A stretch of 63,561 nt of DNA, the filler included, from Octopus bimaculoides (lineage: Eukaryota), in the NCBI RefSeq assembly GCF_001194135.2. It is 6 parts of 6 records of this genome, joined end to end, with 100 filler letters (N's around TTAATTAATTAA, not from the genome) between each part and the next. Parts side by side here need not be neighbours in the genome. Positions count along the whole stretch, not along the records: positions 12,892 to 39,544 come from NC_068989.1; 5 more parts are not named here. One strand, 5' to 3'. Both the position numbers and the translations under genes were made by a program. Numbering within the stretch: the first letter of the stretch is position 1; each line of letters begins with the position of its first letter. Below are positions 1 to 63,561 of the stretch, in pieces. The notes below the pieces were generated by a model, which saw nothing but the letters and a program-made list of their open reading frames with translations, was not told the origin of the DNA and made no database searches.

Positions 1-35
1 ATTCTCTTTATATATATAGAGTTATTATATATATA

Positions 36-81
<46 letters not shown>

Positions 82-125
82 ATATATATATATATATATA
101 TAGAGTTATTATATATATATAGAGT

Positions 126-157
<32 letters not shown>

Positions 158-190
158 CACAGAGAGGGAGAGAAAGAGAGAGAGAGAGAG
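1..190. repeat. (TA)n/(GA)n microsatellite (representative)
   Basis: Simple repeats also include (CA)n 3197-3232 and 5998-6195, (GATA)n 8150-8660, (CT)n 9245-9400, (CCAT)n 12240-12370, (TG)n 12450-12630, (GACA)/(GGTA)n 46110-46200, (TTA)n 52050-52130, and (TA)n at most gap edges. Confidence 0.95.
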
Positions 191-271
191 ATGAGAGAGT
201 CAGCTAGAGACTACTTACACATTCATCTTTGTGCATCTTCCTAATTTCCATACATATATAAATGTAAGTGA

Positions 272-545
272 TCAGCGTTCCGTCGGTTACAATGTTGAGG
301 ATGAAAGTCGATCCGACCAGCGGAACAGCCAGCTTATGAAATAAACATACAAATAGCTATACTCACATGCGTACCTTCAAAGTAGTTTTCAGAGTGTGAC
401 AAGGCTGTCCCATTCAACACAGGTACTACAACTGGGTGAATTGGAGAAATGTTAAATAAAGTGTCTTGCTCAAGGAGACATCATGCCGACGGGAATCGAA
501 CTCATGACCTTATAACTGCAAGCCGACTACACAAACAAGTAAGCC
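272..545 (-). mobile_element. tRNA-derived SINE (family C)
   Basis: Reverse strand has a B-box (GAGTTCGATTCC) followed by the common SINE body motif CCTTGAGCAAGACAC. Confidence 0.65.
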
Positions 546-591
546 ACGTATCATCACTAAACTATATATCCATATGAATACATATATATTC

Positions 592-1010
592 TATTCTGCT
601 CTAGGCACAAAGCCCGAAATTTTGGGGCAGTCAATTAGATCGACTCCAGTACGCAACTGGTACTTAATTTATCGACCCCGAAAGGATGAAAAGCAAAGTC
701 GACCTCGGCGGAATTTGAATTCAGAACATAAAGACAGAAGAAATACCGCTAAGTATTTCGCCCGGTGTGCTAACGTTTCTGCTAGCTCCCCGCCTTTGAA
801 TATATATATAATGATTTCTTTATTGCTCACAGGAGGCTAAACATAGAGGGGACAAACAAGGACAGACAAACGGATTAACTCGATTACATTGAATCGACCC
901 CAGTGCGTAACTGGTACTTATTTAATCTACCTCGAAATGATGAAAAGCAAAGTCGCCCACGGCGGAATTTGAACTCAGAAGTTACAGCAGACGTAACATT
1001 TCGCCCTGTG
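592..1010 (-). mobile_element. Two tandem tRNA-derived SINEs (family A)
   Basis: Minus strand GGCGGGGAGCTAGCAGAAACG (A-box), GAATTCAAATTCC (B-box) and body GCTTTTCATCCTTTCGGGGTCGATAAATTAAGTACCAG; the second copy has an alternative 3' module. Confidence 0.85.
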
Positions 1011-1069
1011 TAACTTAGATAACTTAGAACATTTAAATTGGTTTCGGCCATTATCAGTCCAAGCCATGA

Positions 1070-2935
1070 CTAACTCAGTAGCACCACCTAGAAAATCTTT
1101 TAGTTAATTATTTCGGGACACCATGGACCACTCGAGCAGAAAGTTGTTGTTGGTTGAGACGTATCGGGACGCAGGTGGTTTATCCGGTATTTCCTGGAGG
1201 AATTTGTCCCGGTACCATTTCAAAGTTGTGGGGTCTTTCTCTATTTTAATTTCGTTTGGGATAACATTTAAAAGTGCAGGACCATTTCCACTGAAGAAAT
1301 TGTGTCGCAATGTTCTTATGTGATGTGATCGCGACCTTTGTAGGGGACGCATTGCACAGGGGCCTAGTCTTAGGTTAATTGTAAACATAACACTAATATC
1401 ATTTGGATAATGTTGGTGGAATATTGTCCACATAGTGCAGAGAATAAAGCTTCAGCTGTTTAAGTCGAGCCCAATAATCAAGTCCCATCATGCCATTTAT
1501 TTTTTTTGTGATTGATCGTTGTGGCACTTCGATCCTCATTATGTCTAGTTTTTTTGAGGGGGACCATAATGGGCAGCAGTATTCAAAGTGGGGCCTAGCG
1601 AATGTGGAAAAGAGACAGATGATGGTTTCAGGATCCTAGATTGGAAAGTTCTGAGTATCCATGAGCACATTCTGCGGGCAATATCGACTTTTTTGTTGAT
1701 GTGCACACTCCAACTAATGTTGCTGTCGACAGTTACACCTAAGTCTCTGATATTATCCGACGGTCCAAGTAGGTCTCCCAACGGTAGTGTATATGGTTGT
1801 TTGAGTGTTCCCTCTCGTCCAAAGTGGATGAGCTCAAATTTTTCTTCGTTCAACTGCATATTGTTTTTTGTGTGTGTGTGTGTCCACTAGGTTATTGCGC
1901 ATATATCCGATTGAAACATTGTTCGATCATAAGCTCCCTTAATGAATTTCTGGGGCTTAGAGTCATTTGCAAGTATTTTCATGGTGTTATGTTCAATGGA
2001 ATCTGCAATGTCATTGGTATAGACAATAAAAGGAAGTGGACCCAGCACAGTACTCTGCGGGACTCCGCTGATGACTTTTGCTGGTCTTGAATGGATGCCA
2101 TCAACCACAAGGTGGGTCCTGTTTGTTAGGAAATAGCTAATCCATTGAAGTTGCTTTCCACCGACTCCAGCGCTGGATAGTTTCTTTAACAGTATATTGT
2201 GGTCGACTCTATCAAAGGCCTTGCTGAAATCAAGGTATATGTCATCCGCGTTGGAACCATCACTTAGTGCATTTAAGATGTCATCAAAGTGGTGAGGGAC
2301 CTGTGTTAGACAGTCCCTCCCACCACGAAAGCCAAGCTGGTTGCAATTTAGGAGATGATTTTGTTCTAGGAAGGCTCTTATTCGTGATCTCAACACTCTC
2401 TCAAATATTTTAATGATATGTGAGGTACGTGAGATTGAACGGTAGTTTATAGGGAGCGATTTATTCCCCTTTTTAAAGATAGGAGCGACTAACTAGAAGA
2501 GAAGATTTTGAGGGATAAAACCGGTATTCAGTGATTTCCTTCAGAAATTTGCAAGAGGAGCTGCAAGTTGCTGTCTGCATTCCTTCAGCACTCTAGCAAA
2601 GGGAACCTGTCCGGTCCCACTACTGAATCAGATTTGATTTCTTTTATTGCTGCTAGGATATCAGTGGCGTCGAAGGTTATGTCAGAAAGGACATGTTGCG
2701 AAGACAGAGCAGTATTGACTTTGCAGGATCTCAGCCATATCTTTGGCATCATTGTGAAGGATGCCGTTTCCGTCAGCCAGTGGGCTGATTGACGAAACTG
2801 TGGTCCTATGTGTTTTTGCAAAGGATTAAATGACCCTAGGATTATTCTTGAAGATTTTAATAACCCAGGCTTCTTTGTAGCTCTTTGGTCGTTTATGAGG
2901 GTTCTCATACAGTCCTGCCTTTGAATACATATACA
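1070..2935 (-). mobile_element. CR1-group LINE, decayed ORF2 (RT and C-terminus)
   Basis: ORFs 1887-2396 (YLDFSKAFDRVDH, SGVPQSTVLGP, degenerate FADD), 1545-1859 (RDLGVTVD), 2585-2908 and 1104-1433 lie in different frames, so the element is frameshifted. Confidence 0.9.
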
Positions 2936-3196
2936 TTATTAGACGTCTTTATCTCTTCTGAATTCTTCTAGCCATTGACAAATTTTGATTTTTGTACTGT
3001 AGGGTGTTGAAAATCACTATCGTCACTATGTTGGCTTTGTGAAGTGGTTAGTTTAGTCGCTAACAATCTGGTCACGAAACGGTTTATTGGGATACACGTT
3101 ATCGCAAGAATTCATAGGCTTCCTTTCCTAAACATATCTATTCATACGTACACAGATGCGTTCATACACTCAAGCGTATAGAAATACGCGCGCGCG

Positions 3197-3234
<38 letters not shown>

Positions 3235-3649
3235 TTTAAGATCTCTTCCCTGAATACATAGGCTCGCCTCATCCTATGTTAAATGAATCCATACGGTCGC
3301 ATTCTCTGATAGAATTAATCTACAAGCATTATTAGAGATCGCCGAGCCCCCGGTAACAGCTGTTGGTTTTGTAATACCTTTCTTCCACTCCTTAACTTTC
3401 TATGTCATTTCTACTCTGTGTAAGTTGAACCTTTTTATATGTATACCTATATACATATTTTGTATTTCAGAGAAGTAAATAAAAGGATAAGCAAGTTAGG
3501 CTGGTCAATATACAAAGTATATAAAATACATGAAATACAAAAAATGTATGTATGTTTACATACGAAAAAGTCCGACTTACACAGAATAGAAATGATATCC
3601 CGAATTAAGGAGGTTGAATAAAATTATTACAAATCCAACATTTCGCATT

Positions 3650-3855
3650 TCATGTATTTATTCTACTTTATATATTGATGTGTCTACTTTGCTTATCCAC
3701 ACAATTGCTTCTATACCTGCTCAACCTGAACCCTCTTATGCCTTTCTTTACCTTGTGGAATATCCCCTGTAAAGATATCGGAGTCTAAGTTTGGATCTTT
3801 TGAGTTCTACATAGTGTACTCTATACGGAGGATATCTGGATCTCATCTGTGAACG
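3650..3855 (+). repeat. Unclassified dispersed repeat, second copy at about 24010-24210
   Basis: Shared motifs ctgctcaac, cccctgtaaaga(t/c)atcggagtctaagttt and catctgtgaac at both sites. Confidence 0.6.
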
Positions 3856-4740
3856 ATACTCGCGCAAAAATGTAAATTATAAATTGTATATTTATACATG
3901 TGTATTCAGCTGGTTATTGTTTTAGCGAAAATAATTGAAAATAGATATAAGCAAAAACTCACAATAATATAAGACACTTCCATGTTCTTATATGTTCATT
4001 ATTCTCAACATTAATACTGTGAATAATGCTAGCTGCGAACAATGTGAGCAATGTCAAAAATGAAACAATGTCAAGATAAAACAATGTTAATGCTGTCAAA
4101 AGAAACACGCTAAACAGTGTAAACGTAATCAAGATGAACAATGTCGATATAAAGAAGTATTACATAAATTATAAGCGAAAATTTATGCCGAAAGCTAAGC
4201 TTGCATATTGTGAATACATTGTGAATAAATGTGTAGGCGGAAACTCTAAAGATATCCGTCTTGTTCTGGGGGTCTCAAACACGCTCTGTATATTATCATA
4301 TTCACTGTCATCTGCTGAATATTGGGTTATTGTTCTGTAGTTGGTTTCATTCTGAATTTATCTAATATGTACATGACACACACACACACATACACACACA
4401 CACACATACACACACACACGACACAATTATATCAACTTGGGAAGTACAAAGTTTGGTGTATTGTATTTAAAACAGTTTGTTACAGAACGAATTATCTCTG
4501 CGTATTAGGTCTTCTGTTATAAGTGAGACAAAACAAGAAGCAGATAAATTATTAAGGGTTGATATAAGCAAAGAAAAGCACTGTTCTTATGACCCATTTT
4601 TTAAACCAGGAAAACATTTAAAGAATGAAATCAACACGAACAACTAGATGTAGATCCAGAATACATAGCAAACATATCAGCCTAAACTATTTTACTAAAA
4701 TAGTGTACCAACATTCATTGAAATACACAGAAAAAAATAT

Positions 4741-5415
4741 CCATAAATATTGGTTTCAATTATTGGTACGGGGCCATCAATTTCGAGAAAGGGTGCAAGT
4801 CGATGATATCAACCCCAGATCGAAAGGACAAAAGGCAAAGTCGACCTGGGCGGAATAGGGATTCAGAACGTAAAAACGGATGATATGATACTAAGCGTTG
4901 TACCCGGTGTGGTAACAATACTGCCAGGTCCATCTTCAATTGCTACATGAAGATATTAGCTTCAAATTTTGTCACAAGTTCATCAATGCTGGGAAAGGAT
5001 GTAAGTCTATTACATCGACCCCAATGCTTAGTTGGAATTTATTTTATCGACTCCGTAAAAAACGAAAGGCAAGTTGACCCCGGCGGAATTTGAACTCAGA
5101 ACTTAAAGACGGACGAAATGCCGCTAAGCATTTTGCCCGACGCTGCAATATTTTCACCAGCTTGCCGCCTTAATTTCTATAAATATTGGTTTCGAATTTT
5201 GGCACAAAGCCAGCAATTTCGGGAAAGGGCGTAAGTTGATTACATCGACCCCAAGTACTTAACTAGTACTTAATTTATCGACCCCGAAATGACGAAAGGC
5301 AAAGCTGACCTCGGTGGAATTTGAACTCAGAGCTTAAAGATGGACGAAATATCGCTTAAAGATGGACAAATAGCAATTTTCCCGGCGCGGTAACGTTTCT
5401 CCCAGCTCACCGCCT
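4741..5415 (-). mobile_element. Tandem trimer of SINE family A
   Basis: Three head-to-tail copies, each with cggaatttgaactcag-like B-box complement and atcgacccc motif; ataaatattggtttc recurs at the junctions. Confidence 0.85.
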
Positions 5416-5995
5416 TAACGTCCATAAATATTAATACCCATAAATATTAATTCGGTTCACTCACCGAAATTTATATTAATTTAAGGGTTTAGTATAATTT
5501 GCAAGAGAAATCAAGTAACAAATTTATTAAATAGACAAGAAAAATCATTTGAAAGATAAATCAAATATATCCGATTCCGTATCATTGAATGAGAAGAAAG
5601 CCGAATGGAAAGAAAGCTTGTCCTGTTAGTGATCCAACTCTCAAGAGAATTCTCCAATATCGAAACAGCTTGATTTCCATACCATTACGCACAGCATCAG
5701 CTTTTAGTTTATCAATGACGATGTATATTGAGAGAGGTAAGACGGAACATATACTTTGGTTATCAGCATACATGACTTCAAGTGTATGGATAGCGCATAA
5801 ACTTTTTACATAGATATGTCTTTCTCTTCGCTTGTCTGTCTGCCTCACTCTTCCCCCCCCCCCACCTTTTTTTTTTACTCAGTCTATAATTTATTATTAT
5901 TTTTTTATCTTTAGTTTATGTATATGATCCATGAATGTGATAAGAAATTTTCTTGCCGAACTAATTCACTGTTCTACCCTTACATGTCATTTATT

Positions 5996-6038
<43 letters not shown>

Positions 6039-7769
6039 ACACACACGTGCCAACACATATACACACAAAGACATTACGCACACGGACACACAAACACACA
6101 CAGACACGCCCACAGATACACACACGGACATAGAGAAACATACACACATAAATACACACCCCCGCAGATACACACACACACACACACAACACACACGTTT
6201 AGATAGATAGACTGAAAGATAAATAGATAGATAGATACATGAAAGGATATATATATATATATACATGTATACTTAAATAGACTTCACTTCTTCGAACTCG
6301 AGAGTATGAGAGACAAAGATAACGTCGACGAGATTTGAACTCAGAGTGTAAAGAGTGAAAATAAATGATGCTAAGCCTTTCGTATGACGTGCTAAGGAAT
6401 CAACATTTCTTTCGTTAGATACAGAGTGAATCGAAGGTTGCATTTACATGAGGAAATAAGATAAAATGCTGCTTTAAGTGAACATACAGACATGCATACA
6501 CACATGCATGCATACACACATACATACATACATACATACATGCTAACTGGTGAAGTAAAAACACAATCTGTAAGCGAATAAAAAAAAATATGTGCAAGGC
6601 ATTTCTCAAATACAAAATGCGAATTTGTTTTCGTTATCTACATTCCAACAATGAATCATTGTATTTTTGTTAGAAACCAGCTCCTTCCTTTCAGGAAGAT
6701 TTCAAATAATTACATAAAGAAGAGAACCGACAGATATACATATATATGCATAGACACATAGCTACATACATACATAAAATACTTACATTATATATATATG
6801 TATATATATATACACACACACAGATATATATATATATATATATATATANNNNNNNNNNNNNNNNNNNNNNNNNNNNNNNNNNNNNNNNNNNNNNNNNNNN
6901 NNNNNNNNNNNNNNNNNNNNNNNNNNNNNNNNNNNNNNNNNNNNNNNNNNNNNNNNNNNNNNNNNNNNNNNNNNNNNNNNNNNNNNNNNNNNNNNNNNNN
7001 NNNNNNNNNNNNNNNNNNNNNNNNNNNNNNNNNNNNNNNNNNNNNNNNNNNNNNNNNNNNNNNNNNNNNNNNNNNNNNNNNNNNNNNNNNNNNNNNNNNN
7101 NNNNNNNNNNNNNNNNNNNNNNNNNNNNNNNNNNNNNNNNNNNNNNNNNNNNNNNNNNNNNNNNNNNNNNNNNNNNNNNNNNNNNNNNNNNNNNNNNNNN
7201 NNNNNNNNNNNNNNNNNNNNNNNNNNNNNNNNNNNNNNNNNNNNNNNNNNNNNNNNNNNNNNNNNNNNNNNNNNNNNNNNNNNNNNNNNNNNNNNNNNNN
7301 NNNNNNNNNNNNNNNNNNNNNNNNNNNNNNNNNNNNNNNNNNNNNNNNNNNNNNNNNNNNNNNNNNNNNNNNNNNNNNNNNNNNNNNNNNNNNNNNNNNN
7401 NNNNNNNNNNNNNNNNNNNNNNNNNNNNNNNNNNNNNNNNNNNNNNNNNNNNNNNNNNNNNNNNNNNNNNNNNNNNNNNNNNNNNNNNNNNNNNNNNNNN
7501 NNNNNNNNNNNNNNNNNNNNNNNNNNNNNNNNNNNNNNNNNNNNNNNNNNNNNNNNNNNNNNNNNNNNNNNNNNNNNNNNNNNNNNNNNNNNNNNNNNNN
7601 NNNNNNNNNNNNNNNNNNNNNNNNNNNNNNNNNNNNNNNNNNNNNNNNNNNNNNNNNNNNNNNNNNNNNNNNNNNNNNNNNNNNNNNNNNNNNNNNNNNN
7701 NNNNNNNNNNNNNNNNNNNNNNNNNNNNNNNNNNNNNNNNNNNNNNNNNNNNNNNNNNNNNNNNNNNNN

Positions 7770-7812
<43 letters not shown>

Positions 7813-8148
7813 AGTAGTCGGGGGCATGACTTTGCATAATTCAGAGAAAGATTGATGTAAGCAATAAATTCTTCATTTATTGAAATTTCTTTAATGAAAG
7901 AAATGCTTACATACATACGTACATGCAGTCATACATACATACATATAAACGAGAGTGTGTATATATGCCTTTATAAAAGCGTGTATGTATGCATGCGTTC
8001 ATGTTTTGTGACTGTATATATGTACATGTATGTACGCGTGAATGTGTGTATATATATATATATATGTAAATTTTGATATATGTATAAAAATATATGATTA
8101 TATGCGTGCATGTGTTTGTATATATATAGATCGGTTAACAGATAAGGC

Positions 8149-8187
<39 letters not shown>

Positions 8188-8358
8188 GGATAGATAGATA
8201 GATAAATAGATAGCTATAAAAATAAGCTGGATAGATTGATAGATACTTAGATAGATAAACAGATATATTATATTATTCTAAATTCCCTAAAGGAAATTAA
8301 TCTATCCACAACGTTTAAGTATGATATCGATATATATATATATATATGATATATTTAC

Positions 8359-8411
<53 letters not shown>

Positions 8412-8426
8412 NNNNNNNNNNAAGAA

Positions 8427-8457
<31 letters not shown>

Positions 8458-8543
8458 CTCATATTTTTGCGTATGAATGTGCATGTATGTGTGTGTGTAT
8501 GTAAATAGATAGACAGATAGATAGATATATATAAGTATATAAG

Positions 8544-8586
<43 letters not shown>

Positions 8587-8602
8587 ATAGATATATAGAT
8601 AG

Positions 8603-8633
<31 letters not shown>

Positions 8634-9516
8634 GATAGATAGATAGAAAGATAGATAAATTTATAGCTTTCTATGCTTTAGCTGCATGTCAGAGATTTCT
8701 TGTGTTTTCTCATTAGCCCTTTTCTTTCTTAATTATGCAAATCATCATTCTCTAAAATACACACAACCGTCTTTCTTACAAACCAAAATCTATTTATTGA
8801 TCTGCTTGCAGGATTAAACTAAAGATTTGACGAAGTCGAACAAGTTAAAGCCTGTATATACAGTAATTCTGTTTCTTCTAAGACCATATTTGCCTCCGGT
8901 ATGTGCACAGGAATTCGAAATTCATCGAAATCCTCAAAATTCAATTAAAATTATTGTTACTCACTCTGTGACGGTTATAACGTACCAATTTGATTTACAT
9001 ATTTTGGATTGACAGAGTGATTCCTTAATAATTCAACAAAGTATAACTAGACATACTTGGTTTAATCAAAATGTATAACATTCACACTGCTATTCCATGA
9101 ATTTGCTCTTCCTGTGGCTTCCTGTTCCGGGGACAGCTTTCGTTTTTATCCATCCAAAAACGGGTTTTCAACCGAATTTTTACATGCTATTCTTTATAGC
9201 TTTTTTTCAGTGCTTTGAAATATTGGACATAAGAAGTTGTTCACTCTGTCTCTGTCTGTCTCTCTCTCTCTATCTCTCTCTCCCTCTCTCTCTCTCTCAG
9301 CCTCTCTCTCAGCCTCTCTCTCTCTCTCTCAGTCTCTCTCTCTCTCTCTCAGTCTCTCTCTCTCTCTCAGTCTCTCTCTCTGTCACGAGAGAGAGAGAGA
9401 GTTTATAATACACCTAAGAGTTGGACATANNNNNNNNNNNNNNNNNNNNNNNNNNNNNNNNNNNNNNNNNNNNNNNNNNNNNNNNNNNNNNNNNNNNNNN
9501 NNNNNNNNNNNNNNNN

Positions 9517-10704
9517 TTTTATTGCACAATGCGTCTCCATCTTTCCTTTAACTTGAAAATATTTTCTTCCCACAATTGAGGTGGTTTCATGGCAAAGAAT
9601 TCATCAAGGTATCTCTTTACGTCATCCAAGGAATTGAAATTTTTTACCATTAAAACTATTCTGCAGAGACCTGAGTAAGTGGAAATCCGAAGAGAAATAT
9701 CTGGTGAATATGGAGGGTGGGGGCAACACATCCCAGCCGAGCTGCAGCAATTTTTGTCTGGTTCCCAAAGAAACGTGCGGTCTTGCATTATCATGTTGGA
9801 AAATAACACCCTTCCTGTTGGCCAATTCTGGACGTTTCTCTTGAATTGCTGCTTTTAACTCGTCCAGTTGTGTGCAGTATTTCTCAGAATTAATTGTCAG
9901 GTTACTTGGGAGAAGCTCATAGTACAGAATTCCTTTAGAATACCAACAGACACAAAACAAGACTTTTTTAGGTTGAAGACTCGCTTTTGGGGTGGCCAAG
10001 CGATCATGTCGCTTACTCCAGGATCGCTTTCTCTGAACATTTCGGTAGATAATCCATTTCTCATCACCTGTCACAATTTGCTTTAAAACAGGCCCGTTTT
10101 CATTCCGTTTATAAAGTGAATCAGAGATGGAAAGCGATCCAAAAGGTTCTTCTCACTCAACTCAAGTGGTATCCAAACATCGTAGCGATTTGTGTACCCA
10201 GGCTTTACCAGTTGCTCATGAACGGCGGATTTTGATAGATTGAGGCTTTCTGTCAATTCTTGGGTTGTGCAATGTGGGTTATTCTCAATTAATGACTTGA
10301 TTTGGTCATCAACTGTAGTGGATGGTCTGCCCGATCGCTCTGTATCAATAAGGCTACAATCTCCAACTCGGAACCTAGCGAACCACTTCCATACAGTTCC
10401 TTCAGATAAAGAAACAACACTGTAAACTGCGCATATTTCTTTGGTTGCTTGTGAGGCATTTTTCCCTTTACGGAAAAAGAAAAGCATCAAGTGGCGAAAA
10501 TGAACTTTCTTATCTTCCATTTTAAAGGGTTACAGAATTAACATAGGTTATAGGAACATAAACCTTCTTTCACGAAAAGATAGCTTAAATTGTGCTCTAA
10601 ATAGAAGTGAAATCAAATCTTATTTTATGGACTCGAGCATCTTCTAAAATAAGTCGAAAGGGATGCTACTATAAATCGGCACGAACTTTCCGGACAACCC
10701 AATA
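9517..10704 (-). mobile_element. Mariner (DD34D) transposon, near full length, frameshifted
   Basis: 5' TIR TATTGGGTTGTCCGGAAAGTTCGTGCCG ending at 10704. ORFs 10083-10520 (MEDKKVHFRHLMLFFFRKGKNASQA, HTH), 9622-10074 (TGDEKW, HDNARPH) and 9519-9809 (YSPD). The 3' TIR would fall in N gap 9430-9516. Confidence 0.93.
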
Positions 10705-10719
10705 TATTATATATATATA

Positions 10720-10880
10720 TAATGAAAAGTAGAAACAAAACAATGAGACCTCGATATTAGGTAAATAGAGGGTTATCTATATATGTATAGTTTAAGACAA
10801 TCAGTAATTTGTCATTATAGTACTCAGTTTCAAATGCTGGAGCGAAGAGCTACGATGAATTCTCGTCGACTATTAATGGC
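10720..10880 (-). ncRNA. Candidate minimal type I hammerhead-like motif (10817-10874) in a repeat tail
   Basis: Minus strand ATAG-UCGACGA-GAAU..AUUU-GAA-ACUgAGU-A-CUAU: correct topology, but the core differs at two positions from CUGANGA. Confidence 0.35.
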
Positions 10881-10921
10881 TGTGTTGTAAGTACATATAT
10901 GTATATATGCATATATATATA

Positions 10922-10965
<44 letters not shown>

Positions 10966-11615
10966 NNNNNNNNNNNNNNNNNNNNNNNNNNNNNNNNNNN
11001 NNNNNNNNNNNNNNNNNNNNNNNNNNNNNNNNNNNNNNNNNNNNNNNNNNNNNNNNNNNNNNNNNNNNNNNNNNNNNNNNNNNNNNNNNNNNNNNNNNNN
11101 NNNNNNNNNNNNNNNNNNNNNNNNNNNNNNNNNNNNNNNNNNNNNNNNNNNNNNNNNNNNNNNNNNNNNNNNNNNNNNNNNNNNNNNNNNNNNNNNNNNN
11201 NNNNNNNNNNNNNNNNNNNNNNNNNNNNNNNNNNNNNNNNNNNNNNNNNNNNNNNNNNNNNNNNNNNNNNNNNNNNNNNNNNNNNNNNNNNNNNNNNNNN
11301 NNNNNNNNNNNNNNNNNNNNNNNNNNNNNNNNNNNNNNNNNNNNNNNNNNNNNNNNNNNNNNNNNNNNNNNNNNNNNNNNNNNNNNNNNNNNNNNNNNNN
11401 NNNNNNNNNNNNNNNNNNNNNNNNNNNNNNNNNNNNNNNNNNNNNNNNNNNNNNNNNNNNNNNNNNNNNNNNNNNNNNNNNNNNNNNNNNNNNNNNNNNN
11501 NNNNNNNNNNNNNNNNNNNNNNNNNNNNNNNNNNNNNNNNNNNNNNNNNNNNNNNNNNNNNNNNNNNNNNNNNNNNNNNNNNNNNNNNNNNNNNNNNNNN
11601 NNNNNNNNNNNNNNN

Positions 11616-11659
<44 letters not shown>

Positions 11660-12539
11660 TATATATGTATATATACACAATCATACTAAGATACGTAAAC
11701 ATACACCTATATATGCATATATATATTTTTATGCATATATACCCAAACACATACATACAAATCTACATACAAACTCACATACGCGCACACGCACACACAT
11801 GCACAAACGCACGCACATATATTATACAAGTAGCTTGAGAGATAGATAGGTTTATATCTTTTCAGATATAACACAACTTTTACCACTATAAATTATCAAA
11901 TCTTAAAAACTGCTTCTTTACATCAATGATCGCTACAGAAAAAAAAAATGAAAGATTAACAAGAGAAACAGAAAAAAATCAAAAAGCGAACTCTGTTAAG
12001 ATATTTTAGGTAACGCAGACAAATACAATCCCTTGTGGTTCAGATTATGCATAATGTGGTAACATCTCCCTTTTCCACACCTCTGGTGGATATTTTCGAA
12101 GAAATTACAAAAGACAGCTACCTTGGGAAGCAAATGGCTTTTAATTACTTTGAATCATATTTTCTTCCACTTGGCATATTTCAACAATCAATGCAGCGTT
12201 ATTTACTCAAAAAAAAAAAAAAATCATCCATGCATCTATCCATACATATCCCTTCATCCATCCATCCATCCATCCATTCATAACCCCTTCCCTCCCTTCC
12301 TCCAACCATCCATCCATCCATCCATCCATCTATCCATTCAGCTATCCAGCCAACCAGCCAGCCATTCATCTGACAACCGTTCATCCAGCCGTAGTCGTAC
12401 GAATACTTACGTATCATCATACAAACGCAAGCATAATCAAATCAATGTGAGTTGTGTGTGTGTGTGTTTGTGTGTGGTGTTTGTGTGTGTGTGTGTGTAT
12501 GTGTGTGTGTGTTTGTGTGTTATGTTTGTGTGTAGTGTT

Positions 12540-12579
<40 letters not shown>

Positions 12580-12791
12580 TGTGTGATGTTTGTGTGTGGT
12601 GTTTGTATGTGTGTGTGTGTGTGTATGTGTATGACTGGCATCAGGAAATTACAAAACGAACAGCCTGAAGACCATATAATTTTTTGCCATCGCTCTAGAC
12701 AGATATGTATAACAATGTATTTCGAAATTTAAAGCTACAATATTTTAAAATTCTTTTTCTCTTTTATTTTACAACATTTACATAAAAAAAA

Positions 12792-12891
12792 NNNNNNNNN
12801 NNNNNNNNNNNNNNNNNNNNNNNNNNNNNNNNNNNTTAATTAATTAANNNNNNNNNNNNNNNNNNNNNNNNNNNNNNNNNNNNNNNNNNNN
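12792..12891. other. Artificial assembly spacer
   Basis: 44 N + TTAATTAATTAA + 44 N. Confidence 0.95.
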
Positions 12892-13085
12892 GCGGGTGAC
12901 ACGTAAAAGCACCCACTACACTCTCTGAGTGGTTGGCGTTAGGAAGGGCATCCAGCTGTAGAAACTCTGCCAAATTAGATTGGAGCCTGGTGTTGCCATC
13001 CGGTTTCACCAGTCCTCAGTCAAATCGTCCAACCCATGCTAGCATGGAAAGCGGACGTTAAACGATGATGATGATGATGATGATG
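12892..13085 (+). mobile_element. RTE LINE 3' tail ending in (GAT)n
   Basis: Nearly identical to 55430-55618 at the end of the RTE element. Confidence 0.9.
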
Positions 13086-14204
13086 AACCCTCTTCCAGCA
13101 CATTCAGCTATAAAATCAGTGGCACAACAGAGGTTGAGATGATCAGAAACCAACTGCATCTCAGGTTTTTTTTTTTTTTCATGCAAGTTCACCTTCTCAC
13201 AGAAGGAAGTTGAAATGAAAATTAGAGGTCCTTTACTCTCAGTGTTTAACATTTTAGTTAATTCATAGCTGGGATTGTAACAGGTGGTTCCGCATACAAT
13301 CTGTAATACAATACATATGTACTCTACAGAGTACATTGTAATTAGTCTTAATAAAGTAGTGTCTTGCCAAAACAGGCCAACAAAGATTCATAAAATTATG
13401 AATTATTTGGTGCTGTAATGCCTCGGGTCTATAGAATGAAAGAATAAACTGAATGAGCTAACCTCTGATATACTGTACCAAGAAAATATACAGGTTTTTT
13501 ACCCTTCAACACATTTTCTACCGTAGAGCATTTTGTTTCAAGAACTTTATCTTTCATCTTCATCAAACAGTGTAAATTGACAGAACCCTTCTTTAACCAG
13601 GTCTCAGGTGTTGAGTACAAGATTACAAGATTGCCCAAAATATATAACTAGGGGGAAGAAAACAAACAAAAATGACTTTGAAAAATCTTTGTATATGTGT
13701 GTGATGGTAACTCACTTAGAAAACAACCCTATTAGAGATGTGAGTTCAAGTCTCATGGCTGGCTGGTAACGTATTTTTCTGCATTATATGGATAATTTAT
13801 CCTGATCACGCTATTTATAGCATTATCATGCGTTTGAGAAATAAATTTATTTCTGTATCTTACAATACATCTCAATGCTTCTAAAGACAAACTTTGTTTA
13901 CTTTCATCGTAAAGTTGAATTTAACTCTATTAAGTACTGAAGAGCAATGAAACCCAGAGTGTTGAGTGTATAGGTGAAATTTGCATTTGATAGTTGAATT
14001 TTGATAATATATTTCATTGTTTAAAGGTTTAGCTTAGTATTTTATCAATATTCCCAATCTGAACTGATGAATTAGTTGTTTATAATGCTCTACATCTCTA
14101 ATGACCAAAATCTAGGAGATGAGCTCTGAGGAATTGGTTCCTTACTCCTAGAAGCTTAAAGACTACTCTACATTTGCCAAATGATCTTGTTCTATCATAT
14201 ATTA

Positions 14205-14680
14205 TCATCATCATCATCCATTTTCCATGCTGGCATGAGTTGGATGGCTTTTAAAATAACTGGTAAGGATAGGGACTGCATAATGTTCCATAGGCTGTTT
14301 TGGCTTGGTTTCTGTGCTGAACGCCCTTCCTAATACCAACCACTCTACAGAGTGTATTGGGTACGTTTTAAGTGGCACGATCACAGGTGCATTTCCAGTG
14401 TCACCAACCACCAGTGCTTTTTATGTGGCACCTTGGTTTTAGGATCTTAATTCTGTTGTGCTGGGCAGGTCTTTTCAAGTATAGCAATGCACCACATATG
14501 TTGATCCTCTGTCCTCTCCTTTGTAAGGATCAGCATTTTGAGATCAGCTTTCATTACTTCACCCCATGTCTTCCTGGGCCTCCCTCTACTTTAAGTGGCC
14601 AACAAACACTTCTTTATGCAACTGTCCTCATCCATCTACATCACATGACCAGACCAACACAATCTCCTCTTTTGCACTTT
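14205..14680 (-). mobile_element. RTE-family 3' UTR/tail fragment
   Basis: (CAT)n then ttccatgctggcatg...cccttcctaataccaaccactc: reverse complement of the RTE tail. Confidence 0.8.
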
Positions 14681-14820
14681 GCACACACTCGCACACATGC
14701 ATGCAAGCAAACACACACACACACACACACACACGCACGCTCGCACACACGCATGCACGCACGCACACACACACACAAAAACAATTAATTATTTTTGGAT
14801 ATTTCTACGATATGTTGCAG

Positions 14821-15025
14821 TTCTGATAACAACTCAGACCACAGTTATACCACAGAAGTACAAAACATAGGTTCTATGGATGGTGACCAAGCATCAAAGG
14901 GTGTCCCAATGAACAGCAACTCTCAGCCAGCAAATGTAGACAACAGCAATCCTAAGATGAAGACAACCGCAGACCTTCTAAAGGAAGCAGCAAGTAATGG
15001 AAAAAAATACATTGCTGCTGGAATG
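14821..15025 (+). CDS. TTC23: TTC23/TTC23L-like gene, first detectable exon (start codon uncertain; in-frame ATG at 14876)
   Basis: Acceptor ttgcAG at 14819-14820, donor GTattt at 15026. Open frame ...MDGDQASKG...KTTADLLKEAASNGKKYIAAGM; phase 0 end matches the phase 0 start of the next exon. Confidence 0.7.
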
Positions 15026-16223
15026 GTATTTTACTTTTTTAACCATTTGTTTCATTTTATTTTGTTTTATGATATTTTTCCATGCTATTATAAGTTATAA
15101 GGATATGTATTAAGGAACTGTTTTACAGCTGGATACTGTTCCTGTTTGTTTAAATCTTACCTGTTATTCAAGAAACAGATTTTTTTCATTCTGCTTGTTT
15201 TGAAAGTACAGTGCTGAAACATAATTTGTTAGGAAGATTTGTCAGCTGACACCACAAAATTTTGATTTATACTTTCATGCAAGGACACTGAGTGAAATAT
15301 TAACATGAACATAAGCATGCACGCACACATGCATGTATGCACATGCACATGAACACACACGTACACACACACACACACACACACACACTTTCTTTCTCTT
15401 TATTTATGGGTTAACAATGCAAGCAATAATTTCGTGTTCACAATTCACAATTGTTCAAACATACCATGTGGAAGTGTTGGTACTCGTCTCCATTTTGGAT
15501 GAGAAAATGCAACATTATATGAGACTACAGAAGTATCTTAGAAGTATTTTAGAAGCTCGCGAGCTGCAATAATCCTTTTGATTGTTAAATTTTAATTTTT
15601 AATCTTAAATATATTCCCTTAAGTTAGGCATCTATTTCTAGCATTTTAGCTTTTCTACTGACCACTGAACTAATTATTCTTTCTGACCACACTGAACCTA
15701 AAATTCATTTTTTTAATTAACAGCCATAAATACCTTCTTTCTCCATTTTACCAAAACTTTAACCCCTGACCTCTCATCCCAAACCTACCCTAATGAAGAA
15801 TAATACTGGCATCTTATCTCTTATTTTTATGTTTATTTAAAAATTTTTTATTTAACTTTTGCTCTCATTCATTCTTTCTAGCACCTATCTCATTCCTTTC
15901 TTTTCTTTCTTCTATTCACTCATTCACAACCCCTACCTGTCTATCATGATGTCTATCTCTCTCACTTTATACAACCACTTGGACCATTTTCATACTAGCT
16001 CACCGCTTGATCTATCCCTTCAATATGAATGCAACATTCAAAATACTGCCAAAATACTGCCTGAATCTACCTGAGATTATACTTAAGGACCTATAACTTC
16101 ATGGAGGTATGGACCTACCTCCATACCCACTGGAAGAAGATCAGCTGTGAACTTTATTCTCCTATCTTTATTCTTCTATCTACTGTTTTATTCCTTTATA
16201 CACTGTGAATTCTCTATCTAGAA

Positions 16224-16549
16224 CAGTGCTTCTTAACCTGAGGGGCATCAGTAATTTTCAGTGGGGGTGTGAGCCCTTGAGAAAAAGCAAGAATTTCTCT
16301 AATGATATTTGTTATTCTCTTAATGAGAGTATAGACAAATAATGAGAAATTTATGAAAAAATGCAAAAGTATCGCCTTATACCTTTAGTTTTCTTATTCT
16401 TCTATCTTAGTGCTACTTACCATTTTCTGTGCTTATTGACCCTGCTTCATATCCCTCAAAACCCTCACTAATTCTGAATTGTAGCTTTAACATTTGCCTT
16501 TATTTTGTAATTCTTTTTGTTACAACAAGACTCAGTTTAAGAACCACTG
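16224..16549. mobile_element. hAT/Charlie-like MITE
   Basis: Imperfect TIRs CAGTGCTTCTTAACCTG / CAGTTTAAGAACCACTG. Left flank ATCTAGAA fits the Charlie NTCTAGAN target preference, but the right flank does not repeat it. Confidence 0.55.
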
Positions 16550-16702
16550 GTATTAAGTTTAGATATTATTAATGTGTAAAGACAAACATCTTTTTCAGTT
16601 AATAGATTATAAACAAGTTTGATCCACAGTTTTCATATATATGAAATAATGTGAATCTTAAAAATCAAGAGACACGCTGAAACATTATCAAATGATTATA
16701 GT

Positions 16703-17593
16703 AACATCATCATCATCATCATTTAACATCTGTTGTCCATGCTGGCATGGGTTGGATGGTTTCACTGGGCTGGCACACTGGAAGGCTGCACCAGGATCCA
16801 GTCTGATTTGGCATGGTTTTCTACAGCCAGATGCCCTTCCTAACGCCAACCACTCTGAAGTGTAATGGGTGCTTTTGTGTGCCACCAGCACAGGTGCCAT
16901 TTGCGTGACACCAGTATCTGTCATGACTGTGATTTTGCTTGGCTTGATGAGTCTTCTTCTCAAGCACAATGTATTGCCAAAGGTCTTGGTCATTGCCTCA
17001 ATACTTGAAAGGAGCTTAGACACTTTGCCTCCATGAGGCCCAATGCTCATAAGGAACTCAGTTGCTTTGCTTCCACAAGGCCTCATGCTCGAAAGGTACT
17101 CAGCCACTTTGCCTCCATGAGACCTGACGTTCAAAGGTTGATCTTTTTACATGCCACCAGCATGGGTGCACTTGGCTTGATGGGTCCTTTTAAAGAGAGC
17201 ACACCACCAAAGGTCTCAGTTACTAGTCATTGCCTCTTTGAGGTTCAAAGTTCAAAGGTCATGCTTCACTGCCTCATCCCATGCCTTCCTGGGTCTACCC
17301 CTATCACTTGTCCCCTCCACAGTTAGAGATCGGCACTTCTTCACACAAGTGTCCTCATCCATACGTATCACATGACTATACCAGCACAGTCGTCTCTCTT
17401 GCATACCACATCTGATTCGTCTTATGCCTAACCTTTCTCTCAAGATGCTTACACTCTGTTGAACATACGTTGCACATCCAGCAAAGTATACTGGCTTCAT
17501 TCTTCTCAAACCTACACATGTCCTCGGCTGTCATAGTCCATGTTTCACTGTCATGCAGCATAGCAGTTCACACACAGGCATTAAACAATCTGC
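16703..17593 (-). mobile_element. RTE LINE 3' fragment (ORF2 C-terminus and UTR)
   Basis: ORFs 17376-17561 (LHDSETW) and 17252-17509 (WYSHVIRMDEDTCVKKC...RGRPRKAW); (CAT)n tail at about 16706-16720. Confidence 0.88.
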
Positions 17594-18149
17594 CTAAGAA
17601 ATATTAACTTAATTTTTTTAAATTGTAAACTATTTAAAAATTTTAGCAAGATGCGAAGTATGATATATATAAAAATAGGAAATAAAGCAAAAAGTATGTA
17701 ATAGGTTCTACTATTGCTCAATTCAATAAAATCTGAAAACATTAAAACACAAATTAGAATAATTTAAAATTTTAACAATAAAACCAAAGTTTTTAATATT
17801 AAATACTTATGTTAAAAATGTAGTAAATTTTTTTGTAAGAAAAATAATTATAATATAAAGCCAAATGTTATACTAAAATTCAGATTTAAATATTACAGAA
17901 AGTACTAGGTAAAACTAAAAGCTATGCAAAATCTTTTCTTTTTTAAAGAAATTTTTTTGAATATGTTTTCCTACAAATAAATACAATATTTTATTGTACA
18001 AATTTTTCGTATAACTTTTCTTTTAATTTAACTTTTATTCCAAATTTTTTTGTTTTAATTTTTTTCTGAACTTTTTACTCCAAGCGTTCTAACTTGGGCC
18101 TTGACATTATCTTACATGTGCTTTATCTTTTGATCACATATTTGTGTTG

Positions 18150-19045
18150 TCCACTGCACATCAAATAATTTGCAATGAGTGCAAAGAAATGGAAATATCT
18201 TGATGAATATATTCGATTTGGATTTGTGTCCCTCCAAAAGGATGACACTGAAGTCCCCCAGTGTGTGATGTGTTACAAAACTCTGAGCCATGATGGAATG
18301 CGACTCTAACGCTTGGAACACTACTTGAGGACAATACATCCTGCTCTTATAGACAAGCCCAAGGCATTCTTTGAAACAAAAAGACATTCCTTGAAGCAAG
18401 CTAAGTTGGACGGTAGTGAGCTATTTCGGCAACAAACTTCAATAGTTATTGAGGCTATGAGATCGCCATGTTGATTGCAAAGAGCAAGAAGAGCCCTAAC
18501 ATCAGAGAGTCTCTCATAAACCAAGACTACTCTGTGCAGAACTCGTTCTGGAGAAAGATGGGGCAAACAAGCTTTCACAGATTTCACTATCAAATGATAC
18601 AGTCAAGGGAAGGATTGATGACTTGTCTCAAGGCATCAAAGATCAAATTCTCGACCAAATAAGAGATTCTCTTGTTTTTACCATTCAGTGTGACGAAACG
18701 GCTGACATTGCTCAGTGTTCTCAGCTACTGGTATATGCTCGTTTTGTGTCAGGCAACTGTGTAAAAGAGATGTTCTGTCACCCTATGGATAATTGTACAA
18801 CAGCAACAGCTATCTTTCGTGATGTATCAAACTTCTTTCAGGAAAACCAACTTTCGTGTGATTCACTGGTAGGGGTGTGCACAGATGAAGCTCCAGCCAT
18901 GCTTGGTCGGCAGTCTGGATTCATGAATAGGGTAAAAGAAAAAAAATCCATCTGTTGTAGGTACACACTACATGCTTCATTGCGAAGCCTCAGCATCCAG
19001 AACCTTACCTACTGAATTGAGAAATTTCCTGAACATGGCTATCAA
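18150..19045 (+). mobile_element. hAT transposase relic, Buster/ZBED5-ZBED8-like
   Basis: BED-finger-like PQCVMCYKTLS, SLSNDTV, IQCDETADIAQCSQLLVYARFV and VCTDEAPAMLG motifs across frameshifted ORFs; cut off by a SINE at about 19050. Confidence 0.88.
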
Positions 19046-19049
19046 GGTT

Positions 19050-19416
19050 ATTCTTTTACTCTTTTACTTGTTTCAGTCATTTAACTGCAGCCACGCTGGA
19101 GCATCGCCTTTAGGCGACCCCAGGACTTATTCTTTGTAAGCCTAGTACTTATTCTAGTACTTATTCTTGTACTTATCAGTCTCTTTTGCCGAACTGCTAA
19201 GTTACGGGTACATAAACACACCAGCATTGGTTGTCATGCAATGTTGGGGGACAAACACAGACACACATACATATATATATATATATATACATACATATAT
19301 ACGACGGGCTTCTTTCAATTTCTGTCTACCAAATCCATTCACAAGGCTTTGGTCGGCCTGAGGCTATAGTAGAAGACACTTTGCCCAAGGTGCCATGCAG
19401 TGAGAATGAACCCGAA
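19050..19416 (-). mobile_element. tRNA-derived SINE (family B)
   Basis: Minus strand gggttcattctcactgcatggcaccttgggcaaagtgtcttctactatagcc...gactgaaacaagtaaaag. Related copies at about 20420-20515(-), 22283-22420(+), 28230-28330(+), 31335-31480(-), 33045-33200(+), 33690-34070(+), 41920-41990(+) and 58105-58375(-). Confidence 0.85.
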
Positions 19417-19419
19417 GTT

Positions 19420-20420
19420 CGCCTTTTATAGAACCATGACTAATGTTGCAGTTTGCCTTCTCTTTCTTAGACAGGTCCAAAGGGAGTTTGAAACAGGAAT
19501 GAGTTGTGCAGTCACCACTTAGCAGAGTTGCAGCTATTCCACTTGACGCCACTGCTATGGCAATGTGTTTCATTTGGCGCAGTTTAGCCAGAAGAAGGTT
19601 GATGACAATGTTTTACCAGTTCCACCTGGAGCATCCAGAAAGAAAAGACCTCCTCTTTCATTTTCAGTGCTCGAAATAATGGTCTTATAAACACCCAGTT
19701 AGTCCTCCATCAGTTTGTGTTCTTTATCAGCTATATACACCGTCATTTCCTTGATGTCATAGCTGATTTCTTGCAGGTACTCAATTGCGAAATTGTTTGC
19801 TGCCTGCTCCGGTTGAGGCAGACCAAATGTGGAATTGCCTTGACGTCCCATAGCTTGCACTCAAATGTCCAGGTCAAGTAATACCTCGTTGCAATTGGTG
19901 TTATTGAACGTGGCAATTTCTACTGAGGTTTTCCTTTGAATCCTTTGTAGGATGTCCTCTGCCATGCTGGTTTTGTGGGTTGCCCAAAGCTTGAAAGGTT
20001 CACTCAAGTCACATGTCATCGACATGATAGAAAATTGTAGGTGCAGTTGACTTAGTACTGTGCTGACTGCTGCCTCCTCCAGTGTCTGGTCCCAGTGAGC
20101 ATCATCCTCAAGTAGTCCATGTTTGGCGCAGGCTTCTCTGTAGGTTATGCAGACTTCCCCATTGTGTCTTTGAAAGTCTGTGAATGATGTAGGACTTCTG
20201 ACAGTGTGCAGCAGTAGATGCAGAAAGAAGCACTCCCGCTGATTAGGGTGCACAGTGTATACCCACCCGATGTCCCTACTTCTGAAGACAGCATCTTCTT
20301 CCCAGCCCTCAATGCATGCTCATTGCTTGCGTATGTTCCATCTATTGTGTGCCCTGGGTTATACGAGAACACAGAAGAATTTGAAACTACATGCTTAGGA
20401 AGCAAACTGCTTCACAACCT
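19420..20420 (-). mobile_element. Helitron Rep/helicase fragment
   Basis: HPNQRECFFLHLLLHTVRSPTSF...YREAC..GLLEDD (Helitron RepHel) and PIF1-type AVASSGIAATLL..T.HS.FKLPL, downstream of a degenerate DAPGGTGKT. Confidence 0.92.
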
Positions 20421-20974
20421 AGTCATGTCTGTACCTAAGAGGCCATACAGAGAGACTGAACTCAAAACCAATGTGCTTGGGATTTAAACTTCTTAAATGC
20501 ACAACTAGCATGGGAATGCATATATAAAGCATATCCATAAAGTCATGGTGGGTTTCAAAACTATTTATTGATGTAACTTGCAACACTGCACATTTCATAT
20601 ACATGTTGAATAAGAGACCAACTAAAAAGAGTTTGTATACAGTTTAGTGCAGTTCAATGTGGTTTCCATTTGTTGCCCTGCACACATTTAATCAATACCC
20701 CAGTTAGACGAGTATGACTTTATAGACACACTGTATGTGTGTGTGCATATCTGTGTGTCTGTAAGTGCAAGTGTGTGTGCATGTTTGTGTGTCTGTAAAT
20801 ACATGTGTGTTTTTGTGTGTGTGTATATATATATATAGATATATTTAGCTAAATATATCACTGCTCTAATGTTTTAGAGTGTGCTTCTTTTATGGATATA
20901 TGAATTACTGATGATTTATATACATGTGTGTGTATACATATCTATATCTATATCTATCTGTCTGTCTGTCTATT

Positions 20975-21016
<42 letters not shown>

Positions 21017-21255
21017 CACATGTATATAGTAACTCATATATACACTGATCTCATTGTTTTCTTGGAATACAGAATAGTTGGTGCATGACTGGCCATATAG
21101 GTTATGGATATCCAAAGATCAGTGTAGGTGAATATATTCCAAATTATTACACTTTGTGCATCAATGATTTTAGTGTTAAGATATAAAAACAACTTATTGC
21201 AGCTCCAGTGACATGTCATCATGATCGCAGTAATGTTATTCTTTTTTTCTTCCAG

Positions 21256-21379
21256 ATAAATGAAGCCATTCATGAATTCATACGGGCTATGACATTGACA
21301 AGAGTGATATTTGGTTCCATGCACTGGCAGCTGGCTGCCAGTTATGTTTCATTAGCTGAAACCTACCTTCAAGGAAAAG
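21256..21379 (+). CDS. TTC23: TTC23/TTC23L-like exon (TPR region)
   Basis: Polypyrimidine tract plus ccAG acceptor, donor GTatat at 21380. Encodes INEAIHEFIRAMTLTRVIFGSMHWQLAASYVSLAETYLQGK, which matches recalled vertebrate TTC23 ([38 protein letters not shown]). 124 nt, ends in phase 1. Confidence 0.88.
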
Positions 21380-22772
21380 GTATATATTTTACCTCTAAGC
21401 TACACTTTCATAATATTTGTTTATGATGTTTTTTGTTGTTTAGTTCTAAGTCACCTCTCACTGAACTGGCATATGAATAAAAGTATTCTAGTTATGAGCA
21501 TCACATTTTTTTGTCTTTCTGTGAGAGTTTATCTAAGATTGCATTAAGGAGGGTATAGTTTGAGGGAGATTTAGCTGCTCATTCTGCCTAGCTGTGTGGC
21601 CATGTAATGGAATTCATGTACAGCATGAATTCATAGCTAAGCTCTCTCTTCTGCAGTTTCTTCAAAAGAACCTTGATAAAGTGATGTATATATGTGTGTG
21701 TGCACGCGCACACACACATGCATATACATATATATGTACACAAAAATGCAATACATATATACTCATACATTATCTAAGTGAGGATGAAGTGAAATGATAA
21801 TATCGATGATGATGATAATGATATTGATATATGTGCTTCTATAAGAACATAGACTTCTTAAAGTTTCATTCTTCATTCAGTATAATATTTATCCACTATA
21901 ATATCCAATATAATATTTAATAACATGAAGGTTCAGGTCAATTTGTTCTTTAATATATTTGCAATATATATTTAATATAATGTTGAAATCACTTAATATG
22001 TATAAAATTTATATAAAAGTATTTCCTGTTATTTTATTGAATGATTTTAACATTATATTGAATGATATATATTGATTGCATAATTACATATTTGATTTTA
22101 ATTTGAATAAATTTTTGAGATCTTAAACATCTGTTGTTCAAAGCATAAAATTCCAAAGACTGTTTAAAAGATGCATAAAAAATAAATATATTAGAGGAGG
22201 TTTTGTAAAAACTCATACTTAGATAATAAATGTTATTCTTCTGTGATAGTACAGCCATTTAACATCATTGTCAGAGTTATAACTGTGGTTGATATATTTG
22301 TTTTGCAACCACATGGCTTTGGGTGCATTCCTGCTGTGTGGTACCTACTATAGCCTCAGGTCAACCTATGCTTTATGAGTGAATTTGGTAAACGGAAACT
22401 ATAGAAACCTATTGTAGTATAAAAGTAGACATGTTGTGTAAATATTCAAACACCATCACTGTCATTTCAAATCCTGCTGCATTTCAAAAATAACTTTTGG
22501 TCTTCTAAAATTGTCTTGGTGTATAAGTTGATCTACTGTTTTTGGCTATTAATTTTAATCTGAAAATTTTGACTTGTGTGCTGGAAAATATGATAATTGC
22601 AACAGTCTGGGAGAGCCGGCAATGGTCATGCCAATGCTATTTCTACCCTGATTTACTTATACATGTAAAACAGAAAAAGAAAAGTGAGAGAGAATTGCAG
22701 AGAGCATATTATATCAAAGTTTTTCCTTCCAAAGACTGCTTTTTCTTCCAAAGTATATTTCTTTGTGTGTAG

Positions 22773-22932
22773 GTTTCACTGCCCAGGCAGAATATCATGC
22801 TGAGAGAGCGAAATCTTTGATGCTTGATTCCAATATCCATATTGCTACTAATAATGCTGACAAGTTGTCCATGTACAACATGCTTGTTAATTTACACCAT
22901 ATATTGGCTGTAACAAAATGCTCAGAGAAAAA
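22773..22932 (+). CDS. TTC23: TTC23/TTC23L-like exon ending at a U12-type donor
   Basis: Acceptor tgtAG at 22771-22772; G+GT completes Gly across the phase 1 junction. Encodes GFTAQAEYHAERAKSLML...HHILAVTKCSEK(K), similar to TTC23 GLSLQAKQHAEKARQIL. No GT donor before the in-frame stop at 22943, but ATATCCTTT begins at 22933. Confidence 0.85.
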
Positions 22933-22942
22933 ATATCCTTTT
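22933..22942 (+). other. U12-type (minor spliceosome, AT-AC subtype) 5' splice site
   Basis: ATATCCTTTT matches the RTATCCTTT U12 donor consensus and lies exactly where the TTC23-like reading frame must be interrupted. Confidence 0.8.
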
Positions 22943-23007
22943 TGATAGGCACCAATTTAAAAAAAAAGCTTTTTGTTTGTATTTTGTCAATATTTCTCCG
23001 AGCATAA

Positions 23008-23222
23008 TGGCGGTGAGCTGGTAGAAACGTTAGCATGCTGGGCGAAATGCCTCGCAGTATTTCGTCTGTCTTTACGTTCTGAGCTCAAATTCTGCCGAGG
23101 ACGAATTTGCCTTTCATCCTTTTGGGGTCGATAAATTAAGTACCAGTTGTGTACTGGGGTCAAGCTAATTGACTGGCCCCACCCCAAAAATTTCGAGCTT
23201 TGTGCCTAGAATAGAAAAAAAT
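23008..23222 (+). mobile_element. SINE family A, full length
   Basis: GGCGGTGAGCTGGTAGAAACG A-box, GAGCTCAAATTC B-box, conserved body and A-rich end. Confidence 0.88.
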
Positions 23223-23280
23223 AATTCTCCAAATAAATTAGTTGTTTATTTACACTAGCTTTTATAATATACTATATATT

Positions 23281-23430
23281 TATGTCTTTATTGCCCACAG
23301 GAGGCTAAACATAGAGGGGACAAACAAGGACAGACAAATGTATTAAGGCGATTACATTGACCCTAGTGCATAACTGGTACTTATTCAATCGACCCTGAAA
23401 GGATGAAAGCAAAGTCGACCTCGGCGGAAT
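23281..23430 (-). mobile_element. 5'-truncated SINE family A with 22-bp target-site duplication
   Basis: CTTTTATAATATACTATATATT is present at both 23259-23280 and 23431-23452. Confidence 0.85.
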
Positions 23431-24328
23431 CTTTTATAATATACTATATATTGACACATACAAGACCTGTAATGGAATGGCCAAGAGAATCAAATCCACT
23501 ACTTGACTGGTATATATTTTATTTAGCTGGAAAGGATGAAAGGCAAAGGCTGAATGTGGCTGCCAGAACAAGGAGTGAAACATACTGAATCTGCTAATCT
23601 ATAACATTCTGTAGAAGTATATATTGAAATGAATTAAAAATTGGTGAACTATTTTGCTACCATTGTACCCTCTCACACTGTGTCTCTTTTCTNNNNNNNN
23701 NNTATATATATATATTTATATATATAGTATGTGTGCATATGTATATGTATGTAGGCAATTATGTGGATAAACAAATTAGATATTAAATATAACTGTTTGG
23801 AATGAAATACAAAATATGTATATATGTATACATAGAAAACAAAAGAAAGCAAAATGTGGAGACTTTCAGATGATGAATATTTAAGTATAAATATATAGAT
23901 ATTTATATTAATAGATCCATCTTAGAGTAAAACAACAGGGAAAATTAAAGTCTCCATATTTTGCTTTCTCTCATTTTGCATGTATACATATATAAATATT
24001 TTGTATTTCATACTCCAATTGTTATATTTAATATACCTAATTTGTTTATCCTCATAATTGCCTCTATATCTGCTCAACTTGATCCCTCTTATAACCATTT
24101 TTTACTCCGTGGAATTGACCCCTGTAAAGACATCGGAGTCTAAGTTTGAATCATCTGAGAACTACTAAGTGTCTTCTATACTGAGAATCTCTGGATTTCA
24201 TCTGTGAACTATATGTATATGTGTGTATTTATATGTGTGTGTATGTGTACACATATTCGTATGTGTTTGTGTGGATACATATACTTGTGTTTGTGTACAT
24301 ATGTATGAATAAATGTGTATATACATTA

Positions 24329-24417
<89 letters not shown>

Positions 24418-24749
24418 TTTATGTACCTCTGATGTTATCCCTGGCAATGTGTATCTCTCTTGGACAGTACCCCCTCCACACTTTACATCATTTGTGCTGC
24501 CACTTACCTCCTTCATCCACTCCTAATTTCCTCCATCTCCAGCCTTCCTCTCCAACAAAAAAGGATATTCACAATTGATCATGTGTCCAATCATATTTGC
24601 CATTCACTGATTTCACTTCTATCCCCATCACTATTCTTTCACACTCTTACAGACATAGCTATAACTCACTCTGTCCAATTCCCTATACTAATCATCTCTG
24701 TTTTCTTACTGACATAAACATGTAACTCCTCTACAGCAAAACAGCTGTT

Positions 24750-25060
24750 CCTATCTCTCTGTCATACTTTAACCATTCATCACTTGGCATAAAGCCACCT
24801 CCATCAATTGAGGAGCCCTGTCTTGTGAGTTACTTGGTAACCTCACTAGTGCTGGTGCCACATAAAATGCATCTAGTACACTCAGTAGAGTGGCTGTTAT
24901 TAAGAAGGTCATTCAGCCAGAGAAACTAATGCCAGAGTCTACATTGGGACCTGGTGCAGTCCTCTCACTTGCTAACTTCTCTTGTATAATCCAACCCATG
25001 CCAGCTTGGTAAACAAACATTAAATGGTGATGATGATGCTGATGATAATGATGATAATGA
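24750..25060 (+). mobile_element. RTE-type tail variant ending in (GAT)n
   Basis: gctggtgccacataaaatgca...aacccatgccagc...(tga)n; similar sequence at about 35050-35235. Confidence 0.65.
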
Positions 25061-25199
25061 TAATGTACACACGCGCGCTCATGCACACACACACACACAC
25101 ATACACACACACACACACACATACACACACATCTGTTTAACTCTTTCTCCTTCCTTTGTTGCTCTTCTCAACTTTTGTTCACTCTTGACATTAAAAGTT

Positions 25200-26640
25200 T
25201 GTATACTGTGATCCCACACAATGAAGGACCTCTTGTGTTTAAACACTTCCTTGACCTTTAGTCTGACCCTCAACCTGACGCCTACGCACTTCTTCGTCTG
25301 GCTGAACTTGTCCTCTCCTTTAACTGCTTCTTGTTCACAGGTTAGTTTTACTAACAAGTCTCAGAAGTGGCCATGGGAAAGAGAATGGACTCCAACTATG
25401 CAAGTCTGTTTGGTGGCTACATTAAGGTCCAAATATTCTCACAATTCACTGGTCCCACTCCCAAGCTATATGTTCATTATATCAATGACTGTATTGGCAT
25501 GACCTCACTCTCCCACGAACTACTGGACTTCTTCCTTTCCTTTGTCCAATCCTTCCATCCTGCCTTCAAATTCTCCTGCACTATCTCTAACTCTTCCATC
25601 AAACTTCTCAACATTTTTGTCAGCATACACCACTTCACTCTCGCTAACTTCTTCCACTACAAACACACTGACTCACACTCCTACCTTAACTTCTCCTTAA
25701 CTTCATCTTATGTGGATACCCCACTACTGTTATCCACATTGCCCTTGCCCGAGCATGATCTGTTGACCAGGCCTGTGCTCTTTCTTCTCACACCTGCCCC
25801 ATCCTTACCCATCTCTTATTTCCCTTCACCTAACCCTACCCCTAAATCCTAACCTTACCTCTACATTCTAACCCTAAACTTACCCCTCAAACACACCATT
25901 TTCTGAGCCTCCCAGTGACTGCAGTCCAACCCCTCCACCTTGCACATCTTCCATAACCTACCCCTTCCTTTTTCAAATGAACCCATAACCTGCATGACCA
26001 CCAAGTCCACAGTTTCTTCCCTACCACTGCCTCCCAGCCTGGCTCCTTCCCCTGCTCCTGCTCATGCCGTTGCACTGACCTCTCCAACACCACAAGTCTC
26101 ACTGGCACCCATCACTGTCCCTATCATGTCACTGACTCCTTTACCTGCACCTCTATTAATGTCATTTACTGCATCTCCTGCTCTCTCTGTTCTTCGCTGT
26201 ACATTGAGATGCCGCTTAGCTGACCAGTTTGCAGAGCACCTCCAAGCAAACAAACTCAGCAATGACACCCTGGTCTTGTGCCACTTCCACTGTACCTGTC
26301 ATTTGCTACAACATCTGTCTGTGTTCGGTCTTTCTCTGCATAGAGTCCATCTGGACTCTCGCCTTCGCCGTGAATTAATCTTCTCTTGCCATTTCTTTGC
26401 GCCACATGGGTTCAACTCACTTTATCCAGTCATCTCACCATGTTGGACTGTTGAACTTTGCACAGTTTTTCTTTTCCCATTTTTTCATTGTCTGTCCATT
26501 TTTACATCTTAATCCTTTCTGCCGAAGAGCATTGGCTTGAAACATAAAAGACTTTTCCATTTTTCCAGAGCGTTAAACTAATGCACCTGCTTGTTATTCC
26601 TACACCTGTCTTCGTCTTTTGTTTTCTGTAAATTTGAATT
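25200..26640 (+). mobile_element. Penelope-like element relic (RT, GIY-YIG endonuclease, 3' pLTR)
   Basis: AMGKRMDSNYASLFGGY...HYINDCI...FHPAFKFS...YKHTDSHSYL (PLE RT); FTCTSINVIYCISC and RLADQFAEHL...HF...PHGFN (GIY-YIG); tail with hammerhead-like motif at 26514-26551; ends at (TA)n. Confidence 0.88.
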
Positions 26641-27594
26641 ATATATATATATATATATATATATACAGATATAGGGCAGGGAATTGTCAATTAGTAATAA
26701 AATTAATAATTAACAATTTTGCCAAGTAGTTCAGTATGAAAAAAACCTTTATCGGTAAAACCATTTATAATCATAAATATATAGGGGTCAGCATGAGTTG
26801 CTTCACCATGCTGNNNNNNNNNNNNNNNNNNNNNNNNNNNNNNNNNNNNNNNNNNNNNNNNNNNNNNNNNNNNNNNNNNNNNNNNNNNNNNNNNNNNNNN
26901 NNNNNNNNNNNNNNNNNNNNNNNNNNNNNNNNNNNNNNNNNNNNNNNNNNNNNNNNNNNNNNNNNNNNNNNNNNNNNNNNNNNNNNNNNNNNNNNNNNNN
27001 NNNNNNNNNNNNNNNNNNNNNNNNNNNNNNNNNNNNNNNNNNNNNNNNNNNNNNNNNNNNNNNNNNNNNNNNNNNNNNNNNNNNNNNNNNNNNNNNNNNN
27101 NNNNNNNNNNNNNNNNNNNNNNNNNNNNNNNNNNNNNNNNNNNNNNNNNNNNNNNNNNNNNNNNNNNNNNNNNNNNNNNNNNNNNNNNNNNNNNNNNNNN
27201 NNNNNNNNNNNNNNNNNNNNNNNNNNNNNNNNNNNNNNNNNNNNNNNNNNNNNNNNNNNNNNNNNNNNNNNNNNNNNNNNNNNNNNNNNNNNNNNNNNNN
27301 NNNNNNNNNNNNNNNNNNNNNNNNNNNNNNNNNNNNNNNNNNNNNNNNNNNNNNNNNNNNNNNNNNNNNNNNNNNNNNNNNNNNNNNNNNNNNNNNNNNN
27401 NNNNNNNNNNNNNNNNNNNNNNNNNNNNNNNNNNNNNNNNNNNNNNNNNNNNNNNNNNNNNNNNNNNNNNNNNNNNNNNNNNNNNNNNNNNNNNNNNNNN
27501 NNNNNNNNNNNNNNNNNNNNNNNNNNNNNNNNNNNNNNNNNNNNNNNNNNNNNNNNNNNNNNNNNNNNNNNNNNNNNNNNNNNNNNNNNNNNNN

Positions 27595-28174
27595 TATCTT
27601 TATTATTGTCATTCTGCTTTCTGTGTATGTATGCTTGTAGTTGATACTATTGCGATCATGTGATTGAAATCTGAGCCTGATCACACAATTTTTCTTTCTA
27701 GTTTTACAGTGTAAGCACAGCCACTCCACTAGCAATGTGCACCAAAGAAGAGCAATGCAAAGTGATTTGAGAGATGGTAATGGTGAACCAGTTCACCATT
27801 GCCATCTCTCGAGCTTGCTGAACCTTCTTGTCAGGTTGACAGGCATCCTGCTCCCTCCTTGTGCATCACAATTGTCTGGCCACTTTTAAACTTCTCGATC
27901 TACTCATAGACACTTCTACACAGTAGTGCACTGACCCTGTATTGTGCTGAAAGCCTCCGATGAATTTCAGCACCTGACATACCATTTGACCAGAGAAATT
28001 GGGTCACTGCACTTTGCTCTTCTTTGGTGCACATTGCAAGTGGGATGGCCATGCTTACACTGTAAAGCCTGAAATAAAAATGGCGCAATCAGGCTCACAC
28101 TTTAATCATGTGACCACAATAGTACCAACTATAAGCACACATGTGCAGAAGACAGTGTGACAATAATAAAGATA
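27595..28174. mobile_element. Mariner-derived fold-back palindrome
   Basis: Minus ORF 27900-28088 (CTKEEQSAVTQFLWSNGMSGAEIHRRLSAQY, mariner HTH). 27595-27765 is an inverted copy of 28001-28174; central 20-bp hairpin at 27769-27810. Confidence 0.8.
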
Positions 28175-29099
28175 TGTTACGGTGAAAGTGCAGATAAATT
28201 TTGGCTTCCCCTCGTGACTTCCCCATCAGTGCAGGGATGGATGTATGGTTAAGTAGTTTGCTATTCAATTGTGTAGTTTTGCATTCAGTCTCACTGTGTA
28301 TACATTTCGTGCATATATCTTCGCCTAAAACGTCTAGTAATATCCATTATCTATTCTTTTCACCACTTCTTGAGATTTTGCTGGATTCGAACCTGTTAGG
28401 TGGAGTGTTGTATCACTCTACATAGCAGGGGAATATGTTCATTTATTTAACATTTATCAAGTGAACTCTTCCTTTGGCAAGTATATTGGCTTGTGCCAGA
28501 TGTATAAATTACTCGTTTTAAAGAGTATTAACCTTTTTTTTCTAGTATACTTGTAAGTAAAAGCCAAAGTTCATGGTTCCTGGTTAGAACTGACGGTTTA
28601 CTAATTTATTGGTACAGACATACGTACATACTTAGTTACTTGCATACATACTTATATACATACACATTTACTGTTTACTGCAATAATTTGGTTTGCTAGA
28701 CCACTATAAATTTACTTGAAGTTTGATATAGCTAAGGTTGCTGGTTTGGCTGTCTTCCATCTCCAATCTCTATACAATTCCTATGCTGTACAATCCTCTA
28801 TACAATAAAGGAAAATTTCAGTAGTGCTAAATGCAAACTATTTATTGCAGTATAACTTTAAAGCTACTAAATTATTAGCAAATGCCATCTGCGTGCATTC
28901 AAAGGAAGTGGTCATTTATCTGAGGTGACCAGCTGTACTTTAAGATAAGTTTATGTTTGATAACTTTGTTATGGTGATTACTAATTTTTAATTGCTGCTA
29001 GGCACACCGTATTTTGTTTCTAATCCATAATATACTACAAAGTATTATTAAAGGTTTATGACTCTATCCTGTGACCTACTTTGTGTTAGCAATATGTTG

Positions 29100-29679
29100 G
29101 GATCTATTTTAAAACGGGGGCCACATTTTTCATTAATGTTTTACGTAGTGTTTTTGGTACGGAAAGACTTTCAAACTTCGTATACTTATCTATTTTGTGT
29201 TATAGAACAGAAAAATATTTTTGTATTCGAATTTATTTCATGTAAAAAATTATCTTATTTCGATAATTTCAACCAATCACTGACAAGTATTCAGTTGTTT
29301 ACATTTACTCCTTTGGCTGATTAAGCGATGTAAAGCGTATTTAATCTCCATACCTTCGTTTTATTTGCTTTTTTCATTTTAAATTTGCTTTAACCCTAAC
29401 CCTAACCCTAGGGTTAGGGTTAGGGTTAGGGTTAGGGTTAATTGTTTCAGAATCGTTTGTTTATGTAGTCGGTACTTAATGTATATCGGCTGAATGGACG
29501 TCAGTGATTGGTTGAAATTACAGAAATACGACAACTTTAACATGGAATAACTTATGGATTTCTTTTTTTTTTAAGAAGACTAAGAGAAAAAGATGTTTTA
29601 TATGACACGTTCTACCAGTGTTCCAAGTTTCAAAGTATTTCGTTAATGAAAAATGTGGCCCCCGTTTTAAAAAAGATCC
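29100..29679. mobile_element. Non-autonomous TIR element (580 bp) with 8-bp TSD and central telomeric repeats
   Basis: 37-bp TIRs (36/37 match), TSD ATATGTTG at 29092-29099 and 29680-29687, perfect 21-bp inner IR at 29264-29284/29500-29520, (TAACCC)3-TA-(GGGTTA)5 at 29391-29440. Confidence 0.9.
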
Positions 29680-31271
29680 ATATGTTGTTTTCTTTTTTGA
29701 AGTGTATATCTACAAATATTCTGTAGAATTTAGAGCCAGCACTGAAAATTATGACATTTTATATACGAATATGTCTATGTAAACAATGCAATCAAAAATA
29801 GAAAAATAGGTAATGGGTGTATATGCACATTTCAGGAGTTATTACTCCTTCTTCTTCATCTATGAATACATTGCTTAAATGCCCACTAAGTTTAGTGGTG
29901 TAACACTATTGGATAGACCAATCAACGCATTAAACATATTCCTGGCAACTGGTATGTTGATATTAATTGCTGGTAGGGACACTGTGTTTCCTTTCTGCAA
30001 CCATAATACATTACCAAGTATATTAACAGTTTATAAGTCAATACTGTGTCCTACTTTTGTGTTAGCAATGTGTTATTTTGATTTTTAAGTGGACTCTAAA
30101 GCAATGAGTATGGTGGTGATGATGATGATGATGTTGTTGATGCCCTTCCTGTCACCACCCCTGGCTTGTTTTACATGCAAGGAACTTCTTATTTAACACA
30201 TTTTTCAAGGCACATAGCCAGTGTAATTCAGAGATTTTCAGAGAAGCATAAATGTAAATGATCCCACAGGCACTTCACATGCACATAAACACATGCACAA
30301 GCATACCTATGTGTGTGTGCATATATATATATGTGTGTATGTATGTATTATATTTGTATATACTGTATATACTGGTGTACAGGATGGAACTTTAAAAAAA
30401 TTTCCCCAAGATTAGGAGTTGTCTTATATACCCCATATAAAGTTTGAATCTTAACTTCCTGTGGTTTAGAGTAGCTGTGTATATTTTAAGCTGTAAAACC
30501 TTCTATTTATAAATGTTCTAAAATATATACAGCCTTGGTTTTTTTAATCTCATTATGAAAAGTAAATCCTTATATTCACACACTGATATATGACCTACGT
30601 TAGACCCCTTATTCGCATAATCACTGAACCTGGAGCTTAACTATGGTCTATTCTTAGCACTTACTCAGCATTATCTGAAACCTCTGGGTCTAATTGACAC
30701 CACTACTGCTCATAACCGCTCTATATATATATTGTTTTTTTGGGGATGGTCATGTTACCAGTTTAGCCAATAAAAACACACGCAGTATATATTTAGTGTT
30801 AATTTGCTTCAGCTTTATTTTATTTTTTACATTAATCGTATTTCGGCCAGAGTTCTTTTGTCACACTCCTATGACCTCATCAGTGGTCTTTTGCTTTCTT
30901 CTTTCTTATTTGTGTGTCTTTCCTTACTAACGATCAGCCATTTTGTATTTTGTATTCCTATTGTATGTGTCTTTATTTGCACATGTGTATACCCCTATGT
31001 GTGTCTATGTTTAGTAAGTGCATGTGTGTGTGTGTCGAGGGGAGTGCCTGTATTATCTGTATCCCCTGTTTATACACGTTCGTTTAATTTGTTTTTATTT
31101 ATTTTGTTCATGTGTTTATACCTACTTTTTTCTATTCTTTCCTTTCTTTGTATTTAATTTAATTTAATTTTGTTAACGTATATAGTTATTTAATTCCATT
31201 TGTTTATCTGTGTATTGTATTATATTTTGTTCATATTGTTATCAGTTTATGGGGATCTTATATAAACATAT

Positions 31272-31316
<45 letters not shown>

Positions 31317-32439
31317 AATACATGTATGTATGTGTGTATTTGGGATAGATCTCTTTCAGCTTTCATCTGCCAAATCCACTCAGAATGTTTTGGTTGGCAC
31401 AGAGCTATAGGAGAAGACATGCCTAAGTGTGTAGTGGGACTAGCTTGAAACCACATTGCTTGGAAGAAAGCTTCTTAATTGAAAGCCATTCTTAGATTTG
31501 CATACCTAAGTTCATGGGATTTATTGAGCTTTGTATTATTTTATGGAAAGTTTTGCACAGGAAAGCAATTTTGTGCCATATTTGATTTAGCTAAATTCTT
31601 AAAACTTTGTAAATATCAAGCAATCTGTCTATGACTCAAAGCAATGTTTTTAGATGCCATATAAATGGTAATACTGATCATTGTAATGTTTTAAGTGAAA
31701 GCTTAATCCTGATTCTTAATACTGATAAATGTTGTAATTGAAGTTTGGTTAGATTCTGAATATCTAGATGCTTTACTACAAGTTCACACCTGACTTACAT
31801 TCTGAGATGTAATTCAGCTGGCATTATGTTAATACTAGCTGATGTACCTGGTAATTCCCAGGAAAGCGGAGCTTATCCCTTGGTTCCGTTCTCATAATTG
31901 TTTCACTAATCCAATAACAATACAGAGTATGTAGCCCTTAAAATGGTTTTTGGGCATTTACAGAGAATAACGAACTGTCTTACACAGGATCTTGTTTTTA
32001 GGAATTCCAAATAAGTTATGGATACCCAAATTGTTAAGTCAGTTATGTGATAACATGAAATTAGTTACTCTATTGTAAGAATTCAAATAAAGTCGCCCCC
32101 AAAAGGGCTTTAATGGGTTCCCAGAGTATATAGAACTTAAGAGAAAATACTAATAAGGTATGTATACTAAAATTGTGAAGCATGTTATGTAATAACAGGC
32201 TAATCAGATATGAGATAATAACAATTGAATGTAAATAACTTTGAAATGGGCTTTTGTGCATTCCCAGAGAATGCGGCACTAGTGTTGGTATATTCATGAA
32301 TAAGTTACTAACTGAAATAAGTGGATTTATTGTTTAGGAAAATGCTATTTACTTGTTTAAGGGTTGTACTGGATAAATTACGAAAATAACTCTAGCAGTT
32401 CAAATACTAAGAAATAAGCATACTCAATTTGATTTATAC

Positions 32440-32745
32440 CAAATGATTTCGGAAAATGAATAGTTTATTTCCTTTGGCTGTTAAAATCTGGGCGAATGGG
32501 TTATTTCCTTTGGCTGTTAAAATGAAATATATAAGATATATATATATAAGATATATATATATAAGGATCCCTTCCAGGGGCGCTAGTATCGATATTTTCA
32601 ACAATCTGAGTATGCCATGTGGTTTCCAGACATGAGTTCTACTCACGTGTCAAGTTTCATCAAAATCGATAAAACGATGTAGGAGGAGTTAGTTAATAAC
32701 TCCACAAACACACTCACAGACAGAATTTCTCACATATGTAGTAGG
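32440..32745 (+). mobile_element. Non-autonomous Helitron/DINE-1(HINE)-like element
   Basis: 3' motif aagtttcatcaaaatcg...gtaggaggagtt...acaaacacactcacagacag typical of DINE-1/Lep1-type elements; short internal duplication tt(a)tttcctttggctgttaaaat. Confidence 0.5.
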
Positions 32746-33269
32746 TTTTTAAGAATATTCATCTACCTTTGGCATCTCTGAATAAACTGTTATAAACAGC
32801 AAATCAGTGTAAAATTTCTTGGAATTCTACTAAGGTTATCCAGAAATTGATGTTTAGTTAACAGTATCATAAAGGGGAAAAAATGTCAACTGGTTTGTTA
32901 TTGCTAAATATTGTACTGATATATGGAGTGATTTTTTTCTGTTCACTGTAATAGCAAATACAATACATAAAAAGTGGAATTGGTTACTCAGAGAGAGTTT
33001 GAGTTAAGAAAAGTTTTCATAGTAAAAGTACATTTCTGAAATGGGTGTGGTATGGTTGTATAGTTATGAAGTTCACGTGGTTCTGGGTTTCATCTCATTA
33101 TGTGGGATCTTGGGCAAGTGTCTTCTACCAGAACATATGATCAACTAATGCCTTGTATATGGAATTTTGGTTGATGGAGACAATGCAGAAGCCTGGCATA
33201 TGCATACATACATACATACATACATACATACATACATACTCACTCACACACATGCACACACACTCACAG

Positions 33270-33307
<38 letters not shown>

Positions 33308-33311
33308 TTAT

Positions 33312-33480
33312 GCTTGTAATTAGTGGGGCACTGGGATATTTATCACACTGTCTAAATACCAATCTTGAGAAATTAGGCTTCTCAAAACAAGAAAGGAGAA
33401 AGCTGCTTCGAAGACTACAGATCCAAGCAATCACTGGAAGTGTAAAAATCTGTAAAACTTTCCAGAATTTTATCATTTAA
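33312..33480 (+). mobile_element. C-terminus of an RLE-type non-LTR retrotransposon
   Basis: ISGALGYLSHCLNTNLEKLGFSKQERRKLLRRLQIQAITGSVKICKTFQNFII* resembles the end of restriction-like endonuclease ORFs. Confidence 0.65.
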
Positions 33481-34094
33481 GTATATATGTGCATGTCTAG
33501 ACATGCAGCTATATGCAGGAGAGTACATACATAAAGCAAAACATACAAATCTGCACAGACATACAAAAATGCCCTGTTGATATTATTGAAATTTCAATGA
33601 AGGAGGCTTGGATCTAGGTTAGAAACTGGCTCTTTCTCTATTGGCAAAAAAAATCTTGAAATAAAACTGTGTATGTATAGGCACAGACATGGCTGTGTAG
33701 TTGAAGTCCTTACTTCCCAATGATGTGACCTCGGGTTCAGTGCCACTGTATAGGATTTTGGGCAAGTATCTTCTACTATAGCCCCAGACTGACCAAAGCC
33801 TTATGAGTGGATTTGGTGGACAGAAACTGAAAGAAACCTGTTGTGTGTGTGTTGTGCTCTTGTCTTGATGTCATCTGATGGTTTTAAATGAGCATCATCT
33901 TTGTTGATTTGCAGTTTTCAGTGAAAAATAATCATTAACCATATGAAACACTATTTTACTTGGAAACGTATGAAGGTTAGCATCAGGAAGAGCATCTACC
34001 CATAGAATAGCTGCCTCAACAAACTCTGTTTGACCTATGTGAGCATGGCAAAGTGGATTTTAAATGACAATGAAACAGCTTTGTTTACAAAAGA

Positions 34095-34310
34095 GAAAAC
34101 TGTGCTGGTCATGTGAAGCATATAGATGAAGAAAGCAGTATAAAGAAGTACTTATCAGTCAAAGTGGGTGGAACTTGTGGAAGAGGGAAATCCAAAAACA
34201 CATGGATAAAGTAGAGGAGGCTAGTCTCAGGATGTTGAGCTTCACAGTGGAGATGACAAAGGACTGAGATGATTGACAATTTGTTCTGCTCAAGAAGACG
34301 TGTCTGTCAC
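34095..34310 (+). mobile_element. Degenerate RTE ORF2 C-terminal fragment
   Basis: Decayed GHVxxMDE...VGGTCGRGK..TW motif. Confidence 0.5.
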
Positions 34311-35923
34311 AGTGAGAGCTAGGTCCTAAAAGCGTTATGTTTATGTCAATATATTTTTTGGACTCTGCATCTGTACCTACTCTGTCTCCATGTAACCTTT
34401 CCCACCTCTCATCTTTCTAACATCCATCTCTCCATCACTCTTTCAACTAACGCATTATCCATTTGCTGCAATCATATGCCAGCTGAATCTGTACATACTT
34501 ATCAGTTACCAAAACACTTCTCTCTAGAACAACTTCTTTTTGTAATCCATCTCTTATTTTCAATATAATACCTTCCCACTCTAATTTGTTGACAACTTTC
34601 TGTGCCTCCAGTTTTCTTTTCCTCTCCTCTGAGCTACATTTCAGTACTGTTATACCTCATCTTTAAAACTTTCTTATATCAATTATCATTCTCAACACCT
34701 TGGACATCTGTTGTCAACAGCTCTCGCACTTTTATATTCACTCCCTACAGCTATTTATGTATATCCCTGACTTCCATCTCTGTCACTGTACATATCTCTC
34801 TCTCTCTCTCTCTCTGTACATCTCTTCTCCCCACACTCCCACCTTACACATCATCTTCCTATTTTCTGATCTATGTACAGTAACTTGCCACCTTTCCTGA
34901 ACTGCTTCTTACTATTTCCTCCTTTCTGAGCTATTCCTATATCTTTCAATCAACCTCATCAACCATTTTGGTCATCCTTCCAGTGACTACCACCTACCCT
35001 TATATACTGCAAGTTAACCATGTTTCCCCTTTGTGGCAAGACACTTGTGCCTGTCCCACTATCATACTTTAAACTCTCACCACCTTGCCTAAAGCCACCA
35101 ACCTACTACAACCTTACATAGTCAAGAGATATTTTCTTTGTTTTGTGAGTTACTCAATGACCTTACTAGTGCTGGTGTTATGGGAAAAGCACCCTGTATA
35201 CTCTGTAAAGTGGTTAGTATCAATGGTGTATGGTGGTTGTTGTATTGAGTGTGCTGTCACACTCAGTGCCACCAAATTTCAAGCACGGCTGTAACAAAAG
35301 TTTTCCATTAAGATTTGGGATTAAATTAATGAGTAAGGTTAATATTTATAATGAATTTGCCATTTTCAGTGGATGTACGGTGCACACCTAGCACACCCAG
35401 AATATATGCCTCTGGTTAGTATTCGGAAGTGCATCCAGCCATAGAAACCATACTAATCATCCTTGCACAGTGATTTTGTTTAAATTGAAGAAAAGCTGTG
35501 CTCTGTCAACCCCACTCTCTCGCCTGCAATCATCTTCAAAATGACTTAGGATGGAGATGGATACAGTAGATGACTAAGAGGATTTACTTGCCCCATCTTG
35601 CTCTGTGCACTACACAATGGATTGTGATTGCCTTTCTCACCATAATGGGTTTTTCTCCAGAGTCCACTGGATCCAGTTTTCACATGCAATAGGCGAGTAA
35701 GTCTTAACATGCTAATTACCCATAACTGGGACTCTGATGGGTGCTACAACTCTGGGTTTGAGTGACCTGGGAACAATAGTGGCTAAGAGGTGTTTCCACA
35801 CTCCTCAAAACCATGGAACTCTCAAACTGGGGCTCCACTACTAGACACAGTTTGAAGTCATACCCAGGACATACACGCATGCACGCACACACACGTGCAC
35901 ATACACTCACACACATATATTTA

Positions 35924-35924
<1 letters not shown>

Positions 35925-35965
<41 letters not shown>

Positions 35966-36345
35966 CAACAGTAATATCTGTTTTCTATGCTGGCATGGGT
36001 TGAACTGCTTGATAGGAACTAGCCAGGCCAGGGGTTGTACCAGGTTCCATAGTCTCTTTTGGCTTGGTTTCTATGGCTGGATACCCTTCCTAATGCCAAC
36101 CACTTTACAGAGTGTACTGGGTGCTTTGTACATGGAACCAGCACCCACACTAATGCTTTTTATGTGGCACCTTGGTTTTAGGATCTGAATTCTGTTGTGG
36201 TGGGTGGGTCTTCATGAGTACAGCAGTGCACCACATATCTCAGTCCTCTGTCATCTTCTTCATATGGCTCTGCGTTTTGAGATCAGCCTTCATTATTTCA
36301 GCCCATGTCTGCCTGGGTCTCCCTCTTCCATAACATCCTTCCACA
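35925..36345 (-). mobile_element. RTE-family tail/3' UTR fragment
   Basis: (CAT)n then ctatgctggcatggg...cccttcctaatgccaacc; closely similar to 14205-14680. Confidence 0.8.
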
Positions 36346-37353
36346 TTTTTTTACACACAAACACAGGCACATGCATAAAACTCATGCATCCATACACACA
36401 CATACATTATGTTCATGTATTTATGCATGTTTCTGTTGGTGAAGTATGTAAAACGTATGGAGAAAACTGAGAAACTCTTCCTTCTGGATAAAATTATCAA
36501 TTGTGATATTTGTTCCCTCCCAATACTTGGTCATTTTTATTGTTAGAAATGCAGGGAGTCATAGATTGACCTGTTAGAAACGTGTAATTGTGTAAATTCT
36601 TGTTCACCAAATACTCTATAAAATTAACATTGAAAGGACATTAAATTTGAGATAACTTTGCTATGTTGGGACAGAGGTTATTACAAATAAGGTGACATTT
36701 ACAAATTTGCTTTTCAGGTTTTCAAAACAAATAAAGCTACAGACTATAAATAATGGGCAATTTTGATGTAGCTTCTGTAAATGGTTGGAACATAGATATG
36801 ATTATATGACTAGCTTAAATATAAATGTTATAAAATGGGACTACAAGCTGAAATGAATAAAATGTTTTCAGATGGAATTTAGGTAGTATTGCTAAGTATA
36901 GTTATTTCATGGAAACTTAATACTAAAATATTGTGTTTGTATAGTATTTAGTTGGGTCTACCGGAAAATTTATTACAAAATTTGGATATAATTTATTCAA
37001 ATGGGATTTAATTGTTTTATTAAATGTCTATTGTGAGTATTTATGCATTTTGATGATCTGATTTCATGACAAATTTCGAGAAAGGTATTCTTCATTCAGA
37101 AAATGTGAATACATACATACATACATACATACATACATACATGCATGCATGCATGCATACATACATACAAACAAACAAAACACGAATATACACAATGTAT
37201 GTATGTGTGTGTGCATACACATATGTGGGGTTTCTGCATGCGTAGACACATTTACACAGAGACACCTGCTTAAATGGAATATTATATACCCACATGTACA
37301 TACCAACATATTAAAGAATATTCTCTTATACATACATTCACAGAAATTTCTTT

Positions 37354-37384
<31 letters not shown>

Positions 37385-37387
37385 ATG

Positions 37388-37421
<34 letters not shown>

Positions 37422-37707
37422 TAAAATAGAAATATTTTTATTTCTAAATCTTTCAAAGTAAAGGCTATTTGCCAAGATAATGTGGCTATCCCGAAAGGGA
37501 TGATGTTACTGTTGTTTTAGTCCCAAGAAACATTGGTTCTAGCTGGCTAAATGACACTATCTGTGTCCTTATATTTTCGAACAGAGCTCTCAGCATTCCC
37601 ATCATGTGCAAAACAACATCTGTGGACTAATTTCTGGGTTATTGCCCTTTATCAACGCAGAGTAGCTGCTTTAGCCAGATGGTGCTGATGATTTCACCTT
37701 CCGAATA

Positions 37708-39099
37708 CCGTAAAATCTCATGTAATTTGTGCACCTGTGTAATTTACACAGGTGATTTTCTAGATAAAAATTGTTAAAAAAAGCTTCTACTCATGTAAAA
37801 TTTGCACACAAAAGTTTTCAGAATTGCTGATATAGCCAGGGTGTAAAGGTTTCCTGTTTAGTTGTATTTAGCCTAATTTCACTTATTAAATTTTCATTAA
37901 ATAAAAATAATTTCTGTTTAACATGTATCACATTGAAAGCTATTAAATTACGAAGTGTTTGTGTTGTTTATAATAAACTTTATTTTACATTTCTTGCCCG
38001 CAAGAGATTGTTGTCTGATCTTTAGCATACTTCTGTATGTTTTCTCAAATCACGATCACAGGAAAAGTCGTTGATAATTCTTATCAACAAAGACAAAGCT
38101 GATAAGTATGCACAAGTCTTGCAAAATAAGTTTAATAACCAATAAACATCAGCTTGGTTGACACTTTACTCAACCAACAGAAGAAGGTGACTGATCAAAC
38201 TGATTATGTAAGCAGAATCCTGATTGGTTAAAAGTGTCTTCTTGTCTCAAGCTCTAATTTTCCACCTATTCTTGTTAGAACCTTTGATAGAGAGTATCAA
38301 AATTTAAACCCTTTCACACTTATAAAATGTCAAGCAAACCTTAAAATTTGTCATTACTGTTTTAGCCAGGAGACCAAACTGATAGTTTGGTAACCCACTA
38401 AAATAAACATTAAAAATTGAAAGGAGAAAATAAACAGCTTTGCTTGTTTAACTCAGTGCTTATTGAACAAAAGAGGTGCGAAATTTAAGAAGTGACTTGT
38501 TAGAATATACACGTCTGTGAGGAGACATAAACAAGAATAGCAAAAATCTATTTTTCCAAAAGAACTGGTAATACATACATAACAAGTGTTCTATGAAAAG
38601 AACAAAATTGCTGCATAATTCAACATGAATGTGAAATGACATTAAACATTGTTTAAGGTAAATGAAGGTTTCTGTAGGAACATTAAGTCATATTTACTTA
38701 GTGAGTTTACATGTGCAAGGATGAATTATGATGTTGTTGTCGGCATTACATGCAGTAAAATATGGCCCAGATAGTGATTACCTGCAAGAACATCAAACTT
38801 CAAGAAGTAGTTAACCATGTAATAGTTTTAGTAAATATATACAGAAAAAGTAAGCATTATACTGTCCAGCATAAATAAAAGTTAACTTTATTATTTTTTC
38901 TGTAAAAAAACCTATTCTGACATTAAATGAGTCAACTTCCGGTATGAATATTTACATTTGTATGATTTGTATGTCATTTCTCAACTTTAAAATTTCGAAA
39001 AAATACTGGAAATGATCTTCTCATGTAATTTACGCACCCACAAAAGTTTTTTTTTTGTTTTTGTGAAAGAAAGTGCATAAATTACATGGGTTTTTATGG
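37708..39099. mobile_element. Non-autonomous TIR element, Tc1/mariner-pogo-like, about 1.4 kb
   Basis: Left ta|CCGTAAAATCTCATGTAATTTGTGCAC; right end reverse-complements to CCATAAAAACCCATGTAATTTATGCAC. No ORF recognised inside. Confidence 0.6.
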
Positions 39100-39190
39100 C
39101 GTATACTTTTCCAGGTGACACACAACCACTGATCAAAAAATAGAAATATTATTTCTAAATCTCTCAAAGAGAGACAATCAACGTATATCA

Positions 39191-39544
39191 TTCCAGGGTG
39201 AAAAACTAGAGGTAGTCGATAGCTTCCGCTATCTGGGCGACTAAGTTAGTAGTGGGGGTGGGTGCGCTGAAAGTGTAGCTGCTAGAATAAGAATAGCCTG
39301 GGCAAAGTTTAGAGAGCTCTTACCCCTGCTGGCGACAAAAGGACTCTCACTCAGAGTAAAAGGCAGACTGTATGACGCATGCGTACGAACAGCCATGCTA
39401 CATGGCAGTGAAACATGGGCTGTAACTGCTGAGGACATACGTAAGCTCGCAAGGAATGAAGCCAGTATGCTCCGTTGGATGTGTAATGTCAATGTGAATA
39501 CCCGTCAGAGTGTAAGTATCTTGAGAGAAAAGCTGAACATTAGA
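39191..39544 (+). mobile_element. RTE ORF2 fragment running into the scaffold end
   Basis: KLEVVDSFRYLG...LHGSETWAVTAED; highly similar to 54547-54905. Confidence 0.9.
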
Positions 39545-39644
39545 NNNNNNNNNNNNNNNNNNNNNNNNNNNNNNNNNNNNNNNNNNNNTTAATTAATTAA
39601 NNNNNNNNNNNNNNNNNNNNNNNNNNNNNNNNNNNNNNNNNNNN
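39545..39644. other. Artificial assembly spacer
   Basis: 44 N + TTAATTAATTAA + 44 N. Confidence 0.95.
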
Positions 39645-39817
39645 TGCTGTGAAAACAACATCCATTCATGAATTTATTAATTTTTTTTTTTAAATACATA
39701 TTTTACCTGTGAATTTGCGTGTGTAAACTGGGAATGCATTGAATGCGCTTCTCTGCCCTAGGTGTACGGAAAACACTCGGCGAGAAATGGAAGAAAATTT
39801 GAAGAAAAAAGAACAAC

Positions 39818-39862
<45 letters not shown>

Positions 39863-40061
39863 TTTCAAATTTGGGTACAAGGTCAACATGTTCGAGGGAG
39901 GTGCTAAGTTGATTCCATTGACCCCAGTGCTCAACTGGTTCATACTTTATTGATCCCGAAAGGATGTAAAGCAAAGTCGACCCTGGCGACATTTGAACTC
40001 AGAACATAAATGCAGCTAAGCATTTTGCCCGGCGTGCTAACCATTCTGCCAGCTCGCTGCC
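39818..40061 (-). mobile_element. SINE family A with (TTA)n tail
   Basis: Head GGCAGCGAGCTGGCAGAATGG ending at 40061, B-box complement atttgaactc, (TAA)n at 39818-39860. Confidence 0.8.
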
Positions 40062-41002
40062 TTAGATAATAGCGATGGCCTCTCCCGTCGATTTCGACGT
40101 ATGAGTCTTTGAAGAATATTTAGAAGGAGGAAAAAGTGAGAAAAAGAGAAAACAACTTTTAAAAATAAAAGGACAGAAGCTGCATCTAACTGCGATGGAT
40201 GCGCGATTGCTCGCGATTGCTATGAAGTCACAATGGGGATTTTGACTTTGACTGGACAAATGTGTTTGTTGATCGCAGGATATAATTCTTTTATTGTTCT
40301 GTTTCTTCATCTTAAATTGTTTTGTTGCATCATGACACATTTTACGCCATGGAGATCGATCTAAGCGATGACTTTCCCAAGATGTCAAGTTAAGCTGTAG
40401 ACTTTAGTGAGTGCTTCAACTTATCATTCTACCTAAAGACAGGCCTTCCTTTACAGCAGTATCCCTCTACTTGTTGGCCATACAAAAGAAGTTTTGGAAT
40501 GTGGCCATCTTTCATTCCAACTTGTCCTACCCATCTGCACTGAATTCTCATCGGCACACTTTGGATACTGGGGGAATCACATTTTCCTCAAATTTTGACA
40601 TTTGTTATCTTATCTTGACATTTTATGCTGCAGATATTGCGCAGACAGCACATGTGAAAGGCTTCAAGTTACTTTATATGTCTGTAGTAGGAAGTCCATA
40701 CTTCTAGTCTGTACAAAAGTGTGCTCAAAATACAAGATTTATATACACTTATTTTAACTGTGTTCATCCTACAGACGATGGGAAAGTTTTCCAAAAGCAT
40801 TTGTAGCCTTAGATAGTCTAACATTGATTTCGTCATCAAGAGTACTCTTAAAATTTACTATACTTCCAAGATATTTAAATGACCAGACCCATTTCAGTGA
40901 CCTGTTGTCAATCATCATGCTTGAATCTTGAGTGTGTTCTACTCCAGGCGTTTGTTGGGAAAAAAACTTCAGTCTTCTTGATGCCGATAGTCAGCAAACT
41001 GC

Positions 41003-41064
<62 letters not shown>

Positions 41065-41070
41065 TAATAA

Positions 41071-41645
41071 GCAGTATGTATATGCTTTGTCTTGGTATAA
41101 AAAAGATGGGCTACAGCAAATATCTGCTCAATACCACAGATTTGCTTGTCACTTGACCGTAACCAGTTGAGCATGTCCCCTAGTGGTTGACGATATGTGC
41201 ATCTCTGATCACGAGCAGAAGAAGTGGGGAAGCAATTCAGTGAAGTATAACATCTATGAAACTTCTTACACCCAGAAATGCAGACTCTGTAGAAAGTTCG
41301 AGGAAAATGTGACCCACTTGGTAAGTGGCTGTGAGAGCCTTGCACAAAAAGAATACAAGCGCCACCTGGGTAAAATGTGTGCGCATCTTCATTGGCTCTG
41401 ATGCCGTAAATACCAATATGAAGTAACAGAGAACTGGTATGAGCATGTACCAGGTAAAGTTATGCAGGAGGATGGAAAAGTAACGATATTATGATTTTCA
41501 GACGGATCGTGTAATCGAACACCGTCAGCCGGATATTGTCATATTGAGTAAGAGAGACAAATACTGTCAGATCTTTGATGTAGCCATTCCAAATGACATG
41601 AATGTTGTGAGTAAAGAGGTTGAAAAAATCACAAAGTACTCCAGG
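41071..41645 (+). mobile_element. R4/Dong-like non-LTR retrotransposon fragment (zinc knuckle and RLE endonuclease)
   Basis: CRLCRKFEENVTHLVSGCESLAQKEYKRH, then decayed DRVIEHRQPDIVI...DVAIPND...KITKY; abuts (TAA)n at 41003-41070. Confidence 0.85.
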
Positions 41646-43104
41646 TAGAGATTATGATTATGATTATGAAAAAAAAATTGTAAAATTTCAATTTTTCAAT
41701 AAAAAAAAAATAATGATAAATAAACACCCCCTTCCCTCCCACTAAAATAGCATACATAAAAAGTAGCTAAACGGAAAACACATGCTAGAAACGACTGGCT
41801 AAAATTACCAAAATTGTCGAACTTTAATTACTAAGCGGTCTTTATTTATTGATTTATAGCGGAAATCACTTTCACGTCCTTAATTACACTGAATATGAAA
41901 TCAGTTCGGACAGAAAATTGACGCTGGCAGCCAAACAGAAAAGATCCGTTTGCTTCCCAACCACATGGTTCCAGGTTCAGTCCATTGTGGTTGGAAAACA
42001 AACATATATATATATATATATATATANNNNNNNNNNNNNNNNNNNNNNNNNNNNNNNNNNNNNNNNNNNNNNNNNNNNNNNNNNNNNNNNNNNNNNNNNN
42101 NNNNNNNNNNNNNNNNNNNNNNNNNNNNNNNNNNNNNNNNNNNNNNNNNNNNNNNNNNNNNNNNNNNNNNNNNNNNNNNNNNNNNNNNNNNNNNNNNNNN
42201 NNNNNNNNNNNNNNNNNNNNNNNNNNNNNNNNNNNNNNNNNNNNNNNNNNNNNNNNNNNNNNNNNNNNNNNNNNNNNNNNNNNNNNNNNNNNNNNNNNNN
42301 NNNNNNNNNNNNNNNNNNNNNNNNNNNNNNNNNNNNNNNNNNNNNNNNNNNNNNNNNNNNNNNNNNNNNNNNNNNNNNNNNNNNNNNNNNNNNNNNNNNN
42401 NNNNNNNNNNNNNNNNNNNNNNNNNNNNNNNNNNNNNNNNNNNNNNNNNNNNNNNNNNNNNNNNNNNNNNNNNNNNNNNNNNNNNNNNNNNNNNNNNNNN
42501 NNNNNNNNNNNNNNNNNNNNNNNNNNNNNNNNNNNNNNNNNNNNNNNNNNNNNNNNNNNNNNNNNNNNNNNNNNNNNNNNNNNNAAATATATATATATAT
42601 ATATATATATATTGTGTTATGCTAAATAGCGGTGTACGATACCAGAATCTTCAACTCGAATCAAACATAACAAACTACTTCAAATCGTTGTTAGAGTATC
42701 CACATACGTCGAGTCTGAACGGGCTACTCTGTACTGGCTTCGATTGGTATATGTTGTAATAATGAATTCAATGCTCAATGTGATGCTTTGAAATCATTTT
42801 ATACGTAGGTTTCAGGTCTGCGTAATATTCAATAGGAAAACCACTCATCAGGTGAGACTTTCCTCAGTTAAAGCATAACAAAATACGAAGCAGTTGATGG
42901 AATTATTTCAATATATATGGTCAGAGCAGTATAAGTCGGCTACTAAGTTAGGAGGATAAATACGTGTATAAAGGAGACGAAGAAGGAGATCAAAGAGAGT
43001 GAGGAGGAGAGAGAAAAGGAGAGAGAGAAAAGAAGAGAAGGATCTATAAAGGGAGGCAGTAAGGAATAGATAGAAAGGAAGATGTACGAGTGAATAGTTT
43101 TCTC

Positions 43105-43630
43105 TTCTCTTCTAGGCACAAGGCCGAAAATTTTGGGAGAGGGGGCCAATCGATTAGATTGACCCCAGTACGCAAGTGGTACTTAATTTATCGACCACGA
43201 AGAAATGAAAGGCAAAGTCGACCTCGGCGGAATTTGAACTCAGAACGTAAAGAGAGACGAAATACCGCTAAGCATTTCGCCCAGCGTGCTAACGTTTCTT
43301 ATTTCTTTACTGCCCACAAGGGGCACAAACAAGGACAGACAAACGGATTAAGTCGATTAGATTGACCCCAGTGTGTAACTGGTACTTATTTAATCGACCC
43401 CGAAAGGATGAAAGGCAGAGTCGACCTCGGCGGAATTTGAACTCAGAACGTAGCGGCAGACGAAATACCTATTTCTTTACTGCCCACAAGGGGCTACACA
43501 CAGAGGGGACAAACAAGGACAGACAAACGGATTAAGTCGATTATATCGACCTCAGTGCGTAACTGGTACTTAATTTATCGACCCCGAAAGGATGAAGGGC
43601 AAAGTCGACCTCGGCGGAATTTGAACTCAG
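43105..43630 (-). mobile_element. Tandem array (3 or more units) of SINE family A, continuing into an N gap
   Basis: Three consecutive atcgacc..gaaaggatgaa..gcaaagtcgacctcggcggaatttgaactcag units. Confidence 0.9.
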
Positions 43631-44429
43631 NNNNNNNNNNNNNNNNNNNNNNNNNNNNNNNNNNNNNNNNNNNNNNNNNNNNNNNNNNNNNNNNNNNNNN
43701 NNNNNNNNNNNNNNNNNNNNNNNNNNNNNNNNNNNNNNNNNNNNNNNNNNNNNNNNNNNNNNNNNNNNNNNNNNNNNNNNNNNNNNNNNNNNNNNNNNNN
43801 NNNNNNNNNNNNNNNNNNNNNNNNNNNNNNNNNNNNNNNNNNNNNNNNNNNNNNNNNNNNNNNNNNNNNNNNNNNNNNNNNNNNNNNNNNNNNNNNNNNN
43901 NNNNNNNNNNNNNNNNNNNNNNNNNNNNNNNNNNNNNNNNNNNNNNNNNNNNNNNNNNNNNNNNNNNNNNNNNNNNNNNNNNNNNNNNNNNNNNNNNNNN
44001 NNNNNNNNNNNNNNNNNNNNNNNNNNNNNNNNNNNNNNNNNNNNNNNNNNNNNNNNNNNNNNNNNNNNNNNNNNNNNNNNNNNNNNNNNNNNNNNNNNNN
44101 NNNNNNNNNNNNNNNNNNNNNNNNNNNNNNNNNNNNNNNNNNNNNNNNNNNNNNNNNNNNNNNNNNNNNNNNNNNNNNNNNNNNNNNNNNNNNNNNNNNN
44201 NNNNNNNNNNNNNNNNNNNNNNNNNNNNNNNNNNNNNNNNNNNNNNNNNNNNNNNNNNNNNNNNNNNNNNNNNNNNNNNNNNNNNNNNNNNNNNNNNNNN
44301 NNNNNNNNNNNNNNNNNNNNNNNNNNNNNNNNNNNNNNNNNNNNNNNNNNNNNNNNNNNNNNNNNNNTATATATATATCCAAAGTTACCTGCTATATTGG
44401 TAACGATTACATAGTTTACTTTGAAAAAT

Positions 44430-44462
<33 letters not shown>

Positions 44463-44771
44463 TTATACGTATATATATACAGAAATACACACGTACACAC
44501 ACTCATTTGTGTGGTGGGGGTGGGGGGTGTACGTGTGTGTGTGTGTGTGTGCGAAATGAAAGAAGTAATTTGAGCAAAAGAGAACTCGATACAAGACTGT
44601 AGAAACTTACATCTGTCTTCAGCACGTGGATTATTATTGTTGCACCAATAATATTACAAGTGTTAGTTTCACTGCTTCCGGTTTCTCAACCATCAACATG
44701 AATGGCAATATTTAAATTATTGCCCAAGGATCCGGAAACCAAACGACAGATGATCCATCTATTGATTATTG

Positions 44772-44821
<50 letters not shown>

Positions 44822-45013
44822 NNNNNNNNNNNNNNNNNNNNNNNNNNNNNNNNNNNNNNNNNNNNNNNNNNNNNNNNNNNNNNNNNNNNNNNNNNNNNNN
44901 NNNNNNNNNNNNNNNNNNNNNNNNNNNNNNNNNNNNNNNNNNNNNNNNNNNNNNNNNNNNNNNNNNNNNNNNNNNNNNNNTGACGGATATTTGTCCTCAT
45001 CTTGTTTGTTGTT

Positions 45014-45059
45014 AACACAACGTTTCGGCTGATATACTCTCCAGCCTTCGTCAGGTGTC
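45014..45059 (-). ncRNA. Mirror copy of the hammerhead motif
   Basis: Reverse complement of 45299-45344 with one loop II substitution. Confidence 0.7.
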
Positions 45060-45298
45060 TTGGAGAAATTTTGAACCTGGGTTCTCATTCCTAACGATGT
45101 TACTATTATTATATTATTATTATTATTATTATTACTATTATTAATCAGGTCGCTGCCGTAGCGCGGGCTACTAACCCCAAGATTCCGAGTTCGATTCACG
45201 GCAGCGACCTGATTAATAATAGTAATAATAATAATAATAATAATATGATAATAGTAACGTCGTTAGGAATGAGAACCCAGGTTCGAAATTTCACCCAA

Positions 45299-45344
45299 GA
45301 CACCTGACGAAGGCTGGAGGGTATATCAGCCGAAACGTTGTGTT
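45299..45344 (+). ncRNA. Minimal type I hammerhead ribozyme motif
   Basis: Stem I GACAC/GUGUU, core CUGACGA(+A), stem II GGCUG/CAGCC, GAA, palindromic stem III ACGU, cleavage triplet GUU. Confidence 0.7.
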
Positions 45345-45659
45345 AACAACAAACAAGATGAGGACAAATATCCGTCAAATGTAAATAATGTAAATAATGT
45401 AAATAATTCCTCATCTCTTAAATATAGAACTGTAATATATATATATGACTATATGCATGTGCATATGTATGTGCATGTGTGTGTGTGCATGTGTGTGTGG
45501 TACGTATATAAATATATATAGAGAGAAAGATAGATAGATAGACAGAGACAAAGAGGTAGGTAGGTGTAAGATTAAGCACCGTAACGTTTGTAGGTAGGTA
45601 TATATATATATATATATATATATTATTATGATTGACCGTTGACTGAACACTATTCAATT

Positions 45660-45822
45660 TTTTTTCTCCGTGTTTTTCTCCTTGTCTCCGTATTCTTTCT
45701 GTTGAAGAGCGTAGCTCGAAACGTCAAAGACTTTCCGTATTCCCGAGCGTCATACTAATACATTCTTTTGTTATTTACACCACCTGTCCTCGTCTGTTGT
45801 TGTTTTTTCGTATATTCTCCCA
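45660..45822 (+). mobile_element. Penelope-type tail with hammerhead-like motif (45694-45730), ending at (TA)n
   Basis: Similar to 26510-26640; UCUUU-cug-UUGAAGA-G..C-GAA-ACGU-C-AAAGA. Confidence 0.6.
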
Positions 45823-45952
45823 TATATATATATATATATACATATAACACGCTCGTGCACAATCAGTGTGCACCAAAGTGTTAAATCTACATATGCACCC
45901 ACTTTTCTTTCAATCACCGATAGTTAGTGTACTTAAATTAATTTCTTTTCTT

Positions 45953-46004
<52 letters not shown>

Positions 46005-46107
46005 CTTCTCTCTCCCTCTCTCTTTCTCTCATTTTGTCTTTATATACACGCATATATATATATGTGCATATATGTGTGTGTGTATGTACATACATACACA
46101 CAAGAAT

Positions 46108-46166
<59 letters not shown>

Positions 46167-46539
46167 TGTAGGTAGGTAGGTAGGTAGGTAGATAGGTAGG
46201 TAGAAGGAGAGAAAGAATATTGATCTATCATAAAATCTAACAATCCCCGTTTGGACGCCAATATACTGTAAATGATAGAAAAAAGAGATTGTGGTTAACC
46301 ACTGATGAGTGTAGAGGTGCATGTTGAGGGTGGGTGAGTGGAGGCTGTTAATTGTAGCGATGGAAGGGACGTGGTGGTTTAGAGGAGAAACGGGTGGTGA
46401 GTAAGAAGTAGAGAGGCGGTGTAGACGGGTGTAGACGGGTGTAGACGAGTGTAGACAGACGTGAGGTGGTGGGTAATGTGGAAACAGATGTAGGGTGGGG
46501 TTTGTGCTGTGTAGATAGATGTGGTGTGGTGTGTTCTGT

Positions 46540-46830
46540 GCAGACAGATGTGTGGTTATGTGCAGAACCCCCATGTGGTTTGGGCATAAAGAACATTTGC
46601 CTCGGAGTCACCATGTATCTTGGGGCCCAATGTTAATCTATGTCTGCTGTGATTTCTTGTCAATCAGTAAGTCTTGATGGCCCTAGGACTTTGATCTGGA
46701 CGAGAACCTATAACGCTGTTATAGCGGAGCTTATGATGCGCGCTTTGTAGTGAGATAAATCGTTGTATGTGTTGTGTACAGTGCTGGATCAATGCGTTGG
46801 CTTTATAAGCTGCTGTCCTGGGCCCTCCGT
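46540..46830 (-). mobile_element. Possible I-group LINE 3' fragment
   Basis: NSVIGSRP and a decayed CPxxxxxxHxTxHL knuckle-like stretch; weak. Confidence 0.3.
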
Positions 46831-46944
46831 CAGTTGGAGGAACTCGAAGGACTAAGGGAATAATTACTGAAAATATCACTGATGATCTAACAGTACTTGT
46901 AACCTAGGGGCTTATATCTTACTCCGTCTCTGGCTGTATCGGAG

Positions 46945-47150
46945 CGTATCTGGGCAATAACCTCCCGAGAACAATTACCCCCATAGGACAATTTCCCCCG
47001 ACGGCAACTACCCCCTAAGACAATTACTCCTCTTGGATAATTACTCCCTCTCCAATATATTAAGAAATTTTAAATCATCATGTGTTGTCTTCATGGGTAA
47101 TTGTCCTTAGCGGGTTATTGTCCATGGGGGATAAATGTCCTCAACTCGTA
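46945..47150. mobile_element. Foldback-like MITE with subrepeated termini
   Basis: Left: about 5 copies of GACAATTACCCCC-like motif; right: about 3 inverted copies (GGGTAATTGTCC, GGGTTATTGTCC, GGGGGATAAATGTCC). Confidence 0.65.
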
Positions 47151-47446
47151 TCGGAGTGCTCTGATAGATGCAGTGGTATANNNNNNNNNNNNNNNNNNNN
47201 NNNNNNNNNNNNNNNNNNNNNNNNNNNNNNNNNNNNNNNNNNNNNNNNNNNNNNNNNNNNNNNNNNNNNNNNNNNNNNNNNNNNNNNNNNNNNNNNNNNN
47301 NNNNNNNNNNNNNNNNNNNNNNNNNNNNNNNNNNNNNNNNNNNNNNNNNNNNNNNNNNNNNNNNNNNNNNNNNNNNNNNNNNNNNNNNNNNNNNNNNNNN
47401 NNNNNNNNNNNNNNNNNNNNNTGTGTGTGTGTGTGTGTGTGTGTAT

Positions 47447-50067
47447 CAGGCGCCAGAAACCCATAGCACGCGTGCCGTGTGTGGCACGCGGACCAATTCG
47501 TAATGGCACGCTTACCTCTTGGCAAAAAACGTAATTTTTTGTTTATATCTATGCTTCAGAAAGCGACATCATAATAATTAAATTACATCGTTACATGTCT
47601 TTTTTTATGATCCATCTATTCTAACCTAAACTATCTGAAGTTAGCTGTATTTGGTAGCATTACATTTCCTTAAAAATATATAGTACTACTGAACACAAAT
47701 AATTTTGACGATACCAAATTATAAATGTTAGCACAATTAACTTTTTGTTTGTAAGCTGACGCTGAAAGCATTTATATGTACTTTATTATTTAAGCCAGGA
47801 GCAAGAGCCGCAAATGCCTGTTTTTAAAAATCAGTTGTATATTTAGCAGTGCAGTTCATATGTTGAAATTAGTTAACCACCTTAACGGCCAGTCTAAATA
47901 AAGACACTCCTAAAAATAGGCTCCTATTTTGCGGGTCATCTATAAGTAGACTCTTTTAAAATTATTATCTCATTTCAAGGCTAGCTTTATATTAAATGGA
48001 AAGAATAAACAGTCGTGAGAAGGCAAACAAATATGAAAAGTCAAAAATTATATTTATTTTCTTTGGTTTCAATTTCTCTTTTTGTGAGTCAAGTTGTCTG
48101 ATTTTTTTAGTGTATTTCTTTTTCTTTTCTTTTCTGTGTATTCTTACCATTTACTTTAATCTAATTATTTTTATCATTACGAAAATTTATTCGTTAAATT
48201 TATTTAAATTTTTTTTTTTTTACTATTTGTTTTATTCTAATTATTTTTATTTAGTTATTTTCATTTTTATTTGTAGAATCTGATTTAGGGGTTTATACAC
48301 CTGTTAATATTAATTATCAATATATAGTGCCCCAAGATGAATAACAAACGACAAAAACTTGACGTTCGTCCATTTTAAGATTTCTGGAGGTTGAGTATGG
48401 ATTTGTACAACAAAATGATTGCAATGTGTGTGCATTCTGCTGTGAATCTATCATATATCGTAAATCTTGTACAAAAACACTATCAAACGAGACACCAGAC
48501 TACATTTAAGAACTCTGATGAGAAAAGTGAAGCCATAAAAAGAGCTATTTCTGGTTACAAAAAAAAAGTAATTCTGTTTTTGTTCAAATGCTTGGAACCA
48601 AAAATAAAACCAACGAATGTAGTTACACAATTGCTCAATGTATAACTGAGAATGGTAAACATTTTACAGATGGACAATTTATCGATGAAAGTGCTAACGT
48701 GAATGACATGGCGCGCCTAGCAATTGTTGCGAGATACTGTGACAATGATCGTACTTATGAAGAATTATGTTGTTTGACTACCAATACAACTACAGGACAT
48801 TCTGATTGCATTTGTAAATTATTTCGAAAATCAAGCCATTAATATAAATAAAATATTTTTGTATTACTACTGATGGTTCATGTGCAATGGTTCGAAAGGA
48901 GAAGGATTTGTTAAGCTTCTTGAAAATCATATTGGACGCAATGTAATGAGTTTTAGTTACATTTATAGATCAGGAAAATTTAGTTGCAAAAATTTCGTCA
49001 TGGAGTTCTGTCATGGAGACTGTCGTTAAAATAGTCAACTTCATAGTTTCTCGCTCTTCACTGACTCACAGACAATTTAAGTCGCTTCTGCAAGAATTGG
49101 ACAGCGAAAATGCAGACCTCCCACTGCACAGTAACGTCTGTTGGCTCAGTCGGGGTAATGTTTTGAACAGATCTGTATCATGCTTTGTTAAAATTAGATA
49201 TTTACAACACTTACAAATACTTTCCAAATGTAAAAGCTTATTCAAATCGATTTAATGTTAATAAAAATGAACTTCAAAAATATATTGCAACGTTGAAAGA
49301 AGAATTTTCTAAGTGAGGTAAAGATTTCGAAACTTACGCTCCTATATTTTCTATTCTCGTCAAACCTGACTTGATTGATTTGAAAAGGAGCCCATTTGAT
49401 CTATCACTTTTTGAGTGGATACACGTCGATAGTTTTGAAATGGAAATGATTGAATTAACAACTTCAGAATTGTGGAAAACAAAATTTGTGGAATTACGAA
49501 AAACTCTTGGAAGAAGTTGCTTGGAGAAGTCTGTTGCCATCTTCAGTTGCTGGATGTCGTTGCCTGAAAGATTTAATTCTTTGAAGAAAATCTCATATGC
49601 TCTGCTTTCAGCATTTAGCTCAACATGTACATGCGAACAAATTTTTTCACATATGAAATCTGTTTTGAGTCCACAAAAAAATTGTCTGACAGTTCAACAT
49701 TTGGAAGCTTGTGTGAAGCTAAAAGTCACAAATTATGCACCTGATATTGAGAAATTAAGCAAAAATGTACAGGACAAGGTTCTTATTAATTTATAGAAAT
49801 TTAACGTAATTGTAGTTTATAACTTGTTTATAATTTTGTTCTGTTGTTTATAATTTTTTTTTTTTAATTATAATTAATTTTTTAAATGAAATTATATTTG
49901 TTTCCATGCAATTTGAATTGTTAAAGGATTAATAAAATAGATTTCTGTTATAGCGAGTTTCAAAATCATAAACTCTACTAATAAAAGTAATAATATGAGG
50001 TTGGCACTCGCAATGCTTTTGGAAGCTAGGTTTGGCCCTCCATTATCAAAAAGGTTGCTGACGCCTG
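47447..50067 (+). mobile_element. Full-span hAT transposon (GTF2IRD2/EPM2AIP1/SPIN-like) with decayed transposase
   Basis: TIRs CAGGCGCCAGAAACC / reverse complement CAGGCGTCAGCAACC; 8-bp flanks GTGTGTAT and GTATGTAT (7/8). Motifs IDES..VND.ARLA, TTDG, HSNVCWLSRGNVL, LLSAFSSTCTCEQIFSHMK. Confidence 0.92.
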
Positions 50068-50231
50068 GTATGTATGTATATATATATATATACATTATTG
50101 ATGCCATAAGAATTTATAAACTTACGAGCGAACGAAATAGTTCTGTTTTGGAACAGTAGAACTCGAAGCATATAAAGCTATGAATAATAGTTTGTAAATA
50201 TCGGGTTGAAAATCCCTTTTTGTGTTGAGAA

Positions 50232-50432
50232 ACGTGTTTGATATGCAATTAATCTCTTTGAATAAAATTTTTACTTTTAGAGGTTTCGCTATTAACAATT
50301 TCAATATGAAGACTAAACATGAAGTTGGGACCATTAACTGCGAGCTGCAGACATGAATCGCCAACGAGTTAATGGCGAAATTTCTAAAAGTTAAAATTTT
50401 ATTCCAAGAGATTAATTGCATATCAATCACGT
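50232..50432. repeat. 201-bp inverted-repeat element (65-bp arms, 71-bp spacer)
   Basis: 50232-50296 vs 50368-50432: about 6 mismatches in 65 bp. Confidence 0.85.
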
Positions 50433-50439
50433 CTGTCCC

Positions 50440-50960
50440 CGTGAGTCAAAACCCGAGTGATTGCTGCACAACTGGACTATGATCATAAAGCAGTTCAGAA
50501 GATAGTGGAAGATTTTGGATACAGGAAAGTGTGTGACAAGAGGGTACCTCAGCAGATGACAGATAATTTGAAGGAGGGAAGGGTAGAAGTCTGTTCTGGT
50601 CTACTGGAAACGTTTGATGCCAATGAAGACACATTTTTTTCCGATCTGGTGAGATGGGATGAAACGAGGGTTTATTTTTGTGATCCAAAAATGGAAGTTC
50701 AGTCCATGGTATGACATCACAACCTTTATCCAAAACGTTAGAAGTTTGGGAACCAGAGACCAGTAGAGAAAGTGTCTATATTTTAGGATGATAAGAGTGT
50801 CATTTTCTTTGACTTTATGGCACATGGCTCTCCCATGAACAATAATCGGTACATTGCAACACTCAGAAAAGCTTAGAGAAGCTACTTGAAGTGAGAGACC
50901 TACCAAGAATCTAAAGAACCATAAAATAATCCCCTGACAATGTGCAACCACACACATTTT
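50440..50960 (+). mobile_element. Mariner transposase relic (irritans-like), partly duplicated at about 51288-51415
   Basis: IAAQLD...GYRKVCDKRVPQQMTD...RWDETRVYFCDP; later DFMAHG...N.NRYIATLRK. Confidence 0.8.
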
Positions 50961-51847
50961 TGGCAACAAATCAGCCAATCAGCATATCGGATTGGTCAAT
51001 GGTTCCGCACCCACTGCTGCAGACTAAATCTAGTACCTGCCAATTTCCACCTGTTTGATCCAGTAAAGGGACAGTGTTTCTGAACAATGAGATGATGATA
51101 CGGATGAGATGAAAATGAGTACAACAATGAACACCTGAATACTTTTCAACGAGGATTCGACAGCTTGATTCGTTTGATGATACAAATGCATCACTTGTGA
51201 CAGAGACTTTGTTGAGTAATAATCTTTGTATAGAGGAAATTTGAACGACCTATACCATAGACAATTTGAACGACCTATACCACTAATGGATACAGGAAAG
51301 TATCTAGAAAGTAGGTGAGTTGGCAGATGACACCTAATTTGAAGGCGGGAAGGGTAGAAGTCTGATCTGGTCTGCGGGAAGCGTTTGAAGCTAATGAAGA
51401 CACATTTTTTACGATCAATTGATAGTAGTAGTAGTGGTGGTGGTGGTGGTGGTGGTGGTTTTAGCAGCAGCCAAATTTTGTACATCGTTGTTGTTATCGG
51501 CGATGCTGTTGTTGTTGTTGTTGCTGCTACTGTTGGTCCTGTACTAATTACGAAAATATAAAACAAACCNNNNNNNNNNNNNNNNNNNNNNNNNNNNNNN
51601 NNNNNNNNNNNNNNNNNNNNNNNNNNNNNNNNNNNNNNNNNNNNNNNNNNNNNNNNNNNNNNNNNNNNNNNNNNNNNNNNNNNNNNNNNNNNNNNNNNNN
51701 NNGTGTGTGTGCGTGTAAAGTGGGGAGGGTTTGAATTATCCGGAATAACAGCCAGAGAATTCGTTTCACTTCAGAAGGAAACAAAACTGGTTTAGGGTGT
51801 CAAATCTTTATTACTCTGACTCTCTGACGTGTAAAACACACAGCAGA

Positions 51848-51918
51848 GGGATGGGTAAGGACAGGGATGGGTAAGGACAGGGATGGGTAAGGACAGGGAT
51901 GGGTAAGGACAGGGATGA
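51848..51918 (+). repeat. 16-bp minisatellite (GGGATGGGTAAGGACA) x4.4
   Basis: Perfect direct tandem copies. Confidence 0.95.
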
Positions 51919-52062
51919 GTGGCTGAGATGAGAGGCTAGGGGTGTATATATAAGTGGTGAGGTGAGGGGACGAGGAAGGAGGCACGTTCCTGGATTGAAA
52001 GATCGATTATTTTTTTCTTTTGTCTTTGGTTGTTTTTGCAGGGTTGTTATTTTTATTATTGC

Positions 52063-52134
<72 letters not shown>

Positions 52135-52495
52135 TTGTTTTTGTGAACCCTTAGTGGTTAATAAAGAAAGCATTATTATTACTATTATTATCAATCCTCA
52201 TTTTTTCTTCTGTTCGATGAAGACTGCGAATAGATAGGAAGAGGAAGATGGTGACGATGAGGTGGAGGAGTTATGGCGGCGAGGAGCGTGTGTGTGTTGT
52301 AGGGGCTGTGTGGTCGTTGCGGTGAAACTGGGTTGTTGAGTAACAGTGGTTAGAGAAAATGAGTGGAGAAGGCAAAGGAGGTTAATTCTTGTTTGTTTTT
52401 ACTTTTTACTTTCGGGCTAATGCGGATAGCCGACTTCTTGAATAATCTATTTGTCTGTCTGTCTGTCTTCTGTCTGCTGTTTGTTGGTTTGTCTT

Positions 52496-52556
<61 letters not shown>

Positions 52557-52982
52557 CTCTATCTATCTATCTATCTATTTGTCTGTCTGTCTGTATGCTA
52601 ATCTAGCTGTCTATATGTATGTCTGTATACGTACATACATATATGTATGTATATATATATATGTGTGTGTACGTGTGTGTGTTTGTGCGTGTGTATATCT
52701 ATATATATGTGTGTGTGTGTGTTTTTATATATATATATATATACATACATATATATATATATATATATGTCTATCTATTTATATTTCTCTCCATCTGTCT
52801 ATTATCAAACTATCTGTGTGCTTGTCAATCAATCAATCTATATACCCATCTAGCGATCTGTATGTCTTTGTAACTGTATGTGTGTGTATGTATGAATATA
52901 TATATATGTACTATGTATGTGTGTGTGTGCGTGCGTGTATATATATATATATATATATTTGTGTATAACAACCAATAATATC

Positions 52983-53082
52983 NNNNNNNNNNNNNNNNNN
53001 NNNNNNNNNNNNNNNNNNNNNNNNNNTTAATTAATTAANNNNNNNNNNNNNNNNNNNNNNNNNNNNNNNNNNNNNNNNNNNN
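52983..53082. other. Artificial assembly spacer
   Basis: 44 N + TTAATTAATTAA + 44 N. Confidence 0.95.
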
Positions 53083-55618
53083 GTTGTTGACAGGGCAATT
53101 AGGGAAAAGAAACAGGCCTGGAAGGACTGGAAAAACGTTGGTAGCAGGGAATTGTATCAGACTGCCAGAAGGGAAGCTAGGCAACAGGTTTATTTAGCCA
53201 GAGGGGAAGCAGATAAGAAAAAGTTTGCCAAGGTTCTGCGCCTTGAGGACCAAAGACATGAGGTATTTCGTGTTGCAAGACAGTATGTGAGAGAGAATCG
53301 TGATGTCGTGGGAGAGAAATGTGTTTGCATGGATGATGGTACGCTTGCACTAAACGAGGCTGCAAAGAAAGAGGTTTGGAGACGCCACTACGAAAGATTG
53401 CTCAATAAAGAGAATGAACTGGAGAAAGAGACCCTGCCGGATGTTGACCCAACAGAGGGACCAGCTATCCGAGTGGACAGTACCATGGTAGATAAAGCAA
53501 TCAAGAGTATGAAGACAGGGAAGGCACCCGGTCTATCAGGAATTACTGCAGGGATGCTCAAAATATCTGGCAGTGTCGGCTATAGCCTAGTCACCTGTAT
53601 TGTTAACCAGGTGTTACACGAAGGAGTCATACCCAATGACTGGTGTAGCAGCACCATAGTCAACTGCTACAAAGGTAAAGGTGATGCTTTAGATACAAAT
53701 AATTACAGAGGTATCAAGTTGTTAGATCAGGTAATGAAAGTCACGGAGAGGGTCATAGCCCAACTAATTAGGGAGTGAATCAATTTAGATGAGATGCAGT
53801 TTGGGTTCGTGNNNNNNNNNNNNNNNNNNNNNNNNNNNNNNNNNNNNNNNNNNNNNNNNNNNNNNNNNNNNNNNNNNNNNNNNNNNNNNNNNNNNNNNNN
53901 NNNNNNNNNNNNNNNNNNNNNNNNNNNNNNNNNNNNNNNNNNNNNNNNNNNNNNNNNNNNNNNNNNNNNNNNNNNNNNNNNNNNNNNNNNNNNNNNNNNN
54001 NNNNNNNNNNNNNNNNNNNNNNNNNNNNNNNNNNNNNNNNNNNNNNNNNNNNNNNNNNNNNNNNNNNNNNNNNNNNNNNNNNNNNNNNNNNNNNNNNNNN
54101 NNNNNNNNNAGGTTCCGTCCTCAGCTCCCTCCTATTTATCATAGTCCTCCTTGCTATAACAGAGAAATTCAAGACAGGATGCCCCTGGGAGCTCCTCTGT
54201 GCTGATGACCTTCCACTAATTGCTGAGTCACTATCAGAACTAGAGGAGAAGTTTCAGGTGTGGAAGCAAGGACTAGAATCGAAGGGCCTTAGAGTCAACC
54301 TAGCAAAAACCAAAGTCGTAATAAGTAGGAAGGTAGAAAAATCACAAACCCCTTCAGGTAGATGGCCCTGCTTGATCTGTAGAAAAGGCGTAGGTAGAAA
54401 CTCTATAAGATGCACCCAGTGCAAGCTATGGACACATAAGAGGTGCAGCAATATCAAAGGAAGGTTAACTAGCAAGTTAGTGTTTGTATGTAGCAGAGGT
54501 TCAGGAGCTATAAACACTGTAAATTTGCAGAAAACAACTTCTGCCACATTCCAGGGAGAAAAACTAGAAGTGGTTGATAGCTTCTGCTACCTAGGTGACC
54601 GAGTTAGTAGTGGGGGTGGGTGCACTGAAAGTGTAGCTGCTAGAATAAGAATAGTTTGGGCAAAGTTCAGAGAGCTCTTACCTCTGCTGGTGACAAAAGG
54701 TCTCTCTCTCAGAGTAGAAGGCAGACTGTATGACGCATGTGTACGAACAGCCATGCTTCATCGCAGTGAAACATGGGCCGTGACTGCGGAAGACATGCGT
54801 AAGCTCGCAAGGAATGAAGCCAGTATTCTCTGACAGATGTGTAATGTCAGTGTGCATACTCGACAGAGTGTAAGTACCTTGAGAGAAAAGTTGAACCTAA
54901 GAAGCATCAGTTGTGGTGTACAAGAGAGACGATTGCGCTGGTATGGTCATGTGGTGAGAATGGACGAGGACAGCTGTGTGAAAAAGTGCCACACCCTAGC
55001 AGTTGAGGGAACCTGTGAAAAAAGTAGGCCCAGGAAGACCTGGGATGAGGTGGTAAGGCAAGACCTTTGAACATTGGGCCTCACCGAGGCGATGACTTGT
55101 GACCAAGACCTTTGGAAATATGTTGTGCGTGAGAAGACCCAGCAAGCCAAGTGCGACCAAAATCCAAGGTCTCTGCCAGGGGTGTAGACAGCCCACTTAT
55201 GTGTACCTTTCATTCATGGACACTAAACTTTGCTTGCGAAGACCTGTTGGGGCAAGCAAAATCATGATGGCACCTGTGCCCAGCATCGCCTTCCTGGCAC
55301 TTGTGCCAGTGGCACATGTAGAGACATTCAAGCGAGATCGTTGCCAGTGCCGCTGGACTGGCTCCTGTGCAGGTGGCACGTAAAATACATTTTGAGTGTG
55401 GCCGTTGCTAGTACCGCCCGACTGGCCTTCGTGCCGGTGGCACGTAAAAGCACCCACTACACTCTCAGAGTGGTTGGCGTTAGGAAGGGCATCCAGCTGT
55501 AGAAACTCTGCCAAATAAGATTGGAGCCTGGTGTAGCCATCTGGTTCACCAGTCCTCAGTCAAATTGTTGAACGCATGCTAGCATGGAAAGCGGACGTTA
55601 AATGATGATGATGATGAT
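53083..55618 (+). mobile_element. RTE-clade LINE, 3' half (RT, PHD-like insert, C-terminus, 3' UTR, (GAT)n tail)
   Basis: GKAPG.SGI, CYKGKGD....NYRGIKLL, QFGFV, GSVLS.LLF, LLCADDL, FCYLG, HRSETW, RLRWYGHVVRM; a few stops and frameshifts; N gap at 53812-54109. Confidence 0.95.
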
Positions 55619-55984
55619 ACATATATAATCTATATATATATCTATATATGGAAAAAAGACTAAGTAGAAAATGCTAAAATACTTTTATAAAGAACATTAC
55701 AGAACTGGTTTCGATCCTTGAGATCTTTTCAACAGTAAATATGAATAATAGATTTTTGAAAAATTATTGAAACATTAAATTTTGGTAAATTTAAAAGAAA
55801 TGTCTTTTTAAAAGACATATTTGTATAGTATTCAAGTCACAGTGGCATTTTTCTTGCTTCTGCCTGCCTCTATCTCACTTGTTAACTCTTGTGGGTTCGA
55901 AGGAGGACTGCTATGGTAGTAGTAGAGTTGATTGGTTGGGTGTCCTGACATTGACCTGTTGGTAGACTTAGTGAACTGTATTGT

Positions 55985-56070
55985 TTTTACTGCCATGTAG
56001 CATGGCTGTTCGTACACATGCGTCATACTGTCTGCCTTTTACTCTGAGTGAGAGGTCCTTTGTCTTTTTA
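55985..56070 (-). mobile_element. Small RTE ORF2 fragment
   Basis: Reverse complement matches the KGLSLRVKGR.YDACVRTAMLHGS coding sequence. Confidence 0.75.
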
Positions 56071-57005
56071 CTGCATTATTTTGTAAAGAATGTTACAAAA
56101 CTTCATATATATTATATGCTCCGTTATTAGACTATTTTCGTTACTCATTGCACGGTGAACGGCGTAAGCTTTAAGCTTACATAAAAATAACATTATTATT
56201 ATTTACAGCATTGTAAAATATGGCACTGTATAATAAAGCCATTCGCACCGAAAGCATATGTATATANNNNNNNNNNNNNNNNNNNNNNNNNNNNNNNNNN
56301 NNNNNNNNNNNNNNNNNNNNNNNNNNNNNNNNNNNNNNNNNNNNNNNNNNNNNNNNNNNNNNNNNNNNNNNNNNNNNNNNNNNNNNNNNNNNNNNNNNNN
56401 NNNNNNNNNNNNNNNNNNNNNNNNNNNNNNNNNNNNNNNNNNNNNNNNNNNNNNNNNNNNNNNNNNNNNNNNNNNNNNNNNNNNNNNNNNNNNNNNNNNN
56501 NNNNNNNNNNNNNNNNNNNNNNNNNNNNNNNNNNNNNNNNNNNNNNNNNNNNNNNNNNNNNNNNNNNNNNNNNNNNNNNNNNNNNNNNNNNNNNNNNNNN
56601 NNNNNNNNNNNNNNNNNNNNNNNNNNNNNNNNNNNNNNNNNNNNNNNNNNNNNNNNNNNNNNNNNNNNNNNNNNNNNNNNNNNNNNNNNNNNNNNNNNNN
56701 NNNNNNNNNNNNNNNNNNNNNNNNNNNNNNNNNNNNNNNNNNNNNNNNNNNNNNNNNNNNNNNNNNNNNNNNNNNNNNNNNNNNNNNNNNNNNNNNNNNN
56801 NNNNNNNNNNNNNNNNNNNNNNNNNNNNNNNNNNNNNNNNNNNNNNNNNNNNNNNNNNNNNNNNNNNNNNNNNNNNNNNNNNNNNNNNNNNNNNNNNNNN
56901 NNNNNNNNNNNNNNNNNNNNNNNNNNNNNNNNNNNNNNNAGAGTACTCAAATACCAGAGCTAGAGTAATATGCTTTATTTAAAAGCAGCAGAAATATAAC
57001 AAAAG

Positions 57006-57045
57006 ACTGTTACTCTGAGTTTCACGTTCCCGTTCATCGGACAGT
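57006..57045 (-). ncRNA. Candidate minimal type I hammerhead with CCGAUGA core
   Basis: ACUGU-CCGAUGA-ACG(GGAA)CGU-GAA-ACUC(a)GAGU-A-ACAGU: all three stems pair; cleavage triplet GUA. Confidence 0.6.
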
Positions 57046-57723
57046 TTTGTTAGAAATGGGAAAGGAATAATAATGCAATCAAAAGTGATATAAAATTTAA
57101 AACACATAGAGTTCTATTATGCACGTATTTTCGCCTGGTTTTAACTTTTATACACCCAGCAGTTTCTTAAGAAGTTGTCTGCATATATACGCTGAGATCT
57201 AAAAGGGTTTTTTATGTAGATGTCTGTATTGTAACAACACTTACATGTTCATATGCGTAATACTAAATTAATATAAGGCCTTTTTTAGATTATGTATATT
57301 TAAGTTGTTTATTGAGTATTTTTTATATAAGCATTACTTAATAGATATACTTCTATTTGACCATGAACTTGTATTAAAAATGTATTTTTTTAATATCTAA
57401 CTGTTTTTTTCTTTGGTCTGAATTTTGTATTTACATTTATAACTCCAATGGTCCTTTTCGAAATGTACAGCATTCTGTATTTGTTCATTATCGAACTTCA
57501 TAGTTTAACATCATAAATTTGAATCATTTGCTTGATATCTTTACTGTTTCAACTCCGTTATGCTGTACGGTTGTATTACATCTCATGTCTTTTCAACTTG
57601 TTTTTTTTACATGTTTTCATAGGTCAACTATGAATGTTGTATATGAATGTTATCTCTTTTTATTATCTGCCTGCTACTAATAAGACCCCGAGGAGATGCA
57701 GTATCCCATATTTTATAATATGC

Positions 57724-57823
57724 NNNNNNNNNNNNNNNNNNNNNNNNNNNNNNNNNNNNNNNNNNNNTTAATTAATTAANNNNNNNNNNNNNNNNNNNNN
57801 NNNNNNNNNNNNNNNNNNNNNNN
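57724..57823. other. Artificial assembly spacer
   Basis: 44 N + TTAATTAATTAA + 44 N. Confidence 0.95.
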
Positions 57824-57872
<49 letters not shown>

Positions 57873-58487
57873 AGTTCAAAAGATAGCATGGATTTTGAAT
57901 AGGGATCAACAGCCAAGAAGAACTAAATACACCCCGCCGCGTGATGATGGATTAATCACTAAGGTATACACACGATGAAACGCCCTCACATAACCATAGT
58001 GTAAACTTGTAGGCATTCGCTAAAAACCAATGTGAATTAGGATCACAATAATTAATTATCTCACCAATTGTGCTCAATAACTGTTTTTCTTTTACGTCTG
58101 TTTCAGTCATTAGACTAAGACCATGCTGGGGCTCCACCTGGTAGAATTTTTAATCGAATGCATCGACACCAGTGACTATTTAAAGCCTGGCACTTATTCT
58201 GTCGGTCTCTCAAGCCAAACCGCCAGGTTACGGGGATGTATACACACCAACACAAATTGCTAAGCGATTGTGAAGGAGACACACACACACACACACACAC
58301 ACACGATGGGCTTCTTACCGTTTCTGCCTACTAGATCAACTCATGACCCTGGTTGCCCCAAAGCTAAAGTAGAAGTGTGTATAATGTATACATGTATATA
58401 TACATAATGTATAATTATATGCAAGTATATCATGTATATGTGTAAGTATATAATGTATATGTATATATATATATATATATGTTTGTA

Positions 58488-58546
<59 letters not shown>

Positions 58547-58572
58547 NNNNNNNNNNNNNNNNNNNNNNNNNN

Positions 58573-58611
<39 letters not shown>

Positions 58612-58614
<3 letters not shown>

Positions 58615-59470
58615 TTACATCAAGTACAGGACATCACCAGCGAGTGAAAGATAAGTAAACACATAATGAGGGACAAGTCCTGGACAAAATACCACAAGAA
58701 ATCTAATCTCTCCTCAGTTGTCGACTGTTAATTATTCCCTATTTCGAGCTTTCAACGACAACATAGGAAAACTTCATTAAAGAGCAGCATCCAGAAAGTT
58801 TATATTTTTTTAATTTCTGTGGAGTTAGAGCTTCGAACGAACAACCAACGACACGGTGGGCGTACAGAGTAAATAATCGACGAAGACAAGCATTAAGGGC
58901 CATTGGGCCAAGACACATAGTAATGGGTAAATGCCTGGGAGAAATTTTGAAAGATATAGAATAAATGCGTGAGAAGAAAATAGTAGAAGAGAAAAATAGA
59001 GAAAAAATGACGTCCAGTTAAGAACGCGTCGCGTCCAGAAAAGACAGAGGAGGAAAAAATGGCCTGTAGTCACGTGGGAACAAACAGGCAGAGGAGAGGG
59101 AAGACAAGAGAGGATGAGGGAAAGAAACAAAGAGAGTGAGGAGAAGGGAGAAGGAACGAAAGATAGTAAGGGGTGGAAAAAAGATAGACAGGGAACAGCA
59201 AAGAAGGAGGGGAGAAACAAACTAAGAGGATTGTAGAGGATAAAGAAAAAAAGAAAGAAAGAAAGAAAAAAAGAAGGGGAACAGAGAGTAGAGTCGTAGA
59301 AATCATAAATAAAAGTAAAAACTTAGTGTGGACAAGGCTGAGTGGCGTTCGAATATAAATATATATTACATCAAGTACAGGACGTCACCAACGAGTGAAA
59401 AATACGTAGACACACGAGAGATAAGTACAGGACAAAATACCAAAAACTATACAATAAGAATAGGACATCA
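58612..59470 (-). mobile_element. Possible Penelope-like relic bounded by direct repeats
   Basis: (t)attacatcaagtacaggac(a/g)tcacca(g/a)cgagtgaaa occurs at about 58612 and 59360; a decayed LxPNGLN-like end lies on the minus strand near 58890-58915. Confidence 0.35.
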
Positions 59471-59477
59471 ACATGTG

Positions 59478-59517
<40 letters not shown>

Positions 59518-59989
59518 TATATATGCATGTGTCTATATATCTGTATATATATGTGTGTGTGTGTATGCATATACCAGCAGAAAGGCCTCCCTCCGTGCAG
59601 TTTTCTACTAGCCACTTGATAATATTTTCACATTTGATTCCCACTTCTAATAATTTTTATGGTATTTTACGTACAAGTATTTCGTTGCATAATACTGCTC
59701 ACTTACTTAGTAAATACTGCTTTCATTATGTTATTACAGTCATAATCTATCTTTTTTTAAAACAAACAATAAGGTAGTCCAACTACGGAGGTAAGAAGCA
59801 GTTTGTCAAGTTTTACCTTCCCCTCAAAGCAACAGAGAGATTTCAAGTTAGCAATCCGTCTGTAAGCTTTGCAGTGTATGTGTGAGAGAGAGGGAGGAGA
59901 AAAGAGAACATTGCAAACAATGAAAGAAATAAACAATGAAAGAAATAAACATGAAATAAAAAAGTCGTTTGAATAAAAGGGTATAACTA

Positions 59990-60410
59990 CAGGTGTATAC
60001 GCCCCCGACTTTGTTGCCTCATAACATCCAGATAAATGGATACTTTTAAACGAAATTTCCGATAAATATCGCTTAGATGTTGTGGCTTCAGAGTATATAG
60101 GGATTTATGGGAAAGAATTTTTCCGAGGTGGTGGAGGGAGGAGTTTCGGAAAATTCACACGATCCGATTTTTTTCCCTCACAACTTTCAGGAAAATGGAT
60201 ATCTTTTAATGAAAGTTTATGCAAATGCCTTTCAAACGCATAGATTACGATTACAAAGAAATTTGTGGGGGAAATTTCTTCCAAGGAGGTGGGGAAAGAA
60301 GTTTCGCTAAAGCGGAGTTTCGGATCACGAAGACCAAATAAATTAGAACTACTGTTTTGACGGGGATTTCGCCTATTTTCTTTTAAACCATAGCCTTCGA
60401 AATGATGGTG
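59990..60410. repeat. Probable non-autonomous DNA-transposon fragment with about 150-bp internal repetition
   Basis: cctca(t/c)aac...aaatggata..tttta..gaaa.ttt appears at about 60015 and 60175. Confidence 0.4.
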
Positions 60411-60510
60411 NNNNNNNNNNNNNNNNNNNNNNNNNNNNNNNNNNNNNNNNNNNNTTAATTAATTAANNNNNNNNNNNNNNNNNNNNNNNNNNNNNNNNNN
60501 NNNNNNNNNN
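60411..60510. other. Artificial assembly spacer
   Basis: 44 N + TTAATTAATTAA + 44 N. Confidence 0.95.
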
Positions 60511-61009
60511 TATATATATATACACACACATGATTATATAGATATCTATATACATTCATACATATGATTATATAGATACACACACTCATGTATGTGTGTG
60601 TGTATGTGTGTGTCTGAAAAGGATCTCTGTCCGACCTACGCAAGCATAGAAAAGGCACCTTAAACAATGATGATGATGATGATGATAGATGGATGAACAA
60701 AGCAAAAAGCTACAATAACTCAACTCAATGAAAAATATATCAACCCTGCCAGACATGAATCCACGACTCCCTGTCGTAATATTCAGTAATGACTTTCATA
60801 TTTATCAAGATCACAGTATATAGCAGTTCCCACTGTGACATAGTTATTCAAAGATTTTTGCCTTTCTTTTGACTCCTTCCATAGATTGGGTCTCGTTTTT
60901 GTGTATAGATTTGACTTAGACCTCATTAAACTGTGGGGCCACTTTCTAATTATATGATATTGAATGGAATCAGCTTTATTTGGTTTCAATCTCACCTGAC
61001 AGCCACCGT

Positions 61010-61675
61010 CTATGTTTATTCTCTCCTTCTCCTCTCTCTCTCTCCCTCCCTCGTCATTGTCTTTGTCTTTTCTCTCTTTAGTCGCTATTTTTTATTTTTC
61101 TGTTTCTCTCTCATTTTCTCCTTCTCTTCGTCTTCTCTTATTTTCTCCCACTCTTCATGTCTTCTCTCTGGATTTTGTCTCTCTGTCTCTCTCTTTCTTG
61201 TCTTATTTGCCTTTCGCTCCCACTCTTTCCTTTTTTCTCTCTTTCTCTCTCTACCCTCTCTCATTTGTCTCTATCTTACTTTCACTATCTTCTCTCTCTC
61301 TATATCGTCTCTCTTTTCTTTCTCTCTCTCTCTCTCTTCTTTCTCTCTCTCTCTTCTTTCTCTCTCTCTCTCTCACTCTCTATTCTTCACTCCCTTTTTC
61401 CTTCTCCCTCTCTCTTGTTCCCTTCCCCTTTTTCCCTTTCTTCCTCCTCTCTCTCCTAAATATATCTCACTTTTTTCTCACTCTCTTTCTCCCCTTCTCT
61501 TTCACTTTTGTCCTACTCTTCCTTCCCCCCTCTCTCTCTCTCCGTCTCTGTCTGCACCTCTCTCCTTTCTCTTTTCTCCCTCTTCCCTATCCTCACCTCT
61601 CTCCTTCCCACCCACTCTCTCTCTCTCTCTCTCCAACTCTCCCTTTCCCCCCTATCCTCTTGTCTCTCCCACTGC
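61010..61675 (+). repeat. About 660-bp CT-rich polypyrimidine low-complexity tract
   Basis: Composition is almost entirely C/T on the + strand. Confidence 0.9.
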
Positions 61676-62013
61676 CATCCTGTAACTATGCAATATTTCC
61701 ATTCAATAGCAGTGACGTACATTACGAAAATAGCTTCACAGCGCCATCCTCACCACCACCACTACTACTACCACCACCTCCGCCACATGCCTACCACAGT
61801 AACACTGCTTCCACCACCACCACCACTACCACAACAACAACAACTCCACCTCCTTCATCACCATAAGTATTTTTATTCCCCCCTCACTCCTTCATTGGCA
61901 TCATGTTCTTGATCGATATACATGTGACTGTTGTTTTTCTATAAGCGTCTCTATGTGACTAGACAGGCAATATAATCAGACGTGCTTGGCATCTATGTGT
62001 AGATATATATACA

Positions 62014-62057
<44 letters not shown>

Positions 62058-62124
62058 AGTATGTACACATATATAGATACACACATATATATATGTATAT
62101 ATACATAAATATATATCTATGATG

Positions 62125-62156
<32 letters not shown>

Positions 62157-62258
62157 ACACACACACATGTGTACATGTGCATGTTCACACACACACACAC
62201 ACGTATATACATATAAATATATACATAATATTTATATCTATTTATCTCTCTTTTTCTT

Positions 62259-62310
<52 letters not shown>

Positions 62311-62855
62311 NNNNNNNNNNNNNNNNNNNNNNNNNNNNNNNNNNNNNNNNNNNNNNNNNNNNNNNNNNNNNNNNNNNNNNNNNNNNNNNNNNNNNNNNNN
62401 NNNNNNNNNNNNNNNNNNNNNNNNNNNNNNNNNNNNNNNNNNNNNNNNNNNNNNNNNNNNNNNNNNNNNNNNNNNNNNNNNNNNNNNNNNNNNNNNNNNN
62501 NNNNNNNNNNNNNNNNNNNNNNNNNNNNNNNNNNNNNNNNNNNNNNNNNNNNNNNNNNNNNNNNNNNNNNNNNNNNNNNNNNNNNNNNNNNNNNNNNNNN
62601 NNNNNNNNNNNNNNNNNNNNNNNNNNNNNNNNNNNNNNNNNNNNNNNNNNNNNNNNNNNNNNNNNNNNNNNNNNNNNNNNNNNNNNNNNNNNNNNNNNNN
62701 NNNNNNNNNNNNNNNNNNNNNNNNNNNNNNNNNNNNNNNNNNNNNNNNNNNNNNNNNNNNNNNNNNNNNNNNNNNNNNNNNNNNNNNNNNNNNNNNNNNN
62801 NNNNNNNNNNNNNNNNNNNNNNNNNNNNNNNNNNNNNNNNNNNNNNNNNNNNNNN

Positions 62856-62904
<49 letters not shown>

Positions 62905-63364
62905 TACACACATACACACACACACAAAATAATATATATAATATATTTACTTAAACGTGTGTGCATGAGTATGTGAGTGTGTGTGCACGTCTGTGTATGC
63001 ATACAGACAGACACACACACACACATATATATATGATAAATATGTATGTAAGCATGAATGTATGTATGTACATATGTATGTATGCATGTATGTCTGTATG
63101 TATAAGGGGCAGTTAACATGACCTTTACAAGGCCTCCAGCTACTGAGATTTATGAGGTTAATCCACCACAGCCCAAGCGTCTTCAGGTCAATGATCGCAA
63201 AATATACGTGGGCGGAAAAACAACTAAAAGTTAGGTCTGAATGCTGGCAACAAGCATAAACTCTTAAAAGCACCCAAAATCTACATATTGAGCATTTCTG
63301 TGTATTAGACCTATTTTACACATGTGCACACATATACATACATGCACATATAAATACATTCATG

Positions 63365-63396
<32 letters not shown>

Positions 63397-63397
63397 C

Positions 63398-63561
63398 TTT
63401 TCTACTCTAGGCACAAGTCCCGAAATTTTTGGGGTGGGGCCAGCCGATTAGATTGACTCCAGTACACAACTGGTGTTTAATTTATTGACCCCAAAAGGAT
63501 GAAAGGCAAAGTCAACCCCAGCGGAATTTGAACTCAGAATGTAAAGACAGATGAAATACCG
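63398..63561 (-). mobile_element. SINE family A, cut by the window end
   Basis: ctaggcacaag...gaaaggcaaagtcaacc...ggaatttgaactcag. Confidence 0.85.

What the first reader, a model, noticed from the sequence alone, without database searches (positions are those of the whole stretch)
22933..22945. AT-AC minor-spliceosome intron in a TTC23-like gene
Seen: the TTC23-like frame has no GT donor before a stop, but a perfect U12 donor ATATCCTTT begins at 22933, splitting a Lys codon in phase 2. If the intron is retained the protein reads KKYPF and stops at 22943-22945. Established: RTATCCTT donors define rare U12 introns, which are spliced slowly and are often positionally conserved. Inference: this may be a deeply conserved U12 intron. 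I found no TCCTTAAC branch point plus AC acceptor and matching exon up to the end of this assembly piece (39544), so the intron is either very long and TE-filled, or the next exon lies in a gap or another piece.
Basis: partly seen in the sequence, partly recalled or inferred. Interest (0 to 1): 0.7.

Follow-up and report, generated by a model that had tools for sequence, protein, structure and literature searches.

The report
Conserved U12 intron in octopus TTC23
The motif is the start of a real minor-spliceosome (U12-type, AT-AC) intron in the octopus TTC23 gene, at the same codon position as the U12 intron of vertebrate TTC23, so it is an ordinary, well-understood feature.

Summary
ATATCCTTT starts at 22933, right after coding exon 22773-22932. 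It splits a Lys codon after two bases, and read-through gives KKYPF then TGA at 22943-22945.

The piece is Octopus bimaculoides TTC23: RefSeq XP_014777218.1 is 100% identical over the window's exons. That protein does not stop here. It continues KK-YVESEKNLLKAESF…, and this exon is not in the sequenced part of the piece. The gene spans 182.6 kb, so the intron is over 16.6 kb unless the exon sits in the 781-N gap.

Orthologous loci settle the type. At the same alignment column and phase:
- **AT-AC U12 introns:** Argonauta, a hemichordate and a lamprey, each with a TCCTTRAC-like branch site 9-13 nt from the 3' end.
- **GT-AG U12 introns:** amphioxus and Tasmanian devil, with perfect TCCTTAAC.
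- **U2-type intron:** Priapulus.
- **No intron:** two bivalves.

Human TTC23 is used in the literature as a model minor intron, and its published RT-PCR primers flank this column.

The octopus 3' end could not be examined. This is a textbook conserved U12 intron already implied by existing annotation, so interest is low.

The parts
14821..15025 (+). TTC23 coding exon, aa 29/30-97 of XP_014777218.1. Acceptor ttgcag|T, donor ATG|GTATTT.
   Evidence: tblastn of P0001 gave 98.6% identity. Boundaries were read from the sequence.
21256..21379 (+). TTC23 coding exon, aa 98-138 plus the first base of G139. Acceptor ttccag|ATA, U2-type donor G|GTATAT, phase 1.
22773..22932 (+). TTC23 coding exon, the last two bases of G139 through the first two bases of K192. 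Acceptor tgtgtag|GT. It ends ...GAG AAA AA.
   Evidence: 100% identity to P0001 aa 139-193. Sequence read.
22933..22941 (+). U12-type AT-AC 5' splice site ATATCCTTT (first bases of the intron).
   Evidence: The orthologous donors [AG]TATCCTTT sit at the same codon position in five other species.
22943..22945 (+). In-frame TGA, reached only if the intron is retained (…KKYPF*).
22933..39544 (+). Sequenced part of the U12 intron, at least 16.6 kb, repeat-rich. It holds N gaps at 23693-23702 and 26814-27594. The branch site, 3' splice site and next exon are not in it.
   Evidence: tblastn and word searches with P0001 found nothing downstream. The gene spans 182.6 kb. Repeats are shown.

Best explanation
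Positions 22933-22941 are the 5' splice site of a U12-dependent (minor-spliceosome) intron of the AT-AC subtype in the Octopus bimaculoides TTC23 gene.

**Proposed mechanism.** U11 snRNA pairs with ATATCCTT. U12 pairs with a TCCTTRAC-like branch site about 10-15 nt upstream of a terminal AC that lies beyond this piece. Exon 22773-22932 is then joined to an exon beginning [A/G]TATGT…, which restores Lys192-Tyr193-Val194.

**Evolutionary status.** The intron is orthologous to the U12 intron of vertebrate TTC23 and predates the protostome-deuterostome split. Its subtype has switched between AT-AC and GT-AG in different lineages. It appears to have been converted to U2-type in Priapulus and lost in bivalves.

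**Shown:** the donor motif, its position and phase, gene identity, continuation of the protein, and complete U12 introns at the same site in five other animals.

**Inferred:** the octopus branch site and AC terminus, and actual dependence on the minor spliceosome in octopus.
For: - **Donor, phase and stop** were read directly.
- **Gene identity:** the window's exons are 100% identical to XP_014777218.1, 'tetratricopeptide repeat protein 23 [Octopus bimaculoides]', and the protein continues …SEKKYVESEKNLLKAESF….
- **O. sinensis** ortholog reads …SGKRYEESEKNLL…, which fits the same phase-2 split.
- **Argonauta hians L001:** caa|ATATCCTTTT … TCCTTGAC-13nt-AC|ATATTCTGAC. This gives K-YSDSEEHLIKAED, homologous to the octopus K-YVESEKNLLKAES.
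- **Glandiceps L004:** AT-AC, TCCATGAC-13nt-AC.
- **Branchiostoma L003:** GTATCCTTTT … TCCTTAAC-11nt-AG.
- **Lamprey L007:** ATATCCTTTC … TTCTTGAC-9nt-AC.
- **Sarcophilus L008:** GTATCCTTTT … TCCTTAAC-9nt-AG.
- **Position:** all split residues fall in column 255 of alignment A1, all in phase 2.
- **Human:** TTC23 is called a well-characterised model minor intron that is retained on RNPC3 knockdown. Its primers translate to ARQILA and SKELLQC, which flank column 255 (PMC12332006).
- **Machinery in the lineage:** minor introns are catalogued in Octopus sinensis, and molluscs are relatively rich in them (PMC10639083).
Against: - The octopus branch site, 3' terminal dinucleotide and next exon are not in the piece, so the AT-AC pairing in octopus itself is unverified. 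A non-canonical 3' end cannot be excluded.
- No transcript reads were available. The junction rests on a computational RefSeq model plus homology.
- If the next exon starts ATAT, as in Argonauta, the mRNA junction is ambiguous by 4 nt. It is placed at 22932|22933 only because of the U12 consensus.
- The 9-mer alone is not statistically unusual in the window.
Confidence: 0.93

Rival explanations
1. The exon is a terminal exon. The mRNA normally reads through ATATCCTTT and ends with …KKYPF*, giving a short TTC23 protein of about 197 aa, or this is an intron-retention isoform of functional importance.
For: The stop codon comes only 11 nt into the putative intron. An AATAAA lies at 23232. U12 introns are known to be spliced slowly and often retained (established knowledge; human TTC23 retention on RNPC3 knockdown in PMC12332006).
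Against: The RefSeq proteins of O. bimaculoides and O. sinensis continue for 270 more residues that are conserved across animals. Isoform X2 differs elsewhere, at aa 397-423. The donor motif is conserved in six lineages. The YPF read-through is not followed by an early stop in Argonauta or Branchiostoma.
Confidence: 0.04
2. The exon is spliced by the major (U2) spliceosome from a GT inside the exon, for example GTAACA at 22910. The ATATCCTTT would then be a chance match in intronic sequence.
For: GT dinucleotides exist in the exon. The 9-mer frequency in the window is compatible with chance.
Against: The residues after 22910 (…VTKCSEKK) are in the RefSeq protein and align with conserved residues in all orthologs. 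The motif starts at exactly the orthologous intron position and phase. The chance of this 9-mer at one given position is about 1e-5 (my estimate from base composition).
Confidence: 0.02
3. It is a U12-type donor, but in octopus it pairs with a non-AC 3' end (for example AT-AG or AT-AA), or the next exon lies hidden in the 781-N gap so the intron is short (about 4 kb).
For: The 3' end was not observed. The gap at 26814-27594 could hold an exon of about 130 nt. Non-canonical U12 termini are documented (PMC10639083).
Against: The closest relative examined, Argonauta, has a canonical AC with a good branch site. A gene span of 182.6 kb with about 12 coding exons in both octopus species makes introns over 16 kb the norm.
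Confidence: 0.1

Closest known systems
U12-type (minor-spliceosome) intron of vertebrate TTC23, used as a 'model' minor intron in human (PMC12332006)
   Same: Same gene family. Same codon position (alignment column 255) and same phase 2. Same [AG]TATCCTTT donor. In Sarcophilus TTC23 the intron is complete, with TCCTTAAC 9 nt before AG.
   Different: The marsupial and amphioxus versions are the GT-AG subtype and short (183 and 550 nt). The octopus version is the AT-AC subtype at its donor and over 16.6 kb. The exact human junction was not inspected here; only the primer positions were.
AT-AC U12 intron of Argonauta hians TTC23-like (locus L001 6020-10355)
   Same: Donor 10-mer ATATCCTTTT is identical to the octopus one. 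Same split Lys codon. The downstream exon starts A TAT… and encodes the homologous K-Y-x-[ED]-S-E motif.
   Different: It is 4.3 kb and complete in the locus. The deposited gene model (GAB1603543.1) does not use it and forces a GT-AG pair instead.
U2-type intron at the same site in Priapulus caudatus TTC23-like
   Same: Same position and phase.
   Different: AG|GTAAGC…CAG termini with no U12 donor or branch motif. This is a likely U12-to-U2 conversion, a well-known fate of minor introns (established knowledge).

Membership tests
U12-type (minor) spliceosomal intron, AT-AC subtype | 5' splice site matching /[AG]TATCCTT directly at the exon end | tested here: met
   ATATCCTTT at 22933-22941, immediately after the last base that matches the RefSeq protein register.
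U12-type (minor) spliceosomal intron, AT-AC subtype | Branch-point sequence TCCTTRAC about 8-20 nt upstream of the 3' splice site | not testable with these tools
   The 3' end of the octopus intron lies outside the piece, and the genomic DNA could not be fetched because the gene is longer than 100 kb. The feature is met in the orthologous introns of five species.
U12-type (minor) spliceosomal intron, AT-AC subtype | Terminal AC dinucleotide paired with the initial AT | not testable with these tools
   Same reason. AC is present in Argonauta, Glandiceps and lamprey. Amphioxus and Sarcophilus have AG with a GT donor.
U12-type (minor) spliceosomal intron, AT-AC subtype | The exon is actually joined to a downstream exon at this point | tested here: met
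   This is indirect. XP_014777218.1 and XP_029641422.2 continue K-Y-[VE]-E-S-E-K-N-L-L…, homologous to the next exon in other species. No RNA reads were examined.
U12-type (minor) spliceosomal intron, AT-AC subtype | Removal depends on U11/U12/U4atac/U6atac snRNPs | not testable with these tools
   Retention on RNPC3 knockdown is reported only for human TTC23 (PMC12332006).
Ortholog of the vertebrate TTC23 minor intron | Same alignment column and same phase as the vertebrate intron | tested here: met
   Column 255 of A1, phase 2, in lamprey and Sarcophilus TTC23 and in octopus.
TTC23 protein family | Significant full-length sequence similarity to proteins named TTC23 | tested here: met
   100% to O. 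bimaculoides TTC23 (E=4e-54 over 95 aa). There are 27 hits at E<=1e-10; those whose source names were looked up are TTC23 or TTC23-like, from oyster, amphioxus, lamprey and mammals. Pfam gives only a weak TPR_12 match.

The most novel reading that the evidence does not exclude
The stop codon only 11 nt into this slowly spliced, very long U12 intron might be used in octopus as a regulated switch. Retention, or polyadenylation near 23232, would produce a truncated N-terminal TTC23 of about 197 aa instead of the full 462 aa protein. Nothing here supports this beyond the geometry.
Probability: 0.04. Interest if true: 0.3.

Novelty: already known. Interest (0 to 1): 0.15.

Why it matters
Its value is mainly as quality control.

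It also documents that one orthologous minor intron has persisted at the same codon from cephalopods to mammals. Along the way it has switched AT-AC/GT-AG subtype, converted to U2-type in a priapulid, and been lost in bivalves. These are all textbook patterns of minor-intron evolution.

A practical by-product is that gene predictors restricted to GT-AG mis-model this site. The Argonauta hians model is an example.

Tried and rejected
- **Word-indexed protein searches.** Two searches, with the single exon and with two joined exons, found nothing. The exhaustive HMMER search was needed.
- **Downstream branch sites.** I scanned for TCCTTAAC-like sites followed by AC or AG. The only perfect TCCTTAAC, at 25694, is not followed by a matching exon, and the weaker sites at 30449 and 35702 likewise.
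- **Locating the next exon.** I ran tblastn with a human TTC23 sequence recalled from memory (used only as a lead) and with P0001, P0002 and P0004. Only the three upstream exons match and nothing follows 22936. A 4-residue word search for the next exon in six frames gave scattered chance hits only.
- **Fetching octopus genomic DNA.** This failed for both O. bimaculoides and O. sinensis because the gene range exceeds 100 kb.
- **Primate loci.** Look-ups with P0024 and P0017 failed because those isoforms are not on record.
- **Rfam.** The scan of the piece found nothing.
- **Pfam on transposon-like ORFs.** This gave only a weak DUF4371 hit.
- **TTC23L.** The vertebrate paralogue was not examined because the look-ups were exhausted.

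Full report
**Observation.** Around the finding the + strand reads …TGC TCA GAG AAA AA|A TAT CCT TTT TGA TAG…. ATATCCTTT occupies 22933-22941. The preceding reading frame (…LHHILAVTKCSEKK) splits its last Lys codon after two bases. Read-through gives KKYPF followed by TGA at 22943-22945.

The statement 'no GT donor before a stop' holds for the last 35 nt only. GTs occur inside the exon at 22864, 22867, 22873, 22886 and 22910. The 9-mer by itself is not remarkable: it occurs twice on both strands of the window against 0.52 expected, and 11 of 100 shuffles reached that count. What makes it meaningful is where it sits.

**Gene identity and model.** Two word-indexed searches found nothing. An exhaustive HMMER search with the two joined exon peptides returned a 462-aa protein that is 100% identical over all 95 residues (P0001, E=4e-54). 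Its sources name it 'tetratricopeptide repeat protein 23 [Octopus bimaculoides]', XP_014777218.1.

tblastn of P0001 places three coding exons in the piece:
- 14821-15025, aa ~30-97.
- 21256-21379, aa 98-138, with U2-type donor G|GTATAT in phase 1.
- 22773-22932, aa 139-192.

After K192 the protein continues YVESEKNLLKAESFLENLKKLPSS… for 270 more residues. None of this is encoded anywhere in 22946-39544 on either strand. The gene spans 182.6 kb in the chromosome assembly, and 182.4 kb in O. sinensis. An intron over 16.6 kb is therefore unremarkable for this gene. The 781-N gap at 26814-27594 could in principle hide the exon, and I could not exclude that.

**Orthologous loci.** The octopus 3' end was unreachable, so I examined the same junction in other animals whose genes were short enough to fetch. 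Coordinates are, and the sequences were read.

| Species (locus) | Intron | Length | Termini and branch site | Type |
|---|---|---|---|---|
| Argonauta hians (L001) | 6020-10355 | 4336 nt | cacaa\|ATATCCTTTT … TCCTTGAC +13 nt … AC\|ATATTCTGAC | AT-AC U12 |
| Glandiceps talaboti, hemichordate (L004) | 13692-15780 | 2089 nt | ATATCCTTTA … TCCATGAC +13 nt … AC | AT-AC U12 |
| Branchiostoma belcheri (L003) | 4087-4636 | 550 nt | GTATCCTTTT … TCCTTAAC +11 nt … AG | GT-AG U12 |
| Lethenteron reissneri, lamprey TTC23 (L007) | 3450-3964 | 515 nt | ATATCCTTTC … TTCTTGAC +9 nt … AC | AT-AC U12 |
| Sarcophilus harrisii, mammalian TTC23 (L008) | 4878-5060 | 183 nt | GTATCCTTTT … TCCTTAAC +9 nt … AG | GT-AG U12 |
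| Priapulus caudatus (L005) | 12100-12599 | 500 nt | ag\|GTAAGCAC … CATCAG\| | U2 |
| Magallana gigas (L002) | none, exon 4385-4681 | – | region encoded in one exon | no intron |
| Solemya velum (L006) | none, exon 6016-6306 | – | region encoded in one exon | no intron |

The Argonauta junction gives K-YSDSEEHLIKAED, which is collinear with the octopus K-YVESEKNLLKAES.

In a ten-species protein alignment, the split residue falls in the same column (255) in every species, and always in phase 2.

**Literature.** A 2025 paper lists human TTC23 among 'well-characterised model minor introns' and reports that it is retained on RNPC3 knockdown (PMC12332006). Its RT-PCR primers translate to ARQILA and SKELLQC, which lie 38 residues before and 15 residues after the column-255 lysine. 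A pan-eukaryotic survey includes Octopus sinensis and Priapulus among species with catalogued minor introns, and notes relative enrichment in molluscs (PMC10639083).

**Interpretation.** 22933 is the 5' splice site of an ancient U12-dependent intron. It was present before protostomes and deuterostomes diverged and is retained as U12-type in cephalopods, a hemichordate, amphioxus, lamprey and a mammal. Changes of subtype (AT-AC versus GT-AG), apparent conversion to U2-type in a priapulid, and loss in bivalves are the standard fates of such introns (established knowledge). The mechanism is the textbook one: U11 pairs with the donor, U12 pairs with the branch site, and U4atac/U6atac·U5 carry out catalysis.

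Shown: the motif, its position and phase, gene identity, continuation of the protein, and complete U12 introns in orthologs. Inferred: the octopus branch site and AC, and dependence on the minor spliceosome in octopus.

**Rivals.**
- A terminal-exon or retention isoform ending KKYPF* is contradicted as the normal product by the conserved 270-residue continuation. Occasional retention cannot be excluded without RNA data.
- Use of an internal GT would delete conserved residues that are present in the RefSeq protein.
- A non-AC 3' terminus, or an exon hidden in the N gap, remains possible but would not change the classification.

**Novelty.** None of substance. The class is textbook, the human ortholog is a standard assay intron, and the RefSeq octopus model already splices across this site. 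Interest is low.

Noticed in passing
L001 6020-6036 and 10356-10373 (Argonauta hians, GAB1603543.1): The deposited Argonauta gene model reads through the U12 donor (…HKYPFTHS) and forces a GT-AG pair (TCA|GTGGTT … GAAGAG|CATCTG). This replaces the true K-YSDSEE with K-YPFTHS. It looks like an annotation artefact from not allowing AT-AC introns. The model is also truncated at 314 aa, although exons homologous to octopus aa 322-451 lie at L001 17256-17432, 19050-19202 and 21828-21914.
   Followed up: partly
L004 13692-13697 and 15781-15786; L001 6020-6023 and 10356-10359: In Glandiceps the first six bases of the intron and of the downstream exon are identical (ATATCC). In Argonauta the first four are identical (ATAT). 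The octopus RefSeq protein (K-Y-V) implies the same ATAT/GTAT start. The mRNA junction is therefore ambiguous by 4-6 nt and is placed only by the U12 consensus.
   Followed up: no
window 23111-23174 and 23346-23409: Two inverted copies, 64 nt and 81% complementary, of a short interspersed-repeat-like element lie just inside the intron. From memory, they resemble the abundant octopus SINE; this was not tested.
   Followed up: no
window 17252-17561 (-) and 39395-39544 (+): Two related ORF fragments, …HDSETWTMTAEDMCRFEKNEASILCWMCNV… and …HGSETWAVTAEDIRKLARNEASMLRWMCNV…SVSILRE…, look like tails of the same retroelement family in opposite orientation. There was no Pfam hit.
   Followed up: partly
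window 18623-19015 (+): An ORF in the upstream intron has a weak DUF4371 match (E=0.0012, below the Pfam cut-off). It may be a decayed DNA-transposon remnant, which is my guess and was not tested.
   Followed up: partly
window 24205-24428; also 14640-14790, 20690-21050, 33170-33320, 37090-37430: Long (AT)n and (CA/TG)n-rich microsatellite tracts are scattered through the introns. They generate many spurious Cys/Val/His/Thr-rich ORFs.
   Followed up: no
L002 4385-4681 and L006 6016-6306: Both bivalves examined, the oyster and the protobranch Solemya, lack the intron entirely. The upstream phase-1 intron (K-G|x) is kept. This suggests loss early in bivalve evolution.
   Followed up: partly
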